From a virus (Duplodnaviria > Caudoviricetes): DNA of 57,536 nucleotides. The stretch lies in the IMG/VR virus record IMGVR_UViG_3300048999_000258, positions 1-57,536 of that record; one strand, 5' to 3'. Within the stretch, counting starts at the first letter, position 1; each line of letters opens with the position of its first letter. Both the position numbers and the translations under genes were made by a program. The notes below the pieces were generated by a model. The model worked only from the letters and a program-made list of their open reading frames with translations. It did not search any database and had not been told where the DNA came from. Shown here piece after piece: positions 1 to 57,536 of the stretch.

Positions 1-220
1 GCTGACCTAACGCCGATTGCTGACAGGTAGGGTTATAACCCACAGCCGGGCGAGCTAGGTATTTCGCGTTAAAGCGATATCTGGCGCGCCCTACCACCTT
101 TCCTGCTGAATCGATGTCAACGCGCACATGCCACCCCGTCCACACACATCTGCCCGCCTTGGCGGCCTTTTTTCTTTGTCTTTTGTTCATTTGCCCTAGC
201 CATAATTGGGTCTGCCGGGT

Positions 221-475
221 ATGTCTAGCATGCTAAGAGCCATCGACGATATTGACGGTTTTGAGTTTTATGTCTACCCAGACGACCACCCGCCGGCGCA
301 TGTACACGTGTATGTGCCAGGGCGCCAAGCACGAGTTGCTCTAGTCTCGTTGAAGGTGCTCAAGGGGGCGGATATGAAGAAACGACACGAGAAAAAAGCA
401 CTGAAGCTCATAAAAATCAACATCGAAGAGCTAAAGAAAGCGTGGAACAAACACAATGAAGAGCAGCAGATATAA
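221..475 (+). CDS. DUF4160-family protein (putative toxin of a DUF4160/DUF2442 TA pair)
   Basis: Motif GFEFYVYPDDHPPAHVHV and C-terminal ELKKAWNKH. Overlaps the downstream DUF2442-like gene. Start is ATG 221 or 230 rather than the ORF-track TTG 206. Confidence 0.8.
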   Translation: MSSMLRAIDDIDGFEFYVYPDDHPPAHVHVYVPGRQARVALVSLKVLKGADMKKRHEKKALKLIKINIEELKKAWNKHNEEQQI

Positions 476-698
476 TCCAAAAGCGAAAACCGTCACAGTG
501 ACAGACAAGGTACTCGCCATTGAGTTAATTGACGGGCGCATAATTTCTCAGCCCCTGGCCTGGACGCCACGCCTTGTCACGGCCACTGATGCGCAACGAG
601 CCAACTACAGGTTGCAGGGCGGCGGCGTCGCTGTGTGCTGGCCAGATGTGGATGAGGATGTGCACGTCGGCCTGATGCTGCATCCCCATATAGGTTGA
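456..698 (+). CDS. DUF2442-family protein (putative antitoxin)
   Basis: LAIELIDGRIISQPLAWTPRLVTATDAQRANYRL..GG.AVCWPDVDEDV is the typical DUF2442 pattern. Confidence 0.85.
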   Translation: MKSSRYNPKAKTVTVTDKVLAIELIDGRIISQPLAWTPRLVTATDAQRANYRLQGGGVAVCWPDVDEDVHVGLMLHPHIG

Positions 699-716
699 TT
701 ACCGAAAGGCAGTGTT

Positions 717-1052
717 ATGTCATCCTCTACCAGGCAGAGACCTCATCGGGGACCACGCGAGGTGTCTCAATTTGAAGAGCGGATTAAAGGACAATTTCCG
801 ACCGCGAGAATGGAACGCTCAGCCGTTGAGATGTACAAAAACGGGGCGTCGTTCCCTGATTTCTCCACCCTTGCTGCGTGCACTACCCCGGAAGAGATTT
901 ACCGCTGGGAGCTGCAGAATTACCCCCTCAACACACACAAGCTAAGACTGCTGCGGGCACTCGAGCTTGGCGTTGATTTAAAGAAGATGGGTAAAGACGA
1001 AGTGTTTGTGACTGGCATTAAAACGCGAAGTAGCAAGAAAGCCGCTAAGTGA
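717..1052 (+). CDS. Small basic protein, possible degenerate HTH antitoxin
   Basis: 111 aa, GTGA overlap with the downstream RelE-like gene. IYRWE is only weakly XRE-like. Confidence 0.4.
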   Translation: MSSSTRQRPHRGPREVSQFEERIKGQFPTARMERSAVEMYKNGASFPDFSTLAACTTPEEIYRWELQNYPLNTHKLRLLRALELGVDLKKMGKDEVFVTGIKTRSSKKAAK

Positions 1053-1384
1053 CGGCTGGCAGCTACAACGTCCGCATCAAGCGCGGCCTAGGAAAATATC
1101 TGGCAGCGGCCTCTAATTTAGACCGTTACATCTTGCAGGAGTTTCTTGATGAGCTAGAAAAATACGGGCCGCAGCTCAGTCGATGGCCGGACTTCGAGCA
1201 GCTACCCCGCGTGGCCAGGCAACGGCGCGGCATAGTGCTGTATCGCTGCTCGTTGCGGCAGGCAGAGCCAAACGTCATGGCTTTCTGGCGCGTATCTGAA
1301 GATGATATTGAAGTCGATGTCATGCATTGGGGACGGCTCACGGCCATTGATGAAGATGGAGAAATCGTCTATCCGGGGCGCTAA
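1049..1384 (+). CDS. RelE/ParE-like toxin-fold protein
   Basis: YNVRIKR..K..., DELEKYGP...WPDFEQL, YRCSLRQ....MAFWRV...IEVDVMHWG follows the RelE-superfamily layout. Confidence 0.5.
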   Translation: MTAGSYNVRIKRGLGKYLAAASNLDRYILQEFLDELEKYGPQLSRWPDFEQLPRVARQRRGIVLYRCSLRQAEPNVMAFWRVSEDDIEVDVMHWGRLTAIDEDGEIVYPGR

Positions 1385-1704
1385 TTCCCCAGCCTCTGCA
1401 ACAGCTGCCGCGACAGGTCTGCCGCCATGGCGCGGGTAACCTCTATGTCTACCTCACCGGTTGTGATGTCGTCGTTTAGGCGCAGAACAACTACCTCGTC
1501 AGCGTCGTAGCTCTCGCCGAGCGTCTTGGCGATATCCTGGGCCATGGCATAGGCGTCTTTGACATTGACCACAAACTCCACGCCGGTTGAGTCGCGGTCG
1601 AAGTCGCCCTGAGCAAAGAACCGCAGAGCTGGCTGCCCCTGGGTCTTGGTGCGTGTGGCCGTGATGAGCGTGTTTTCGTCTTCTAGGGAGAATAGAGGAG
1701 GCAT
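1381..1704 (-). CDS. Hypothetical protein
   Basis: Protein-like ORF convergent with the RelE-like gene. Likely start MPPLF at 1704. Confidence 0.55.
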   Translation of the reverse strand: MPPLFSLEDENTLITATRTKTQGQPALRFFAQGDFDRDSTGVEFVVNVKDAYAMAQDIAKTLGESYDADEVVVLRLNDDITTGEVDIEVTRAMAADLSRQLLQRLGN

Positions 1705-1840
1705 GTAACATAGCGTACACACGCGTACGCCTGGACACCAATCTTGCTGCGGGGCAGCTGATTTACAGGCGCATGGACGCTGGCCCGGGTATCCTTAATG
1801 TGTGGCAGGCAGCATCGCCTCGCAGTAGCAGGAGCACCCC

Positions 1841-2050
1841 ATGTCAGGTTTTACCAAAAACATTGAATCGCAGTTAGCACTTTGCACCGCAGATGACCGC
1901 AAACAGATGGCGGAGTGGGTGCAGGATATCCGCGGCGAGTTGGTGGAGCGGCTGGCAAGGGCAAGTGACAGCGACGAGCAGCAGGCGTTTTTCGCGGAGC
2001 AGCTTGTTGAGGTGACGGAGCTGGTGCGGGTTTTGCGGGAGCAGGTTTAA
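1841..2050 (+). CDS. Hypothetical small helical protein
   Basis: AGGAG Shine-Dalgarno before ATG; acidic helical sequence. Confidence 0.65.
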   Translation: MSGFTKNIESQLALCTADDRKQMAEWVQDIRGELVERLARASDSDEQQAFFAEQLVEVTELVRVLREQV

Positions 2051-2204
2051 TACATATGACAAACCTGCAACCAGGGTAAATACTTTAAGCTCTGCAGCTT
2101 TGAAAACCGCTACCTGTTTTAGATGATTTTGTCTAGACGATATATGGTGTTTCGTGTATTCATTTTTGCTTATTGTAACAACGCTACAAACTTAGGAGTT
2201 TGAT

Positions 2205-2474
2205 ATGAAATTAGCTGAAGGAACTCTGCCCGTATTTGCTGACATGGTTTACGTCCCTCATTTAGATCGTCTCACCTTAGTGTTTACGACACAGGACCCG
2301 GATTTTGACTCAGGGCCTCAGCATTGGGACTATCGATTTCCTGTACAGATGACGCGTGCAGAGGCTGAACAGCTTGCAGAGAAATTATGGGAATTTGCGC
2401 AAAGAGCAGACGAGAACACCAGCGACGATGTTGGTGTCATCCATGTGTTGCTACCTAATTCAAAAGAAGAATAG
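2205..2474 (+). CDS. Hypothetical protein
   Basis: AGGAG SD before ATG, AT-rich upstream region. Confidence 0.65.
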   Translation: MKLAEGTLPVFADMVYVPHLDRLTLVFTTQDPDFDSGPQHWDYRFPVQMTRAEAEQLAEKLWEFAQRADENTSDDVGVIHVLLPNSKEE

Positions 2475-2566
2475 GGCATACATACGCTGCGCCACATTGC
2501 ACTGCATAAAATTTTTGCGGTCTCCGCATGGCGCGGTATCATTTATAGCAGTCATAGGAGCACGCT

Positions 2567-3871
2567 ATGGACAACAGTAAGAGACGGCCTCTGGTACGAT
2601 ATAAGCACAAGAGCGCAAAGATGACCGCTTGCACCATCTGCGCATGGCCAATCATTGAACGCGCATCTGTAATTGACGCAGGCGGAACCTTTGTGTGCAA
2701 ACAGAAAAAGTGCTTTGCAGCATATAAGACGCGCGAACATTCTGGCGTTAATCATCCGCGATACCAGCCGCCGGTAAAGTTTAATTGCGCGCACTGCGGC
2801 AAAGAGAACGAACGTCCGCGCGTCTTTGTTGAAGGGCGAGCCAACCCATGCTGCGATAACGTTTGCCGCAGGGCGTTTCAGAAGTCAGGCAAAGTGAAAC
2901 AAGTTCCGGCTAACAGCTTCATGCTGACTGACGGAGCTGTGGCAACCGCTGATAAAGTAGCAGCTATGGTGGCGGATAAAAAATCGGGCAAAACGATATG
3001 TGATGAACTCGGCATTACCAAGGGCGCATTAGTGGCATGCCTGAAGCATCACAACTTGAAGATAGAGCGCAACCTTTCCCCCAAGACGGGGAAAGATAGC
3101 CCCAAGTGGGTCGGCGAGGTGGCGTGCGCTTGTCACCACTGCGGAACAGTGCGCATGCGCAAGCCGTATGACATCAAGGGCAAGGAGCGCGTCTACTGTG
3201 ATGAGAAGTGTCAGCATGAGTATCTTAAGACGCTGAAGGGGCCTTTGAGCGGACGCTATATAGAGCCGAACAAGCTTACTTGCCACGGCTGCGGGGTGGT
3301 GTATGATGAGCCGAAAAGCTTGCACCCAGGTGAAAAAAGCAAATTTCACAATCGCAAATGTTACACAGCTTGGGCAAAAAAACAGTTCGGACCTCTTCAT
3401 CACCGATGGGTCGGGATCGGCAAATACCGTGGTGACAATTGGATTATGCAACGATTTGCTGCGGCTCAACGAGACAAGGGAATTTGTCAGCTTTGTAATA
3501 AGAAGGTAGGGTTAAATAAGGTGGACGTTCACCACATACGGCCTTTCAAATACTTCGCAAAGGAACGCAATTTTGAAGATGCGAATGCGTTATCCAACCT
3601 CGTGTGTTTTTGCAAAAGCTGCCACATGGAGGTCGAAGGACGCACGGATGCGGCAACAATTGATACATGGCGTGAACATTATGAAATCAACCGTCTTTAT
3701 CCAAGAAAGGCCACAGGACAGCTTGTAAGAAAAAATCAACGGATGGTGCTGGACTTGTACGCCAAGGGCGTGACGAAGGCATCTATACATCGTCAAACGA
3801 AGTTAAGCAGAGCGGTAATCAACGCGTGCATAGATGGACCGAGAAAGAGGCGTATGTCTACGCCTAAGTAA
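2567..3871 (+). CDS. Free-standing HNH endonuclease with multiple Zn-finger repeats and HTH segments
   Basis: AGGAG SD. Repeated CxxCG...(Y/C)C...C fingers. HNH core RDKGICQLC...VDVHHIRPF...NALSNLVCFCKSCH. AT-richer than the structural genes. Confidence 0.9.
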   Translation: MDNSKRRPLVRYKHKSAKMTACTICAWPIIERASVIDAGGTFVCKQKKCFAAYKTREHSGVNHPRYQPPVKFNCAHCGKENERPRVFVEGRANPCCDNVCRRAFQKSGKVKQVPANSFMLTDGAVATADKVAAMVADKKSGKTICDELGITKGALVACLKHHNLKIERNLSPKTGKDSPKWVGEVACACHHCGTVRMRKPYDIKGKERVYCDEKCQHEYLKTLKGPLSGRYIEPNKLTCHGCGVVYDEPKSLHPGEKSKFHNRKCYTAWAKKQFGPLHHRWVGIGKYRGDNWIMQRFAAAQRDKGICQLCNKKVGLNKVDVHHIRPFKYFAKERNFEDANALSNLVCFCKSCHMEVEGRTDAATIDTWREHYEINRLYPRKATGQLVRKNQRMVLDLYAKGVTKASIHRQTKLSRAVINACIDGPRKRRMSTPK

Positions 3872-3875
3872 ATCC

Positions 3876-3922
3876 AAACAGTAGATAAGCACCGGATGGT
3901 GCGATGCTTATCTGCTGTTTTT
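3876..3922. terminator. Probable bidirectional intrinsic terminator between convergent HNH and capsid genes
   Basis: 16-bp inverted repeat AAACAGTAGATAAGCA (3876-3891) / TGCTTATCTGCTGTTT (3905-3920), one G-U pair, T tract on the + side. Confidence 0.75.
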
Positions 3923-3938
3923 GTGCTAAATAAACTTA

Positions 3939-5408
3939 TTATCCGTTGTTGTACGCCTGTGCTGGAAGGGACCCTACGTTACAAAATAATACGTTTCTGT
4001 TGGGCGCGTATAATTTAAAGCATAGATATGACAGGAGCAAGAATGGTAATGTTGTGCCCGCAATAGGAAGAGGCACTCTCAAGAGTGGACACAATAATTT
4101 TGCACCTATAGATTCAGGCGTCATAGTTAGTGCGAACCCATATCCAGTTCCAGGTATCGTTTTATTATAATCAACGATAGTGTTTTCGCTGATCATAGGT
4201 ATACCGTTCGCCGGGTTGCTGTTCGGCACCCGTATGGTGCGCCGTTGTGATCCGATAGCACCATTCTTAGGTGTCCTGTAAATTTCATACCACTCTACTG
4301 GGTTCGACCCTGGTGCAGGCGTCACGCCGAACTGGATTACCTGACCAGCCGTCAACGCAATAGCGCTCGTGCTGACCTGCACAGGAGCAGATTTGCCGGC
4401 AGAGTTGCATGCAATGACCCACACATAGTAATTGCCGGCATCGCTTCCTGCAAAAAGACTGTTTGCTTGCGCAGGCGTTGTCGCTTGTGTGCTGATGACA
4501 GGTGCCAGCGGTATTCCCTGTGACGAACCGACCTGCGTGAGCGGCATTAGTCCGCCATCGTCCATGAAAGGATTACCATGGAGGTTGGCAATGCCGCCTT
4601 CAATCTCAATCCCTTTCACAACTTGGCTGACGATGCCATCACTGCTGCGTGCATACGGGTCAACGCGCTGTACCGGGATGAAGGCACGCTGAATATCTGA
4701 ACGAACACGTGTACCAAACATGAAGTCGGTAATTTGTCCGTAGTTGGGCGCCGAGTGCACGACCGTGGCAGCGTTAATCAGCATATCTTGCGTCACGGGG
4801 CCACCGCGGCAGTCAATGATGTTCTCGGCGTTGGATTTCATCTCGATTTGAGTCTTGAAGCCGTCGGTCTGTAAAGCAGACAAACGTGAGTCAGACGTCA
4901 ACGCTGCCATCTCCAAGCGACGCAACATAGCCATTGTGCCGGCCAGGGTAGCCAATGCGATCGGCTCGCTGGTCAGCGTGCGCTGCAAGCTAAGCTGATG
5001 CGTTACGCCCTTCTGAATACCGATGAACTTAACGGCATCAATTCGGCGGATATAGGTCTCGTCGTCGGGTGCGGGAGCCCCACCTTCTGCGAAGAAACCT
5101 CCCTCAGGGTTTTGGCTGTAGCTAGAAATCTCAGCGTGCTGGTCAACAGCTGAGAACGTAGGCATCTTGGGCAGCAAAGGCCAAAGCTTAATGTCTTTGG
5201 CTTTGTAGGTGTTGACCTTGAGGGTCTCCTCAAGTGACTCAGTACGAATCGGAGACATATCGCCGGGCGTCGCAACGTTGGGGTTGTAAACGTTGTAGCC
5301 GCCGGTATCGGCTTTGGATAACGCGTTAGACCTCTGAAATTCAGCAACGGCTTCAGCACTAGGTGCTGCCGCCATGTTGCCAATCATCTGATGTGTGTAA
5401 ATCGACAT
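3939..5408 (-). CDS. Major capsid protein (SPO1/Twort-like type)
   Basis: 489 aa directly after protease and scaffold. SPIRTESLEETLKVNTY...IKLW and FFAEGG.P...D..Y.R....VKFIG patterns. N-terminal LSK-A putative maturation site. Confidence 0.88.
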   Translation of the reverse strand: MSIYTHQMIGNMAAAPSAEAVAEFQRSNALSKADTGGYNVYNPNVATPGDMSPIRTESLEETLKVNTYKAKDIKLWPLLPKMPTFSAVDQHAEISSYSQNPEGGFFAEGGAPAPDDETYIRRIDAVKFIGIQKGVTHQLSLQRTLTSEPIALATLAGTMAMLRRLEMAALTSDSRLSALQTDGFKTQIEMKSNAENIIDCRGGPVTQDMLINAATVVHSAPNYGQITDFMFGTRVRSDIQRAFIPVQRVDPYARSSDGIVSQVVKGIEIEGGIANLHGNPFMDDGGLMPLTQVGSSQGIPLAPVISTQATTPAQANSLFAGSDAGNYYVWVIACNSAGKSAPVQVSTSAIALTAGQVIQFGVTPAPGSNPVEWYEIYRTPKNGAIGSQRRTIRVPNSNPANGIPMISENTIVDYNKTIPGTGYGFALTMTPESIGAKLLCPLLRVPLPIAGTTLPFLLLSYLCFKLYAPNRNVLFCNVGSLPAQAYNNG

Positions 5409-5463
5409 GTGTTTTCCTTATCCGAGTCGCCTCGGGTGTTGTGTGGCAGGTGGGTTGTGTTTT

Positions 5464-6453
5464 TTAGCCAGCTTCGTTTTGCGAACGCAGGTAGCTTTTG
5501 ACCTCTTGGGCGACCTGGACAGGTAGCTCGCGAGCGCTCTCGTACATGGCCATGGCCAGTGCGAAGTCGTAGCCGCTCTTACTCATGCCATCGCGACCTT
5601 CCTTGTGGCTGAGCTGCGCTAGGTCATTCAGCGCGCTTTTGATGAGCTGCGGGCTGACGTGCTCTTGCTGCGGTTGTCCACCAAAGCTTTTCTCAAGCTT
5701 AGCAACAGCTCCGCGGGCCTTGGGTGCACGAGCAGGCTGCTCCATCTCAATGGCGCGGTTTTCGACCAGAGATTTGATGAGTTCGCCCATCTCGACCAAG
5801 ACTTTTGCCTGGTAGAGATTATGCTCGTGCATGCTTTTCTTAAGGCCGTCGACTTCTTCACCGACCATGCCCAAGGATTTCTTCAGACCTTCGTGGTGGC
5901 TCGTTAGGAAATCAGATATTTCAACGGTGTCGCCGACTTCATCGGTGAACGCATCGGTTGCCGACTTAGCAAGCGACTCTACCGGCTCAGCTGCGGTGGT
6001 GCCGTCAATCAGACCGAGCAACTCTGTGCGCTCACTCTTAGACATCTTGGCGCCCGAGTGCGCCTTGGCGAACAGCACGTCGCGGCGGCTGTCGTCGTCT
6101 TCAGTCTCGTACTTGTCACGCAGATACTGCAGCGACTTATCTAGGCTGGCTACAGAGTAGCGCTCTGATTTGTCCATGTCGTCGTCTCCGTCGTCGTCCT
6201 CGTCCTCGTCCATGTCCTCGTCGTCGTCAGCCGCTTTGCTGGCCTTCTTCTTCGATTTCATCCACGGCAATTTCTTGCCCTTCTTTTTGCCCTTAGAGCC
6301 TTTGTCATCATCGGCGTCGGCATCGTCTTTGCCGCCGTCGCTGCACGCCATGTCTTCGCCGTCGTCTTCGTCATCATCGTCTTTTTTAAGTTTGGCTTTG
6401 GAACGAGCCTTCATCATCTCGTCTTCGGCCAACTCTTTTGTTTTTGCCGCCAT
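5464..6453 (-). CDS. Scaffold-like acidic head protein
   Basis: Lies between protease and capsid. D/E/K-rich low-complexity N-terminus, coiled-coil C-terminus, many K-S/A motifs. Confidence 0.65.
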   Translation of the reverse strand: MAAKTKELAEDEMMKARSKAKLKKDDDDEDDGEDMACSDGGKDDADADDDKGSKGKKKGKKLPWMKSKKKASKAADDDEDMDEDEDDDGDDDMDKSERYSVASLDKSLQYLRDKYETEDDDSRRDVLFAKAHSGAKMSKSERTELLGLIDGTTAAEPVESLAKSATDAFTDEVGDTVEISDFLTSHHEGLKKSLGMVGEEVDGLKKSMHEHNLYQAKVLVEMGELIKSLVENRAIEMEQPARAPKARGAVAKLEKSFGGQPQQEHVSPQLIKSALNDLAQLSHKEGRDGMSKSGYDFALAMAMYESARELPVQVAQEVKSYLRSQNEAG

Positions 6454-6477
6454 GGGTGGGGCCTTTCCTGGTTTAGG

Positions 6478-7488
6478 TTAAATAAGACCTGCTGTTTGCA
6501 GGGCTTTCGAGTGGGTGAGCAGTCGGGTGGCGTCTGCTTTGGATAGGCCCTTCACGCGGGCCTGGAGGTAGGAGACGGCGTCTTTTGTTTGTAGCGACTT
6601 GCTGACTTGCGACTTTGTGCTGTCAACAATTCGGGCAGCAGAGCGGGTGCTGAGCCCTGGCGCGCGCGACTGCACGTAGGCAATAGCCTCACTGCGTTTG
6701 AGCGTCTTGACGCTCTGCTTTTTCTTTTTGCCCTTGCGGCGCAGTATTTCGCCGCCAGCATTGTTGTGCAGGTCTGCCTCGAGCGCTTCTTTCGCGATGA
6801 TACGGCCAGCGGTCATGCCTGTGCCTGTGGCGTTGGCGAGCGGCACGGGTGGGCCTTCGCCGCCCATGGCTTTGACTGTTTCTTCTTCGCGGGCTTCGGC
6901 TTCTACAGCAGCAAGCGAACGTGCTAATACTTCCAGGCGGGCATCTGTGTTAACAGGCGCATTTGTAAGGGCAACGTTTCTAATTTTTGCTTTAGCGATT
7001 GTTTTATTGCCTAAACCTGTACGCTTAATAATGTTCCCCTCAACAGAAAACCCAAGATTGCGCCCAGTGCCCTGCAACGACTGCGCAAGGTCCCAAATCT
7101 GGTCACACGCCGGGCGATTGAGCAGGTAACCTTCAACCCACGTCCCGTTGCACGTCGCCAGGCTACCGTTTGGTAGCAAATCGCCGGCCTTAAATTGCAC
7201 GAGCGAGTTTTTATCGCCGTAGCCTAGAACATCCGCAGTTTTTTGCGAGTGGTTGTCGTTGAACCAGCCGTGCTCAAAGAAATCACCCCAGTCGAGGCCA
7301 TCCTGCAAGATACGCTCACCCTGACGGTCAATATTGTCTGTTGAGCAAATGCCGCCAAAGCGGCGCTTCTGGCCCTCTGGCGCATCCGCCTTTTCAAACA
7401 CATGCATCGGCAGCGCGAAGTCGAACGCAGTCTTGTCTGCGGGCGCGCTGGGCACGGTGTCTGTAAGGCTATGGTTGACCTGTTGCAC
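6478..7488 (-). CDS. Prohead (capsid maturation) protease, HK97/herpes-type fold
   Basis: GICSTDNIDRQGERILQDGLD...GWFNDNH, LGFSVEG (catalytic Ser), NVALTNAPVN. Start reassigned to GTG 7488 with GGAG SD 6 nt upstream. Confidence 0.9.
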   Translation of the reverse strand: MQQVNHSLTDTVPSAPADKTAFDFALPMHVFEKADAPEGQKRRFGGICSTDNIDRQGERILQDGLDWGDFFEHGWFNDNHSQKTADVLGYGDKNSLVQFKAGDLLPNGSLATCNGTWVEGYLLNRPACDQIWDLAQSLQGTGRNLGFSVEGNIIKRTGLGNKTIAKAKIRNVALTNAPVNTDARLEVLARSLAAVEAEAREEETVKAMGGEGPPVPLANATGTGMTAGRIIAKEALEADLHNNAGGEILRRKGKKKKQSVKTLKRSEAIAYVQSRAPGLSTRSAARIVDSTKSQVSKSLQTKDAVSYLQARVKGLSKADATRLLTHSKALQTAGLI

Positions 7489-7511
7489 GTTGTTCTCCGT
7501 TGCTTGAAACG

Positions 7512-7653
7512 AAAAAAGGGCGTCAGGTTTGGGCTGCCTCGCGCAAGACTGCGCAACAATGCCACTACCTAAACGCCCCAACGTGGTGTCATCACCATCA
7601 CGGGCCTACGCCAATACACCTCTAAAGGATGCGAGATTGACGGTGCTTGTCAA
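7512..7653 (-). promoter_or_regulatory. Candidate promoter and structured leader for the protease-scaffold-capsid genes
   Basis: TTGACA at 7653-7648 inside a TTGAC-N7-GTCAA palindrome; -10 is weak (CATCCT, 16-nt spacer). Long hairpin 7578-7518 followed by U6 before the SD. Confidence 0.45.
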
Positions 7654-7715
7654 ATAACCTGCTAATCGGCTTAAGATAAAAACTATTTAATTAGGGCATT
7701 GTCCAAGACGGACAT

Positions 7716-7922
7716 CTATCGCTTTATGCGGATAACGTGGCTATGGGTGGGCGCAAGCGGCACCTGGTCAGACAGCTGTAGCGGCAGCGTCACATCTGCC
7801 TTACACCAATAGCAACGGCTTTGGCAGCGCTCACCGTCAAAGATGACCGGCCCGTCGGTCCGTATCCGCGTCTGTGAGCCGCTCTTCTGTAGCAGCTTTT
7901 CTCTGCAATGGGGGCACTTCAT
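7716..7922 (-). CDS. Small Zn-ribbon protein
   Basis: CPHC...CYWC. Start overlaps the upstream stop (ATGA). Confidence 0.7.
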   Translation of the reverse strand: MKCPHCREKLLQKSGSQTRIRTDGPVIFDGERCQSRCYWCKADVTLPLQLSDQVPLAPTHSHVIRIKR

Positions 7923-10864
7923 GTGACTGGCTCGCGTTTTGGCTTGGCTTTGGTTTCAAGTATTTCGGCCACCTGCGCGTCAGCGGGCTTGTTTGCGTCG
8001 TCGCGCTTATCACCTAGACCATAAAAAGCAGCCGCGTTATCCGCGCCCACTTTGGCAAGCTTGGCCGCCGCGTCGTTTGCATCCTCGCGGTCTTTGATGC
8101 GCTTTTTATTACGCTTAATAATCAGCTTGAGGTCTTTGGCGGGAATAACCGCCGTCGTCACATCTAACTTGCGCGGCGGCATCTGCGGCGTGTTGCGGTA
8201 GATGTCGTTGGCGTCTTTGTCAAAACGCAACGGCGTACTTTGGTCAAAGACACCAGGGTCCTTGAATGCTTCAGTGATGCCCCCGATATCCTGGCGTCTC
8301 TTAGGGACGTTGGGCCGGAAACGCACGCTGTCATCCACGGCGGGGTTGCGGCTGAGCACTAGTTTCTCGTGCTGCACATCCGCCCGTTGCGCGTGTAGTG
8401 CGCTGCGCTCTTGGCCATGCAAGTAGTCCTGGAATGCGCTTAAACCGATGGCGTCCATGCTCTCGATGCCGCCAGCTGGGTAGCAACTTTGATAAGCCAG
8501 GGCCGCATCAAGTGGCTTTGCAAATCCCATAGCCGCAAGGTCCGGGCTCTGTGCGCCGTGCACGATATACACCTCGCCCGCCGTGCCATCAGGCCCTATG
8601 AGCGTGTTAAGATGCAATGCAGGGTGAGGCACGCTGCCTGATGCAATCCATCTGCCCTGTTCACTTTGCTGCGCCCACTTGGCGACATCGACAGGCAGCC
8701 CAAAAGCACTAACCTCGCTGATGCCTTGCTCCATGGCCTTGTACATCATGCTTTTGTGCGCCATCTCTGCCTCGAGGGTTTTCGGGTTCGTTAGGATGCC
8801 CCGCGTGCCAATCATGCTCATCTGATTCTTGTCGTTAAAGCCTGCTCCTTTGGGTATTGCGACCAGGATGCATCGGCAGTTATGCGTGACAAACGTCTCC
8901 GCCACATAGCTCTCATCTTCCTCAACCGTAAGATTATACACCATGCCGCAGTACGGCTTGCGCGCCACCTTGCTTATTACAGCGGCCTGCGCGACATCCT
9001 TGCCATGGGCAATGGGGATACTTTTGGGGCCAGGGTTGCAGGCCAAATCGACATAGACGCCGTGATGCGCCTTCATTTCTACGACAACCAATCCCTCGAC
9101 CAGATAGCGGCCACGTTGGGCGTCACAAGCGCCATCTTGCGCCTCGCCGTGCGTCGGGCGGGACTTGTAGCGCGTCGGCGCAACGGCCTTAACCTGCACC
9201 CAGAGACGGTCGCGGGACTGTTTCATGACAGAGGCATGCCCATTGTCGCGATTGCCAAGATGCTCGGCGTTAGCCGTCATGTCGTGGGCCGAGCCTTGGC
9301 TGCATCCAGCCGCCCGCGCGTCCAGGGCGACCGCGTGTTGCGTGCCGGCCACAAGCCGCTCAAAGCCGATTTGGTCCTGCGCATGCATTTCGACGACGGC
9401 CTCTCGCTGTACGCTATCGCCCGCGACCTCGGCGTCAGCCGCAATCGACTGCGACCAATTTTTCTCCAGGCGGGCAAACGGCCCAGGGGCGCATCGGCTG
9501 CGCAGTTGCTGCGCCATATGAACGCCTACGCGCCTGAAGATGAGACGCTCGCAGGCATCATCAATCCACTGAGCATCCCCCAGGACAAGCGTATCGCCGC
9601 CAGCGATGGACGGCGTAGATGCCCGCGCAAATCGCAGCCTGCCACTTAGTGAGGGCACGCACGGGCCGTCACTAAGCCTGTCCCGGTGGTAGACAAAGCC
9701 TTCGTGCATAAAGACGCCGTCGCCCAGTACAAGCGCTACAAAGGGGCTGTCTGGCCCCTGGCCGTGTAGCACCTGCACGTAGTCTTCGTATTTACTGCCC
9801 AGGTGCGGGTCGTCTTTGACCGAAGGGCGGCTGGTGTCGCGCACGACGTGCTCGCCCGCCTTAAACTCGCCCGCAGCCCGCCAGCTACGGCCATTGTAGA
9901 GCAGGTGATTGGGTGTGACACGCAGGGTCATCCATCCGGAGTCTATTTCGCACAGCTCACCTCTATACGCCTGGCACCATACGTGCGTCACCTTGCGCAG
10001 GCGCTGCTTGTGTGTCCATACGTAGTCGCCAGGATAGACGTGCTCGATGGCCCTTGGCCCAAGGCTCGTGGTAATCATCGTGCCGGGCGGAACGCAGTTC
10101 GGATGTAGCGGGCCCGCCGTCGCCATATACTCGTTCGCCTTGCGGCCCTGATTGGTGCCCGTGGCCTGCAAGGCAGATAGCTTGAAGATACGCGGTGCAC
10201 CGTCTGGCCCCGTGTAGATGGCCGAGCATGGGTCACAGCAGTGTGGTGCACTTCGCTTAGCGACCAGGGCATCTGGCCCATTTTGCTCAGATATGGCCCG
10301 AGCCTGCCCCAGCTGCATGGCGGTCTGCGTCTCTGTCACTGCAATCCGATTAAGGTCGCGCGTCCAATCGCCCGTGGCGTGGCCCAAATCGCTTTTGAGC
10401 TGTTTGATGCTCTGGCGCTTGGCGATGTTTTGCGCAGTCTTATCCCGGATGACCGCCTCAAACTTGCGCCGCAACTCTGCGTCCGCCTCAATAAGAATTT
10501 GCCCGGTGGCCTTATCAAGCTTGTTGCCAAGGCCCTGGCACAAAGCGCCCGCCTGCTGGGATGCTAGCGTCACGGCGTGCTGTTCGGCGGATGTCAGCGG
10601 TTGCGGATTGGTTTTGACGTACGCTTTGAACTGCGGGTAGGTCATCTTGTCTGCCGCAGACTGTCCGAGAATTTGCACAATGCGCCCGTACACGTAGGCG
10701 TCCTGCAGCGTGCTGATGTCGACGTCAACTAGGCCCTTGTCTTTGAGCGCCTGTAGGATTTGTGGCGCCACGGCCTGCGGGCCATACTGGCTGACGGCGA
10801 AGGCATTGTGACGGTCCAGGATGATTTGGCGGATTTCCTGAAGCTGCTTAGCGGTCAAAAGCAT
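7919..10864 (-). CDS. MuF/SPP1 gp7-like minor head protein containing an intein, with C-terminal extension
   Basis: DWTRDLNRIAVTETQTA, CCDPC, and GPLHPN|CRC once the intein is removed (typical MuF P.HP.CRC motif). Confidence 0.88.
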   Translation of the reverse strand: MLLTAKQLQEIRQIILDRHNAFAVSQYGPQAVAPQILQALKDKGLVDVDISTLQDAYVYGRIVQILGQSAADKMTYPQFKAYVKTNPQPLTSAEQHAVTLASQQAGALCQGLGNKLDKATGQILIEADAELRRKFEAVIRDKTAQNIAKRQSIKQLKSDLGHATGDWTRDLNRIAVTETQTAMQLGQARAISEQNGPDALVAKRSAPHCCDPCSAIYTGPDGAPRIFKLSALQATGTNQGRKANEYMATAGPLHPNCVPPGTMITTSLGPRAIEHVYPGDYVWTHKQRLRKVTHVWCQAYRGELCEIDSGWMTLRVTPNHLLYNGRSWRAAGEFKAGEHVVRDTSRPSVKDDPHLGSKYEDYVQVLHGQGPDSPFVALVLGDGVFMHEGFVYHRDRLSDGPCVPSLSGRLRFARASTPSIAGGDTLVLGDAQWIDDACERLIFRRVGVHMAQQLRSRCAPGPFARLEKNWSQSIAADAEVAGDSVQREAVVEMHAQDQIGFERLVAGTQHAVALDARAAGCSQGSAHDMTANAEHLGNRDNGHASVMKQSRDRLWVQVKAVAPTRYKSRPTHGEAQDGACDAQRGRYLVEGLVVVEMKAHHGVYVDLACNPGPKSIPIAHGKDVAQAAVISKVARKPYCGMVYNLTVEEDESYVAETFVTHNCRCILVAIPKGAGFNDKNQMSMIGTRGILTNPKTLEAEMAHKSMMYKAMEQGISEVSAFGLPVDVAKWAQQSEQGRWIASGSVPHPALHLNTLIGPDGTAGEVYIVHGAQSPDLAAMGFAKPLDAALAYQSCYPAGGIESMDAIGLSAFQDYLHGQERSALHAQRADVQHEKLVLSRNPAVDDSVRFRPNVPKRRQDIGGITEAFKDPGVFDQSTPLRFDKDANDIYRNTPQMPPRKLDVTTAVIPAKDLKLIIKRNKKRIKDREDANDAAAKLAKVGADNAAAFYGLGDKRDDANKPADAQVAEILETKAKPKREPVT
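8879..10096 (-). mobile_element. Intein, 406 aa (residues 257-662), inserted at HPN|CRC
   Basis: Block A CVPPGTMITT, block B LRVTPNHLLY, block F VYNLTVEEDESYVA, block G FVTHN followed by Cys+1. Confidence 0.93.
9005..9649 (+). CDS. Triple helix-turn-helix protein encoded antisense inside the intein
   Basis: Three repeats: HFYDNQSLDQIAATLGVTSAILRLAV, FHDRGMPIVAIAKMLGVSRHVVGRAL, HFDDGLSLYAIARDLGVSRNRLRPIF. Frame is open from 8882; ATG 9005 is the likeliest start but has no clear SD. Confidence 0.75.
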   Translation: MGNGDTFGARVAGQIDIDAVMRLHFYDNQSLDQIAATLGVTSAILRLAVRRAGLVARRRNGLNLHPETVAGLFHDRGMPIVAIAKMLGVSRHVVGRALAASSRPRVQGDRVLRAGHKPLKADLVLRMHFDDGLSLYAIARDLGVSRNRLRPIFLQAGKRPRGASAAQLLRHMNAYAPEDETLAGIINPLSIPQDKRIAASDGRRRCPRKSQPAT

Positions 10865-10882
10865 CGGGTGCCCTCGGTGGTC

Positions 10883-11125
10883 TTAGCTTTGCTTGAGCAC
10901 TCTGTCGATGTCGGCGTTGATGTCGCCTATCATCTTTTCGTAGGCGGCCATATTGCACTGGCGCAAATGCTCCAGCACGGGTGAATCAAAAGCGGTCAAG
11001 ACGGATTTGTCTGCGCCGGCCAATCCTTTTGCCTTGAGCAGATGGGCACCTTGCGATTGAGCATCTGCCGCTATTGATGCCAGACGATGCGCTGCTTTTT
11101 GCGCCAATGAGCCGTCGTCACGCAT
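10883..11125 (-). CDS. Hypothetical head-module protein
   Basis: Fills the gap between fibre and MuF genes, same strand, 2-nt spacing to the upstream stop. Confidence 0.65.
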   Translation of the reverse strand: MRDDGSLAQKAAHRLASIAADAQSQGAHLLKAKGLAGADKSVLTAFDSPVLEHLRQCNMAAYEKMIGDINADIDRVLKQS

Positions 11126-11127
11126 GG

Positions 11128-14100
11128 CTATGCGCCCATTTCAATGTAGGCCCACATTTCTATTTTTATTTCGCCGGCTGCAGAGTTTGAAGTGGTAAAG
11201 GTCAACACATCATTGGCCGCAAAAGCATAGGTGCCTTTCGCGTAGGAAATTGTGTAGGGCACGCCAGTGTTGTTTGTGCCTGGGCTCCAAGAAATGAGGT
11301 TTGAACTCGAACCATTTTTGATGACGTTTAGGGTGCTAGTGCCAGTGCTTGAGCCATATTGCACCAAGCAAAGTCCGACCACGGAACCCGCAAAAGTGCA
11401 GCCAAAATGCAAATCCGACGCCGCTGATGTGCCAGCGTTTGTATCAAATTGAGTCCGCGTAACCGTCCATACGGCGTTCGCCGCATAAGAGGTGCGCCAG
11501 TAACTACCCTCGACAATTGCTTTGAAGCCCTGAGTTGAAACGAAGCTCGGTGTGCCTGCGGCGGTCGATGATGTGACCGTACCCTGCGTTGCCATAGTGC
11601 TTTGCACAGTGACGGGCGTTGATAACGTAAGAGCAGTGCCAGTACCCTGCACCTGCACAACGCCAGACCCAGAGGCGCCGGCAATTAACGCCCAAGAGTT
11701 TACGGTTGGAAAGTACATCCCCGTACTGCCGCCGCTTTGATTTGAGATTGCCGGCGAAGATGCGCTGCCGTTCGTTGCTCTAATATACTGCCCTTGGACG
11801 CTTCCGTTAAATGATGCGATACCGGATTGAAGCGAAAGCTGGGTCGTGCCCGCAAGTGTAAAATTGATGCCGACCGGCGTCGAGGTGCTATACCAAATAC
11901 CAGAACCAGGGCTGCTGCCGCTTAGGTTGATGACCGGCGAGGTGGCGCTACCTCCGGCGCTGGCAACAATATTTCCGTTAATCGTAGCAGACGCGGCGAC
12001 TACCGCCCCCGCGAAAGTCGCGGTTCCCGTAGCGCCAAAAGCTCCGGGAATCGTCACACCAGTCTTCGACCAGGTCATCGAATCGGTGCCATTAACAGAC
12101 ATCGAAGTGACTGCCGCCGAAGTGCTGCTTGTTTTAAGATAAAGCCCGCTATCCGTATTCGCGGTAAAGGAAAAGGCGGGTGTCGCAAGGCTGCCGCCGC
12201 TTGCCGTATAGGTAGGTGAACTACCAAGTGCTGCGGTTGTAAGGCTTGTTCCGTCGCCAAACGTTAATTTGCCACTCGTGCCAAGCGTAATATTTGGTGC
12301 GGTGATGAGGCCTGTTGCGCTTAATGCTCCCGTACTTGCACTGCCCGTGACGGTCAAAGTCGCGCTCGCCGTCAGCGCGCCTGTCACCGTAAGCGTACCA
12401 GGTACGCTTGCGCCCGTCTTGCTTAACGTCAGCGCATCAGATGCATTAACGCTCAAACTCAACACAGCGGCTGATGCACTTGCCGTTTTTAAATAAGCGC
12501 CCGTGTCCGTGTTGTTTGAAAACGTAAAGGCAGGCAGCGCCGTCGTGCCGTTGCTTGTGGCGGTAAACTTACTAAGCTGCCCGGCGCTCGTCGCGTTAAA
12601 AGCAGTGGTCTGAACGGTGTTGTCTGCAAATGTCAGGCCCGTAGACGTTGTTAGCGAAATCCCGGTAAACGTTGCGAGGCCAGCGCTGCTCACTGTACCA
12701 ACCGTCGTCGTCGTATAGTTCGGCGCGGTGCCGCCGTTTTGCAGCACTAAAATGCTACCGGACAGCGCCTGCATCGTAAACGGTACAGTATTGGCGTTAA
12801 AACCGTATTTTGCCGTTGTGCTACTTAGAGCCAGCAGCGTATTGCCGCCGCCAGAAAACGTGTAGCTGCCCGAGGAGAATGCGGTGACAAAAGCTGTGTT
12901 CGGTGAATTTCCCGTAGCAGAGCTGTAGCCGGGGTTGCTCGAGCGGATGAACGGCACGCCCTGGTAGTTAATTAAAATGTTGCCCAGGCTATCTGAAGAC
13001 AGCCCGGATGCAGGGTAGTTGTTGCCGTCTCCGAACGTGCCCGGCAAAGTTACGTTCGACACGTTGTAGCCGGTTGCATTGACGCTTTTGCTACTCGGCA
13101 CCTGCGTGGTTGCAATAAGCGGCGTAGATATGTTTCCTGACGCTGTGAGCAACCCTGTGATGGTTGATGTGCCAGCAATCGTCTCGTTGCTCGAAAGCGC
13201 AAGCGTCGTGCCGGAGATGGCCGCTAACGTGCTTGCGCCGCTGACGCCTAAGGTGCCAGGCACGGTGATGCCGCCCTTGATGACATTAAGCGCCAGTATC
13301 CCGTTGGCACTAAACCCGAGCACAGCAGCTGTAGCCGACGCTGTCGGCAGATACATGCCCGTGTCAGGCTGCGCGACAAACGAATAGCTTGGCGCGGCAG
13401 CGCTACCATTTGAGCTGACAGTGTGGCCCAAGGACGTGGTCGTGCCGCTGTTGGTCAGCGATGTGACGCTAAGCGCGGCGAGCGTAGTTGTGCCCTGTAC
13501 TTGGGCGTTGCCTGTGACGTTGAGGCTACTGAGCGTTGTGGCGCCAAAATTGGTAGCGCCTCCGACGGTTAGCGTGCCGGGGATGGTGGCGCCTGTTTTG
13601 CTGAGCGCTAGGGCCTGTGTCGCGTTGACACTAAATCCTAGGACCGCCGCGCTGCTTGACGCCGTCGCCAGATATTGCCCGGTGTCTGTCTGGCTGCTGA
13701 ATGTAAAAGCAGGGGCCACAGCCGTGCCATTGCTGCCTGCTGCGAAGACGTTGTTTGCTGCGTTGGCCGCAGTCGCCTGTGTCGTACCATCGGGAAATGT
13801 AATCAGGCCGCCGCTGCCAGATAGAGTCAGGCTAGGCACGGTCAACAGGCCACCGAAGGAGCCTGCGCCCGATGCTGTTAGCGTGGCGACGCTAGCTGAT
13901 GCAGCAGTGAGTGCCGCCAAAGTGCTTGCTCCCGCCACGCTCAGCGTCCCAGGCACAGACGCGCCTGCCTTGCTTAGCGCCAAGGCCTGCACGCCGTTGA
14001 CCGCCAATGCCAAAATCGCAGCGCTAGCCGAGGTGGCAGCGAGGTAGGCGCCGGTGTCTTTTTGCGCGGTAAAGCTAAAGCTGGGCGCAGACGCCTGGCC

Positions 14101-14778
14101 CGCGATGCTAGAGAAATAACCCGCCGCTGTGCCTGAGCCTGTGTTGATAAAAGACGCCGCCGTCAGCGCGCCGGTCGACACCGCGCCCAGGGCTGTCTGC
14201 CCGGCAACGGTCAATGTGCCTGGGATACTGGCGCCAGAGGACGTCAGCGCCAATGCCTGGGTGGCGTTGACGACCAGGGCCATGACCGCAGCATTCGCCG
14301 AGGCGGTTGGCAGATACACGCCGGAGTCGATTTGATTGTTGAAAGTGAAGGCAGGATGAGACAGCGAGCCTGGGGCGCTGACGACTGTAGAGGCGCTGGC
14401 GACGCCGCTGCTTGTCAGCGCTGTCACGGTGGCGGTGTTGCCCGTGAGATTGCCGTTGCCATCAATTTGAAACTGCGTGCCGGTGCTGTTTTGCAGCACA
14501 AGGGCCGTCGCGTTGCTGTCATTGGCGACGGGCGCAAGCACCAGGCTGTTGGCGGCCAAATCGCTGGGCAGCACCTGCTGCGTCACAGGACCCACAAGGC
14601 TCTGGTATGACGTCTGCCATCCGGTGGCCGTCTTGGCCGGATACAGGCGGGCGTTGAGCGTATCGACGTAGATGTCGCCAACGTTGCCAAGCGTATTGGC
14701 CGGCGCACCGCTGCCTGACAGGGTAGACAGGCCTGATGGACCCACGAGGTTTGCGACGGCGTTCCAGGTCAATGACAT
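11128..14778 (-). CDS. Long fibre-like virion protein (1216 aa) with internal repeats
   Basis: S/T/G/A-rich. Six clear copies of P(A/S)(F/Y)(T/S)F....D(T/S)G.YL......A.......N...........G...PG, two degenerate copies, and three (I/L)TF.D.T...TA motifs. Confidence 0.8.
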   Translation of the reverse strand: MSLTWNAVANLVGPSGLSTLSGSGAPANTLGNVGDIYVDTLNARLYPAKTATGWQTSYQSLVGPVTQQVLPSDLAANSLVLAPVANDSNATALVLQNSTGTQFQIDGNGNLTGNTATVTALTSSGVASASTVVSAPGSLSHPAFTFNNQIDSGVYLPTASANAAVMALVVNATQALALTSSGASIPGTLTVAGQTALGAVSTGALTAASFINTGSGTAAGYFSSIAGQASAPSFSFTAQKDTGAYLAATSASAAILALAVNGVQALALSKAGASVPGTLSVAGASTLAALTAASASVATLTASGAGSFGGLLTVPSLTLSGSGGLITFPDGTTQATAANAANNVFAAGSNGTAVAPAFTFSSQTDTGQYLATASSSAAVLGFSVNATQALALSKTGATIPGTLTVGGATNFGATTLSSLNVTGNAQVQGTTTLAALSVTSLTNSGTTTSLGHTVSSNGSAAAPSYSFVAQPDTGMYLPTASATAAVLGFSANGILALNVIKGGITVPGTLGVSGASTLAAISGTTLALSSNETIAGTSTITGLLTASGNISTPLIATTQVPSSKSVNATGYNVSNVTLPGTFGDGNNYPASGLSSDSLGNILINYQGVPFIRSSNPGYSSATGNSPNTAFVTAFSSGSYTFSGGGNTLLALSSTTAKYGFNANTVPFTMQALSGSILVLQNGGTAPNYTTTTVGTVSSAGLATFTGISLTTSTGLTFADNTVQTTAFNATSAGQLSKFTATSNGTTALPAFTFSNNTDTGAYLKTASASAAVLSLSVNASDALTLSKTGASVPGTLTVTGALTASATLTVTGSASTGALSATGLITAPNITLGTSGKLTFGDGTSLTTAALGSSPTYTASGGSLATPAFSFTANTDSGLYLKTSSTSAAVTSMSVNGTDSMTWSKTGVTIPGAFGATGTATFAGAVVAASATINGNIVASAGGSATSPVINLSGSSPGSGIWYSTSTPVGINFTLAGTTQLSLQSGIASFNGSVQGQYIRATNGSASSPAISNQSGGSTGMYFPTVNSWALIAGASGSGVVQVQGTGTALTLSTPVTVQSTMATQGTVTSSTAAGTPSFVSTQGFKAIVEGSYWRTSYAANAVWTVTRTQFDTNAGTSAASDLHFGCTFAGSVVGLCLVQYGSSTGTSTLNVIKNGSSSNLISWSPGTNNTGVPYTISYAKGTYAFAANDVLTFTTSNSAAGEIKIEMWAYIEMGA

Positions 14779-14829
14779 CGGGGGTCCTTCTCAGGTGTTC
14801 GGTACAGAGATAAGTGGGCGATTCCCAGC

Positions 14830-15342
14830 TTAGCTCACGGTGGCTGTCTGAAGGTTGTAGAGCTGGCCTGAGACGTTATCGAGGTAGTAGTCATTGGTCG
14901 CGGCGTCTGACGGTGTGTTGCTGCTGTCAGGCGCACCGCTACCATTGTAGATTTGCGTGCCGCGCAGACCGGCGGGACCCTGGATAGAGTAGCCTTGGTC
15001 CGCCCAGGCGCCGCTTACGTACTTATACACCTCGCCCGCACCGCCAGAGGTGGCAGGGGCAAGATTGACATAAAGGTCGCCGTTATTGGCGGCCATCGTC
15101 GGCGCACCGCTACCACTGTAAAAAGACGCACCGTTGACGCCTGTGATACCCATGCCGCCGCGCAGATACGCGCCCGTTGAAGGCCAGCCAGACGCTGTGC
15201 GCTGGTAGAAGTAGAAGGTGTCTGTCGCAAAAAAACAGTCTCCAACAAGGCCCAACGTGGCTGCGGGTGAACCGTTACCAAAGTAGATTTGTGAGCCTGC
15301 GGGGCCGCGCAAATTAGCGGTTGCTTGCCAAGAAAGTGCCAT
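14830..15342 (-). CDS. Short fibre/adaptor-like protein with GSGAP...D.Y repeats
   Basis: Three G.G.P.....(G/N)D.(Y/F) repeats. N-terminus MALSWQATANLRGPAG resembles MSLTWNAVANLVGPSG of the long fibre. Confidence 0.7.
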   Translation of the reverse strand: MALSWQATANLRGPAGSQIYFGNGSPAATLGLVGDCFFATDTFYFYQRTASGWPSTGAYLRGGMGITGVNGASFYSGSGAPTMAANNGDLYVNLAPATSGGAGEVYKYVSGAWADQGYSIQGPAGLRGTQIYNGSGAPDSSNTPSDAATNDYYLDNVSGQLYNLQTATVS

Positions 15343-15362
15343 GGGGATGTCTCCGGTGAGAA

Positions 15363-16085
15363 CTAAGGTTCGAGGGTGTAGAGCACGCCGCTGACCACAT
15401 CGATGTAGAGGTCGCCTGAGTTTGCGGTGGGGTGCTGCGTCAAATCCGGCGGCCCCTCGCCCTCAAAGAATTGCTGCGCCTCTTGGGTGGGTGCTGCGAT
15501 GCTGCGTCCTGGAGTAGGCCACACACCATCGGCCTTGGGCCCATAAATGGTCAGCGTCGCGACGTCGATATAGCTCTGGCCGTCGCCGCCCTCTGTATCT
15601 GTTGGTGCGCCCGTGCCGCTGATGACTTCGGCTAGGATAGGCACGCCGTCGACAACAGCGCCGATGACCAGTGGCAGGTTGACGAAGCGTGTATCACCTG
15701 CGACAGGGTCGCCCCACACGACGAACAGGCCGCGCGCGGCAGTATCTGATGGCGCTGTAATCTGCACAGACGTCACAAGACCCTCAAAAAACATACGGGC
15801 CTTGGTGCCGAGCTTCTGGCTGGCTCGCATCAATTGCATCGGCGTCGAGCCATTGATGGAAATCTGGCAGTCTGCGTCTAGGCGCAGATAAAAGCCCAGG
15901 CAGTAGCCCAAGGTGCCCATGCTTAAAAATTGCGCCGTGCCTGCCTTGATGGCGATGCGGCCGCTGTTTTCATTCTGATAGGCATCGACGATGACGCCAG
16001 CTTCGTCACTAAGCGGGCCAAAGGTCGTCACCTGCTGGGCTGTGTCCTCGCTAAGCTGTGGTGAGACGGTGTAGACCAGGCGCAT
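15363..16085 (-). CDS. Virion structural protein with two C-terminal G.G.P...G..YIDV repeats
   Basis: GTGAPTDTEGGDGQSYIDV and GEGPPDL...NSGDLYIDVVSGVLY. Directly follows the portal. Confidence 0.65.
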   Translation of the reverse strand: MRLVYTVSPQLSEDTAQQVTTFGPLSDEAGVIVDAYQNENSGRIAIKAGTAQFLSMGTLGYCLGFYLRLDADCQISINGSTPMQLMRASQKLGTKARMFFEGLVTSVQITAPSDTAARGLFVVWGDPVAGDTRFVNLPLVIGAVVDGVPILAEVISGTGAPTDTEGGDGQSYIDVATLTIYGPKADGVWPTPGRSIAAPTQEAQQFFEGEGPPDLTQHPTANSGDLYIDVVSGVLYTLEP

Positions 16086-16086
16086 A

Positions 16087-17790
16087 TCAACGCTCCTTGA
16101 GTGTTAGCCGCTGGGCTGCGGGGAGCGCTGGCATGCTGCGCCGTACAAGTTCCAAGGGTATCGCACCTGGGATGGTGAGGCGGCCTAGGCTGCGCTGCAT
16201 CTGCTCTTGCGAGTCTTCATCTTGCTCGGTGTCATCCTTGCCCTGGTCTTGCTTAGACGGGTCTTGGGTGGCAGCAGCAGCGCCAGGCGACATACCGCCT
16301 GCGCCGCCGGGCATCTGCGCCATCGCGGCAGCCTGCTTGTTTTGCAGCCAGACTGGATTGAGGATGATGTTGCCCGAATCGTCTGGCAGCGGCGGCAAAT
16401 CTTCTTCAGCGCGAATCTCGTTGACCGTCCAGCTGGTGGCGACGCGCTTTTGATTGAGGTCTGCCAGCTCACCGCGGCTTAGGGCATCAAGGCCTACAAA
16501 CTCAAACTTAAAGTTTTCGTTGATGGGCCAGAGAATGTGCGTGTTGATGCAATGGGCGATATGCGCAAGCAACGGGCGTAGGCCGCGCTCACGGCTCTCG
16601 ATGATTTTGTCTTTGTTGCTGCCCTGGCTGAGCGTTGAGACCTGGCCGGCATTGCCGTAAGGGTGGCCAATCTCGTCGGGGCTAATGCAGTACACAGAGC
16701 AGGTGCATTTAATCAGCAGGTCTATCCATTGCTGAAAGCCCATCTCAGTGTTGGATTGCTGCATATTAATCCACTCAATGCCCGCTTCAGCATTGGTGAT
16801 GGGCGTGCGCCAGGCGTTCTCAACACCAGACAGCATGGCGTACCACTGCGACTTAAAGCGGTTGAGCATCTTCTCGCTCATACCCGCCTTGATGTTGATG
16901 AGGCCCTTGGGTGCGCTGTTCTGAATGAAGTAGCGGCTGTTGTATTCAAAGCCGTTGACCAGGTTTGTGATGGTCTCGACCAGCAGCTCTAACTCGCTTG
17001 TGCCGTAGCCCTGCAGGCGGATGTCCGTCGACGGGTTGCGCACGCCGTAGCACATCTCATCGGCGGTAAATTCCTCCACGATGGTGCCGTCATAGATTTG
17101 CACGTAGGCCGTCTCGCGGCTGACCGCAGCGTCGTCTGAGCTGTTGCGAATGCTCTCGGCCAGGCGGATGGTTGAGGCGTCCACGGCGTAAAACTCTGCC
17201 GGCTGACCCTTTTTGTTGGGCACAATTTCTGTGGCGTGGGCGTCAAATGTCAGCGTGTCAGAGGTAATCTTGCGCAGGTAGGTGGAGAAATTGTCCCGTC
17301 TGCGCGGGTTTTGTGTCAGGCCCGTACGGCTAAAGAACGTCTCCATAGCCTGCACAAACTTGCGGTCCTCTTTAGATAGCTTGTCGTTGCGGTCGCGCAG
17401 CCTAATGGCAAAGCCATTTCCAAAGCGGTTCGCCTGCGGGTGTGCGAACTGCGCCACCTGATTGATGCGCGTCTGGTGCACGGCGCCGACGATAGGCGTG
17501 CGAAACTTGACGCCCTTGAGGATATCGTAGCTTAGCGGTGAGGGGCGCTCACGATAGCCCATTTGCCCCAAGACCTGATATGGGTCCCATTGCAAAGCCT
17601 TTGGGTCTTCAGTAGCAGGCAGCGTCGGCGCAGGTGCGTTGTTGGACGTATCCTGCTGGTTGCCACCAGGGCCTGCGCGGTTGTTATCTGCGCCGCCATC
17701 GTCACGGCCTTCTGCGCGCGACAAGGCCTCTAGGCCGCCGCTTGCCGCGCCTCGCATGAAATCCGCAGCTGATTTAAAAAACGAAGGCAT
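16087..17790 (-). CDS. Portal protein
   Basis: EFYAVDASTIR, DEMCYGVRNPSTDIRLQGYGTSELE, YNSRYFIQNSAPKGLI, GLRPLL, TVNEIRAEEDLPPL. Confidence 0.93.
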   Translation of the reverse strand: MPSFFKSAADFMRGAASGGLEALSRAEGRDDGGADNNRAGPGGNQQDTSNNAPAPTLPATEDPKALQWDPYQVLGQMGYRERPSPLSYDILKGVKFRTPIVGAVHQTRINQVAQFAHPQANRFGNGFAIRLRDRNDKLSKEDRKFVQAMETFFSRTGLTQNPRRRDNFSTYLRKITSDTLTFDAHATEIVPNKKGQPAEFYAVDASTIRLAESIRNSSDDAAVSRETAYVQIYDGTIVEEFTADEMCYGVRNPSTDIRLQGYGTSELELLVETITNLVNGFEYNSRYFIQNSAPKGLINIKAGMSEKMLNRFKSQWYAMLSGVENAWRTPITNAEAGIEWINMQQSNTEMGFQQWIDLLIKCTCSVYCISPDEIGHPYGNAGQVSTLSQGSNKDKIIESRERGLRPLLAHIAHCINTHILWPINENFKFEFVGLDALSRGELADLNQKRVATSWTVNEIRAEEDLPPLPDDSGNIILNPVWLQNKQAAAMAQMPGGAGGMSPGAAAATQDPSKQDQGKDDTEQDEDSQEQMQRSLGRLTIPGAIPLELVRRSMPALPAAQRLTLKER

Positions 17791-17860
17791 CGAGTCCCTT
17801 GAAGCGGTAGCAATCTAAGCAAGGCGCAAGCCCGTGTGGCCCGCGCCTATCAACCTGCCT

Positions 17861-19822
17861 TCAGTCCTCTAAGCTAAACGCCGACATATCTACCAGCGTG
17901 CTGCCCTGCTCGCGGCCGAGCATGCCAAAACCTCTGTGGTCCTGGCTTGCACTATGGCTTTTGCCGAAAGCGGTGCTCGGGCCGCAGTGGGGGCAGACGC
18001 CGTACATGGCGCTGTGTTCTTGGTCACAGCTTTTGCACAGGGTCTGGGCGACGCGATTGGCATCGTTCGGGCTGTGGTGGTCAGAGCCATTGGCGTAGAA
18101 GCCGTTGCTTTTGGATATGTGCGCTAAGTAATCGTCCATGCCGCCGGTAGCGTGTTGCACGAAGCCGCGTTGCTCAATGCGTTGCTGATAGGACTTGGCG
18201 TCGCCGCCTTGATAGTACCCAGCGGCCATTTCGCTTTTGCGGGCCTGGCGCTCTTCATTGCCCAACTCATTCGCCTTAAATTTATGATAAGACGCTATGT
18301 CTTCATGTTTCCCCGCGGCCTTGCCGGCGGCTTTTGAATCTGCATTGTCAGTGACGATGTTGGACGCTTTGTCTTCGAGCTTCGTCTGCTCTGACTCGTG
18401 AGCGTGGAAAGCGTCTTTATGATCCTGGGCGGTAAAGTGCTCGTAATTTTTATCTTTTGGGTACTTATGACTGTATATGGGCTTGCCTGACTTTGTGTGC
18501 CCCAAAATTTTCCCACCCCGTGACCCCTCGCCCGCCTTCATCATCTCGCCCACCTGCTCCGCGCGCAGGATATACCCGTCAACAAGCTTGCCCGCAGGTG
18601 GCACACCAATGTCGTCGGTCACGTCGCCGCCAATGTCGTAGGGGCCGCAGTCTTGCAGCTTATCCTCTTTGCCTGCGTCACTCTCGGACACGCCGACAAT
18701 TGATTCCACGCTTTTCGCAGGGCCGCCGTTGGTGCTGTTTTTGCCGACCTTCTTTTTGACCTTTTTATTCTCTTCTTCGCGGTCGTCGTCGCCTGCGGGC
18801 GCACTGCTAGATTTGCCGTTGCTTGAAGACCCGGTCATGTCGCCGTCTAGGCCATCGACGGTCTCGGCGTTCTCGATGTTGCCTGATTGAAACTGGCCTT
18901 TAGCGAGGAAGGATTTAAAGAGGTCTGTGCTGGTCATGGCGGTGTCCGAGGTTAGAGATTTAACAGTTTTTGAGGGGTCTGGATAATGAGTATCCCCAAA
19001 CGCCATGCGCCTCGATACGGAGTGATGTACGCCTGCGATGGTCTCGTGTTTAATCCTAGATTGGCGGTGGTGCTCCATTGTGTCGATGACGTTATGCGGA
19101 AGCTTTGCTGTGTCCGACCCACGCATATTTCCGCTCGCAGGACCGTGTTTGCTGCCTGTGGCACGCTTAAACGTCTCAGCTTCTTCATTGGCGTGCCAAT
19201 TTGCGGCTTGCCTGTGCACATCGCGGGCGTCTTCGTGGTCTTGCTGCGTAAATGAGGGCGTCATTTTATGCAGCAACTTGTCACGTTTGTTGCGATCCCC
19301 GCTGTCGTCACCGACGGCCACCGCTGCGGGATGCTTGCTAGAGCGGGTCGTATACGTGTCGTGATTGGGTCCGTAGATAGGCGCGCCGCTTTTTGTGTGG
19401 CCGATAATGTGTCCGCCCCGCGAGCCTTCGCCTGACTTCATTCCTTTGCTTAATTGTTCGTGCGCCAAGACTAAACTCCCGTATGATTTTTTGACCGACG
19501 TCGTGTTGGCCAATCGATTGTGCGCCAGCGCTGCTCGTAGATGCCGACCGCCCTCAGGGCTGGCTGACTTGCGGCCATGGTCCGCTTTATAGGCCTGCTT
19601 GAAATGTGTGCTCGCGGCCTCAGCGTGGTCTGACTTGCTGTAATGCGCGAACGACCCGCCGAGCCGGCCCGCGTCTTTGCCGATGTCGCCCTGCTCATGC
19701 ACATGCATGGCGGCATAACGAGCGTGGCTGGACTCGTAGATAGGCTTGCCTGACTTGGTCGAGCCAATTTGATGGCCGCCCCGTGAACCGACGCCGGCTT
19801 TAGATAGCATCAGAGCGGGCAT
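17861..19822 (-). CDS. His-rich repeat protein with three GSRGG..(I/L)G.TKSG.PIY modules and C-terminal Zn ribbon
   Basis: Start reassigned to ATG 19822 (TGATG overlap with upstream ORF, GGAG SD). Modules begin near 19789, 19426 and 18526. CKSC...CPHC near the end. Confidence 0.75.
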   Translation of the reverse strand: MPALMLSKAGVGSRGGHQIGSTKSGKPIYESSHARYAAMHVHEQGDIGKDAGRLGGSFAHYSKSDHAEAASTHFKQAYKADHGRKSASPEGGRHLRAALAHNRLANTTSVKKSYGSLVLAHEQLSKGMKSGEGSRGGHIIGHTKSGAPIYGPNHDTYTTRSSKHPAAVAVGDDSGDRNKRDKLLHKMTPSFTQQDHEDARDVHRQAANWHANEEAETFKRATGSKHGPASGNMRGSDTAKLPHNVIDTMEHHRQSRIKHETIAGVHHSVSRRMAFGDTHYPDPSKTVKSLTSDTAMTSTDLFKSFLAKGQFQSGNIENAETVDGLDGDMTGSSSNGKSSSAPAGDDDREEENKKVKKKVGKNSTNGGPAKSVESIVGVSESDAGKEDKLQDCGPYDIGGDVTDDIGVPPAGKLVDGYILRAEQVGEMMKAGEGSRGGKILGHTKSGKPIYSHKYPKDKNYEHFTAQDHKDAFHAHESEQTKLEDKASNIVTDNADSKAAGKAAGKHEDIASYHKFKANELGNEERQARKSEMAAGYYQGGDAKSYQQRIEQRGFVQHATGGMDDYLAHISKSNGFYANGSDHHSPNDANRVAQTLCKSCDQEHSAMYGVCPHCGPSTAFGKSHSASQDHRGFGMLGREQGSTLVDMSAFSLED

Positions 19823-20088
19823 CACACGTCTCCTGACGGCATGCTGCGTATGAGCGCGTGATTTTGCGCCAGCAGCTGCTGATAGGCGCCCCACGCCATG
19901 CGTTGGCGCTCATTCTCGCGGTCCGTCTTGGCCTCGAGCTGCGCCAACTGGTCACGATACTTCTGCCAGGCCGTGTCTGCGTCCAGGGCGGTGACGCTTT
20001 TGCACAGCGACGGCTGTAGCGTGAGGTAGGGCTGTCGCTCAGATTTAGGCATAGCGCCAGATTGCCATAGCCACGGCGCTGAGACCAA
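19822..20088 (-). CDS. Hypothetical head-module protein
   Basis: Its stop overlaps the next start (TGATG); helical sequence. Confidence 0.6.
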   Translation of the reverse strand: MVSAPWLWQSGAMPKSERQPYLTLQPSLCKSVTALDADTAWQKYRDQLAQLEAKTDRENERQRMAWGAYQQLLAQNHALIRSMPSGDV

Positions 20089-20092
20089 TCTG

Positions 20093-20524
20093 CTAGCCGT
20101 TTTGACGCCGCTTGTAGAACTGAACGGACCGGCGCAGCAGGGTTTTGCCGACCAAGGGCGGCAATTGTGACTGCCTCACCGTCTGAAACAGCTGTTGCCG
20201 AAAGCCAATCTCGCTCGCAGAATCGTCAATTAGGCTGCCTATGACGCCATTCCAGTAACGAGTCTCGCTGCCCGACTCAAACAGATTGCGGGCCACCTCA
20301 CTGAGCTGGGTGGGCGCATCGGCAATCTCTATGCGTTGTTGGGCCGTGATATCCTCAGGCATCTTGTCCATGGCCTGGCCCTTATACGGCCCACGGTTGT
20401 TGCCGATGTTGCCACGCAGGATGCCGACACCGCGGTTGTGCGCCGTGACAATGACGTGTGAGGGGCTAGGTGCCGGAGCGACGGCTTTGCGCAGGATGTG
20501 CTTTGGCATAACTGAGGGTATCAA
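20093..20524 (-). CDS. Hypothetical head-module protein
   Basis: Overlaps the TerL stop, same strand. Confidence 0.6.
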   Translation of the reverse strand: MIPSVMPKHILRKAVAPAPSPSHVIVTAHNRGVGILRGNIGNNRGPYKGQAMDKMPEDITAQQRIEIADAPTQLSEVARNLFESGSETRYWNGVIGSLIDDSASEIGFRQQLFQTVRQSQLPPLVGKTLLRRSVQFYKRRQNG

Positions 20525-22149
20525 AACGGCGTGGTCTCGCCTACATCCGCGTGTTCTGGGTCGCCGTAGACGGGATTGCCGAACATATCATAGCTGACAT
20601 CATCGCCTTCAGCTTCTTCTAAGGCCTGCTGCACGGGCTCCTCCGGCACCATAGCGTTCGTCAACACGCCCTTCTCTGCCTGCTGACGGGCAAGCTTTGT
20701 CTCTTCTGTGCCGAAGCTAGCAGAAAAACCGCCGGACTTGACCGCGATGTTGCAAAGGTAGCAGGCCATGGACAAATCATCATTTTGCCCTGTGTTCTCC
20801 AGCTTTCCATCGACGTAAGTCCAGTGGTGAAACTCCTCTATAACAAGGTCTGTCATCTCTACAGAGCGCCTGTCTCCACGCGGGATGCGCATCTTATGAT
20901 TCTCAAGCAGCACGCGCATCGCAGGAATGCCCTTTGACAGCGAATGTTTCTCAACGCCCGTATTGTACTTTTTAATTGGCAAATCAGTTTGATTAAGCAG
21001 CTCATCTCCGAAGATACGCTGCGCCTGATTGGCCTCTAAGACAGCCAGACCTACCTCATACTTGCGTGCCATCTTGTTAATTAGAGAAAGCTGCTGCTGA
21101 TAGGGCATGCCTTTATGGCGTTCTATATCTACCCAATAACGGTTGCCTTGCGCGTCGCATCCCATGACGAAAATCACCATGTAATCCGCGCCAACGCCCG
21201 AGCTGAGCGCGAAGTCGACACCCATATACAAGTCGATGCCCGCGTCCGCCCAGAAGTCATAGGGCATGCCGAGTGTCAGCTTCTTCATTTCTATGCGTTC
21301 ATGTTGAAACAAATGCATCGGAAACAGCGATGCGTCATCAGACATAGGGACGCAGCCAATTTCCTGGGCAAATCGTATAGAGCCAATTTCTGTTAACTTG
21401 TCGGCAAGATACTTTAGATTGAATCTTTGAGGAAAGAGAGCCACACCATCTTTGATGGCAGGGAACACACGATGCACATACGCAGCATTCTTTTTTAGCT
21501 CTGCGTATAAATCGAATGAACTTAGCGGGGTGCCAACAACAACTATCTGCCCACCTGGATTTACCATGTTGGTGATTGCAGTGAAAAAATAGTTATTGGT
21601 CTTGCGGCGCACCGTTGGGCTGTACATCGTTTCATCGGTCAACGTGTCATCGCCGATGATGCAATCAGGGTGCAGGCCTCGTTTCCGCGTGCCAAATCCC
21701 GCCGTCACAATGCGTGACCCGTTTGAAAAAATAACCTGGCTCTTGTTCCAACTGCTACCCTTGCGCGCCATCCTGCTCGGCAATAGCCACCGCAGTTTCG
21801 GATTACTCTCAACTTCTTCTTTAATGTGCTGCAGGACCTCTTCGGCCTGGGCGCTGGCCGCCGAAATGATGAACGTTAGCTTGCCCGGCTTATAGATGGC
21901 TCGCCAGATGGCATAGGCCTCACTGAAAAAGAATGTCTTGCCGAGGCCGCGCGACGCCAGGATGCACACGCGGTCGTGCTGCGTGACCAGCTTGTCCCAC
22001 TGCAGGTGGTGCGGCCCCGGCAAAAAGCGGCCGTTGTAGGGCGGCTCAGGTGGGCCTGATAGCGTCTTGGCAGCGAAATAGACCGGGCTTGCGGCCATAA
22101 GCCGGGCGCCGTGGGTCTCGCGCAACGATGGGCTCAGCTCGGCGACCAC
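20521..22149 (-). CDS. terL: Terminase large subunit
   Basis: Walker A ASRGLGKT, RGLHPDCIIGDD (Walker B), VVGTP coupling motif, RNase H-like GVDFA, LEANQAQ, NDDLSMA. Confidence 0.95.
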   Translation of the reverse strand: MVAELSPSLRETHGARLMAASPVYFAAKTLSGPPEPPYNGRFLPGPHHLQWDKLVTQHDRVCILASRGLGKTFFFSEAYAIWRAIYKPGKLTFIISAASAQAEEVLQHIKEEVESNPKLRWLLPSRMARKGSSWNKSQVIFSNGSRIVTAGFGTRKRGLHPDCIIGDDTLTDETMYSPTVRRKTNNYFFTAITNMVNPGGQIVVVGTPLSSFDLYAELKKNAAYVHRVFPAIKDGVALFPQRFNLKYLADKLTEIGSIRFAQEIGCVPMSDDASLFPMHLFQHERIEMKKLTLGMPYDFWADAGIDLYMGVDFALSSGVGADYMVIFVMGCDAQGNRYWVDIERHKGMPYQQQLSLINKMARKYEVGLAVLEANQAQRIFGDELLNQTDLPIKKYNTGVEKHSLSKGIPAMRVLLENHKMRIPRGDRRSVEMTDLVIEEFHHWTYVDGKLENTGQNDDLSMACYLCNIAVKSGGFSASFGTEETKLARQQAEKGVLTNAMVPEEPVQQALEEAEGDDVSYDMFGNPVYGDPEHADVGETTPF

Positions 22150-22319
22150 TATTTAATCAGGTCCATGGGCGGCTCGGAGCTAAGCGGCGTGCCGTGCAAA
22201 CGCTTGCTGATTGGCTCTGGCTGGTCATTGAGGTGGCCCTGCTCTAGGCGGTCAATGTGCTCTTTCGCCTTCTTGAGTCGTTTGCGGCGTTGCTCGGAAG
22301 TCTCGTGTTCGCTAGGCAT
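22149..22319 (-). CDS. 56-aa protein translationally coupled to TerL (not in ORF track)
   Basis: MPSEHETSEQRRKRLKKAKEHIDRLEQG...DLIK; its TAG overlaps the TerL GTG (TAGTG). Confidence 0.55.
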   Translation of the reverse strand: MPSEHETSEQRRKRLKKAKEHIDRLEQGHLNDQPEPISKRLHGTPLSSEPPMDLIK

Positions 22320-22367
22320 GCTCAACTGCTATGCTAGGCTGAGGTTTGCCGCAACTTCGGAGATTAA

Positions 22368-22847
22368 ATGCCGACAAAGACGCCAGAGTGGGAACAGCGC
22401 GACGACGAGTCCGCCCCCGCCTATACAGCCTTTAAGCATTACCGCGACGACGGCGACAAACGCTCCTACGTCAACACCGCCGAAGCGCTAGGTAAAAGCC
22501 GTACGCTGATTGAACGCTGGGCCTTCCAGTACGCCTGGCAGGCCCGTGTGCGCAGCCACACCCGCAGCCTTGAGCATGACGCGACCAAGCAGCGGCAAAA
22601 ACGCTACAAGCAGATGTACGATATGCAGGCGGGCATTGCGTCCATGCTGCTCAAGAAGGCTGTGGACCGGCTAAAAGAAATAGACCCAGGCGAGCTATCC
22701 GTGATGGAAGCACTTAAATTCGTGAAGCTTGGCGTCGATATTGAGCGTGAGGCTCGTGCGTTTAACATTCATGATAGGGCTAGCGCGCCGGAGGATGCGG
22801 CCAAGGCGACGGTGGACCGCATCGCCGCGACAGGCGGCAAGGGCTAG
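22368..22847 (+). CDS. Terminase small subunit-like HTH protein
   Basis: WEQRDDESAPAYTAFKHYRD...RS....AEALGKSRTLIERW...W..R followed by coiled coil; GGAG SD. Confidence 0.65.
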   Translation: MPTKTPEWEQRDDESAPAYTAFKHYRDDGDKRSYVNTAEALGKSRTLIERWAFQYAWQARVRSHTRSLEHDATKQRQKRYKQMYDMQAGIASMLLKKAVDRLKEIDPGELSVMEALKFVKLGVDIEREARAFNIHDRASAPEDAAKATVDRIAATGGKG

Positions 22848-22963
22848 GATTGAGACTCGCACGCAATGTCAAAAACACCGCCTGGGGCGACCTGTTGGCT
22901 TTCGGCACTCTGCTGGCTGTGGGCGGCTGCTTATTGCTTGGGCTTGTTCTTGTTGTTGACGCG

Positions 22964-23329
22964 CTAACTCGACGCCATCAGCGACTTGAATACCGACGCC
23001 AACTCTCCTTCGCTACCCCGCGCCATCTGCGCTGCGAGCACCTGGCTGCGCTGTTCTATCTCGGAGACATCGACGCCGTTCGCCAGCCGGTAGTTTTTAA
23101 TTAGTGTCAACACAATCAACTTTTGCACCTTGTCCGCGTTGCGCGATGAACACTTCATGCGTTTGGCGAGCTTGCCAGGCGACATCGCCAGCATATCGGT
23201 GAGATGAGCAGCCAAGTAGGGCGACAATTCGAGCATTCGACTAGCTAGGCGATTGCGATGCGTCTGGCAACTCAGTGTCTGCGTTGCGCGCTTGCTGCAG
23301 CATGAAATCCGCCAGAGGCTCGAGCGCAA
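22964..23329 (-). CDS. Hypothetical protein
   Basis: Protein-like helical ORF; start uncertain. Confidence 0.4.
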   Translation of the reverse strand: MRSSLWRISCCSKRATQTLSCQTHRNRLASRMLELSPYLAAHLTDMLAMSPGKLAKRMKCSSRNADKVQKLIVLTLIKNYRLANGVDVSEIEQRSQVLAAQMARGSEGELASVFKSLMASS

Positions 23330-23843
23330 AACGCGCCATCGGCACGCTAGCGAAGATGTGCGGGGGCAAGCCCATGAAGATGTGCTTGCACTTCAAAAAA
23401 CGGTGGCGCAGGGCGCGCCTAGCCGTATGCGCGGCCCTAGCCTGCTGAGCCGTTGAAAGTGGACGCGCAACGGGGCGCGGGGGTCGGCTCATGCGCGCAT
23501 CCTGGCAGACGGCCGAAGCGGCCACAAGCGGGGCCAAGATGTTTGCGGGGCCTAGACAGGCCTGCGGCGTGGGTGTATTTTGCCTAGGATTAATAATCCT
23601 ACGGAGACTGTGACTGTGACCCATTTCAAAGTTACCCCCGACAAAACTGCGTCCCACCAAAGGCAGGCGGGCCTGTACCAGGGCCAGATTTGGGGCTGCA
23701 AGTTTGCCCGGCAGCTGATTTTACGGATGGGACGGGGTGAGCTATCATTAATAGAGACGCAGCGTTTGATTCGTGAGGCTATTCTGCGGCTTGAAGCGGA
23801 GGCAGAGCGGCTGCCTACGGATGCGTGTTCAACGCCTCAGTCT

Positions 23844-24050
23844 TCAAGCTAAAGAATCCACCAGCGTCCTAAGCGCGTCTGCCACAGACACACTTCGCTT
23901 ACGGGCGAGGTGCGTCAAAATGTCCATTTGAGATGTCGTTAGGCGCAAATTGACGCACACGCTAAGACGTTTCGTCTCCGCTAACTGCGGTCGTCCTGCC
24001 CCCTTGCGCACACCGCCACGCCCAAATGTTTTACATGGTTGCTGGCTCAT
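23844..24050 (-). CDS. Ribbon-helix-helix (CopG-like) DNA-binding protein
   Basis: GGVRKGAGRP hook, then VCVNLRLT....L..LARKRSVSVADALR.LV. Confidence 0.7.
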   Translation of the reverse strand: MSQQPCKTFGRGGVRKGAGRPQLAETKRLSVCVNLRLTTSQMDILTHLARKRSVSVADALRTLVDSLA

Positions 24051-24060
24051 GACCCGTTGA

Positions 24061-24639
24061 TTACATACCGCCGCGGCGGATGCCACCAAGACCAGTCGCA
24101 AAGTTTAATTGGTGCGCGCTTTGGTGCGCGCTTTCATCTGGCGACCAAACACCGTCTGATTCGTGAAAGCTGCGGACGCGTGTCAAGCATTCGCTACATG
24201 TTAACTCATCAGCAGGCTTAAGAAACCGTGGCATCGATGGGTCATGCGCTGATGAACACAGGTATTTTTGTTTCGGCCTAAAGACCCTTCCCTTGCAAAT
24301 ACCGTCAGGCAGAAAAAGATGCCCTACCTTCCCTTTCTTTGCGCTCGTCACCAAAAGTGCACAGACATCAAGCCCATACTGTTTGCCCACATCCGACATC
24401 TCGCAGACCAATTTTGGGCTCTGCGCCACTTTCTTATTTGCAACATTCCAGTAACTAGCATCCATTTCCGCAACTCTGCTGTTGTTAGTTGGGTCCGGCG
24501 CTTTGGTCGGCGCGTGCTCACTCACCGGCGCCAAAACACTGCTCGGCGTCGTGAAGGTTGTTTCAAGAACCCCGTTTCTCACTTCTGCCGCTACCTTCAT
24601 GCCCTCGATGGCTGGGATGTACAGAATATGCGCTTTCAT
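24061..24639 (-). CDS. Hypothetical Cys-containing protein
   Basis: 192-aa ORF with GGAG upstream. H...YLC...TCSEC may bind Zn. Confidence 0.55.
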   Translation of the reverse strand: MKAHILYIPAIEGMKVAAEVRNGVLETTFTTPSSVLAPVSEHAPTKAPDPTNNSRVAEMDASYWNVANKKVAQSPKLVCEMSDVGKQYGLDVCALLVTSAKKGKVGHLFLPDGICKGRVFRPKQKYLCSSAHDPSMPRFLKPADELTCSECLTRVRSFHESDGVWSPDESAHQSAHQLNFATGLGGIRRGGM

Positions 24640-24867
24640 CGGGACTCCAGAACTAAAGATTACGCCGGTGTATCACCAATTTAGATTTTTGCAAGCAAAA
24701 ATAGCAAGCAAAAGGGGGCCATTTCGCTTTTGCGTCTTCAATGCGCGTGGCAGCCCCGATGGTTGGCCTGCCTCCCAATTATGTTTGACTACGTTTGCCC
24801 GAAAAGTTTCGTGGCCCTAGAATCGGCTTGCAGGCTGCGCCCACAACAAACAAGGATAGAGCTGACT

Positions 24868-27054
24868 ATGGCGAAAAAATCACGCGATGACGTGTCCGAC
24901 GCAACGGCCACCGATACGATAGATGCAACTGACACAATCGATACAGATGCAGCGCCCGTGGACCCCGCAACGCCGACCGAAGAAGGCGCTGCGGGCGTCA
25001 CATTGGTAAATGACAGCAGCGCCGCAGACGGCAGCGGCTTGCAGACCACCACAGACCCATCAAACCCCGAGCAGACGGTGGTCGCAGGTGATGACGGCCA
25101 GCCCGTGGTGGGCACGGACGGCAGCCCCATCCAGGTGTCTGACGCAGGCGTGCCGGTGACCGATGCGCCAAGCGGCGACGGCAGCGTCGTAGCAAGCCCT
25201 GTGACGGGTGAGCCTGTCATAGACAGCGGGGATAACACTATCGCCGTCGCGGACGATGGCTCGGTGCCCACCGTGACGGACACGGATGGCGCAACACAGG
25301 TTGTCGCAGACCCAGCCAATCCAAGCCAGCCCATTAGCGTGGACGGCGCAACCGTGCCTGTCGCGGCCCCTAGCGATGCATCCGACACAACGGATAACAC
25401 CTCGGGAAACGACGACGCTGCGCCTGTCAACGCGGGCACTGTGGCCATCGATGCGCCCTCCGGCGCGTCGAGCAATGCCAGCGGTGCGGTTACTACGGAC
25501 TCGTCTGCCAGCACGCCCGATGCTGGCTCTGACCCGGTCGTGGCCGCCCCTGAAGCGGGTGACGCCGACGCCAACCCTACCTCGGATGCCCAAAATGCGC
25601 CTGTGGCATCCAGCCCATCTTCTTCGGACACCACGTCCACGTCGGATGGCTCTGGCACTGTCAGCGATGTAGCTGGTGCTCAAGGCAATACGGTTGATGC
25701 AGGCGAAAGCGATGCAGAGCCAAACCCAGATGAGCAAGACCCGGACGAGGCGGGAAACTTCGACGATACATCGTCGCAGCAAGCAGCTGGCTCGGATACG
25801 GGTGCGGATGACTCTTCATCATCAGACAATTCGTCATCGGATGCACAACCCGGAGATGGCTCGGCGGCCCCCGCCCAAGGCAACGCAGGCATCGGCGCAT
25901 TGCCAGACCCGCTGACCGGCACAGGTTCAGTTGACGCTTCGGGCGGCGGCTCAGTGGACGCGGCGGGCACCACTGTCATTGGCACACCGGCGGATAACAC
26001 GGGCGCTGGCAACGTGCCTGGCGCACCCGTGGATGGCAGCGGCACAGGCGCGGTCATTCAGGGCCAGGGCGCAGACCCAAACCAGACAGGCTCAATATCC
26101 ACGGCGCAGCCAGCGCAGACGGTTAATGGCATTGACTCAAGCGGCTCTGCCGGCGTGACGGTCGCAGCCAATCCCGCGCCTGTTGACCCGACCGCATCGG
26201 CAGGCATCGGTGCGGCAAGCCCTGCCCAACCAGCGCCGATTACCAATCCGGTCTCAGGTGACGGCACGGAACTCAACGGTGGCGTGGCTGCGGTCTCAAA
26301 TGACCCGCAGGACCCAAGTACAGCCACAGGGCTAGCTGACGGAGCAATCAGCACAGACGCTGGCTCAACAGCCAGTGTGCCATCAAGCCCGACTGACGCT
26401 CAGGACGGCAATGGTGACGCATCCTCAGTGACACCTACTGCACCGGCGGCTACGGATGACAGCGGCAGCACAGGTGCAGATGCGTCCGTGCCCAGCGCAC
26501 CCGCCCAGCCTGTAGAAGATGGCTCGGACGCGAGCGCACCAGCTGCGCCGTCTGCACCTAGTGTACCTGCGCAGGCGCCGGGGTTGAGCGACATTTTGGC
26601 GGACGTCAAAACTAAGCTCATCGCTGACCTCAACGCCGGCGTCGATAGTGTTGAGCAGACATTGGGTGATTCGTTTAGCAAGATGGAGGCAGATATCGTC
26701 GCTGACCTGCAGGCTGCAGAAGGCAAGGGCATCGACGAGGTGCAGGCATCGGTTGACGCGGGGTTGGATGACACGGGCGTATTGGGCCCGCTCGCAGGCG
26801 CCATCAAGGATGCGGCGGACAAGTTCTTCGGTGAGGCCAAGACCACCGTGCAGGGCCTGACCGCAGCGCTGCCTGATAAGGCTGTGCAAAACCTGAAGGT
26901 GTCTGCTGCCACCGCCATGGAGGCGCTTAAGCATCTAGGGCAGACGGACGTCTCCTCGATGTCTAGCCGTGAGAAAGAGCTTCTGGAGAAACTGAAGTCG
27001 TCTGTGGCTAGCATCGCTGAACACGGACTCGCGTTCTTCCACCTGAAGGGCTAA
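24868..27054 (+). CDS. Very acidic disordered protein with C-terminal helical domain
   Basis: Start reassigned to ATG 24868 (MAKKSRDD). About 570 consecutive residues contain no K, R or H. Confidence 0.8.
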   Translation: MAKKSRDDVSDATATDTIDATDTIDTDAAPVDPATPTEEGAAGVTLVNDSSAADGSGLQTTTDPSNPEQTVVAGDDGQPVVGTDGSPIQVSDAGVPVTDAPSGDGSVVASPVTGEPVIDSGDNTIAVADDGSVPTVTDTDGATQVVADPANPSQPISVDGATVPVAAPSDASDTTDNTSGNDDAAPVNAGTVAIDAPSGASSNASGAVTTDSSASTPDAGSDPVVAAPEAGDADANPTSDAQNAPVASSPSSSDTTSTSDGSGTVSDVAGAQGNTVDAGESDAEPNPDEQDPDEAGNFDDTSSQQAAGSDTGADDSSSSDNSSSDAQPGDGSAAPAQGNAGIGALPDPLTGTGSVDASGGGSVDAAGTTVIGTPADNTGAGNVPGAPVDGSGTGAVIQGQGADPNQTGSISTAQPAQTVNGIDSSGSAGVTVAANPAPVDPTASAGIGAASPAQPAPITNPVSGDGTELNGGVAAVSNDPQDPSTATGLADGAISTDAGSTASVPSSPTDAQDGNGDASSVTPTAPAATDDSGSTGADASVPSAPAQPVEDGSDASAPAAPSAPSVPAQAPGLSDILADVKTKLIADLNAGVDSVEQTLGDSFSKMEADIVADLQAAEGKGIDEVQASVDAGLDDTGVLGPLAGAIKDAADKFFGEAKTTVQGLTAALPDKAVQNLKVSAATAMEALKHLGQTDVSSMSSREKELLEKLKSSVASIAEHGLAFFHLKG

Positions 27055-27157
27055 CCTTTGCCTTAGCGCGCCTTTTTCTGATTGCCCTTGTTTGTGGCCC
27101 AGGCGTCTTTTGCCGGACGTCTGGGCTTTTTCTTTTTCGGCGCGCCCGGAGACTTCC

Positions 27158-27589
27158 ATGAGCGATGCAACCAGCACAGAGAATCAAGAACTCACTCAAC
27201 TCGAAAACCAGGTCAAAGGCGACGTCAAAGCGGCTACAGCCCAAGCGCTGCCCGGTATTGACGCAGACATACAAAAGACTGGCGACGACCTGTCAGCAGA
27301 CCTAGGCAAAATCGGTGACGACATCGTCGGGCTGGCAGCGGATATGGGCGGCCGCGTGTTTGCTGATGCTAAAAACGATGCAGCGCAATTTATCAACAAA
27401 CTGCCGCAGCCTCTGCCCTACTTGCTTCAGGGTATGGCCGCATCATCTGAGGCTGTCATCGATAGCTTAGGCACGCAGGCTTACACGCAGTTGCAGGGTG
27501 AAGAGAAGCAGCTCATCGCCAAAACGCAGCTGATTTGCGGCAGCGCCCTGTCTATGGTTGAAGCTTTTTTTGAGCGTCAAACAAAGTAG
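27158..27589 (+). CDS. Helical acidic protein, probable paralog of the preceding C-terminal domain
   Basis: GGAG SD before ATG 27158. Similar amphipathic pattern; both proteins end in AFF plus a short tail. Confidence 0.65.
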   Translation: MSDATSTENQELTQLENQVKGDVKAATAQALPGIDADIQKTGDDLSADLGKIGDDIVGLAADMGGRVFADAKNDAAQFINKLPQPLPYLLQGMAASSEAVIDSLGTQAYTQLQGEEKQLIAKTQLICGSALSMVEAFFERQTK

Positions 27590-27629
27590 TTAAGCTTTGA
27601 GCCCGCCTTTGCGGCGGCAGGGGCGGGCG

Positions 27630-28022
27630 ATGGGCAGGTATCGAAAACCTAAAGCGTTGCAGTTAACCCGCTTCGGGCCAGCATTGCGCGCGGCCCGAAA
27701 CACACGAGGCATGACGCTGCGTGACTTGGCCGTCGTGCTTGGCGTGTCTGTTCCCTATTTATCCGACGTCGAGACAGAACAACGCGGTGTGCTGGCGGAC
27801 GCACGGCTGCGCCAGCTCGTCGCGCTTTGGCCCGAAGATGGCGCACATCTGTCTAACCTGGCACGGCGACAATTGGCGTGTGTGTCGTTGCCTATCTACG
27901 ACGAAGACCCTGAACGACGCGATTTGGGTCTGGCCCTCGGGCGCATGTGGCTTGACCTCGACAAGCACCAGATTGCGGCCCTGGTGGGCGCGCTGCCGGC
28001 CGAGCAGGCCACCGCAAATTGA
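27630..28022 (+). CDS. XRE-family HTH regulator
   Basis: FGPALRAARNTRGMTLRDLAVVLGVSVPYLSDVETEQRG. Confidence 0.88.
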   Translation: MGRYRKPKALQLTRFGPALRAARNTRGMTLRDLAVVLGVSVPYLSDVETEQRGVLADARLRQLVALWPEDGAHLSNLARRQLACVSLPIYDEDPERRDLGLALGRMWLDLDKHQIAALVGALPAEQATAN

Positions 28023-28378
28023 AGACACGGCGGCAACGATTCGGGCCATTTTTGCGCCGCGTGCGCAAACAATACGGTGTGACCCTAGGGGGGCTTGCCA
28101 AGCATTTAAACGTGTCTATTCCCTACGTGTCTGACGTGGAGTCCGAACGACGCGGACCTTTCAACGAAAACAACCTCAGCCGGCTGTCGTCATTATTTGG
28201 TGATTTGGGCATACAGCTAGCAGAAAACGCGCGCCGACAAAGAGGCAGAATTGAGCTAGACATTGAAGCCGCGTCCGAACAGAAAATAGCCACTGGGCTA
28301 CTGTTGGCTGAAGTCTGGCCTAATCTCACAGAAGGCGACGCAGGGCGCCTAAAAGCCCTGCTGTACGACCTGACTTGA
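28019..28378 (+). CDS. XRE-family HTH regulator (paralog)
   Basis: FGPFLRRVRKQYGVTLGGLAKHLNVSIPYVSDVESERRG; 4-nt overlap with the upstream paralog. Confidence 0.88.
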   Translation: MKTRRQRFGPFLRRVRKQYGVTLGGLAKHLNVSIPYVSDVESERRGPFNENNLSRLSSLFGDLGIQLAENARRQRGRIELDIEAASEQKIATGLLLAEVWPNLTEGDAGRLKALLYDLT

Positions 28379-28411
28379 ATCAGCTTAGCGCGATGCGTCA
28401 CGCTAGCGGCC

Positions 28412-28624
28412 ATGGCAAATCACGCATCCGAAGCTTACATGAACTACGGCTGGGCGTGCGTATGCGAGCAATGCGCTGCGAACCGCCAGGCCAAACCCCC
28501 TACCGCGGCCCAGGTCGAGCAGTTTGCTGACTTGATTGCTGAACGCAATCGCGTCGGGCAGCAGGCGCCCAAAAGGGTGCGCAAGCGCGGGCCGAAGCGG
28601 CGGCCGGATGCGCCGGATTGGTAG
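28412..28624 (+). CDS. Hypothetical small basic protein
   Basis: YMNYGWACVCEQC Cys motif and basic tail. Confidence 0.45.
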   Translation: MANHASEAYMNYGWACVCEQCAANRQAKPPTAAQVEQFADLIAERNRVGQQAPKRVRKRGPKRRPDAPDW

Positions 28625-28642
28625 CTGGCTTGGCAAACGCTC

Positions 28643-29807
28643 TTGATACCTCCCGGCCCTAAAGGGCCAGGATTCCCTCTACAGGACGCTCGCATCCGAG
28701 CGCGAGAATGTTGCGGGCCGCGTTAATATCACGGTCGTGTCCCTGTCCACAATTACTGCAGACCCATTCCCTTATTCCAAGCTGCGCGATACCTCTCGGC
28801 CTCGACTCGGGCAGGCTGCCACAAGCCGAACACAACTGGGACGAATATGCTTCGTTGACTTCTCGGTATGTTACGCCTTTCGCAATCGACTTGTAGCGCA
28901 ACATATTCTTTAGCAGACCCCACCCAGCATCGTAGACGGACTTTGCCATCTTTGTTTTGCCTAGGTTTTTGCTGCTGACGTCACCAACGACCACCACTTG
29001 ATTGTCTCGCACAAGCTGGGTGGACAGCTTATGCAGGCCGTCTAAACGGCGGTTCTTAGCTTTGGCGTGCAGCGCTTTGACCCGCTTTTTTTTGTGGGCG
29101 CGCTGCGCTTTGCCGAGCGACTCCTCGACTGCGCGGTAGGCACGCAGGCCATCATATTTTTGGCCGTCAGACATCGTGGCTGTTGTTTTAAGCCCTAAAT
29201 CGATGCCGACTTGTTTGTCCGGGCAGACCCAAGCAAAACTTACATCAACGCACAAGTTAATGTACCAGTGACCACGAGCGTCCTGGGAAAACGACCCGCA
29301 TTTGATTTTGCCAAAGACTGGCCGACTCAGCCACACACGGTAGACGTGTCCGCGAAACTTAAAGCCATCGTCAAGTTGCCTGATGCCACGAGCTTTGAAC
29401 GGCACCCATCCAAGTGCTCGTTTGCCGCGGTAGCGAAGCCAGCGCTTCTTGTGCTGAATGCGCGACTGCGCGTACTGTTCACAAACGGCTTGAATTGTCT
29501 CAGCGCCGAGATCCATTTCTTCGCAGCCGCCACTGGCCAAATTGTTGAGGTCAAACGCACGGAGCCACGGCCGACCATTGCGCACGGCCTGGCGCTGCAG
29601 GTCATTGCACCAGTTGAAAACTTGATTTACATCGAAAGCAGCTTTTTCCAGTTTTTTGCGGCTGGCTTTGCCTTTGACGCGATATCGTAAAACCTGCAAC
29701 ATGCCCTGACATACACCGGAGGTCTGACAAATGGCTAGCTATTGTACGGGCTTCGCCCGTGCCCTCTACCTCCCGGCCCTAAAGGGCCAGGTTTCACGGG
29801 CTTTTGG
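28643..29807 (-). mobile_element. IS200/IS605-family tnpB-only element (IS1341-like)
   Basis: Identical 25-bp hairpin-containing sequence at 28647-28671 and 29767-29791. Right end GAAT-hairpin-TCAA. Left end TTCAT|CCAAAAGCCCGT-GAAA-hairpin. Confidence 0.88.
28659..29702 (-). CDS. tnpB: TnpB RNA-guided endonuclease
   Basis: VGIDLG, VYDAGWG, CSAC...CSNC Zn finger, HDRDINAARNI. Stop codon lies inside the right-end hairpin. Confidence 0.95.
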   Translation of the reverse strand: MLQVLRYRVKGKASRKKLEKAAFDVNQVFNWCNDLQRQAVRNGRPWLRAFDLNNLASGGCEEMDLGAETIQAVCEQYAQSRIQHKKRWLRYRGKRALGWVPFKARGIRQLDDGFKFRGHVYRVWLSRPVFGKIKCGSFSQDARGHWYINLCVDVSFAWVCPDKQVGIDLGLKTTATMSDGQKYDGLRAYRAVEESLGKAQRAHKKKRVKALHAKAKNRRLDGLHKLSTQLVRDNQVVVVGDVSSKNLGKTKMAKSVYDAGWGLLKNMLRYKSIAKGVTYREVNEAYSSQLCSACGSLPESRPRGIAQLGIREWVCSNCGQGHDRDINAARNILALGCERPVEGILAL

Positions 29808-29939
29808 ATGAATCTTAACCTCAGCTATTGGGACGCCAAAACGTTGCATGAGGCACTGACCAAGGCATTGGAAGCTCCTGGTCCGAAAGGTGAGACGTCT
29901 TACTTGAAATTCGGCGACGACGAAAACACGACTACTTAA
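29808..29939 (+). CDS. 43-aa hypothetical protein whose ATG is part of the IS target motif
   Basis: MNLNLSYWDAKTLHEALTKALEAPG...; ATGAA is the reverse complement of the TTCAT target. Confidence 0.35.
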   Translation: MNLNLSYWDAKTLHEALTKALEAPGPKGETSYLKFGDDENTTT

Positions 29940-30055
29940 GCGCAACACTCATCAAGGAAGGTTAGATATTGATACCTCTCGGCTTCTGGCCTGATGCAGA
30001 CACCTACATTTGACTACTCCCCACGGCTGAAGCCGGGGGATTCCCCGGAGTCCGC

Positions 30056-31108
30056 TCATGATTGGGCTCCTGCTTCCAGGCTCTCTAGTCCGAGAGCGGC
30101 AATATATTTCGCAGCGTTGATGTCACGGTCGTGAAAGATCCCGCATGAACACTGCCATTGCCTTACGCCAAGACCTGCGAAACCTTTCGGCCCCTCTCTG
30201 CTAAAGCAAAGAGAACAGGTCTGGGTTGAATATGCCTCGTTGACCTCTAAATACACAACTCGATGCCTTTTGGCTTTATACGCGAGCTGTGTTCTCAACG
30301 ATGACCAGCCAGCATCAAGTACGGATTTCGCCATACTCGTTTTTGCTAAGCCGCTCGCGTTGACGTTGCCAACAAATACAGCTTCGTGCGATTGCACTAA
30401 CTGTGTCGAAAGTTTGTGAAGATGGTCATGGCGCTGCGCTTTGACCTTTGCATGTATTTTCTTGACTTGTCTCTTCTTATGCGCTCTTTGCGCGATGCCT
30501 AGGCGCGCTTCTGCTGCACGATAAAGGCGTGGATGAGAAATCTTCTGACCTTCGCTCGTCACCGCTAAATCTTTTAAACCGAGGTCAATACCAACAACGC
30601 CCTTTCCTGTGCCCTGCGCTTCTTCGATGTTGACTGGCAAGTTGATGTACCAACGTCCGCGACTATCTTGGGTAAAAGACCCAGCACAAAAAGTTTGACC
30701 ATCTTGCAATTTGCGACTGACCCACGCTTTGTATTTCCTGCCCCGGAAGGTAAAAACGCCATTTCTGTAGACGACATGCCCCTTATTAAAAGGTACCCAT
30801 CCGAGAGAGCGCTTTGACGACTTAGGATTCGACACGCGCCAGCGTAGCCAAGGCTTATTTTTTGCTGAGCGGCTTTTGTCGTATACCTGGCAAACCTGTT
30901 GTATGGTATGTGCGTGTACATCGAGTTCTTTGCTGCTGCCTGCCGTTAATTTTTGCAAGTCATGCCAAGAAAGCCATCGACGTCTTGATTTGACAGCTTT
31001 CTGCTGCGTTTCGTTACAATAATTCCAAATAAAATTGACGACCTTTGATTGGCGTACAAGTTCGCTATCGCACGTATCCCTCAATCTGAACCTAAAAGTT
31101 ATTTGCAT
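30056..31108 (-). CDS. tnpB: TnpB RNA-guided endonuclease
   Basis: VGIDLGLKD, AKSVLDAGWS, CSLC...CSC, HDRDINAAKYI. Confidence 0.95.
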   Translation of the reverse strand: MQITFRFRLRDTCDSELVRQSKVVNFIWNYCNETQQKAVKSRRRWLSWHDLQKLTAGSSKELDVHAHTIQQVCQVYDKSRSAKNKPWLRWRVSNPKSSKRSLGWVPFNKGHVVYRNGVFTFRGRKYKAWVSRKLQDGQTFCAGSFTQDSRGRWYINLPVNIEEAQGTGKGVVGIDLGLKDLAVTSEGQKISHPRLYRAAEARLGIAQRAHKKRQVKKIHAKVKAQRHDHLHKLSTQLVQSHEAVFVGNVNASGLAKTSMAKSVLDAGWSSLRTQLAYKAKRHRVVYLEVNEAYSTQTCSLCFSREGPKGFAGLGVRQWQCSCGIFHDRDINAAKYIAALGLESLEAGAQS

Positions 31109-31491
31109 TTTTGTTGCTCTATGTACTTCTTAACAACTGCGAGCGGCGCACCACCGACTGTTGCTACGAAATAACTGTTTGTCCAGAGAGTGGGTACACG
31201 GGTTTTTAGCAGTCTAAATTCTGCCCGTAAAAGTCGCGAAGACCTACCTTTAATTGCTTTTACCAAGCGATGGATCCCGAACTGCGGGTCGCAGTCCACG
31301 AGCAAATGAAAGTGGTCTCCATCAGCTTCCATCTCAGCAATTGTTGCTTTTTTCTCAAATGCCACCTGACTGGCTATTTCTTTGAGCCGCCGCTCGACGC
31401 CGTCGAAAGACAGAAGCTTGCGCCTATACTTGACGCACCATACGACATGGTAGGTGCATCTGTAGACGACGTTGAGATTAGAGCGAATCAT
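31099..31491 (-). CDS. tnpA: IS200-type Y1 (HUH) transposase
   Basis: YHVVWCVKYRR, DHFHLL (HUH), KGRSSR, LWTNSYFVATVG, KKYIEQQ. Start reassigned to ATG 31491. Confidence 0.96.
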   Translation of the reverse strand: MIRSNLNVVYRCTYHVVWCVKYRRKLLSFDGVERRLKEIASQVAFEKKATIAEMEADGDHFHLLVDCDPQFGIHRLVKAIKGRSSRLLRAEFRLLKTRVPTLWTNSYFVATVGGAPLAVVKKYIEQQKCK

Positions 31492-31497
31492 AGAGCT

Positions 31498-31526
31498 GTT
31501 ATACAGGCCTGCGCAAAATAAAGCAA
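31498..31526 (-). promoter_or_regulatory. Sigma70-type promoter for tnpA, probably giving a leaderless mRNA
   Basis: TTGCTT-17 nt-TATAAC, ending 6 nt before ATG 31491. Confidence 0.6.
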
Positions 31527-31691
31527 CACCTAGGCTCACCCCATAGCTAAAGCTAGGGGATTGCGCCTAGCAGATGTTCAGTCAAGCGACTTTTTGTGCC
31601 AGACGGTGAAGCCCACTGAGGCGTATATTTGACCCCCTGTTCAGCTTAGCCCACAATCCCGGGTATTAGTCCTATTCCGGGGGTTTTGCCT

Positions 31692-33320
31692 ATGAAAGCC
31701 ACGCTGTCTCACATCGGTGCCACGCTCTTGTCGCTGGTCACCAGTTGCGGCCACATCTCCGACGTCAACGTCACCGCAGGCGCCACAGAGCCCGCAGAAG
31801 CCGCTGATGGATCAGAGACAGGTGAAACCTTTACCCTTGGCGTAGCGCTGCATTTTCGCAACGAGGGCGCTCTCGACGCCTTGCTTGTCCGTCTTTACGA
31901 CCCCAAAAGCCCCGACTACGGCAAGTTTCTCACCCCTGATGAGTTCCAGACGCAATTTGGCCCCAAGCCCGAAGCCGTGGCCCGCGTGCGGCGCCATCTT
32001 GGTAGTCATGGCATGAGCGTGGCTGAAGCACCCCATGGCCAGTTCATCAAAGCCCGCGCCACCAAGGCACAGGCCGAGGCGGCATTTAAGACCACCGTCG
32101 TGGCTCACACTGCCCATGATGGGCGCAAAGAACGAGGCCTTGTGACAGCACCGAAGCTGCCCGCAGGCATCGCCGCCGTGCACAACCTCAAAACCCCGCC
32201 GCGCCGCCATCCGCAGATGCGCCGTGTCAGCGCCAACCCTGAGCCTTCAAACGTAGCGCCGCTTTCGGCCAAAGACATCCGCACCGTCTACAACGTGCCA
32301 GCGAACGTCAATTCCAAAGACCGCTACCTTGCCCTAGTCGAGCTAGACGGCTACGACCCCGCAGACGTCAAGGCCTACGCCAAGGCCAACAACATGGCCC
32401 TGCCGCCCATTACCAACGTCCTCGTCTCAGGCTTTGATGGCAATGTCATAGACCCTGATGCCCAGGTTGAGGTGACGATGGACATTGAGGTGATGGCGGC
32501 GATGGCCGGGCAGGCCAAAGAAATCCTCGTGTATGAGACAAGCCAGCAGCAGGGCACCTTGCTGGGCCTGTTTAACGAAATCGCCAACCCCAGCTTGGGC
32601 GCCAAGAAAATGCCGCACGTCATCAGCTGCTCTTGGGGCGCGCCTGAGGGCGAGATGACAGCCAGCGACGCCAAAGCTGAGGCCATGGTGTTCAAGCAGA
32701 TGGCGGCCCAAGGCCAGACGGTGTTTGCTGCCTCAGGCGATTCGGGCGCCAATGACGACGGCCATACGCTAGGCACCGACGACCCAGCCAGCCAGCCCTA
32801 CGTGGTCGCTGTCGGCGGCACGACGCTGAGCAGCCACGCTGGCGCATACATCTCTGAAAGCGCCTGGTACGACGGCCAGGGCGGCGGAGGCGGCGGCGTC
32901 TCTCGTTTTTGGTCTATGCCCATCTGGCAGCAAGGTATTGCTGGCACGGCAAGCAAAGCGTCACTTAGCAAGCGCAACGTGCCAGACGTCGCACTCAATG
33001 CTGACCCGCAGACAGGCTACAACGTCTACGTCTCAGGGCAGTGGATGACTGTCGGCGGCACCAGCTGCGCGGCACCTATCTGGGCGGCATTTATGGGCAT
33101 CGTCAACACGCAGCGCCTGAGCAAAAAGTTGCCAGACATAGGCTTTTTGTCGCCGACCTTATACCGAATTGGCTCCGGCGTCGGCGGCGCGGCAGCCTTT
33201 CATGACATCGCAGACAACTCTACTAACGGCTATTATCCTGCGGTATCGGGCTTTGATGATGCGACGGGCTGGGGGTCTATGGACGGGGCAAAATTCTTGC
33301 AGCTGTTTACGGCAAAATAG
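31692..33320 (+). CDS. S53 (sedolisin/kumamolisin) serine protease with prodomain, predicted lipoprotein
   Basis: Lipobox-like LVTSC; prodomain DPKSPDYGKFLTPDEF; catalytic EVTMD, ASGDSG, GGTSCAAP; Ca site GFDDATGWGS. Confidence 0.93.
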   Translation: MKATLSHIGATLLSLVTSCGHISDVNVTAGATEPAEAADGSETGETFTLGVALHFRNEGALDALLVRLYDPKSPDYGKFLTPDEFQTQFGPKPEAVARVRRHLGSHGMSVAEAPHGQFIKARATKAQAEAAFKTTVVAHTAHDGRKERGLVTAPKLPAGIAAVHNLKTPPRRHPQMRRVSANPEPSNVAPLSAKDIRTVYNVPANVNSKDRYLALVELDGYDPADVKAYAKANNMALPPITNVLVSGFDGNVIDPDAQVEVTMDIEVMAAMAGQAKEILVYETSQQQGTLLGLFNEIANPSLGAKKMPHVISCSWGAPEGEMTASDAKAEAMVFKQMAAQGQTVFAASGDSGANDDGHTLGTDDPASQPYVVAVGGTTLSSHAGAYISESAWYDGQGGGGGGVSRFWSMPIWQQGIAGTASKASLSKRNVPDVALNADPQTGYNVYVSGQWMTVGGTSCAAPIWAAFMGIVNTQRLSKKLPDIGFLSPTLYRIGSGVGGAAAFHDIADNSTNGYYPAVSGFDDATGWGSMDGAKFLQLFTAK

Positions 33321-33483
33321 AGATGCCTATGCTTGTGCACTGCATCCTGGCCGTTTTGGTGTCGACACTTCTGGTCTCTGCTATTGAGGTTTCGCCGCTG
33401 CCAATGTTGCCGAAACGTATCGCCATCGCCTGCATTTTGTTCGCGATTGCATTTTCTGTCGCTAACCGAGCGGGTGTTTTCTG

Positions 33484-33846
33484 ATGGGAAAACAAAAGCG
33501 GACACTAGCTGTCGACTTTGATGGCGTATTGCACCGTTACAGCGGCTATAGGGATGGTTTTATTGACGGCCCGGTGCATGGCGCGCTTGATTTTGTGCAC
33601 GCCCTCTTGGCACGCGGCAACACCGTAGTGGTGTTTACGACACGCAAACGCTCGGATGTCGAAGCCTGGCTTGAACGACACAATTTTCCTGCGCTGGAGG
33701 TGACAGACATCAAACGCCCGTTTTGGCTTATCCTGGATGACCGGGCAATGCCTTTCGACGGCCATTTTGATGATGCACTACTAGAGCGAATTGTTTCATT
33801 CAAACCATACTGGATTGATGGCGGACCAGCCAAAGGACACGCCTGA
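33484..33846 (+). CDS. HAD-superfamily hydrolase-like protein
   Basis: LAVDFDGVLH (motif I), VFTTR, ILDDRA. Confidence 0.85.
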   Translation: MGKQKRTLAVDFDGVLHRYSGYRDGFIDGPVHGALDFVHALLARGNTVVVFTTRKRSDVEAWLERHNFPALEVTDIKRPFWLILDDRAMPFDGHFDDALLERIVSFKPYWIDGGPAKGHA

Positions 33847-34079
33847 TGCAAGTCAAAAACCCCGCCCGTCGCCGTATGCGCATTAATGCCGTTTTTAACG
33901 AATGGCTGCGCTCGCCGTTCTTGTTGGCTCTGCCCCTCGTCATCGTGCTGCTGGCTCTGTTCGCAGATGTCGCCGCACAGGCGGGCCTGGTTGGTGTTGC
34001 ATCATCTTTCGCGCTGATGTCGCACGGCGCAATCCTGGTGCTACTTGGGCTTTTGCTGGTGGCATTCTTGCGGCTGTAG
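33846..34079 (+). CDS. Small two-TM membrane protein
   Basis: Basic N-terminus, two hydrophobic segments, TGATG coupling. Confidence 0.55.
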   Translation: MQVKNPARRRMRINAVFNEWLRSPFLLALPLVIVLLALFADVAAQAGLVGVASSFALMSHGAILVLLGLLLVAFLRL

Positions 34080-34148
34080 CTGGCAACCTAATTGTATGTC
34101 GCGCCAACCTTTGCTCTGTTAGCGCGGCAACCTTTGCCTGGAGCAACC

Positions 34149-34718
34149 ATGCCCGACGCGACACCCGAAGACACGACACCGCGCGCCCCTGGCGGCCTGC
34201 TTGAGATGGGCCACCCCAATGAGCTACGCGGCGCCCCTGGCGGCCTGCTTGAGATGGGCCACCTCAATGAGCTACGCGCTGAGATTGAGGCGACACAACG
34301 CGCCGTGCAAGAGGCGCCCTTTACGGCAGGTCCGCCGCCTGCAGCGCCCGGCCAAGACCCGCGTGAAAAAAAGCTCTACAGCTTCGACATTGAATACAAA
34401 GGTGCGCGCGGGCAAATCACAAAGGGCCGCTTCACCAACAAAATCCTCTCCATCGGCGAGAAGATATCCGTCGGCACCATGCGCGCTCGGCTGCAAATGG
34501 GCGTCTCTTTAGATGCGATGGACGTCGATACGTACAACATGCTGTTTCGTGTGACCTGGTTGCAGCAGTCGCTGACCGAAAAGCCCAAGTGGGCCGAAGA
34601 CCTTTTGGCGCTAGAAAGTGAGGGACTCATCAAAGACATCTTCGACAAGGTGGACGCGCATGAGCGCTACTTTCGCGGCGAGGCCCCAGGTGCTGCGGCG
34701 GGCCAAAGAGCGATTTGA
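34149..34718 (+). CDS. Probable tail assembly chaperone
   Basis: GGAG SD before ATG 34149. Two ORFs upstream of tape measure. P.W..D...L..EGLI..IF.KV...E..FR ending. Confidence 0.65.
   Translation: MPDATPEDTTPRAPGGLLEMGHPNELRGAPGGLLEMGHLNELRAEIEATQRAVQEAPFTAGPPPAAPGQDPREKKLYSFDIEYKGARGQITKGRFTNKILSIGEKISVGTMRARLQMGVSLDAMDVDTYNMLFRVTWLQQSLTEKPKWAEDLLALESEGLIKDIFDKVDAHERYFRGEAPGAAAGQRAI
34183..34278 (+). repeat. 48-bp tandem duplication (2 copies, 1 mismatch)
   Basis: GCGCCCCTGGCGGCCTGCTTGAGATGGGCCACC(C/T)CAATGAGCTACGCG twice, in frame. Confidence 0.95.
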
Positions 34719-35061
34719 GCAAGACAGCTTAGGCCGTTGGTTTGCGGATAAATACAAGCTACCCGCGCACCACACGCTGTATTTGTCGCACAGCGAGGCT
34801 GAGCATATGGTGGAGCAGTATAGCGACGTCTTTATGCAGCGCGAGGAAACACAGGCCATGCTTGAGCAGGTGCAAAAAGCCCGCGGTGGGGATATCGACG
34901 CGCAAAAGTCGCGCAACGCCCAGCGTCAGTCGCTGATTGAACGGCTCAACGTGCTCAACACTGCCCTTGATGAGCCAAAGTATGATGACGACCCGCTACT
35001 TAGCCAATGGGACAAAGACCTAGAAGAAGGCCGCACGCCTGACTTCGGCAAACGGTCCTAA
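34672..35061 (+). CDS. Second tail chaperone ORF, probably expressed by +1 frameshift
   Basis: +1 frame relative to the chaperone, overlaps it, no obvious SD. RWFADKYKLP...Y...DDPL..QW; ends 3 nt before tape measure. Confidence 0.55.
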   Translation, partial: FAARPQVLRRAKERFEQDSLGRWFADKYKLPAHHTLYLSHSEAEHMVEQYSDVFMQREETQAMLEQVQKARGGDIDAQKSRNAQRQSLIERLNVLNTALDEPKYDDDPLLSQWDKDLEEGRTPDFGKRS

Positions 35062-35064
35062 CTT

Positions 35065-37122
35065 ATGGCAAATTACGAGACGAAACTCAGCTTCGGCGTA
35101 GACCTTAAGGGCGCCAAGTCTGCGCAGCAGGCCCTCGATGAACTAAATCAAAAAGCCATCGATAACGCCAAAAAGCAGAAGCAGGAGGCTAGCGCCCTTG
35201 CTGATGAGCTGGCCAAGGCAGCGGAAGAGGCTAGGCGCGCAGCAGAGGTGGTGGTCAAAAGCGGCGCCAAAGAGACAGTCGAGCACAAGCGCAGAATCAA
35301 AGAAGTCAAAGAGGCCGCCCGGGAAAAGGCGCGCGCCGCGACAGACGCAGGCCGCGCCCAAGAAGCAGCCATCAAGAAGGTGAAACGCCTCGAGGACCAA
35401 GACCACGTGCAGAAGCTACGGCGCGCCGCAGCTCTGGAGCGAGATGCTGAGCGCGCGCGTGACAAGGAGTCCGCTGCGGACGCAAGGGCTAGCAGGCCCC
35501 AACCCGTCACCTCAGCCAAGCAGGGCGCTTTTGGCCAAGGGTTTTTGCAGGGCGTCATGCCTGGCGGGCTTAGCCGCTTCATTGATAGAGGGCCTGGGGC
35601 AGGGCGGCAGGCCGCTGGCATCGTTGCAGGTGACATGCTCTCGTCTTTGGCCAGCATTCCTTTCGCGGGCGCTGGCGCGCTGACAGGTGCCGCCGGGGCA
35701 TTGGGCTCATTTGTCGGTGCGCCCGTCAGTCAGATGTTTGGCAACACCGGCAACGCGCTGTCACGCCAACGCGCGCAGCTTGGCATGATGCCCTACCTTG
35801 GCGGCTACGGCACACAGGCGATGGCGGGCACAGGTGGTATCGCCAACCTTAGCGATGCCGACCTGCGCGCGCAGGCCGCACGTGAGGGGCGTGCGGCAGG
35901 CAACCCGCACCTTGTAGACGCGGGCCGACCAGGCCTGCTATCACGCCACCAGGCAGGTGCAGGAGACATCAACCCGTATCTTAATTACGTGCGCGGCTCA
36001 GGCAGCGAAGAACAGCGCATCGCATCCGCTCAAAGTAGGCTTGAGCATCAGCGCGACATGGACCGCAACGCCGGGCCTGGCGCCAATGGTCTGCGTGACC
36101 TAGGCCGCATGTACGGTGGCCGAACGTTGTCTGAGACGCAGCAATTTGTCACCCAGATGGCCATGCGCGCCGGCGGCCAGGGCTCAGACCTTGGCGGGCA
36201 GGGGCTTGTAGAGGCAGGGCTTGCGGCCAACACCAAGTACGGCATCAGCGCCGACGTTGCGGGCGCGTACGGTCGTGCCGGGCGCAATGGCGGCATCCTT
36301 GGCGGCGAGGGTAATGACGCAGGCTTTGCGCGCATGATTGGCAATGCGGTCAAGCTTGGGCTGACCGGCTCAGATTTGACCAAGTTTGCCGAGCAGACGG
36401 CGCAGACGCTGAGCGCCTTTGAAGCATCGGGGATACCGCTGGCACCTGGGGCTATTGCTGGGGCGGCCAATGCGTTTGGCGCGGGCGGCGTCGGGCTGGC
36501 GGCACCGCGTGCGGCGTCGGCCGGGTTGGGCGTGGTGGGCGCTGTGCAACAAGCCGGAATGTCGGGGACTCAAGATGCCTTTGGTGTTGCCATGCTGCAG
36601 GCGCTGGGCGGCAGTGAAAGTTATGGGGGGCAGTTGGATGCTGAGCGCGAAATGCGCAACCCGACGGCTTCAACAATCAATAAAATACTTGGTGGGCTAA
36701 CGTCACGAGTGGTTGATGGGGGGCAAGGCAAATACGCACATAAGCAGCTAATGAATATGGCCATGCGGCTGCAATTGCCCACAGATGACGCCTCTATCGA
36801 CAAGTATCAAGCCTACTTAAAGGCAGGAAGAAGCGACTTTGCGACGGGCGAAGGTGCGCCTTTTTCCGTGGACGACCTCAAAGCATCCGCACGGGCCATG
36901 ACGCCCAGCGCTTTGGGCAAAGAAGCGTCACAACAGGACAAGCAGACCGACCTTGGCGAGTCCGCTGTAGGCAGTTCACAGGCCGCCAATGCCGCCGCAA
37001 CCGCTGTGGCCGGCCTGTACGCTGACGCCTTGGCGCCCGTATTGCGGGGTGTGGCGACGGCGTTAACCTCTCTGACGGGCTTTTTAGAGGGCCATAAAGC
37101 CGTCAAAGCAGCGGCGGACTGA
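35065..37122 (+). CDS. Tape measure protein
   Basis: Coiled-coil N-terminus then A/G-rich helical body; lies between chaperones and hub. Confidence 0.75.
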   Translation: MANYETKLSFGVDLKGAKSAQQALDELNQKAIDNAKKQKQEASALADELAKAAEEARRAAEVVVKSGAKETVEHKRRIKEVKEAAREKARAATDAGRAQEAAIKKVKRLEDQDHVQKLRRAAALERDAERARDKESAADARASRPQPVTSAKQGAFGQGFLQGVMPGGLSRFIDRGPGAGRQAAGIVAGDMLSSLASIPFAGAGALTGAAGALGSFVGAPVSQMFGNTGNALSRQRAQLGMMPYLGGYGTQAMAGTGGIANLSDADLRAQAAREGRAAGNPHLVDAGRPGLLSRHQAGAGDINPYLNYVRGSGSEEQRIASAQSRLEHQRDMDRNAGPGANGLRDLGRMYGGRTLSETQQFVTQMAMRAGGQGSDLGGQGLVEAGLAANTKYGISADVAGAYGRAGRNGGILGGEGNDAGFARMIGNAVKLGLTGSDLTKFAEQTAQTLSAFEASGIPLAPGAIAGAANAFGAGGVGLAAPRAASAGLGVVGAVQQAGMSGTQDAFGVAMLQALGGSESYGGQLDAEREMRNPTASTINKILGGLTSRVVDGGQGKYAHKQLMNMAMRLQLPTDDASIDKYQAYLKAGRSDFATGEGAPFSVDDLKASARAMTPSALGKEASQQDKQTDLGESAVGSSQAANAAATAVAGLYADALAPVLRGVATALTSLTGFLEGHKAVKAAAD

Positions 37123-38567
37123 TGTCGTTGCAGGCAAGCACCAACAGCGGTTGTGAAATCACCATCTACCGCCAGCAGGGCGGCATCACCGTGCTGGGCG
37201 GCAGAACGCAGCATGACAGGTTGCCCTCCCTGGTCAGTTGTCACGTACAAAGCCAGCTAGGCGGAGATAGCAGCTTTGGCATCGTCTGTAAGCCGGAGGC
37301 GGGAGACACGTTTTTCGCCTCCCTCATTGATGACGACTGGGTCGATATCGTTTTTACCAAAAACGGCAAGCGCTGGCATGTGTTGCGCGGGCTGATTAGC
37401 GGCATTCGGCGCACGCGTCAGGCCACAGGGTCTGGTGCGACAACCGTGACCTATAGTTTATCTGGACGCAGCTTTCAGCGCATTTTGACTGACACGAGCG
37501 TTTACCTAAACATTGGGCAGCCAGACAACACTTTCGGTGACCTCGCCAACACCGTAACAGACAGGCTTTACGGTCGCCTCGAAGATATCCAGCCGCGCAT
37601 CCTGCTGCGTGTGCTGCAATACTTGGCAGCAAACAAACGAGGCAGCTGGATTTTGCCCGTGGGCATGCCCAACCAAAACCAGCAATTCTACAGCACGCTG
37701 CGTGTGGATACGACCGGCGTAGGCCCTTTGCTGCCGCGAGAGATGGGAATTACGCCCTTTACCATCGACAACGGCACCGTATGGTCTCTGGCGCAGCAAT
37801 ACTCAGACCCCATGTTCACGGAGATTTACTGCGACCAGGTCGACTTTGACCGACCCGTGGCACAGCGTTACGACCTTAATGGCAATGCAGGCCTGGGCGT
37901 TGAAGACACAGCCATGAGCGTCATTGTCCGCGACCGGCCCTTTATTGTGGTCGACCCTCGGCTGGGCGCCGCCATTGGCAAAGACAGCCCGTGGTTCGCG
38001 TTACCGAAGATGACCATCGACCGCCACATGATTGTTAGCGAAGACCTGGGCCGCTCTGGTGAAGAGCGCCTCAACTCTTACAACGCGACCACGAGCTTTG
38101 AGCAAGCAACGTTTGGCACACCGTCAGCGCTCAGTTTTCCGCCCCTATGGGACACGGCGGACATGTCTAGCCATGGCCTGCGTAGGCTTGATGCGACCAG
38201 CACGTATTTTTGCGACACATCATCAGGGGTCAGCGAGCAAGAGTTCAATCTGCGCCGCAAGCTGTTGCTTAAAGACTGGTACTGTTTCAACCCGCAATAC
38301 CTCAACGGCACCCTGCAGCTGGGCACAGGCGCGCCGCACATACATGTCGGCACACGCTTGTACGTGCAGGGCCGCGTGCCCAATGAAGACCTTAACTTCT
38401 ACGTCCAGGGCGTAAGCCACAGCTGGCAGCTTGGGCCTGGCACCAAAACATCCATCACGGTCACGCGCGGCTACGAGGGCACGGACGAAAATCACCTAGC
38501 CCAGCTGCAAATCGCGGCCAGCTCAGGCAATTACAAGGAGGCGCAGTTTGGACTTACGCGGAGCTAA
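37122..38567 (+). CDS. Baseplate hub-like protein
   Basis: Follows tape measure (TGATG). C-terminal NGTLQL...IHVGTRL...FYVQGVSHSW...TSITVTRG is typical of hub proteins. Confidence 0.75.
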   Translation: MSLQASTNSGCEITIYRQQGGITVLGGRTQHDRLPSLVSCHVQSQLGGDSSFGIVCKPEAGDTFFASLIDDDWVDIVFTKNGKRWHVLRGLISGIRRTRQATGSGATTVTYSLSGRSFQRILTDTSVYLNIGQPDNTFGDLANTVTDRLYGRLEDIQPRILLRVLQYLAANKRGSWILPVGMPNQNQQFYSTLRVDTTGVGPLLPREMGITPFTIDNGTVWSLAQQYSDPMFTEIYCDQVDFDRPVAQRYDLNGNAGLGVEDTAMSVIVRDRPFIVVDPRLGAAIGKDSPWFALPKMTIDRHMIVSEDLGRSGEERLNSYNATTSFEQATFGTPSALSFPPLWDTADMSSHGLRRLDATSTYFCDTSSGVSEQEFNLRRKLLLKDWYCFNPQYLNGTLQLGTGAPHIHVGTRLYVQGRVPNEDLNFYVQGVSHSWQLGPGTKTSITVTRGYEGTDENHLAQLQIAASSGNYKEAQFGLTRS

Positions 38568-38568
38568 T

Positions 38569-39600
38569 ATGCCCAGCGGCGCTGTCCGCCAGTCCGGCCT
38601 TAACGCCAGGGGCGCGACGCCCAGGCAGTTACCAGCGCTGTTCGTACGCGGCGTTGTGGTCGCGACGTATGTCACGGATGACCCGCAGCTCACAAGTAGC
38701 AGCGGGCAGGCCGCCACCGCTGTGTATTGCGATGTGCTGACCTACAGTGGCAGCCAAGGGCCGCAGCGCATACTGCTGCCTAAGTGTCTTGTGTGCCAAG
38801 ATTTCGGCGGTATGCAGCACGGCGTGCTCTACAAACCGCGGGCCGCGACCCTAGATGTGTCAGGCCAGCCATTGGATTTAGGTAGCTGCGCTATAGGGCA
38901 GCTCGACGGCGACCACGTCCTGTGCACGTTCCTTGATGGAAATCTAAGCCAACCACTGGTTATTAAGGGTTTGCCTCACCCATCCGCAGACATCGGGCAA
39001 GAGGCCAATCAGGGTGACAACGGCGCGCACCTCAAGCTCAGGCTCGTTGACGGCTCACCCTACATTGTCAAAAACCACGGCAGCTACTTTGGCATAGACG
39101 ACACGGGCAGCTTTGTCGCAGACACGCGCTACGCCAATGACGGCAGCCTTACTTCTTCTGGCGCAGAGCCTGGACCGCCGACAGACGGCACGCTCGGCAA
39201 CCAAACGCAGCGCCTGCATGCGAACGCGCAACGGCTGACGCAGTTCTTTGATATGTCGACGCCCACAGAGCCCGTGCTTGCGCTTCAAGAATTGCTGTCC
39301 ACGACGCAAAAGTTGCTGCACTTTGCCGAAAATCCCGCCAATTTTCAGGTGTCGGACGCATCAGGAAACGCTTTTGAAGTCAGCAGCAGCGGCGTGAACG
39401 CTAGCGCCCAGCTGGGTAGCGGTGCGGTGCACGTCGCGATTGCCGAACACTTGGAGGTGCTTTACGACACGCTATACACGTGGCTCACGACACACGTGCA
39501 TAGCAGCGCAACGGGTCCAACGACACCCCCCACGGGCGCAGCGCCACCCATGTGGGATGCATCAGTGTCGTCAAAAAGGCTGAGCCTTCCCGATGGCTGA
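38569..39600 (+). CDS. Central baseplate spike (gpV/gp45-like)
   Basis: OB-fold-like GDHVLCTFLDGNLSQPLVI and apex THVHSSATGPTTPP (HxH metal motif). Confidence 0.8.
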   Translation: MPSGAVRQSGLNARGATPRQLPALFVRGVVVATYVTDDPQLTSSSGQAATAVYCDVLTYSGSQGPQRILLPKCLVCQDFGGMQHGVLYKPRAATLDVSGQPLDLGSCAIGQLDGDHVLCTFLDGNLSQPLVIKGLPHPSADIGQEANQGDNGAHLKLRLVDGSPYIVKNHGSYFGIDDTGSFVADTRYANDGSLTSSGAEPGPPTDGTLGNQTQRLHANAQRLTQFFDMSTPTEPVLALQELLSTTQKLLHFAENPANFQVSDASGNAFEVSSSGVNASAQLGSGAVHVAIAEHLEVLYDTLYTWLTTHVHSSATGPTTPPTGAAPPMWDASVSSKRLSLPDG

Positions 39601-39692
39601 TAGCATTTTATTGGTCCGCAACGCCGATTAGCGTTTCACTCTTCTTAGGCCACCAATTGCAGCAGCCTCAGGCCGGAATAATGGAGATTGCA

Positions 39693-40103
39693 ATGTGCTT
39701 TCGAGCTGACTTTTATCTAGGTCGTGGCAAACGTGCTCTTTGGCTAGGCTCATTACGCGAGCATGGCGCGCCTGTGCACCTGCGCTACGCCCTTAAGAGA
39801 TGCAACGACCAGCGCGCGTTTTACGCCGCGGCCCTTGAGTTGGTCACGTCCATTCCCGACGGGGTGCCGCGTGAGCAGGGATGGCCGTGGTCTTACCCTG
39901 ATAGCAGCCAAACGGACTATACCTACGCGTTTGACGATGGGCAGCTGTTTGTAAGCTGTTACGGTAGCCCGTTTGTGCCCGTGTCAGCGCTCAACCTAAA
40001 CTCGCTGTTAGACGATTACGACTTCGACGATGCCTACGGAGATGAGCCCATATTTCCGCTGATGCCGCAGGCTGGTTTGATGGCCGTCACTGACGTAGCC
40101 TAG
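39693..40103 (+). CDS. Hypothetical protein within the baseplate cluster
   Basis: GGAG SD before ATG 39693; RADFYLGRG...WLGS...GWPW.Y..S..TDYTYAF. Confidence 0.65.
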   Translation: MCFRADFYLGRGKRALWLGSLREHGAPVHLRYALKRCNDQRAFYAAALELVTSIPDGVPREQGWPWSYPDSSQTDYTYAFDDGQLFVSCYGSPFVPVSALNLNSLLDDYDFDDAYGDEPIFPLMPQAGLMAVTDVA

Positions 40104-40123
40104 CGGCAGCCAGGGAGGCCGCT

Positions 40124-42106
40124 TTGAGCTTGCTAGACAATTTCATAGGAACGCTGGCATCGCTACAGCCCGCCGCCGCCAAGGAACGTACGCGCGCCCA
40201 ACAGGCCGATGACGAAGCCTTCTGCATTGCGGACTACCTTTATTACTTTGAACTTATCTTGCCAGCGTCCGTAACGGGCAACTTGGCGACCAATTATCTC
40301 ATTCCTCTGGTTTTGGGCCCCCAAAGCATCACGATGGACGAGCCGTTTACCGTCGAAATCACTAAGACACTGGGCGGCGGACTGTATTGTGAGGAAAACG
40401 GCGTTCTTGAGAGAAATTTGCGAATTTCAGGCAACACTGGATGGGCGCCCATTGCGTTTCCGATTGACCAGCAACCAGGATTTCTCACCGCTGGCGGTGT
40501 CGTTGGTAAATCCTACAGCCGCTCTTTGCCGTTTGTGATAGCTACGGCTCTAAGCGGACAGAGGCACTTCCAGCTGCTGCAAGATGCGTTTAGAACCTAT
40601 GCAGACGCAAAAGCCAACCCAAGCTACGCCGCTGGCGTTAGCTTATTATTTCACAACCCGCGCGAGTCGGAAGACTGGCAAGTTGTCCCGCGCAACTTCA
40701 ACCTGTCGCGGTCTACTGCCAATACGCTAGGCTACCCTTACAGCATTGAACTAAGTATTGTTGGCCCTGCTAAATACACTGCGGCGCCCGTAGCCAGTCC
40801 AGACCAGACCGTTCTCAACAGTATGCGCAACGCGCTGCAGACGGCATCTAACTTTGTTACGACCGTGACCGCTGACGTCAACCAGCTGACCGCTGTCGAA
40901 CTACAGATGCGCCTGGTGTTCAAAAGCATGGACGCCGTGCTCATCAACTGCTTCAGCCTTCTCAACGCCGCATCATCTTTCGTGTCCGGCGCGGCCACGC
41001 TGATACAGGCGCCTTATGCCTTATGCGCCCTGACGGCGGTGCTGATTGAGGCATCGCTTGCACAGGCTGAGGCTGCGGCTGGCGCGGTCGCAAATACAGG
41101 AGCGCTCTACTCAGGCATTCCCGCAATTTACGTGGCCACCTGGCGACGGGTCGTGGACTCTTTGCTGCTGCTTGGCACGCACCCGGAAAGCTTTGTCACA
41201 GACACCGCGTCCAAGCTGGCCCTTCTTCGTGCAAATCAATCACTATCGCAACAGGTATCCTCCTCCGCGCTGGCAACCGCCGCGACAACCGCCAATCCTA
41301 AATCTTTCGCAGCAGCCACGGCATCCGGGTCAACATTGCTGCCCAGCGACGCAGCGCAGGCGCAAGTGACATCTGGCACTCAAACCGCGCAGGCCGCTTT
41401 CACATCCACAAGCACCTATGTCGTACAGCAGGGAGACACCCTTGTGTCGATTGCCGCCAAGCTCATGGGAGACGCCCGCCTGTGGGTCTACTTAGCCATT
41501 GCCAATGGCCTCAAGCTTCCTCTAGGCGAAAACGTAGCGACTAAGGTGCTGCAAAGCGCCGCTGATACGCAGCTGACATCAGGTATGCTTAGCCTTGGGC
41601 AGACCATCTACATCCCCAACTACAGCCAGCCCGTCAGCGCCTTGCCTGCCGTGCCCGTGCTTGGGGTTGCCACTGACGCGCCCGCAGCGACTCAGGTCAT
41701 TGGCACAGATTACGCCCTCAACTTTAGCCAGGGAGGCAGCGTCGAATCGTCAGACACTGAAACGCTAGTTGACCTCGTTTTAGACCCTGTCACCCGCGCA
41801 GATTGCCTGACGGTCACGGGTGCTAAAAACATGCAACAAGCCATCTTGCTCAGGCTCAACACTGAGCAGGGAACAGACCAGCTTATGCCCGACCTCGGGC
41901 TACAGCCCATCATCGGCCTTGGCTTGGCTGCGGCGGATGTGCAGGCAATCCAATATCGCATGAAGGCCGCGCTGCTGGCGGACCCGCGTATTTCAGATGT
42001 CACCAACATTTCTACAGACAACAGCGCAGGGCCTGACGCGGTTTATTTGACAGCAACAGCGCAGGTAACCGGGCTTGGGCAGGGCGTGACTGTAACGACG
42101 GCTTGA
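40124..42106 (+). CDS. Baseplate fusion protein: tube-initiator-like + LysM + gp25/W-like
   Basis: N-terminal PQSITMDEP...TKTLGG...ISGNTG; LysM YVVQQGDTLVSIAAKLMGDARLW..LA.AN; C-terminal G..NMQQAI..RL.TEQG...P..G...LLADPRI..V. Confidence 0.8.
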   Translation: MSLLDNFIGTLASLQPAAAKERTRAQQADDEAFCIADYLYYFELILPASVTGNLATNYLIPLVLGPQSITMDEPFTVEITKTLGGGLYCEENGVLERNLRISGNTGWAPIAFPIDQQPGFLTAGGVVGKSYSRSLPFVIATALSGQRHFQLLQDAFRTYADAKANPSYAAGVSLLFHNPRESEDWQVVPRNFNLSRSTANTLGYPYSIELSIVGPAKYTAAPVASPDQTVLNSMRNALQTASNFVTTVTADVNQLTAVELQMRLVFKSMDAVLINCFSLLNAASSFVSGAATLIQAPYALCALTAVLIEASLAQAEAAAGAVANTGALYSGIPAIYVATWRRVVDSLLLLGTHPESFVTDTASKLALLRANQSLSQQVSSSALATAATTANPKSFAAATASGSTLLPSDAAQAQVTSGTQTAQAAFTSTSTYVVQQGDTLVSIAAKLMGDARLWVYLAIANGLKLPLGENVATKVLQSAADTQLTSGMLSLGQTIYIPNYSQPVSALPAVPVLGVATDAPAATQVIGTDYALNFSQGGSVESSDTETLVDLVLDPVTRADCLTVTGAKNMQQAILLRLNTEQGTDQLMPDLGLQPIIGLGLAAADVQAIQYRMKAALLADPRISDVTNISTDNSAGPDAVYLTATAQVTGLGQGVTVTTA

Positions 42107-42138
42107 GCCGCAAACCGCGTCGCGTTACCGTTTCATCC

Positions 42139-42369
42139 ATGGAAAACAAACACCCGCACTTCTCGCTCACATCGCTCAAACCATCGTTGCTGTCTTTGCA
42201 GGCGTCTGCTCAAAAGCTTCTGGCTTCTGCAGGCGGCTCGCAGGCGGTCCTTGATGATGCCCTAGGACTAATTGAGCAAGCGATGGCCAGCGACAACATT
42301 CCTTTGTCGCTTGTCGAGCAAGTCGTCATCCTCATCGCTGACGCGATTAAGGCCCAAGCGAAACCCTAA
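42139..42369 (+). CDS. Hypothetical small helical protein
   Basis: Fills the gap before baseplate J. Confidence 0.45.
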   Translation: MENKHPHFSLTSLKPSLLSLQASAQKLLASAGGSQAVLDDALGLIEQAMASDNIPLSLVEQVVILIADAIKAQAKP

Positions 42370-42408
42370 GGGTTGGGGCTGGCGTCCCGGCTAGGCTAGG
42401 ATGGCCGC

Positions 42409-43818
42409 ATGCGATTATTGCCGCCCACGTATGAGCAGATCCTCCAACAGTTCCTGTCACGGCTGGTTACTCTAGCCGGCCTGTCTGATGTCAGCGATAC
42501 GTCCGTCTTGCGTCACACGGGTGCCGCCATTGCGCGTGCGGTCGACCAGGCCAACTATCAGACGCTGGCGCTATTAGACCGCTTCTCCATAGATACGGCT
42601 CAGGGCGCTGACCTAGACGCGCGTGCCGCCGAGATACAGCCCGGCACCATTAACCGCTTTTTGGCCACATCTGCCGCCGGCAACGTTATCTTTACGCGCG
42701 CTGCTCAAAGCGGCACTGTTGGCATCCCCGCCGGCACGCAGGTGTCTGACAGCCTAGGCAATGTTTTTGCCACGCAGGCCAATGGGCTCATCACACCGGT
42801 CAGCTCAGCCCAAATATCGGGGCACCTGGTGGGCCAAGACTGCTCTTTGGTGCCTATCAAGGCAGTTCTTGCAGGCAGCGCAGGCAATGTCGCAGACGGC
42901 ACCATCACGACGTTTGTGCAGCGCCCGACCGGCATAGACAGCGTCATCAATGTGGGCGCTACGTCTCAGGGCACCGACGAGGAAAGCGACACAAGCTTTC
43001 GCGCCCGCATCAAAGCCTACGTCGCGTCTTTGCCCCGCAGCACGCCCTTGGCCCTGCAGACGGCGGTGCTTGGGCAGACAGACCCTGTCAGCGGTGACCA
43101 GATTCTGTTTGCCCAGGTATCTGAGGATGCGACCACTCCTGGCTACGTGCAGCTATATATTGACGATGGCACAGGCACCTCGGAGAGCGTGGCTACAGTC
43201 ACCGGTGAAATCGTCACAAGCGCCTTGTCCGGTCCACCGGTAGGCAGCGCTGTTGGTGGTGAATTGCGGCTCAGCCTAGACCAGTATCCTGTCAAAGCCG
43301 CCGATGTTGTGACGCTTACAAGCAACGCACGGGGTGCGCTGGCGCAAGGCACAGATTACACGCTGCACGCCCCGTCAGGCCTGCTGGTATTTACGCCAGC
43401 GCTCATCAAGGGCGAGGTCATCACAGCGAGCTACACCTATTTCACCGGCATCATCGCCTTGGCTCAGAAGATAGTTGATGGGTCCCAGGCAGACCCGACC
43501 AATTACCCCGGTATCCGCGCTGCAGGCATCTCAGTTACGTGCCTTGCGCCATTGGTGATAGCGGTGCCTATCAGCGTCACGTGCACCGTGGAGGACGGGT
43601 ATGATGCGGCGTCGACACGCACGGCGGTGCAAAGCGCTATTTTGTCCTATGTAAACGCCCTGCCGATATCAGGCGATATCCTGCTCGCCGGACTGTTTCA
43701 GGCCATAATGGCTCAACAGGGCATTAGTAACGCGACCATCACGACACCCGCCGCAGATGTACCCGTGGGCGATGGCGCAATCGCACGCATCCTCGCTAGC
43801 AACGTGACGGTCAACTAG
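42409..43818 (+). CDS. Baseplate J-like wedge protein
   Basis: DTAQGADLDARA, G..GNV....IT, GTDEESDTSFRARI, GIRAAGI, ILSYVNALPISGD. Confidence 0.92.
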   Translation: MRLLPPTYEQILQQFLSRLVTLAGLSDVSDTSVLRHTGAAIARAVDQANYQTLALLDRFSIDTAQGADLDARAAEIQPGTINRFLATSAAGNVIFTRAAQSGTVGIPAGTQVSDSLGNVFATQANGLITPVSSAQISGHLVGQDCSLVPIKAVLAGSAGNVADGTITTFVQRPTGIDSVINVGATSQGTDEESDTSFRARIKAYVASLPRSTPLALQTAVLGQTDPVSGDQILFAQVSEDATTPGYVQLYIDDGTGTSESVATVTGEIVTSALSGPPVGSAVGGELRLSLDQYPVKAADVVTLTSNARGALAQGTDYTLHAPSGLLVFTPALIKGEVITASYTYFTGIIALAQKIVDGSQADPTNYPGIRAAGISVTCLAPLVIAVPISVTCTVEDGYDAASTRTAVQSAILSYVNALPISGDILLAGLFQAIMAQQGISNATITTPAADVPVGDGAIARILASNVTVN

Positions 43819-46128
43819 ATGGCCAAGACCGCAAAGCTTAGCGCAAGGCCATATTTTTACGGCACCGAGGTCTTCAGCTTACGCAGCATCTTGCCGCCAG
43901 CGTACAACGTCGGCCCGCGCAACTTTAGCGAACTGCCTGCTGTAGGAACGGCGCAGGCAAGCCCGCCTTTAGGCCTTTTGCAGGCTATTACGCTGGCGGC
44001 TGGCGAAGCGCTCAATGCTCTAGCCGGTCTTAGGCTAACGCGCCTGACGAGGGCTGTGGCCACAGGCGATACGACAATCTATGTAGAACGCTCTTTCGGC
44101 CTCCCTGACGCAGGAGCCGTGGCCATAGATGGCGTTCCCTACACCTATTCGACGAACCTAGACGGCTCGCTTGCTGGCATAGGCTTTACCCATGGCGGTG
44201 TTTTCGTCTCAGGTGCAGCTGTGGCGCATGATATTGGCGCCCAGGTGACAGACCTATCGGTCACCTACTCCGCTATAGACCAGGTCACGCGCGCGCTTTT
44301 CGTCGACACCGCGACAGACTCAGACCTTTCCGTTATCGGTCGAAACCTGGGCGTGTTGCGTGCGCCTAGCTTGGCTGATGACGAGCAGTACCGCGCACTA
44401 ATAGCCGTGCTTGCCTACAATCCCCGCGGCACCATGCTTGGCCTGCGGCTGGTGCTAGACACTCTGGTCGGAGCAGGCAACTACGCCATCACTGAGGATT
44501 TGGAATCGGCACCCTGCCAGGTCAGCATCACTGTCTCTGGTGCGCTGTTTTTGAATAACGTCTCACAGGGCAAATCCTACCTGCAAGACGTCGATTATGA
44601 TGCGGCCAAAGCAGGCGCGCTTGCGACATCAGTTGCAGAATATTTTATTAGTTCTGCGCAATTGCCCCAAGACAATTTCTATCTGGACCTGCACGTAACG
44701 CTACCTGATGCGGCCACAGTCTCGCCTCGGCCCAACGCAGCGCCTGCCGCGCAGTTCGCCTGGGTTGCTCAGAGCGGCGCTAGCGAAGACCAGGGCGTCA
44801 GCATCCTGGCTGATATCGGCGGCGCCCTGAGCACCGCAACTGATTTTCTTGAGGCGCCGGGGCTGTTTCACTACAGCGGCGGCATCGCCCCATCCTCCGT
44901 CGTGCGCGTAGCAGGCCGTTTTGCCTTTGGCATCGAGGGCAGCCCGTCCAGCACAGACGGCAGGCAATTTGGTGTGCTGATTGCAGACGGGGAACGCGCC
45001 ATAGCCTGGGGCGTAATGCAGCAGTCAGAGCAGCCTATCTTCTCCATCGGTCTTATCGACGCCAGCACGGGCCGCTTTGTTGATGGACTATACGAGAGCA
45101 TTAGCGCCTATCAGTTCTATGACATTGAACTGCGTAAAAATGCTGGCACCACTATGTCTCTGCTCATCGACGGCGTCACGGTGCAGACAGCAAGCTATAC
45201 GGAGGCGGCTGTGACGACGGCGTTTGGCGTAGATTTGGGTGCGCTTTTGGGCATCACTTAGACCTGTCATGCCCAGCTCGTAGGCCTTGGCATCAGCAGC
45301 AAGAATACAACTGAGTACGTCAACCTGCAGCCCGGCGGCACAAACACAGCCAGCCTGCCTGGGGCGGCAAGCAATCAGCTGGTGCTGTCATCTGAGGCGC
45401 AGGCAGCCTTCGCAGCGGCGGACACAGGCAAAACCCTGCGCATCACGGGCAGCACCGTCAAAAACAGTTTGGGCGGCAACAATAACCAGACCTACTCTGC
45501 ATCCTTTGTGGACGGTCGGCATCTCAATCTGGCGCTACCTAGCGGCCAGGTGCAGCTGTCTAGTGCGACGCCGCAGCGCCTCGCTTTAACGGGGCCACCA
45601 GACCTGTTGCGTTACCCCGATAGCCTCGGCACCAAAATCACCCTAGGCCCAAGCACGCAGGGCAACGCTGGCACGTACACCATCACCAAGCTATTGCATC
45701 CGCAGATGCTGACGGACCTTAGCCTTGTGCCCATGGCTAAATCACAGCCAACCAACGTGTGCGAGGTGCAAGGCGCATCGTTTGTGACGGAGGGCAGCGT
45801 GGCCTATCAATTACAGCCGCAGCTGACGGCGGAGTCTAACGTCAAGTATACGCTTGTGGACGCTGCTGCTCATACAGCCAATGCGGACGGCACATTATCT
45901 TTGTCGCCACGTGCGCCGCTGCCTTTGCCAACGGCAACCTACGCATTGCGCGGCGACACCGTGCGCACAGCGCAAGTCTTTGACACGCATGTGCCCTTTG
46001 TCACCATCAACGCCAACGGCACCGCCAGCGCGTTTCCGTTCTACGTCAGCGATGCATTTAACTACATTGAGCAATATCTTTTGGGTGTCGTCGCAGCCGG
46101 CGTGCGCCTCAACTTCTATTTCAGCTAA
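43819..46128 (+). pseudogene. Baseplate wedge (gpI-like) gene split by one in-frame TAG at 45259-45261 (nonsense allele or readthrough)
   Basis: ORFs 43819-45261 and 45382-46128 share a frame with only that TAG between them. N-terminal DTATDSDLSVIGRNLGV.R....DDEQYR and C-terminal YLLGVVAAGV are the two halves of one wedge-type pattern. Confidence 0.7.
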
Positions 46129-46139
46129 ACGAGGCCGCC

Positions 46140-48092
46140 TTGGACTTTTTAAACTTCTCAGCCGCCGAGCGTGTTGACCTCGCTGACCTCAACTACGTGG
46201 CTCAGGACACGCCTTTAGGCCTCGTGCGCGAGATGGCTGCAAACTTTGCGCTCAACCCCAAGGCAACCCAGCTTGCCTATGTCATCAACGGCTTTGCCGC
46301 GACCAATCCGACAGGCAACCAGATACAGGTGGCGCTCGGTAGCGCATTTTTAGGCCGCCGCGTCGGCCTCAGTGTGTTCTATGGCTTTTTGACCGCGACA
46401 GGTGACGCCACCCAGGCCATCGATGTCTCAAATTATCAGTCCGGCACCTACGGCGTCTACGTCAAGTTTGACCAGGTGCCGGGAGAATACGAAAACCGAA
46501 CGTTCTGGCAGGCTGGTGATACGCCTGGCGAATACGCGCAGAACGTTGCCACGAAGATGCTGTCTACCTGGCAGATGACCATTGTAGCGATGACGCCGGG
46601 GCCTGAGTGGCTGCAGGTGGCAAGCCTTGTCCTTCCCGGCAATGCGCTCACTGACACACGGCCGCTGTATTTTGAGGGTCGCCCAGACCAAGCGTTCGCA
46701 AGCTCCTGGGGCAGCGGCGTCAACGACAGAAGCACAGACCGCGCTACCTACGGGGTCGGCGATTTGCAGACGTTTACAGCCGCCATGCGCACGGCCATTG
46801 AGGACGTCAAAGGCCCTGGGCTGACCCGCTGGTGGGAAAACAAAATTGGCGGGCAGAACATCGGCTTTGCCGGCACCCCGACTTTGGGCCGCACCGCCTG
46901 GGCAGACGCCAATTTCTTCGCTCAAGGCAGCGCCACAGCACCTGCGCTGACGTTTGATACCAACTCCTCGCTGCTCTACACCCGCGCCACGCACACCTTC
47001 GCGTTTACGCCTAACGCCACGACATCGCTGCTCGTCTCGCCTACCGCCGCCACAGCGCCGCTCAATCTAGTAGTCGGTAGCGCCAACCAATTGACGTTTC
47101 AGGCGACACAGACGACAGCATCTGCCCTGTGGGCACCGGCGAGCACATCACCGTTATTTGAGCAGCGGGCTACAAACGCCGCCCTATCAACTTTGGGCAC
47201 CTACGCCGGCGGCACGCTTGCCGGTAGCGTCGACGCCAATCGCAACTGGCTACTAGGCTCTGGCTCTACAGGCTACGCCTACCCGCTATCTGGCACGGCT
47301 ACGAGCTTTGCGGCGCTGACCGTGGCAGATACCACAGGCAACCCGCTGCTGCGCCTGGACTCATCTGCGGCGACAGGCGTAGCGGCCATCTTGTCTTTAC
47401 GAGCCAATACAGCGCCTGCGTTAATACGTTTTACCGCCAACGCAACGTCTACTGCGGCGACGTATCTGTACAGCCTAGGCTCTTCTGGCACTGTGTTTTC
47501 GTTGACCACCTTCGCCGGCACCAGCGTGTTCTCTTACGACACAACCGTCGGCACATTAAATATGACGGGGTCTACCCCTTACGCAAACACGTACACGACG
47601 CCGGTCAAAACCTACGTCGCAACGCCGTCCATCTATCAGTTCTACGGCGCAGGGGGCGCGCTGATTGGCGGTGGCGGCGTCGTCTATAACCCAGCCAATG
47701 GCACCATCGCCTGGCCCATTATCCTGCCGGATAACGCGACGCTCATTAGCATCACGCTCAACATGATGCGCCAGCACAGCGGCTCATCTACAGCCAGCAA
47801 CAACGTCACCATATCACTGGTTGCCAATGCTGGCTCAGGCCTAAGCAACGTCACCACCGGCCCAAGCACAATCGCTACCAACACCTACGCGCCAGGATGG
47901 CAGCCAAACACAACGCCAACCGCATCACTTGGGCAGTACAACGTTGGCCTAAGCGGCTTTAGCGCTACCGCATCGACCAGCTTGTACAACTTCGTGCTCC
48001 TGTTTACAGACACAGACGCAGCCGTCTTATCGACTATTTTTCGGATTAATATTACTTACACAAGGCCCGATATCATGGGCGGCAACCGCTAG
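46140..48092 (+). CDS. Tail fibre / baseplate-attached receptor-binding protein
   Basis: Follows the wedge genes; N-terminal ERVDLADL attachment-like region, T/S/A/G-rich beta C-terminus. Confidence 0.7.
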   Translation: MDFLNFSAAERVDLADLNYVAQDTPLGLVREMAANFALNPKATQLAYVINGFAATNPTGNQIQVALGSAFLGRRVGLSVFYGFLTATGDATQAIDVSNYQSGTYGVYVKFDQVPGEYENRTFWQAGDTPGEYAQNVATKMLSTWQMTIVAMTPGPEWLQVASLVLPGNALTDTRPLYFEGRPDQAFASSWGSGVNDRSTDRATYGVGDLQTFTAAMRTAIEDVKGPGLTRWWENKIGGQNIGFAGTPTLGRTAWADANFFAQGSATAPALTFDTNSSLLYTRATHTFAFTPNATTSLLVSPTAATAPLNLVVGSANQLTFQATQTTASALWAPASTSPLFEQRATNAALSTLGTYAGGTLAGSVDANRNWLLGSGSTGYAYPLSGTATSFAALTVADTTGNPLLRLDSSAATGVAAILSLRANTAPALIRFTANATSTAATYLYSLGSSGTVFSLTTFAGTSVFSYDTTVGTLNMTGSTPYANTYTTPVKTYVATPSIYQFYGAGGALIGGGGVVYNPANGTIAWPIILPDNATLISITLNMMRQHSGSSTASNNVTISLVANAGSGLSNVTTGPSTIATNTYAPGWQPNTTPTASLGQYNVGLSGFSATASTSLYNFVLLFTDTDAAVLSTIFRINITYTRPDIMGGNR

Positions 48093-48129
48093 CCCTGATG
48101 CGGCACATTCAACGAAACAGGAGGCCACC

Positions 48130-48438
48130 ATGGACGAAGCCAAAACAAAGCAGTTTCAACAAGACATGCAGGCTATCATCGCCGGCGAAAAAGATGCACC
48201 CAATGGCACCATCAAGCATTTTGCCACGCGATTTAAGGACGCTCAGCTCAAACATGACGAGCTAAGCAAGGGCCTAAGCGAACTTGAGCAAAAGATGGCC
48301 CAGGGCAAAATTGAGCTAGCAAAGACCACAGGCTTTATCGAAAACCTAGCGCAGGATTTGCGCCACCTCTGGGATGAGGCGACGAGTCCTCCTAAAGTCG
48401 CAGAAGGCGCAGACGGTGCAGCAAAGACTGCCGCATAG
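48130..48438 (+). CDS. Coiled-coil protein (possible fibre chaperone)
   Basis: AGGAGG SD, heptad pattern. Confidence 0.65.
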   Translation: MDEAKTKQFQQDMQAIIAGEKDAPNGTIKHFATRFKDAQLKHDELSKGLSELEQKMAQGKIELAKTTGFIENLAQDLRHLWDEATSPPKVAEGADGAAKTAA

Positions 48439-48636
48439 CGCGAGCAATTGCGCTGCCTGCGTATCTACTCTGCAGGCAGCGCTACTGGTCTTCGGGCTTG
48501 TAGTCGTAGACCGGAAACTGCATCCCCGCAAGACAGTGCAAAACAGCGTTGGCGATGTCCCAGTTGGGCGTGCCGCGCGGGTGCAGCGTCATCTGTAGCC
48601 AACAATCGCGCGCTAACTTTCCCCAAAGCGTCGTGT

Positions 48637-49158
48637 CTACCCCTTCTTGCATGCTGCCTCCTCGTTGGCTTTGGTTTGCGCTACGGCATTAGCCGCGCGT
48701 TCTTTAGCAACGTAATCGCGAATGGTCCTGACCTGATAGGCCGTGACCCCAAACCTGCGGGCTAGCTTCGTATTGGTGCCGATGTCATTGGCGACGCATA
48801 TCGTCAGCATGACCCGCGTCTCTGCGGGAAGCTTAGCAACAGACGCAGGGCAGTCAGGTAGCGTCATGCGCTGACGGCGTTTTTTGGCGATTTCTTTGCG
48901 GGTTACCATTTGCATATGCCCAAAAAAGACGCACATCGCATTGCCGCATTTCATGACGATGACGTCTTTGCTGCTGAGCGTCTCACCTGTGCATATCTCC
49001 CACACGATGCGAGACATAAGCATGGTTTTGCGCGCGTTAGACGCACGCCACACATGCAATGCCTGCCCTGTGGACGAGCGGGAAGCGTGAGGCCATATAT
49101 CGCAAGGTTTGCTCAGAGGGTCTGTGTTTGTGCTTTTTGCGCGCATGAAAAACTCCAT
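48637..49158 (-). CDS. Degenerate HNH-like protein with C-terminal HTH
   Basis: CDIW...SRIVWEI..G...VIVMKCGNAMCVFFGHM matches phage HNH_3 layout but lacks the catalytic His; LARRFGVT HTH. Confidence 0.6.
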   Translation of the reverse strand: MEFFMRAKSTNTDPLSKPCDIWPHASRSSTGQALHVWRASNARKTMLMSRIVWEICTGETLSSKDVIVMKCGNAMCVFFGHMQMVTRKEIAKKRRQRMTLPDCPASVAKLPAETRVMLTICVANDIGTNTKLARRFGVTAYQVRTIRDYVAKERAANAVAQTKANEEAACKKG

Positions 49159-49206
49159 CTCTGCGACGGAATACTTTCAAGGTTAGCGGAAATTGCGCAC
49201 AAAACC

Positions 49207-49244
49207 CCGCAAACAGGCAGGAAAAAGGAAGGGCCTGTTTGCGG
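49207..49244 (-). terminator. Probable terminator after the gasdermin-like gene
   Basis: Perfect 12-bp inverted repeat CCGCAAACAGGC / GCCTGTTTGCGG just past the stop, followed by GGTTTT on the - strand. Confidence 0.6.
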
Positions 49245-49248
49245 CGGC

Positions 49249-50004
49249 TTAGTTGGCGACGGTGTAGGACTCAGACTCTGCCTGCAGGACGCGCTGGCCT
49301 GGTTTGGCGTGAAAATCAACTGAAGGTGTAGACGATTGAAGCAAAAACTGGTCATCGCGCACGCCGAAGATTAGATTCTCGCCTTCGATGTGTGTGCTGC
49401 CCTTGGAGCTGACCGCGCCGCCCAGCTCAGCCGCCAAGCCCTCAAGCTCCTCGAGGTTAGCCGAAGCTGACAAGCTGTTTTCATGGTTGTAGACGACGGA
49501 ATATTGCGCATCTGCCATCAGGGCTGACTGAATCATGGTCAACTTGGCTTTGGTGTTTGCACGGCCCTCGATGGCTCGGCGGCAAGAAGGCGAGCGGTAG
49601 CGGACGTTGTCGTACATATCGACATCATTGAGTTCAAGCAGACGGGCATTGGACAGTTTGGCTGAAATCGAGCGGATGTTGCAGAATTTGCCCTTGAGGT
49701 GCGCCATGTGCAGAAAGTCTGTGCCGACGTCAAATTCCTGACCGTTGGCTTTTTGCACTTCCGTGCTGGTGGTCTTGGACTCAGACGCTTTATAGAATGG
49801 TCCGAGGCTTTGCTCTGCGGTGCAGATGACCTGAGCTGTGTAGGGCGCAACATCTTGCACCATGACAACAGTGCCGGGCATCAAAAACGTGTTGGGCGCA
49901 GCGACTGCGGCAAAGCCATACATGCGGACCATGGTGCTCATGGACGGGCAGGCGGTGCAGGAAAGAAACAAAGAAACCAAAGCAAAACGGATAGCGGTCT
50001 TCAT
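49249..50004 (-). CDS. Predicted lipoprotein with bacterial-gasdermin-like motifs
   Basis: Signal MKTAIRFALVSLFLSCTAC; C..M...YGF..V..P...L.PGTVV; MIQSALMAD; GENLIFGVR then a short C-terminal tail. Confidence 0.5.
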   Translation of the reverse strand: MKTAIRFALVSLFLSCTACPSMSTMVRMYGFAAVAAPNTFLMPGTVVMVQDVAPYTAQVICTAEQSLGPFYKASESKTTSTEVQKANGQEFDVGTDFLHMAHLKGKFCNIRSISAKLSNARLLELNDVDMYDNVRYRSPSCRRAIEGRANTKAKLTMIQSALMADAQYSVVYNHENSLSASANLEELEGLAAELGGAVSSKGSTHIEGENLIFGVRDDQFLLQSSTPSVDFHAKPGQRVLQAESESYTVAN

Positions 50005-50548
50005 CAGTGTAATCCAATTTTCAGTGTGCTGCTCAGTGGGACTGCTTAGGGTGCTGCTATCGGGTGCTGCGTATCGTGCTGCTTTAGTGTCCTGCTTTAT
50101 CATGCTGCCTAATTGTGCTGCATATTTTTTGTATTCTATTGGTCGCGAACTGTGGGGCGATTCTTCTATTGTGCTGCTTATGTACTGCCGTGTCCCCGCC
50201 AGCCCTCGATGAATTAACTATGCCCTAGGAAATTTTCTCTGGCAATTATTTTTATCTGGCGATTCTTGCTTAAAAGAATGCTGCTGGCGAGATATATGCA
50301 TTATAAGGTTTGCACAGGACTTATGTGAAGTTTTCCTTACATGCGACGGAATGGTCCGTTGTTGCAAGCAAGGCGCCCGGTCTGCCTGCCTCTAGCCAAT
50401 TCGCCGCTTGCGCGCTAGAGCCTGCTCACCAAAAAGCCCGTGGAGTCTGCCGCTTTGGGACCGGGAGGCATCAAGAGGAGCAGGCCCAAGCCAACTCAAC
50501 CGCAACACCCATGTCGTTTTCGTGTTGCTTTTTTGGCGCAGCGCCAGC

Positions 50549-51358
50549 ATGGCCGTTGGCATGGCTTCGGTACTTATCAATAAAAAGCTGCTGCGCGATG
50601 AACGACTCCTCATGCTCATGGAGGCTAGTAGCCGAGGCAGGGCAGAGCTAATAGGCATCCTTGCGCTCTTTTGGCTAGCCACGCGGGAGGACAACGTGCG
50701 GTTTATTATTCCCACGTCCATCAAGGCCTACCTGCCGCTCGCGCCCATTGAGGCGGAGGCCATGGGCGTCTACATGTTGCAGGCAGGCTACCTGATGCCT
50801 GAGGACGGCGGTGAGCGCTATCAAATCGTAGACAACGCGAAGGCTTTGTCCAACCGCGAGGCAAGGCAGGCGATTGCAAGAAAAGCAGGGCTTGCGTCGG
50901 CGGCAAAGCGGGCCAAAAAAAGCCGCAAGAAGCGGGTCGTCGCCGAAGCACCGCAGCCGCAGCAAGACATGGCGGTGCATGCCGCACCGGCCGCGCCCGC
51001 CGCGCCCGCCGCGCCTATTGCGCCATTGAACGTGCGTGCTTGGCAGGTCTACGCTGAAGCCTACCACTACCGTTGGGGCGCTATGCCCATCTCTAACGCC
51101 ACGGTGCGTGGCCAGATGGCGGCTATCGTCAAACGCATAGGTGAGCGCGCCATTGAGGTCATGCCCTTTTACGTGGCGCACAACGACAGCTATTACGTGC
51201 TCAAGCACCATCCGGTAGGGCTTGCGCTTAAAGATTGTGAATCGCTGGCCACGCAATGTGCTATGCACAGGCCCATCACATCACAGGATGTAAGGAGCGC
51301 AGAAAAAGAGTACGGTTACAAAAAGCAATTGGAAAACATTAGAGCAGGTCGAATCTGA
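50549..51358 (+). CDS. Phage replication initiator-like protein
   Basis: N-terminal wHTH-like region, AGLASAAKR basic linker, C-terminal W..YAEAY..RWG..P..NATVRGQ...VKRIG...H.VG.....ESLATQ. Start 50549 or 50561. Confidence 0.6.
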   Translation: MAVGMASVLINKKLLRDERLLMLMEASSRGRAELIGILALFWLATREDNVRFIIPTSIKAYLPLAPIEAEAMGVYMLQAGYLMPEDGGERYQIVDNAKALSNREARQAIARKAGLASAAKRAKKSRKKRVVAEAPQPQQDMAVHAAPAAPAAPAAPIAPLNVRAWQVYAEAYHYRWGAMPISNATVRGQMAAIVKRIGERAIEVMPFYVAHNDSYYVLKHHPVGLALKDCESLATQCAMHRPITSQDVRSAEKEYGYKKQLENIRAGRI

Positions 51359-51376
51359 CATACTAGGGAGCGTTAA

Positions 51377-52054
51377 GTGATGCGAGATGAAAAACCATCA
51401 AACATTTTGTTACGAGTGTGTGTCATGGCGTCAGAACGCTCACAGGTTATCCAAGAAGCTTTCTTGGAATTTGCCATCTACCTTGGTTGCCGTATCGAAG
51501 ATGTGCAGCTCAGAGAGTACACAAGGGAGATGCTAGAGGAAAACATTGCCACCGCAGATGTCGTGTACGCGTTGCAGCAAATCAGAAAACAACCCAACCG
51601 AAAGATGCGCGGCATCGCGTTGCCGGCGGAGGTAATACAATTTTTGCGTCCGCAGCTTAGCGATGATGATGTGGCAAACAGCATCGCCGCCAAGATTCAA
51701 TATTGCTACAAGCATTTTGGCTACAATAACGCGGATGCAGCCAAAGCGCACATGGGCGTGCAGGCCTGGCAGGTCGTGCATGAGTCTGGCGGCTGGGCGC
51801 AGATGTGTGCCGGCGCTACAGAGGAAGGCAAGCGCACAGAGTACGCCCAGCTGCGTGATTTGGCGCGCAGTGTGTTGCGGCGTGATGTGCAGACGCAGCG
51901 TATGGCGCAACTTGAGGCCAGGCGTTTACAGCCGGCTAGCATCTTAAGCGAGCCCAGGTTAACACCTGTGCAGATGGCAGAGAATCGGCGCCGGGCGGCT
52001 GAACTTGTCGGAAGCGTGTTTCGTCCGCATCCCAAAGCTCGCGTGCCGATTTAA
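51377..52054 (+). CDS. Replication-associated protein (helicase loader/inhibitor-like, DUF6475-like)
   Basis: LPAEVI motif and AWQVV...GGW..MC; follows the initiator. Confidence 0.5.
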   Translation: MMRDEKPSNILLRVCVMASERSQVIQEAFLEFAIYLGCRIEDVQLREYTREMLEENIATADVVYALQQIRKQPNRKMRGIALPAEVIQFLRPQLSDDDVANSIAAKIQYCYKHFGYNNADAAKAHMGVQAWQVVHESGGWAQMCAGATEEGKRTEYAQLRDLARSVLRRDVQTQRMAQLEARRLQPASILSEPRLTPVQMAENRRRAAELVGSVFRPHPKARVPI

Positions 52055-52525
52055 GTTTGGCCTAGTGTTTAACGTTGACGCTGGGCGTTTGGCCCTGTAG
52101 TCGACACTCAGCTCTAACTGCAAAGGCGCATCTCATGCTTCCCGCCAGTTCTGTTGCTTGTCAGCCGCGCATTATCCACCAGCACACGCATTTTCATAGC
52201 CACGTCACTCGCGTTCGGCATGTGCACCACAAGGCAGCCATATTTCATATGGACGACAGCGCTTCACCTGAACGTGGCCGCGCTCGCCATCGCTATGGTG
52301 CATCGCGCGGGCGCATCGCATCGCTGTCTCCTGTGCCCGCAAGCTTTTCAGGTAAAGTTCAGCATTTTTGGCGACATCGCGTCGTTCCTGCTCTTGCGCT
52401 TTTGGGAAGCGCTATCATTTTCGTCCTGAATCGCATTTCCTTCGGGTTTGGCTTCAGAGTTGGCTATCTACCTTTTTTGGGGTCCAATCGCGATTGATGC
52501 GACTGGAAAAAAACTGAGGTTAAAA

Positions 52526-52756
52526 ATGGATCGTACATCGAACACATCTGCATCACGCGACGTGCCTATTGCAAAACCAAAACAAACGTACAACGAGCGC
52601 TATCCTGCGCCTGAGGTGCGCTACAACGCTGGGCTTGACCAATTTGTCAGCCACAGTCCGCCGACCGACGTCAAAGAAACCTACAACGCGGTGCACGGTT
52701 TTCTTGATAAGATAAGCGATTGGCTCGACCCAGAGGGCGCCAAAAAAAGGCGTTGA
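52526..52756 (+). CDS. Hypothetical protein
   Basis: GAGG SD before ATG 52526. Confidence 0.5.
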   Translation: MDRTSNTSASRDVPIAKPKQTYNERYPAPEVRYNAGLDQFVSHSPPTDVKETYNAVHGFLDKISDWLDPEGAKKRR

Positions 52757-52810
52757 TGCTCTAGGTGCTAAGTCTTTTGCCCGCCGCTCTGTTGCTGCCA
52801 CTATCGACGC

Positions 52811-53854
52811 ATGGCCGACAGCAACAGCGCAGCGTCTCCTTTTTGCGGCCGCCGCCTAAGCGCCCCGACGTTAATTGCCATGCCGCAGTCGGCGCTTGTA
52901 CAACCTGACCACCTGCGTCTTCCGTCCGCTTGCGCCAGCCCGCAGGGTGGCAGCTTCGGCCTTGTGCCAATCAGGCCCAAATCCGTACGTTTTCAATCAG
53001 ACCAGAGCCGCGAGACGCGCAGCAGCGGAGGTGATAACGCATCCCGCGTGCCGACGCCCTGGATTGGCGCGGCGACATCTCCCGGCGTGCAGGTAGACCC
53101 CGCTGCGGTCGACTACTTCAATGCCACGAGCGCTGAGCGCCACAGCTGGCGGGCCATGCAAAACCTTGGGCTTGTAGCCGTTGGCCGTTCGCTTCTGACC
53201 CTGGGCCTAGGTGGCGTGCTCGAGGGGTTTTCTCTGATGGCCATCAACGCTCAGGCGCCGCTGCGACCGGTCCCTGGTGCACCGCCTACCGCGCCTGGCC
53301 GACGAAGTGTTGAGATAGCTCATCCGGTCATCTTTGGCTTAGGCATGGCAGGGGCCGCGGTGGGATTAAGCATGCACGTGGCGGGCCTGGCGCGGTTTTA
53401 TAGCGATACCTCTAAGATTAAACGCCGCCGGGCCCAAATCGTGCTTGCCGCCGGTACAGCCGGGGCGGTGCTGGTGACAGTGGGCGGGTCGTATTATCTC
53501 TACGGCATCGTAGCCAAACGCGACACTATCTTGTGGGAGGCGCTGCCTTTGCGCTCAGTCGGCAATTTCCTAGTGTACGGCGCCATCCCTAATTCGTTTA
53601 GCGCGTCAGAGATGGTGCATGGGGATATTCCGCTGAAGAATCGTGTCTTGTTGCGAGACCTCTTCTTTGCGCTTGGGGGCATGTTTCTGATGACCTGGGC
53701 GCAGATATCGACGCCTGACCCGCCAGCGCCGCTGTGGGCGCGCGAGATTGCGCAGTGCTTGGGCATTATTTGCATAGCGATGGGTGGGGCGCTGCCGCGG
53801 GTTGATGGCATGCGGGCCCAGGCTCAACTGCGGGCGGGACAAAATAGTCAATAA
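52811..53854 (+). CDS. Multi-pass membrane protein
   Basis: Disordered N-terminus, then about 5-6 hydrophobic segments. Confidence 0.6.
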   Translation: MADSNSAASPFCGRRLSAPTLIAMPQSALVQPDHLRLPSACASPQGGSFGLVPIRPKSVRFQSDQSRETRSSGGDNASRVPTPWIGAATSPGVQVDPAAVDYFNATSAERHSWRAMQNLGLVAVGRSLLTLGLGGVLEGFSLMAINAQAPLRPVPGAPPTAPGRRSVEIAHPVIFGLGMAGAAVGLSMHVAGLARFYSDTSKIKRRRAQIVLAAGTAGAVLVTVGGSYYLYGIVAKRDTILWEALPLRSVGNFLVYGAIPNSFSASEMVHGDIPLKNRVLLRDLFFALGGMFLMTWAQISTPDPPAPLWAREIAQCLGIICIAMGGALPRVDGMRAQAQLRAGQNSQ

Positions 53855-53944
53855 CCCCAACGATTGCGCTCGCGTACATCTTTTACAGCGTCGCGAAAGA
53901 ACAAACCGTGCAAAGCAGAACACCCGAGAAAAGCAGGTAGGCAA

Positions 53945-54289
53945 TTCAAGAGGTCTGCGTTTGGCTGCATTTCCATTCGATGGGCAATGCTTTACCCACA
54001 CTAATTCATAGCGAAATGTTGCCAATGAAGACGTAACTAGAACTGATGAAAACGGTTGCCTGGCCATGCATAAGGTAGCAGCGTTTGACCTAGTGAGAGC
54101 ATCTGCGTTCCGCCAAAAAGGGCCCAATGAAACCTGGGTGTCCCACTCATTCTTCGTTATCCCATACGGCAAATCTGCGAACACAAAGTCTGCCTTCATG
54201 CCCTGGCTTGCCAAGCTAGGCATCACTTCCAAGCAATCTCCCAGGTGCAAATCCACGCGCAACGGCTCAGAGGCATCGGTCTCATCCAT
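53945..54289 (-). pseudogene. Truncated N6/N4 DNA methyltransferase (beta class)
   Basis: LHLGDCLEVM, FADLPYG, EWD, QPFSS.L..S...FRYELVWVK...AKRRPL, then similarity ends. No SAM-binding FxGxG motif follows. Confidence 0.75.
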
Positions 54290-54430
54290 GCCTCTGCATA
54301 TGGCGAGGTGAGCCGGCGTTCAAGGGCATGTGCTGTAAGCGGGCGTAGGCTCAACTTTCCGCATCACACATCGCAAAAGGGCTAGCCACTTTCTGGTGTC
54401 CAATTCTATCATGGTCATCGCGCGCTCAGG

Positions 54431-55048
54431 TCACGACTCGAAAATCTTGCATAATTTGTCAAGGTCTCTCTTGCTTATGCGGCGGGGTTTGCTTGGACCA
54501 GTCTTAGATTTACCGTATTCAGAATGTCTGTCTAGCATCTGCGCTGTTGGATGCATGGCCCTCTGCAGCACTGGCTGAAATAGCATCGGGCACGATTTCA
54601 CATCTGGATTTTGCTTGCCAGCAAAAGTGATATTTTTGACAAACAATACCCAACGCCGATGCGGCGAGTTGAAATCTGAGATGCGCCATACCCCCTCGAT
54701 TGTGCACTCGCTCATCTGTCGTCCTTTCTGTCTGACATGATCCGCAACTGCACCAAATCCCATACATGCGCGCAGCACTCGACCGCCATTCGCTGTTCGC
54801 ACCTGTAGCGTGAGCAAAAACATGTCTGTGTGTCGCGCGGTTTTGCAGAATAGGCACGTTTTACATCGACCTTGTAGCCGTCCGAAATCACCTTCCTTGG
54901 GTTTTGGCGTGTCATCAATGAACGCCCTGATAGGGTACTTATCTGGCTCAGAAGGCAGAGGAGATAAAGGCTCAAGCTCTACTGCGTCATCCGCAATTTC
55001 CTCAGCTGTCTTGCGAATCCTAAACACTTTAGGCCCTGTGTAGCCCAT
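54431..55048 (-). CDS. Hypothetical protein with CxxCxxC motif
   Basis: 205-aa ORF, 9 nt after the upstream gene. Confidence 0.55.
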   Translation of the reverse strand: MGYTGPKVFRIRKTAEEIADDAVELEPLSPLPSEPDKYPIRAFIDDTPKPKEGDFGRLQGRCKTCLFCKTARHTDMFLLTLQVRTANGGRVLRACMGFGAVADHVRQKGRQMSECTIEGVWRISDFNSPHRRWVLFVKNITFAGKQNPDVKSCPMLFQPVLQRAMHPTAQMLDRHSEYGKSKTGPSKPRRISKRDLDKLCKIFES

Positions 55049-55057
55049 GGCGATTCC

Positions 55058-55873
55058 CTACTTTCCGAGAGTCTCAGCGTCTGCAAACATGCAGAGGTCG
55101 TTTTCAGGCTCTATCAAGGCCTGCGCCACCTCAGCGTCGCTTAATAAAGGCTTCAAATGGCCTTGGCGATTGTAAAAAAACCCGGACGGCACTTTTTGTA
55201 TGCGTCTGCCCAGCCGCCAGTGGGTACTTCCAGGCCTAGGGCCTGTCAGGCGGGCCCATTCTCCTAGGCTTCGCCTGCTAGAAGACTGGGTGATTACGCT
55301 TTTCTTAAGTGCGTGTAATTGCGGCGTAATTTCTCGGCGACGTGTTGCTCGGTGGCCACGTTTTTTAGCGCGATGCCGGCGCTGCGCCGACCTAAGCTGT
55401 GATAGGCGTGCCTGGTGGCGTGCCGCCGCTTCAGCTGTTGTTGGGTTGGCTTCGATGTAATGCTCAAAAGAAAAGGTGCTGGCATTGTTGAAGCAGGCTT
55501 TGCTTAGCGCCACCAAATCCAGCTCTTCCATCAACCGTAGATGTTTGCGGGCGGTGTAGGCTGACATGGACAGCTTCAGGTGCTGCATGATGGCCTTGCG
55601 AGAGCAGACGCTGCCAGTTTTTTGCGTGAACAAAAACGTGCCGCACAAATGCAGCGTTCGGTATAGCGCGCTGCGGGTAGCCGCATTGATGTCGGCGTTT
55701 TCTAGCTTGTCAATCGACGCCAGCGGTATAGCGAAGCAGTAAATTTGCTGTTTGCGCCCAGGATTGACTGCTCGGCGGTGCGTGTCAATGCGACTGGTGC
55801 GCATTGACGCAGGTTCCAAACGGCTGATTCCAGGAGCGTTTGCAGATGCGGGGATGAAAGATAATTTTTTCAC
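55058..55873 (-). CDS. Basic protein with possible winged-HTH
   Basis: SRKAIMQHLKLSMSAYTARKHLRLMEELDLV. Confidence 0.5.
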   Translation of the reverse strand: MKKLSFIPASANAPGISRLEPASMRTSRIDTHRRAVNPGRKQQIYCFAIPLASIDKLENADINAATRSALYRTLHLCGTFLFTQKTGSVCSRKAIMQHLKLSMSAYTARKHLRLMEELDLVALSKACFNNASTFSFEHYIEANPTTAEAAARHQARLSQLRSAQRRHRAKKRGHRATRRREITPQLHALKKSVITQSSSRRSLGEWARLTGPRPGSTHWRLGRRIQKVPSGFFYNRQGHLKPLLSDAEVAQALIEPENDLCMFADAETLGK

Positions 55874-55921
55874 GGAGCAAGCACCTTTTTGGGCTTGACC
55901 TCAGCTGATGTACGCTACAAT

Positions 55922-56078
55922 TAGGGCCTGTAGTCCGTCGGCCACACAAAGCGTTCTTGTCAGCTTCGGTTGTGCAATCCAGGAACGCCTACAGTGCGAT
56001 CAACACTGTGTGCGTCTGACGGAACTATTCCGCCAATGCCTCCGGTCCAGTTATGGGCCGGGGGCGGATTCAGTCCTA
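55922..56078 (+). ncRNA. Candidate structured ncRNA of unknown class
   Basis: Nested helices, cUUCGg tetraloop, G-U pairs that work only on the + strand, upstream TTGACC-15-TACAAT. Confidence 0.5.
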
Positions 56079-56268
56079 GACCCTTCCTGCATCGAAGATC
56101 AAACTATTTCTGATTTCGTGTCAAAAATAATCTCCCTACGCAAAAAGTTGATTGCCGCCAAATAGGCTGATATTGCCTGCATACCCGTCCTTGGGCTAGC
56201 AGGATCGCAGCAGTGCTTTTTGAGCGCAGCGAGAGAGTGCGGTCCTGCTATTTGCCCGGAGGCTTGCT

Positions 56269-57219
56269 GTGGACGTCACGCTGGTCCGCTTTTTAGAACG
56301 TCGGGCCGCCGCCCTGCGCATCCCGTACACGCCAGCCACGGCCCCTCAGGCGCTGCTCGAGATGGTGTCTGACGCAGAGCATCAAGACATCCGAGAGCGC
56401 GGGCCAGAGCAGATGCCAGGGTGCTTTGGCCAGATGTTTGCCGGACCCTACGACCCCGATTGCGACAGCTGCCAGGTGCAGACCGCCTGCATGGCTCGGC
56501 TGGCTTGGGTCAAAATGCCCGCCGTCGTGGCTGAAATCAGCACCGATGACCCGCCAAATGTGGCCTCAGCCATGGAGCTAGACCCCAAGGCGATCGTACT
56601 GGCGCAGACCTTCGCCGCCCAAGCTGCAGGGCGCGACACCGGCCTGTTCGAGGGCTACACGCTGCTCAAACCTCCGCCCAAGCCCAAGGTCATAGCGCTC
56701 AGCGATATCCCGAGGCCCTTTGCCCTGGCGGCGTACGCCTGCGTCGTAGGCAGCCGCGCTAAGCTCAAGGTGTGGGACCGTGACGTGCGGCAGACCCAGG
56801 CGGCGGCGGTCCCTAGGCTTTTGGCCTTCAGCAAAGCGGCCTACTTCAAGCCACCCGTCAAATCTAAGGCATGGCATGACCGCTACAGTAGAGAACGCAA
56901 CCGCAATCGGCTCTACGCATCTTTGCGGACAGGCATGGTGCTTAGGAAGGTCTACCATGGCGTGCTGCACGAGGTGCGCGTGGGCTGGCGGTGCTACGAA
57001 TACGAGGGCCAGCAATTTCCGACGCTGTACGCTGTCGTGCAGGCCATTGCCGGCTCTGTGGCATGCCAGCGCCCGCTAGATGAGCAAGGCCAGCGACCGA
57101 CCGGGGTGAAAAACACAGCCATGCACTCGCCAACCGTGTTCTTCCACCGGTGCTTTAGAGAACTGGTCCACAAGCTACCGCCCAAGCGCAAGCGGCGAAA
57201 AAAGAAGGCGGCGGCCTGA
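56269..57219 (+). CDS. Protein with N-terminal 4-Cys motif and C-terminal DUF2924-like domain
   Basis: GGAGG SD; CFG......DPDCDSCQVQTAC; GMVLRKVYHGVLHEVRV....YEYEGQQFPTL.AV..AIAG...FF. Confidence 0.7.
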   Translation: MDVTLVRFLERRAAALRIPYTPATAPQALLEMVSDAEHQDIRERGPEQMPGCFGQMFAGPYDPDCDSCQVQTACMARLAWVKMPAVVAEISTDDPPNVASAMELDPKAIVLAQTFAAQAAGRDTGLFEGYTLLKPPPKPKVIALSDIPRPFALAAYACVVGSRAKLKVWDRDVRQTQAAAVPRLLAFSKAAYFKPPVKSKAWHDRYSRERNRNRLYASLRTGMVLRKVYHGVLHEVRVGWRCYEYEGQQFPTLYAVVQAIAGSVACQRPLDEQGQRPTGVKNTAMHSPTVFFHRCFRELVHKLPPKRKRRKKKAAA

Positions 57220-57263
57220 TTAAGCTTGCCTTGTAATAAATCCTAGCATAAAAGTAAATCAGG

Positions 57264-57515
57264 ATGGTGCGCATGTATTTACAAGCAACGGCTGAGATTG
57301 TCACACGCGTGGTCGTGAGCGGCTACGTGACGGCAGGAGCAAGGGCGACAATGCTAGAGCCTGGCGAGGGCATCATCGTAGACGTAGAAGGTGTTTACGA
57401 ATTAGACGAAGACAGCAAGCCAAGCCGGTTGAATATTGCGTCTAACTTGACGGCGTCACAGATGGACCAGGTAGAGGCTGAACTGGTTGAGGCGTGGACG
57501 GCGGCAAACGAGTGA
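57264..57515 (+). CDS. Hypothetical acidic protein
   Basis: 83-aa protein-like ORF. Confidence 0.5.
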   Translation: MVRMYLQATAEIVTRVVVSGYVTAGARATMLEPGEGIIVDVEGVYELDEDSKPSRLNIASNLTASQMDQVEAELVEAWTAANE

Positions 57516-57536
57516 TTCAAAAAATGAGCAAGAAAA

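What the first reader, a model, noticed from the sequence alone, without database searches (positions are those of the whole stretch)
8879..10096. Intein carrying a triple-HTH gene on the opposite strand instead of an in-frame homing endonuclease
Seen: the MuF gene has a 406-aa intein with intact splicing blocks (C1, TPNH, VYNL, HN|C). Where an endonuclease normally sits, the intein frame reads like antisense filler. The codon-aligned + strand (9005-9649) encodes three clear HTH repeats, and both strands stay stop-free for over 600 nt. Known: tandem HTH arrays of this kind occur in phage homing endonucleases and regulators, and splicing removes whatever lies between blocks B and F. Inference: the intein is a neutral vehicle for an independently expressed antisense passenger, either an inverted homing-endonuclease remnant or a regulator hidden in a virion gene. 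No nuclease domain is recognisable after the HTHs, although PEDETLAGIINPLSIPQ faintly resembles the start of a DUF559/Vsr-like domain. Alternate-frame endonucleases in phage inteins have precedent, so the novelty needs a literature check.
Basis: partly seen in the sequence, partly recalled or inferred. Interest (0 to 1): 0.88.

Follow-up and report, generated by a model that had tools for sequence, protein, structure and literature searches.

The report
Antisense HTH gene inside a phage intein
A phage head-assembly gene carries a self-splicing intein, and the middle of that intein encodes, on the opposite DNA strand, a conserved DNA-binding protein with no nuclease, which is an unusual version of a recently described arrangement.

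Summary
The MuF-like gene (7919-10864, minus strand) contains a 406-residue class-1 intein (8879-10096). All its splicing residues are intact, and intein-less alleles confirm its boundaries. The codon-aligned + strand encodes three confident HTH units (Pfam Sigma70_r4 41 bits; phmmer 8e-14; AlphaFold pLDDT 88-96) plus a degenerate fourth.

Amino-acid changes in three homologous inteins fall mostly on intein-frame codon position 1, which is the + frame wobble position (34:2 for position 1 versus 2, against 24:22 elsewhere). So the + frame is the one under purifying selection across 9053-9481. The intein-frame reading of that stretch is filler that is kept free of stops.

Intein residues 346-461 are not filler. 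They are conserved in the intein frame and have no match to any known family.

I found no nuclease domain. However, 16 of the 150 closest HTH arrays are fused to HNH or HNH-like domains. This suggests the DNA-binding module of a former homing endonuclease, now kept without its nuclease.

Antisense endonuclease genes in inteins, including minor-capsid inteins, are already described (Gosselin et al. 2025 preprint). This case is a new variant, not a new kind. Expression and splicing are untested.

The parts
7919..10864 (-). MuF-like minor capsid (head morphogenesis) gene, 981 aa including the intein
   Evidence: tblastn finds MuF-like/minor capsid genes in 26 phage records. It lies in a minus-strand head module of terminase, portal, protease and major head genes.
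10097..10864 (-). N-extein (residues 1-256), ends ...GPLHPN
   Evidence: 98% identical to P0003 and 56-57% to P0004/P0005.
8879..10096 (-). Class-1 intein, 406 residues (257-662)
   Evidence: Pfam Intein_splicing and Hint_2 above their cut-offs. Intein-less alleles are contiguous across the site. GC is 0.61-0.66 against 0.53-0.58 in the flanks.
9830..10096 (-). Hint N-terminal splicing part (residues 257-345): Cys257, block B TPNH 317-320
   Evidence: AlphaFold pLDDT 54-74 with only 4 sequences in the alignment.
9482..9829 (-). In-frame conserved segment of unknown nature ('domain X', residues 346-461), with motifs PF.AL...D.V..GFVY, GP.VPSL.G.LRF, SI.GG..L.L, W.DD...L.F.R
   Evidence: 45-48% identical to the distant homologs, with 50 invariant columns of 132. 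Its substitutions are not + frame-silent. No Pfam, PDB or hhalign match. The ESM Atlas lead is weak.
9053..9481 (-). Intein-frame filler (residues 462-604), the antisense of the three HTH units, kept free of stop codons
   Evidence: AlphaFold pLDDT 20-26. Single-step substitutions at positions 1:2:3 are 34:2:2, 50:14:4 and 44:9:4. P=0.003 for being open by chance.
8879..9052 (-). Hint C-terminal splicing part (residues 605-662): VYNLTVEEDESY...THN, followed by Cys663
   Evidence: pLDDT 57-75 at intein residues 371-393.
9065..9649 (+). Antisense ORF for the tandem-HTH protein (194 aa from ATG 9065; alternative starts ATG 9005 and ATG 8882; stop TAG 9647-9649)
   Evidence: ATG 9065 and ATG 9005 are antisense to invariant His600 and His620. 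No Shine-Dalgarno or promoter-like site was seen.
9071..9184 (+). HTH unit 1
   Evidence: Pfam Sigma70_r4_2 at P0002 residues 61-92. Helices 11-18 and 22-31, pLDDT about 90. Repeat alignment.
9194..9319 (+). HTH unit 2
   Evidence: Pfam HTH_23, HTH_38 and HTH_7 at P0002 residues 113-140. Helices 46-55, 60-67 and 71-80, pLDDT 88-93.
9359..9481 (+). HTH unit 3
   Evidence: Pfam Sigma70_r4 at P0002 residues 164-191. Helices 101-110, 115-122 and 126-135, pLDDT 92-96.
9482..9646 (+). C-terminal tail of the + ORF: a degenerate fourth HTH repeat that overlaps domain X on the other strand
   Evidence: It aligns with the fourth repeat of relatives. pLDDT 49-67. No clear + frame selection. No Pfam match even when read through the stops as X.
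7919..8878 (-). C-extein (residues 663-981), begins CRCILVAIPKGAGF
   Evidence: Intein-less alleles read CQCQMIRVPEGWGF at this point.

Best explanation
The MuF-like minor capsid gene carries a class-1 intein. The central 430 nt of the intein (9053-9481) are the antisense of a + strand gene for a tandem HTH DNA-binding protein with three intact sigma-70-region-4-like units and a decayed fourth.

Shown: the + frame is the frame under purifying selection there. The intein frame over the same bases is unstructured filler whose only visible constraint is to stay free of stops. This lets the ribosome read through, and protein splicing (inferred from the intact catalytic residues) then removes the filler from MuF.

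Inferred: the array is the DNA-binding module of a free-standing homing endonuclease of the [HTH]n-nuclease type. Relatives with C-terminal HNH domains exist. The endonuclease entered the endonuclease slot of an intein in the antisense orientation, as proposed for other antisense-endonuclease inteins. The nuclease part was lost before the four known alleles diverged.

Because the array has stayed under selection since then, it probably now works as a nuclease-less sequence-specific DNA binder. It could be a regulator or a targeting factor. It is sheltered from deletion because it lies inside an element that must stay in frame within an essential virion gene.
For: Intein: Pfam hits above their cut-offs, invariant catalytic residues, and intein-less alleles with the same neighbouring genes.

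HTH gene: 5 Pfam HTH families above their cut-offs. 159 phmmer hits at E<=1e-3, best 8.4e-14. The repeats align repeat for repeat with array proteins. AlphaFold gives a mean pLDDT of 76.7, with the three units at 88-96, against 20-26 for the intein frame of the same DNA. There are 36 BFVD structure matches at E<=1e-3, and the named ones include endonucleases.

Selection on the + frame, from substitutions versus homologs classed with the window's own codons:
- In residues 462-604, 33 of 43 (P0003), 48 of 91 (P0004) and 42 of 90 (P0005) can leave the + residue unchanged.
- Outside 406-620 the figures are 16 of 62, 73 of 417 and 58 of 335. Fisher p = 4e-7, 2e-11 and 4e-8.
- 0 of 5000 composition-preserving shuffles reach the observed counts in any of 6 tests.
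- Position 1 versus position 2 is 34:2 inside against 24:22 outside for P0003.
- In real DNA of a relative (run X2), 34 of the 40 displayed differences in the flanks lie at intein-frame position 3, as expected for ordinary minus-strand coding.

Openness of the intein frame: P=0.003 by chance.

Endonuclease link: 3 of the 150 best hits carry an HNH_3 domain (P0038 46.1 bits, cut-off 24.8). 13 more carry a Cys-rich HNH-like domain. PHROG HNH-endonuclease families match the array.

Precedent: antisense endonuclease genes in inteins, including minor capsid inteins, and Barsten gp15 at the same site.
Against: - No expression evidence: no RNA holder is listed, no + strand promoter-like site lies in 8600-10100, and no obvious ribosome-binding site precedes any candidate start.
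- Selection was inferred from protein alignments plus the window's codons, not from homolog DNA. I could not obtain that DNA. Changes at + frame position 1 that are silent in the intein frame are invisible to this test.
- The four alleles amount to about two independent comparisons: P0003 is close to the window, and P0004 is close to P0005.
- The endonuclease origin rests on only 16 of 150 relatives. For 13 of those the HNH call is sub-threshold or absent: one piece scored 20.1 bits against a cut-off of 21.4, the other gave no HNH hit, and whole P0115 gave none. The other 134 listed hits have no detected match to these two domains. Only 19 listed hits were scanned against family libraries, including 3 of the 16, and in 5 of those 19 scans only the best 25 families were displayed.
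- No nuclease was found in the + ORF or in its read-through.
- Residues 346-461 are conserved in the intein frame and remain unexplained, so the interior is not a simple passenger slot.
Confidence: 0.62

Rival explanations
1. The element is still an active homing system split over two strands or two genes. The antisense HTH array supplies target recognition. The nuclease is supplied either by the conserved in-frame segment of the intein (residues 346-461, released by splicing) or by a separate phage nuclease such as the HNH protein at 2567-3871.
For: Residues 346-461 are conserved in the intein frame with invariant His, Asp and Arg residues. By eye there is a PFVALVLGDG stretch that recalls LAGLIDADG block C; this resemblance is recalled, not tested. 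One HNH gene lies in the record (PF01844 29.9 bits; 24.9 bits). Intein presence is patchy among MuF relatives.
Against: The in-frame segment has no Pfam, PDB-sequence or hhalign match to a nuclease or to the Barsten antisense LAGLIDADG protein. Its pLDDT is 26-39. Gly-Asp-Gly is not kept in the homologs (KDG, HDA). The HNH protein shows no similarity to the array, and nothing links the two. Intein and extein divergences are similar (40% against 56%/32% for P0004), which fits vertical descent rather than recent homing.
Confidence: 0.15
2. The + ORF is a dead relic. It would be either an inverted former in-frame DNA-binding or endonuclease region, or a decayed antisense endonuclease gene. It is no longer expressed, and its HTH signal is a fossil.
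For: There is no nuclease and the fourth repeat is degenerate. No promoter or ribosome-binding signal was found. The homing-cycle model predicts decay once an intein is fixed (preprint section 15). Codon alignment of the two frames is what an in-frame inversion would give.
Against: Position 2 changes are strongly depleted relative to intein-frame position 1 changes, even between the closely related P0001 and P0003 (34:2). This requires continuing purifying selection on the + frame, because a relic would show about 1:1. No inverted repeats flank the segment beyond 10-15 nt matches. The + ORF is intact over 194-255 codons.
Confidence: 0.12
3. The finding is a chance antisense ORF in GC-rich DNA, or an assembly artefact.
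For: Long antisense ORFs occur elsewhere in the window: codon-aligned antisense runs of 87-212 codons in 8 other genes, and other ORFs of 150 aa or more nested on the opposite strand.
Against: HTH homology at 8e-14 against 1.84 billion proteins and a confident fold. The same architecture appears in three other alleles from other sources. An 18-kb contig of run X1 covers the stretch without differences, though X1 may be the source sample. Run X2, from another study, holds a diverged copy.
Confidence: 0.02

Closest known systems
Non-canonical inteins with antisense homing endonuclease genes (Gosselin, Arsenault & Gogarten, bioRxiv 10.1101/2025.01.02.630785; earlier Gorbalenya 1998 and Gogarten 2002, as cited there)
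   Same: A second ORF lies on the antisense strand between the splicing blocks. The in-frame reading of that region has no recognisable structure. Minor capsid proteins are among the hosts and there carry only non-canonical inteins. [quoted passage not shown]
   Different: Their antisense ORFs carry a LAGLIDADG or VSR-like nuclease. Here no nuclease is detectable and only the HTH array is kept, under purifying selection. Their hosts are actinobacteriophages. This is a soil virus whose distant allele P0005 is named by its source as from an Oxalobacteraceae MAG.
Gordonia phage Barsten gp15 (minor capsid protein, NC_055856.1)
   Same: An intein at the homologous MuF site (...NC|...VHN|CRC) with homologous splicing blocks (YNFAVDEDESY against YNLTVEEDESY), and an unannotated ORF on the antisense strand of its interior.
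   Different: The Barsten antisense ORF (L007 3062-3682, 206 aa) shows an FIDGEG LAGLIDADG-type motif by eye, although Pfam gave no hit. It is not an HTH array. The Barsten intein is shorter and lacks the conserved in-frame segment.
EDxHD / VSR-like homing endonucleases, prototype I-Bth0305I (Taylor et al. 2011, PMC3239194, passages read)
   Same: N-terminal repeated HTH-type (NUMOD 2) DNA-binding motifs in a phage homing endonuclease. Members are found free-standing, in introns and between split-intein halves.
   Different: The defining C-terminal Vsr-like domain with the EDxHD motif is absent. There is no DUF559 match, and EDETL at the candidate place is part of a decayed HTH repeat.
HTH-array-HNH proteins from metagenomes (P0038, P0049, P0165; and 13 with a Cys-rich HNH-like domain, such as P0018, P0020, P0023)
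   Same: The same repeat type, LxRLYxxEGLSLxxIAxxLGVSxxxVxxxLxxxGIxxR, in tandem. They are among the best sequence matches, ranked 2, 4 and 7.
   Different: They end in a nuclease domain. The window's ORF ends in a decayed repeat and two stop codons.
In-frame HTH-like accessory domains of endonuclease-containing inteins (TliVMA, PI-TkoII; Beyer et al. 2022, PMC8966425, passages read)
   Same: HTH-type DNA-binding modules associated with an intein's endonuclease region.
   Different: Those are translated in the intein frame as part of the intein. Here the HTH units are readable only on the opposite strand.
Fractured genes: split inteins separated by a free-standing endonuclease gene (Dassa et al. 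2009, known to me only through)
   Same: A free-standing endonuclease-type gene lodged in the endonuclease slot of an intein.
   Different: There the host gene and intein are split into two ORFs. Here the intein frame stays open across the passenger in all 4 alleles.

Membership tests
Class-1 intein (Hint fold) | N-terminal Cys/Ser nucleophile and block B TxxH | tested here: met
   Cys257 and Thr317...His320 are invariant in 4 of 4 alleles. Hint_2 scores 32.0 bits against a cut-off of 28.4.
Class-1 intein (Hint fold) | C-terminal His-Asn followed by a Cys/Ser/Thr +1 extein residue | tested here: met
   His661, Asn662 and Cys663 are invariant. Intein_splicing scores 37.3 bits against a cut-off of 35.8.
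Class-1 intein (Hint fold) | In-frame insertion relative to intein-less alleles of the host gene | tested here: met
   L002-L006 MuF homologs lack residues 257-662 and read HPNCQC/HSNCAC across the site.
Class-1 intein (Hint fold) | Protein splicing activity | not testable with these tools
   Inferred only from intact catalytic residues and from the need for MuF in a virion module.
Intein with antisense homing endonuclease (non-canonical intein of Gosselin et al.) | A second ORF on the antisense strand between the splicing blocks, with an unstructured in-frame reading | tested here: met
   The + ORF is 8882/9065-9649. The intein-frame pLDDT is 20-26 over the same DNA.
Intein with antisense homing endonuclease (non-canonical intein of Gosselin et al.) | The antisense ORF carries a recognisable endonuclease domain (LAGLIDADG or VSR-like) | tested here: not met
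   All Pfam matches above their cut-offs are HTH families, and no nuclease family appears among the 20 matches at E<=1. The tail and its read-through give 0 families. The record has no HNH_3 or DUF559 match, and its only HNH match lies elsewhere.
EDxHD / VSR-like homing endonuclease | C-terminal Vsr-fold domain with the E-D-x-H-D catalytic motif | tested here: not met
   No DUF559 match. No PDB sequence match below E=0.37. EDETL lies in a decayed HTH repeat.
EDxHD / VSR-like homing endonuclease | N-terminal repeated HTH (NUMOD-type) DNA-binding motifs | tested here: inconclusive
   Tandem HTH repeats are present. No NUMOD-specific model was compared, so only general HTH families were tested.
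HTH-array-HNH endonuclease | Tandem sigma-70-r4-like HTH repeats | tested here: met
   Sigma70_r4 scores 41.4 bits against a cut-off of 24.1. The repeats align in register with P0038 and others.
HTH-array-HNH endonuclease | C-terminal HNH domain | tested here: not met
   Present in P0038 (HNH_3 46.1 bits). Absent from the window's ORF.
Cbp1-type CRISPR repeat-binding protein | NCBIfam NF040595 at its cut-off | tested here: not met
   23.2 bits against a cut-off of 140. The Foldseek match to 2lvs has E=0.14.
LAGLIDADG endonuclease (for in-frame residues 346-461) | Profile or fold match to a LAGLIDADG domain | tested here: not met
   0 Pfam families. The PDB profile search gives only FtsZ at E=0.15. 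hhalign against the Barsten antisense ORF gives probability 0.2. Gly-Asp-Gly is not conserved.

The most novel reading that the evidence does not exclude
The intein is a two-strand composite element. The intein frame encodes the splicing domain plus a conserved domain of unknown family (residues 346-461), and the opposite strand encodes its DNA-targeting HTH array. After splicing, the two products would act together on DNA as a split homing endonuclease or a split regulator, so one stretch of a virion gene would yield three functional polypeptides from two strands.
Probability: 0.12. Interest if true: 0.85.

Novelty: new variant of a known kind. Interest (0 to 1): 0.55.

Why it matters
Inteins with a gene on the opposite strand were noted in 1998 and were surveyed only in a 2025 preprint. 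Gene callers miss them because they do not allow fully nested antisense genes.

This case adds three things:
- Evidence from substitution patterns that the antisense frame, not the intein frame, is the selected one. That evidence comes from protein sequences alone, so the method can be reused wherever homolog DNA is missing.
- An antisense passenger that has kept only its DNA-binding array. This would be an intermediate or end state of the homing cycle that current models do not describe, since they predict rapid decay of the whole antisense ORF.
- An extension of the phenomenon beyond actinobacteriophages to soil phages likely to infect Proteobacteria.

If the array proves to be a regulator, it would be an example of a selfish element's module being domesticated while still lodged in an essential structural gene.

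Tried and rejected
DNA of the homologous inteins (P0003-P0005):
- Scans of metagenome contigs, genome contigs and viral contigs with the intein alignment found none.
- A scan with the + protein found none.
- So codon-level dN/dS could not be run.

Relatives of the + ORF:
- The word-based search found none.
- tblastn against 50,697 phage records found none.
- The records of 5 intein-less relatives, all fragments, held none.
- The window's own record holds only the ORF itself.

Sequencing runs:
- No RNA holder is listed.
- Laying contigs of 4 runs showed a diverged copy in X2, but only 40 of 125 differences were displayed. None of the 40 lies in 8867-10042, so the interior could not be scored from DNA.
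- X2 has no cover at 9564-9833.

Other leads that failed or stayed weak:
- GC by codon position is only weakly reversed in the interior: GC1 0.716 against GC3 0.684. It is not decisive.
- Vsr/DUF559 lead rejected.
- An HNH remnant in the read-through of the + frame beyond 9649 was considered. It was rejected because substitutions there are never + frame-silent (0 keepable in residues 356-400 for P0004) and Pfam finds nothing.
- LAGLIDADG identity of the in-frame segment is not supported.
- The ESM Atlas lead to PP2C_2 scored 0.94 but shared only 141 of 256 features, so I treat it as chance.
- No further homologs of that segment were found.
- PDB fold search of the HTH model gave nothing at E<=1e-3.
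- Inverted repeats that could mark an invertible segment: only 10-27 nt imperfect pairs.
- The hairpin at the + stop codon has z=-1.57, and 17 of 200 shuffles fold as well.
- No terminator-like site was found, and the only promoter-like site is on the minus strand.

Tools and literature:
- Literature searches for an HTH-only antisense ORF in an intein found none: which returned 0 papers. Gorbalenya 1998, Gogarten 2002 and Dassa 2009 were not in the library and are cited only as quoted.
- The supplements of the preprint were closed.

Full report
WHAT IS THERE.

The window is a 57.5-kb linear virus record, estimated 39% complete. Positions 3939-22149 hold a minus-strand head module: terminase large subunit, portal, the gene in question, head maturation protease and major head protein.

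The gene at 7919-10864 (-) encodes 981 residues. Its first 257 residues match MuF-like/minor capsid proteins in 26 phage records. Residues 257-662 (window 8879-10096) are an intein:
- Pfam Intein_splicing scores 37.3 bits (cut-off 35.8) and Hint_2 32.0 bits (cut-off 28.4).
- Cys257, Thr317-x-x-His320, His661-Asn662 and the +1 Cys663 are invariant in all 4 known alleles.
- Five related MuF genes in IMG/VR contigs lack the insert. Where I read the junction (L003, L005, L006) they run HPNCQC.../HSNCAC... straight across the site, and L006 shows the same downstream zinc-ribbon gene and protease.
- The intein is richer in G+C (0.61-0.66) than the flanking extein DNA (0.53-0.58), as expected for an acquired element.

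THE + STRAND ORF.

An ORF runs on the + strand from 8882 to 9649 (255 codons), codon-aligned with the intein frame.
- Five Pfam HTH families exceed their curated cut-offs, led by Sigma70_r4 at 41.4 bits against 24.1. The matches fall in three places.
- An exhaustive phmmer search of 1.84 billion representatives gives 159 proteins at E<=1e-3, 6 at E<=1e-10, and a best of 8.4e-14. For the ten best hits, all Pfam families displayed at E<=1e-4 are DNA-binding or HTH-type, and no nuclease family appears among them. For four of the ten, only the best 25 families were shown.
- Aligned with 22 of those hits, the ORF matches repeat for repeat a unit of about 48 residues, LxRLYxxEGLSLxxIAxxLGVSxxxVxxxLxxxGIxxR.
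- AlphaFold with that alignment gives a mean pLDDT of 76.7. The three units score 88-96 and the tail (residues 140-194) 49-67.
- The same DNA read in the intein frame scores 20-26, while the Hint parts score 54-75 even with only 4 sequences.
- Foldseek finds 36 viral models at E<=1e-3. The named ones include a LAGLIDADG-family protein, a Burkholderia phage endonuclease, a 'DNA mismatch endonuclease', Mor and GcrA. Nothing in the PDB reaches E<=1e-3.

WHICH FRAME IS SELECTED.

I could not obtain homolog DNA. Instead I used the three homologous inteins found as proteins at the same MuF site: P0003 (81% identical in the intein), P0004 (40%) and P0005 (38%).

For every amino-acid difference I took the window's real codon. 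I asked which codon position must change, and whether some codon for the homolog's residue would leave the antisense residue unchanged.
- In intein residues 462-604 (window 9053-9481), single-step changes at intein-frame positions 1:2:3 are 34:2:2 (P0003), 50:14:4 (P0004) and 44:9:4 (P0005). Outside 406-620 they are 24:22:5, 105:82:20 and 86:68:15.
- Position 1 of the intein frame is the wobble position of the + frame, and position 2 is shared by both frames. Free change at position 1 combined with constraint at position 2 fits purifying selection on the + frame only.
- Differences that could be silent in the + frame number 33 of 43, 48 of 91 and 42 of 90 inside. Outside they number 16 of 62, 73 of 417 and 58 of 335. 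Fisher p = 4e-7, 2e-11 and 4e-8.
- 0 of 5000 composition-preserving shuffles reach the observed counts in any of six tests.
- As a calibration on real DNA, a diverged copy in run X2 differs from the window at 40 displayed places in the flanks. 34 of these are intein-frame position 3. The 85 undisplayed differences, which include the interior, could not be seen.

Caveats: P0003 is close to the window and P0004 is close to P0005, so there are about two independent comparisons. Changes that are silent in the intein frame are invisible to this test.

KEEPING BOTH FRAMES OPEN.

With the codon usage of eight long genes of the window, TTA/CTA make up 20.5% of Leu codons and TCA 15.5% of Ser codons. 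A + gene with 20 Leu and 7 Ser would then avoid every antisense stop with P=0.003. The codon-aligned antisense run in this gene is 284 codons, against 87-212 in the eight others. The passenger's higher G+C weakens this figure somewhat.

The + start is unresolved. ATG 9065 and ATG 9005 are each antisense to a His codon that is invariant in the homologs. + frame selection becomes visible only from about 9065-9080. No ribosome-binding or promoter-like signal was found.

NOT ALL OF THE INTERIOR IS FILLER.

Residues 346-461 (window 9482-9829) are 45-48% identical to the distant alleles, with 50 invariant columns of 132. Their substitutions are not + frame-silent. This in-frame segment has no match in Pfam, PDB sequences (best FtsZ, E=0.15) or the Barsten antisense protein (hhalign probability 0.2). 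The ESM Atlas lead is weak, and no further homologs exist. By eye, PFVALVLGDG recalls LAGLIDADG block C, but the Gly-Asp-Gly is KDG/HDA in the homologs. I leave this segment unexplained.

NO NUCLEASE, BUT ENDONUCLEASE KIN.

No nuclease family appears among the ORF's Pfam matches, and every match above its cut-off is an HTH family. The tail, read through its two stops as X, has none. The record has no HNH_3 or DUF559 match. Its one HNH match lies in an unrelated + strand ORF at 2567-3871.

Among the 150 listed relatives of the array:
- 3 carry the HNH_3 domain of P0038 (46.1 bits, cut-off 24.8).
- 13 carry a Cys-rich domain, CxxCG..IHRKDG..LNPxEW..LCxxCH..VH. One of the two pieces of it that I tested scores just under the Pfam HNH cut-off (20.1 against 21.4) and the other gives no HNH hit.

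PHROG families annotated as HNH endonuclease also match the array (2e-7). I-Bth0305I-type (EDxHD) endonucleases likewise combine N-terminal HTH-type repeats with a C-terminal nuclease (passages).

WHAT IS KNOWN.

The preprint by Gosselin, Arsenault and Gogarten reports 63 non-canonical inteins among 784 actinobacteriophage inteins. I read the abstract, section 15 and passages of sections 3, 8, 14 and 28.
- The non-canonical types include LAGLIDADG and VSR-like endonucleases encoded on the antisense strand.
- Minor capsid inteins are exclusively non-canonical.
- In-frame interiors have no recognisable structure.
- The proposed model is that a free-standing endonuclease gene invaded the intein.
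- The authors credit Gorbalenya 1998 and Gogarten 2002 for the first antisense LAGLIDADG cases.

I confirmed one case directly. Gordonia phage Barsten gp15 has an intein at the homologous site, with an unannotated 206-aa antisense ORF bearing an FIDGEG motif. So the architecture is known. What I did not find in print is an antisense passenger reduced to an HTH array and still under selection.

MECHANISM.

Shown:
- an intact class-1 intein at a confirmed insertion site;
- a + strand tandem-HTH coding sequence under purifying selection;
- an intein-frame filler that is kept open.

Inferred:
- the precursor is translated through the filler and spliced;
- the + gene is transcribed against the late operon and translated into a DNA-binding protein of 194-214 residues;
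- it descends from an [HTH]n-nuclease homing endonuclease that entered in the antisense orientation and lost its nuclease before the four alleles diverged. All four alleles have 403-406-residue inteins with no room for a nuclease.

Intein and extein divergences are similar: 40% against 56%/32% for P0004. That fits vertical descent, under which an endonuclease is expected to decay. The persistence of selection on the array therefore argues for a retained function as a DNA binder, either a regulator or a targeting factor.

The main rival (0.15) is a split system in which the conserved in-frame segment or a separate nuclease provides cleavage. A dead relic (0.12) is contradicted by the 34:2 ratio between close alleles. 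Chance or artefact (0.02) is excluded.

VERDICT.

This is a new variant of a known kind, with interest 0.55.

Noticed in passing
window 2567-3871 (+): A 434-aa + strand ORF with an HNH domain (PF01844, 29.9 bits in the six-frame search, 24.9 bits on the protein; residues 307-354). It sits next to the minus-strand major head gene. It may be a free-standing or packaging-associated HNH endonuclease. It has no similarity to the HTH array.
   Followed up: partly
window 9482-9829 (-): An in-frame intein segment (residues 346-461) conserved in all 4 alleles, with no match to any family, structure or further homolog.
   Followed up: yes
window 7716-7922 (-); L006 4764-5069 (+): A small Cys-rich (CxxC...CxxC) 68-aa ORF overlaps the MuF stop. 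A 101-aa counterpart that shares its N-terminal motifs lies at the same place after the intein-less MuF gene of L006. It has no PHROG match.
   Followed up: partly
L007 3062-3682 (-) (Gordonia phage Barsten, NC_055856.1): A 206-aa antisense ORF with an FIDGEG LAGLIDADG-type motif inside the gp15 intein. None of the 6 features listed for this stretch of the GenBank record covers it. Pfam gave no hit at E<=10.
   Followed up: partly
protein P0006 (1308 aa): By eye, this MuF-like protein appears to carry two inteins of the same family in one chain...ACFIAGTMIETQEG...SVYNLTVEEDESYFANNVAVHNC and ...WCLPAGAMIATALG...TVYNFSVEEDESYIANGIVNHNC. Both have interiors that look like filler.
   Followed up: no
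window 9645-9676: A 15-nt imperfect inverted repeat with a 2-nt spacer lies exactly over the two + frame stop codons. The fold energy is not unusual (z=-1.57; 17 of 200 shuffles fold as well).
   Followed up: yes
window 9390-9444: Short pieces (33-52 nt, 3-10 mismatches) of otherwise unrelated contigs in all four runs X1-X4 lie on the core of HTH unit 3. The DNA here resembles HTH-coding sequence that is common in GC-rich soil organisms.
   Followed up: no
window 11128-14778 (-): A 1216-aa ORF between MuF and the portal region. It is built of many repeats of a Gly/Ala/Ser/Thr-rich unit (...ALALSK.GA.IPGTLTV.G...). It was not analysed.
   Followed up: no
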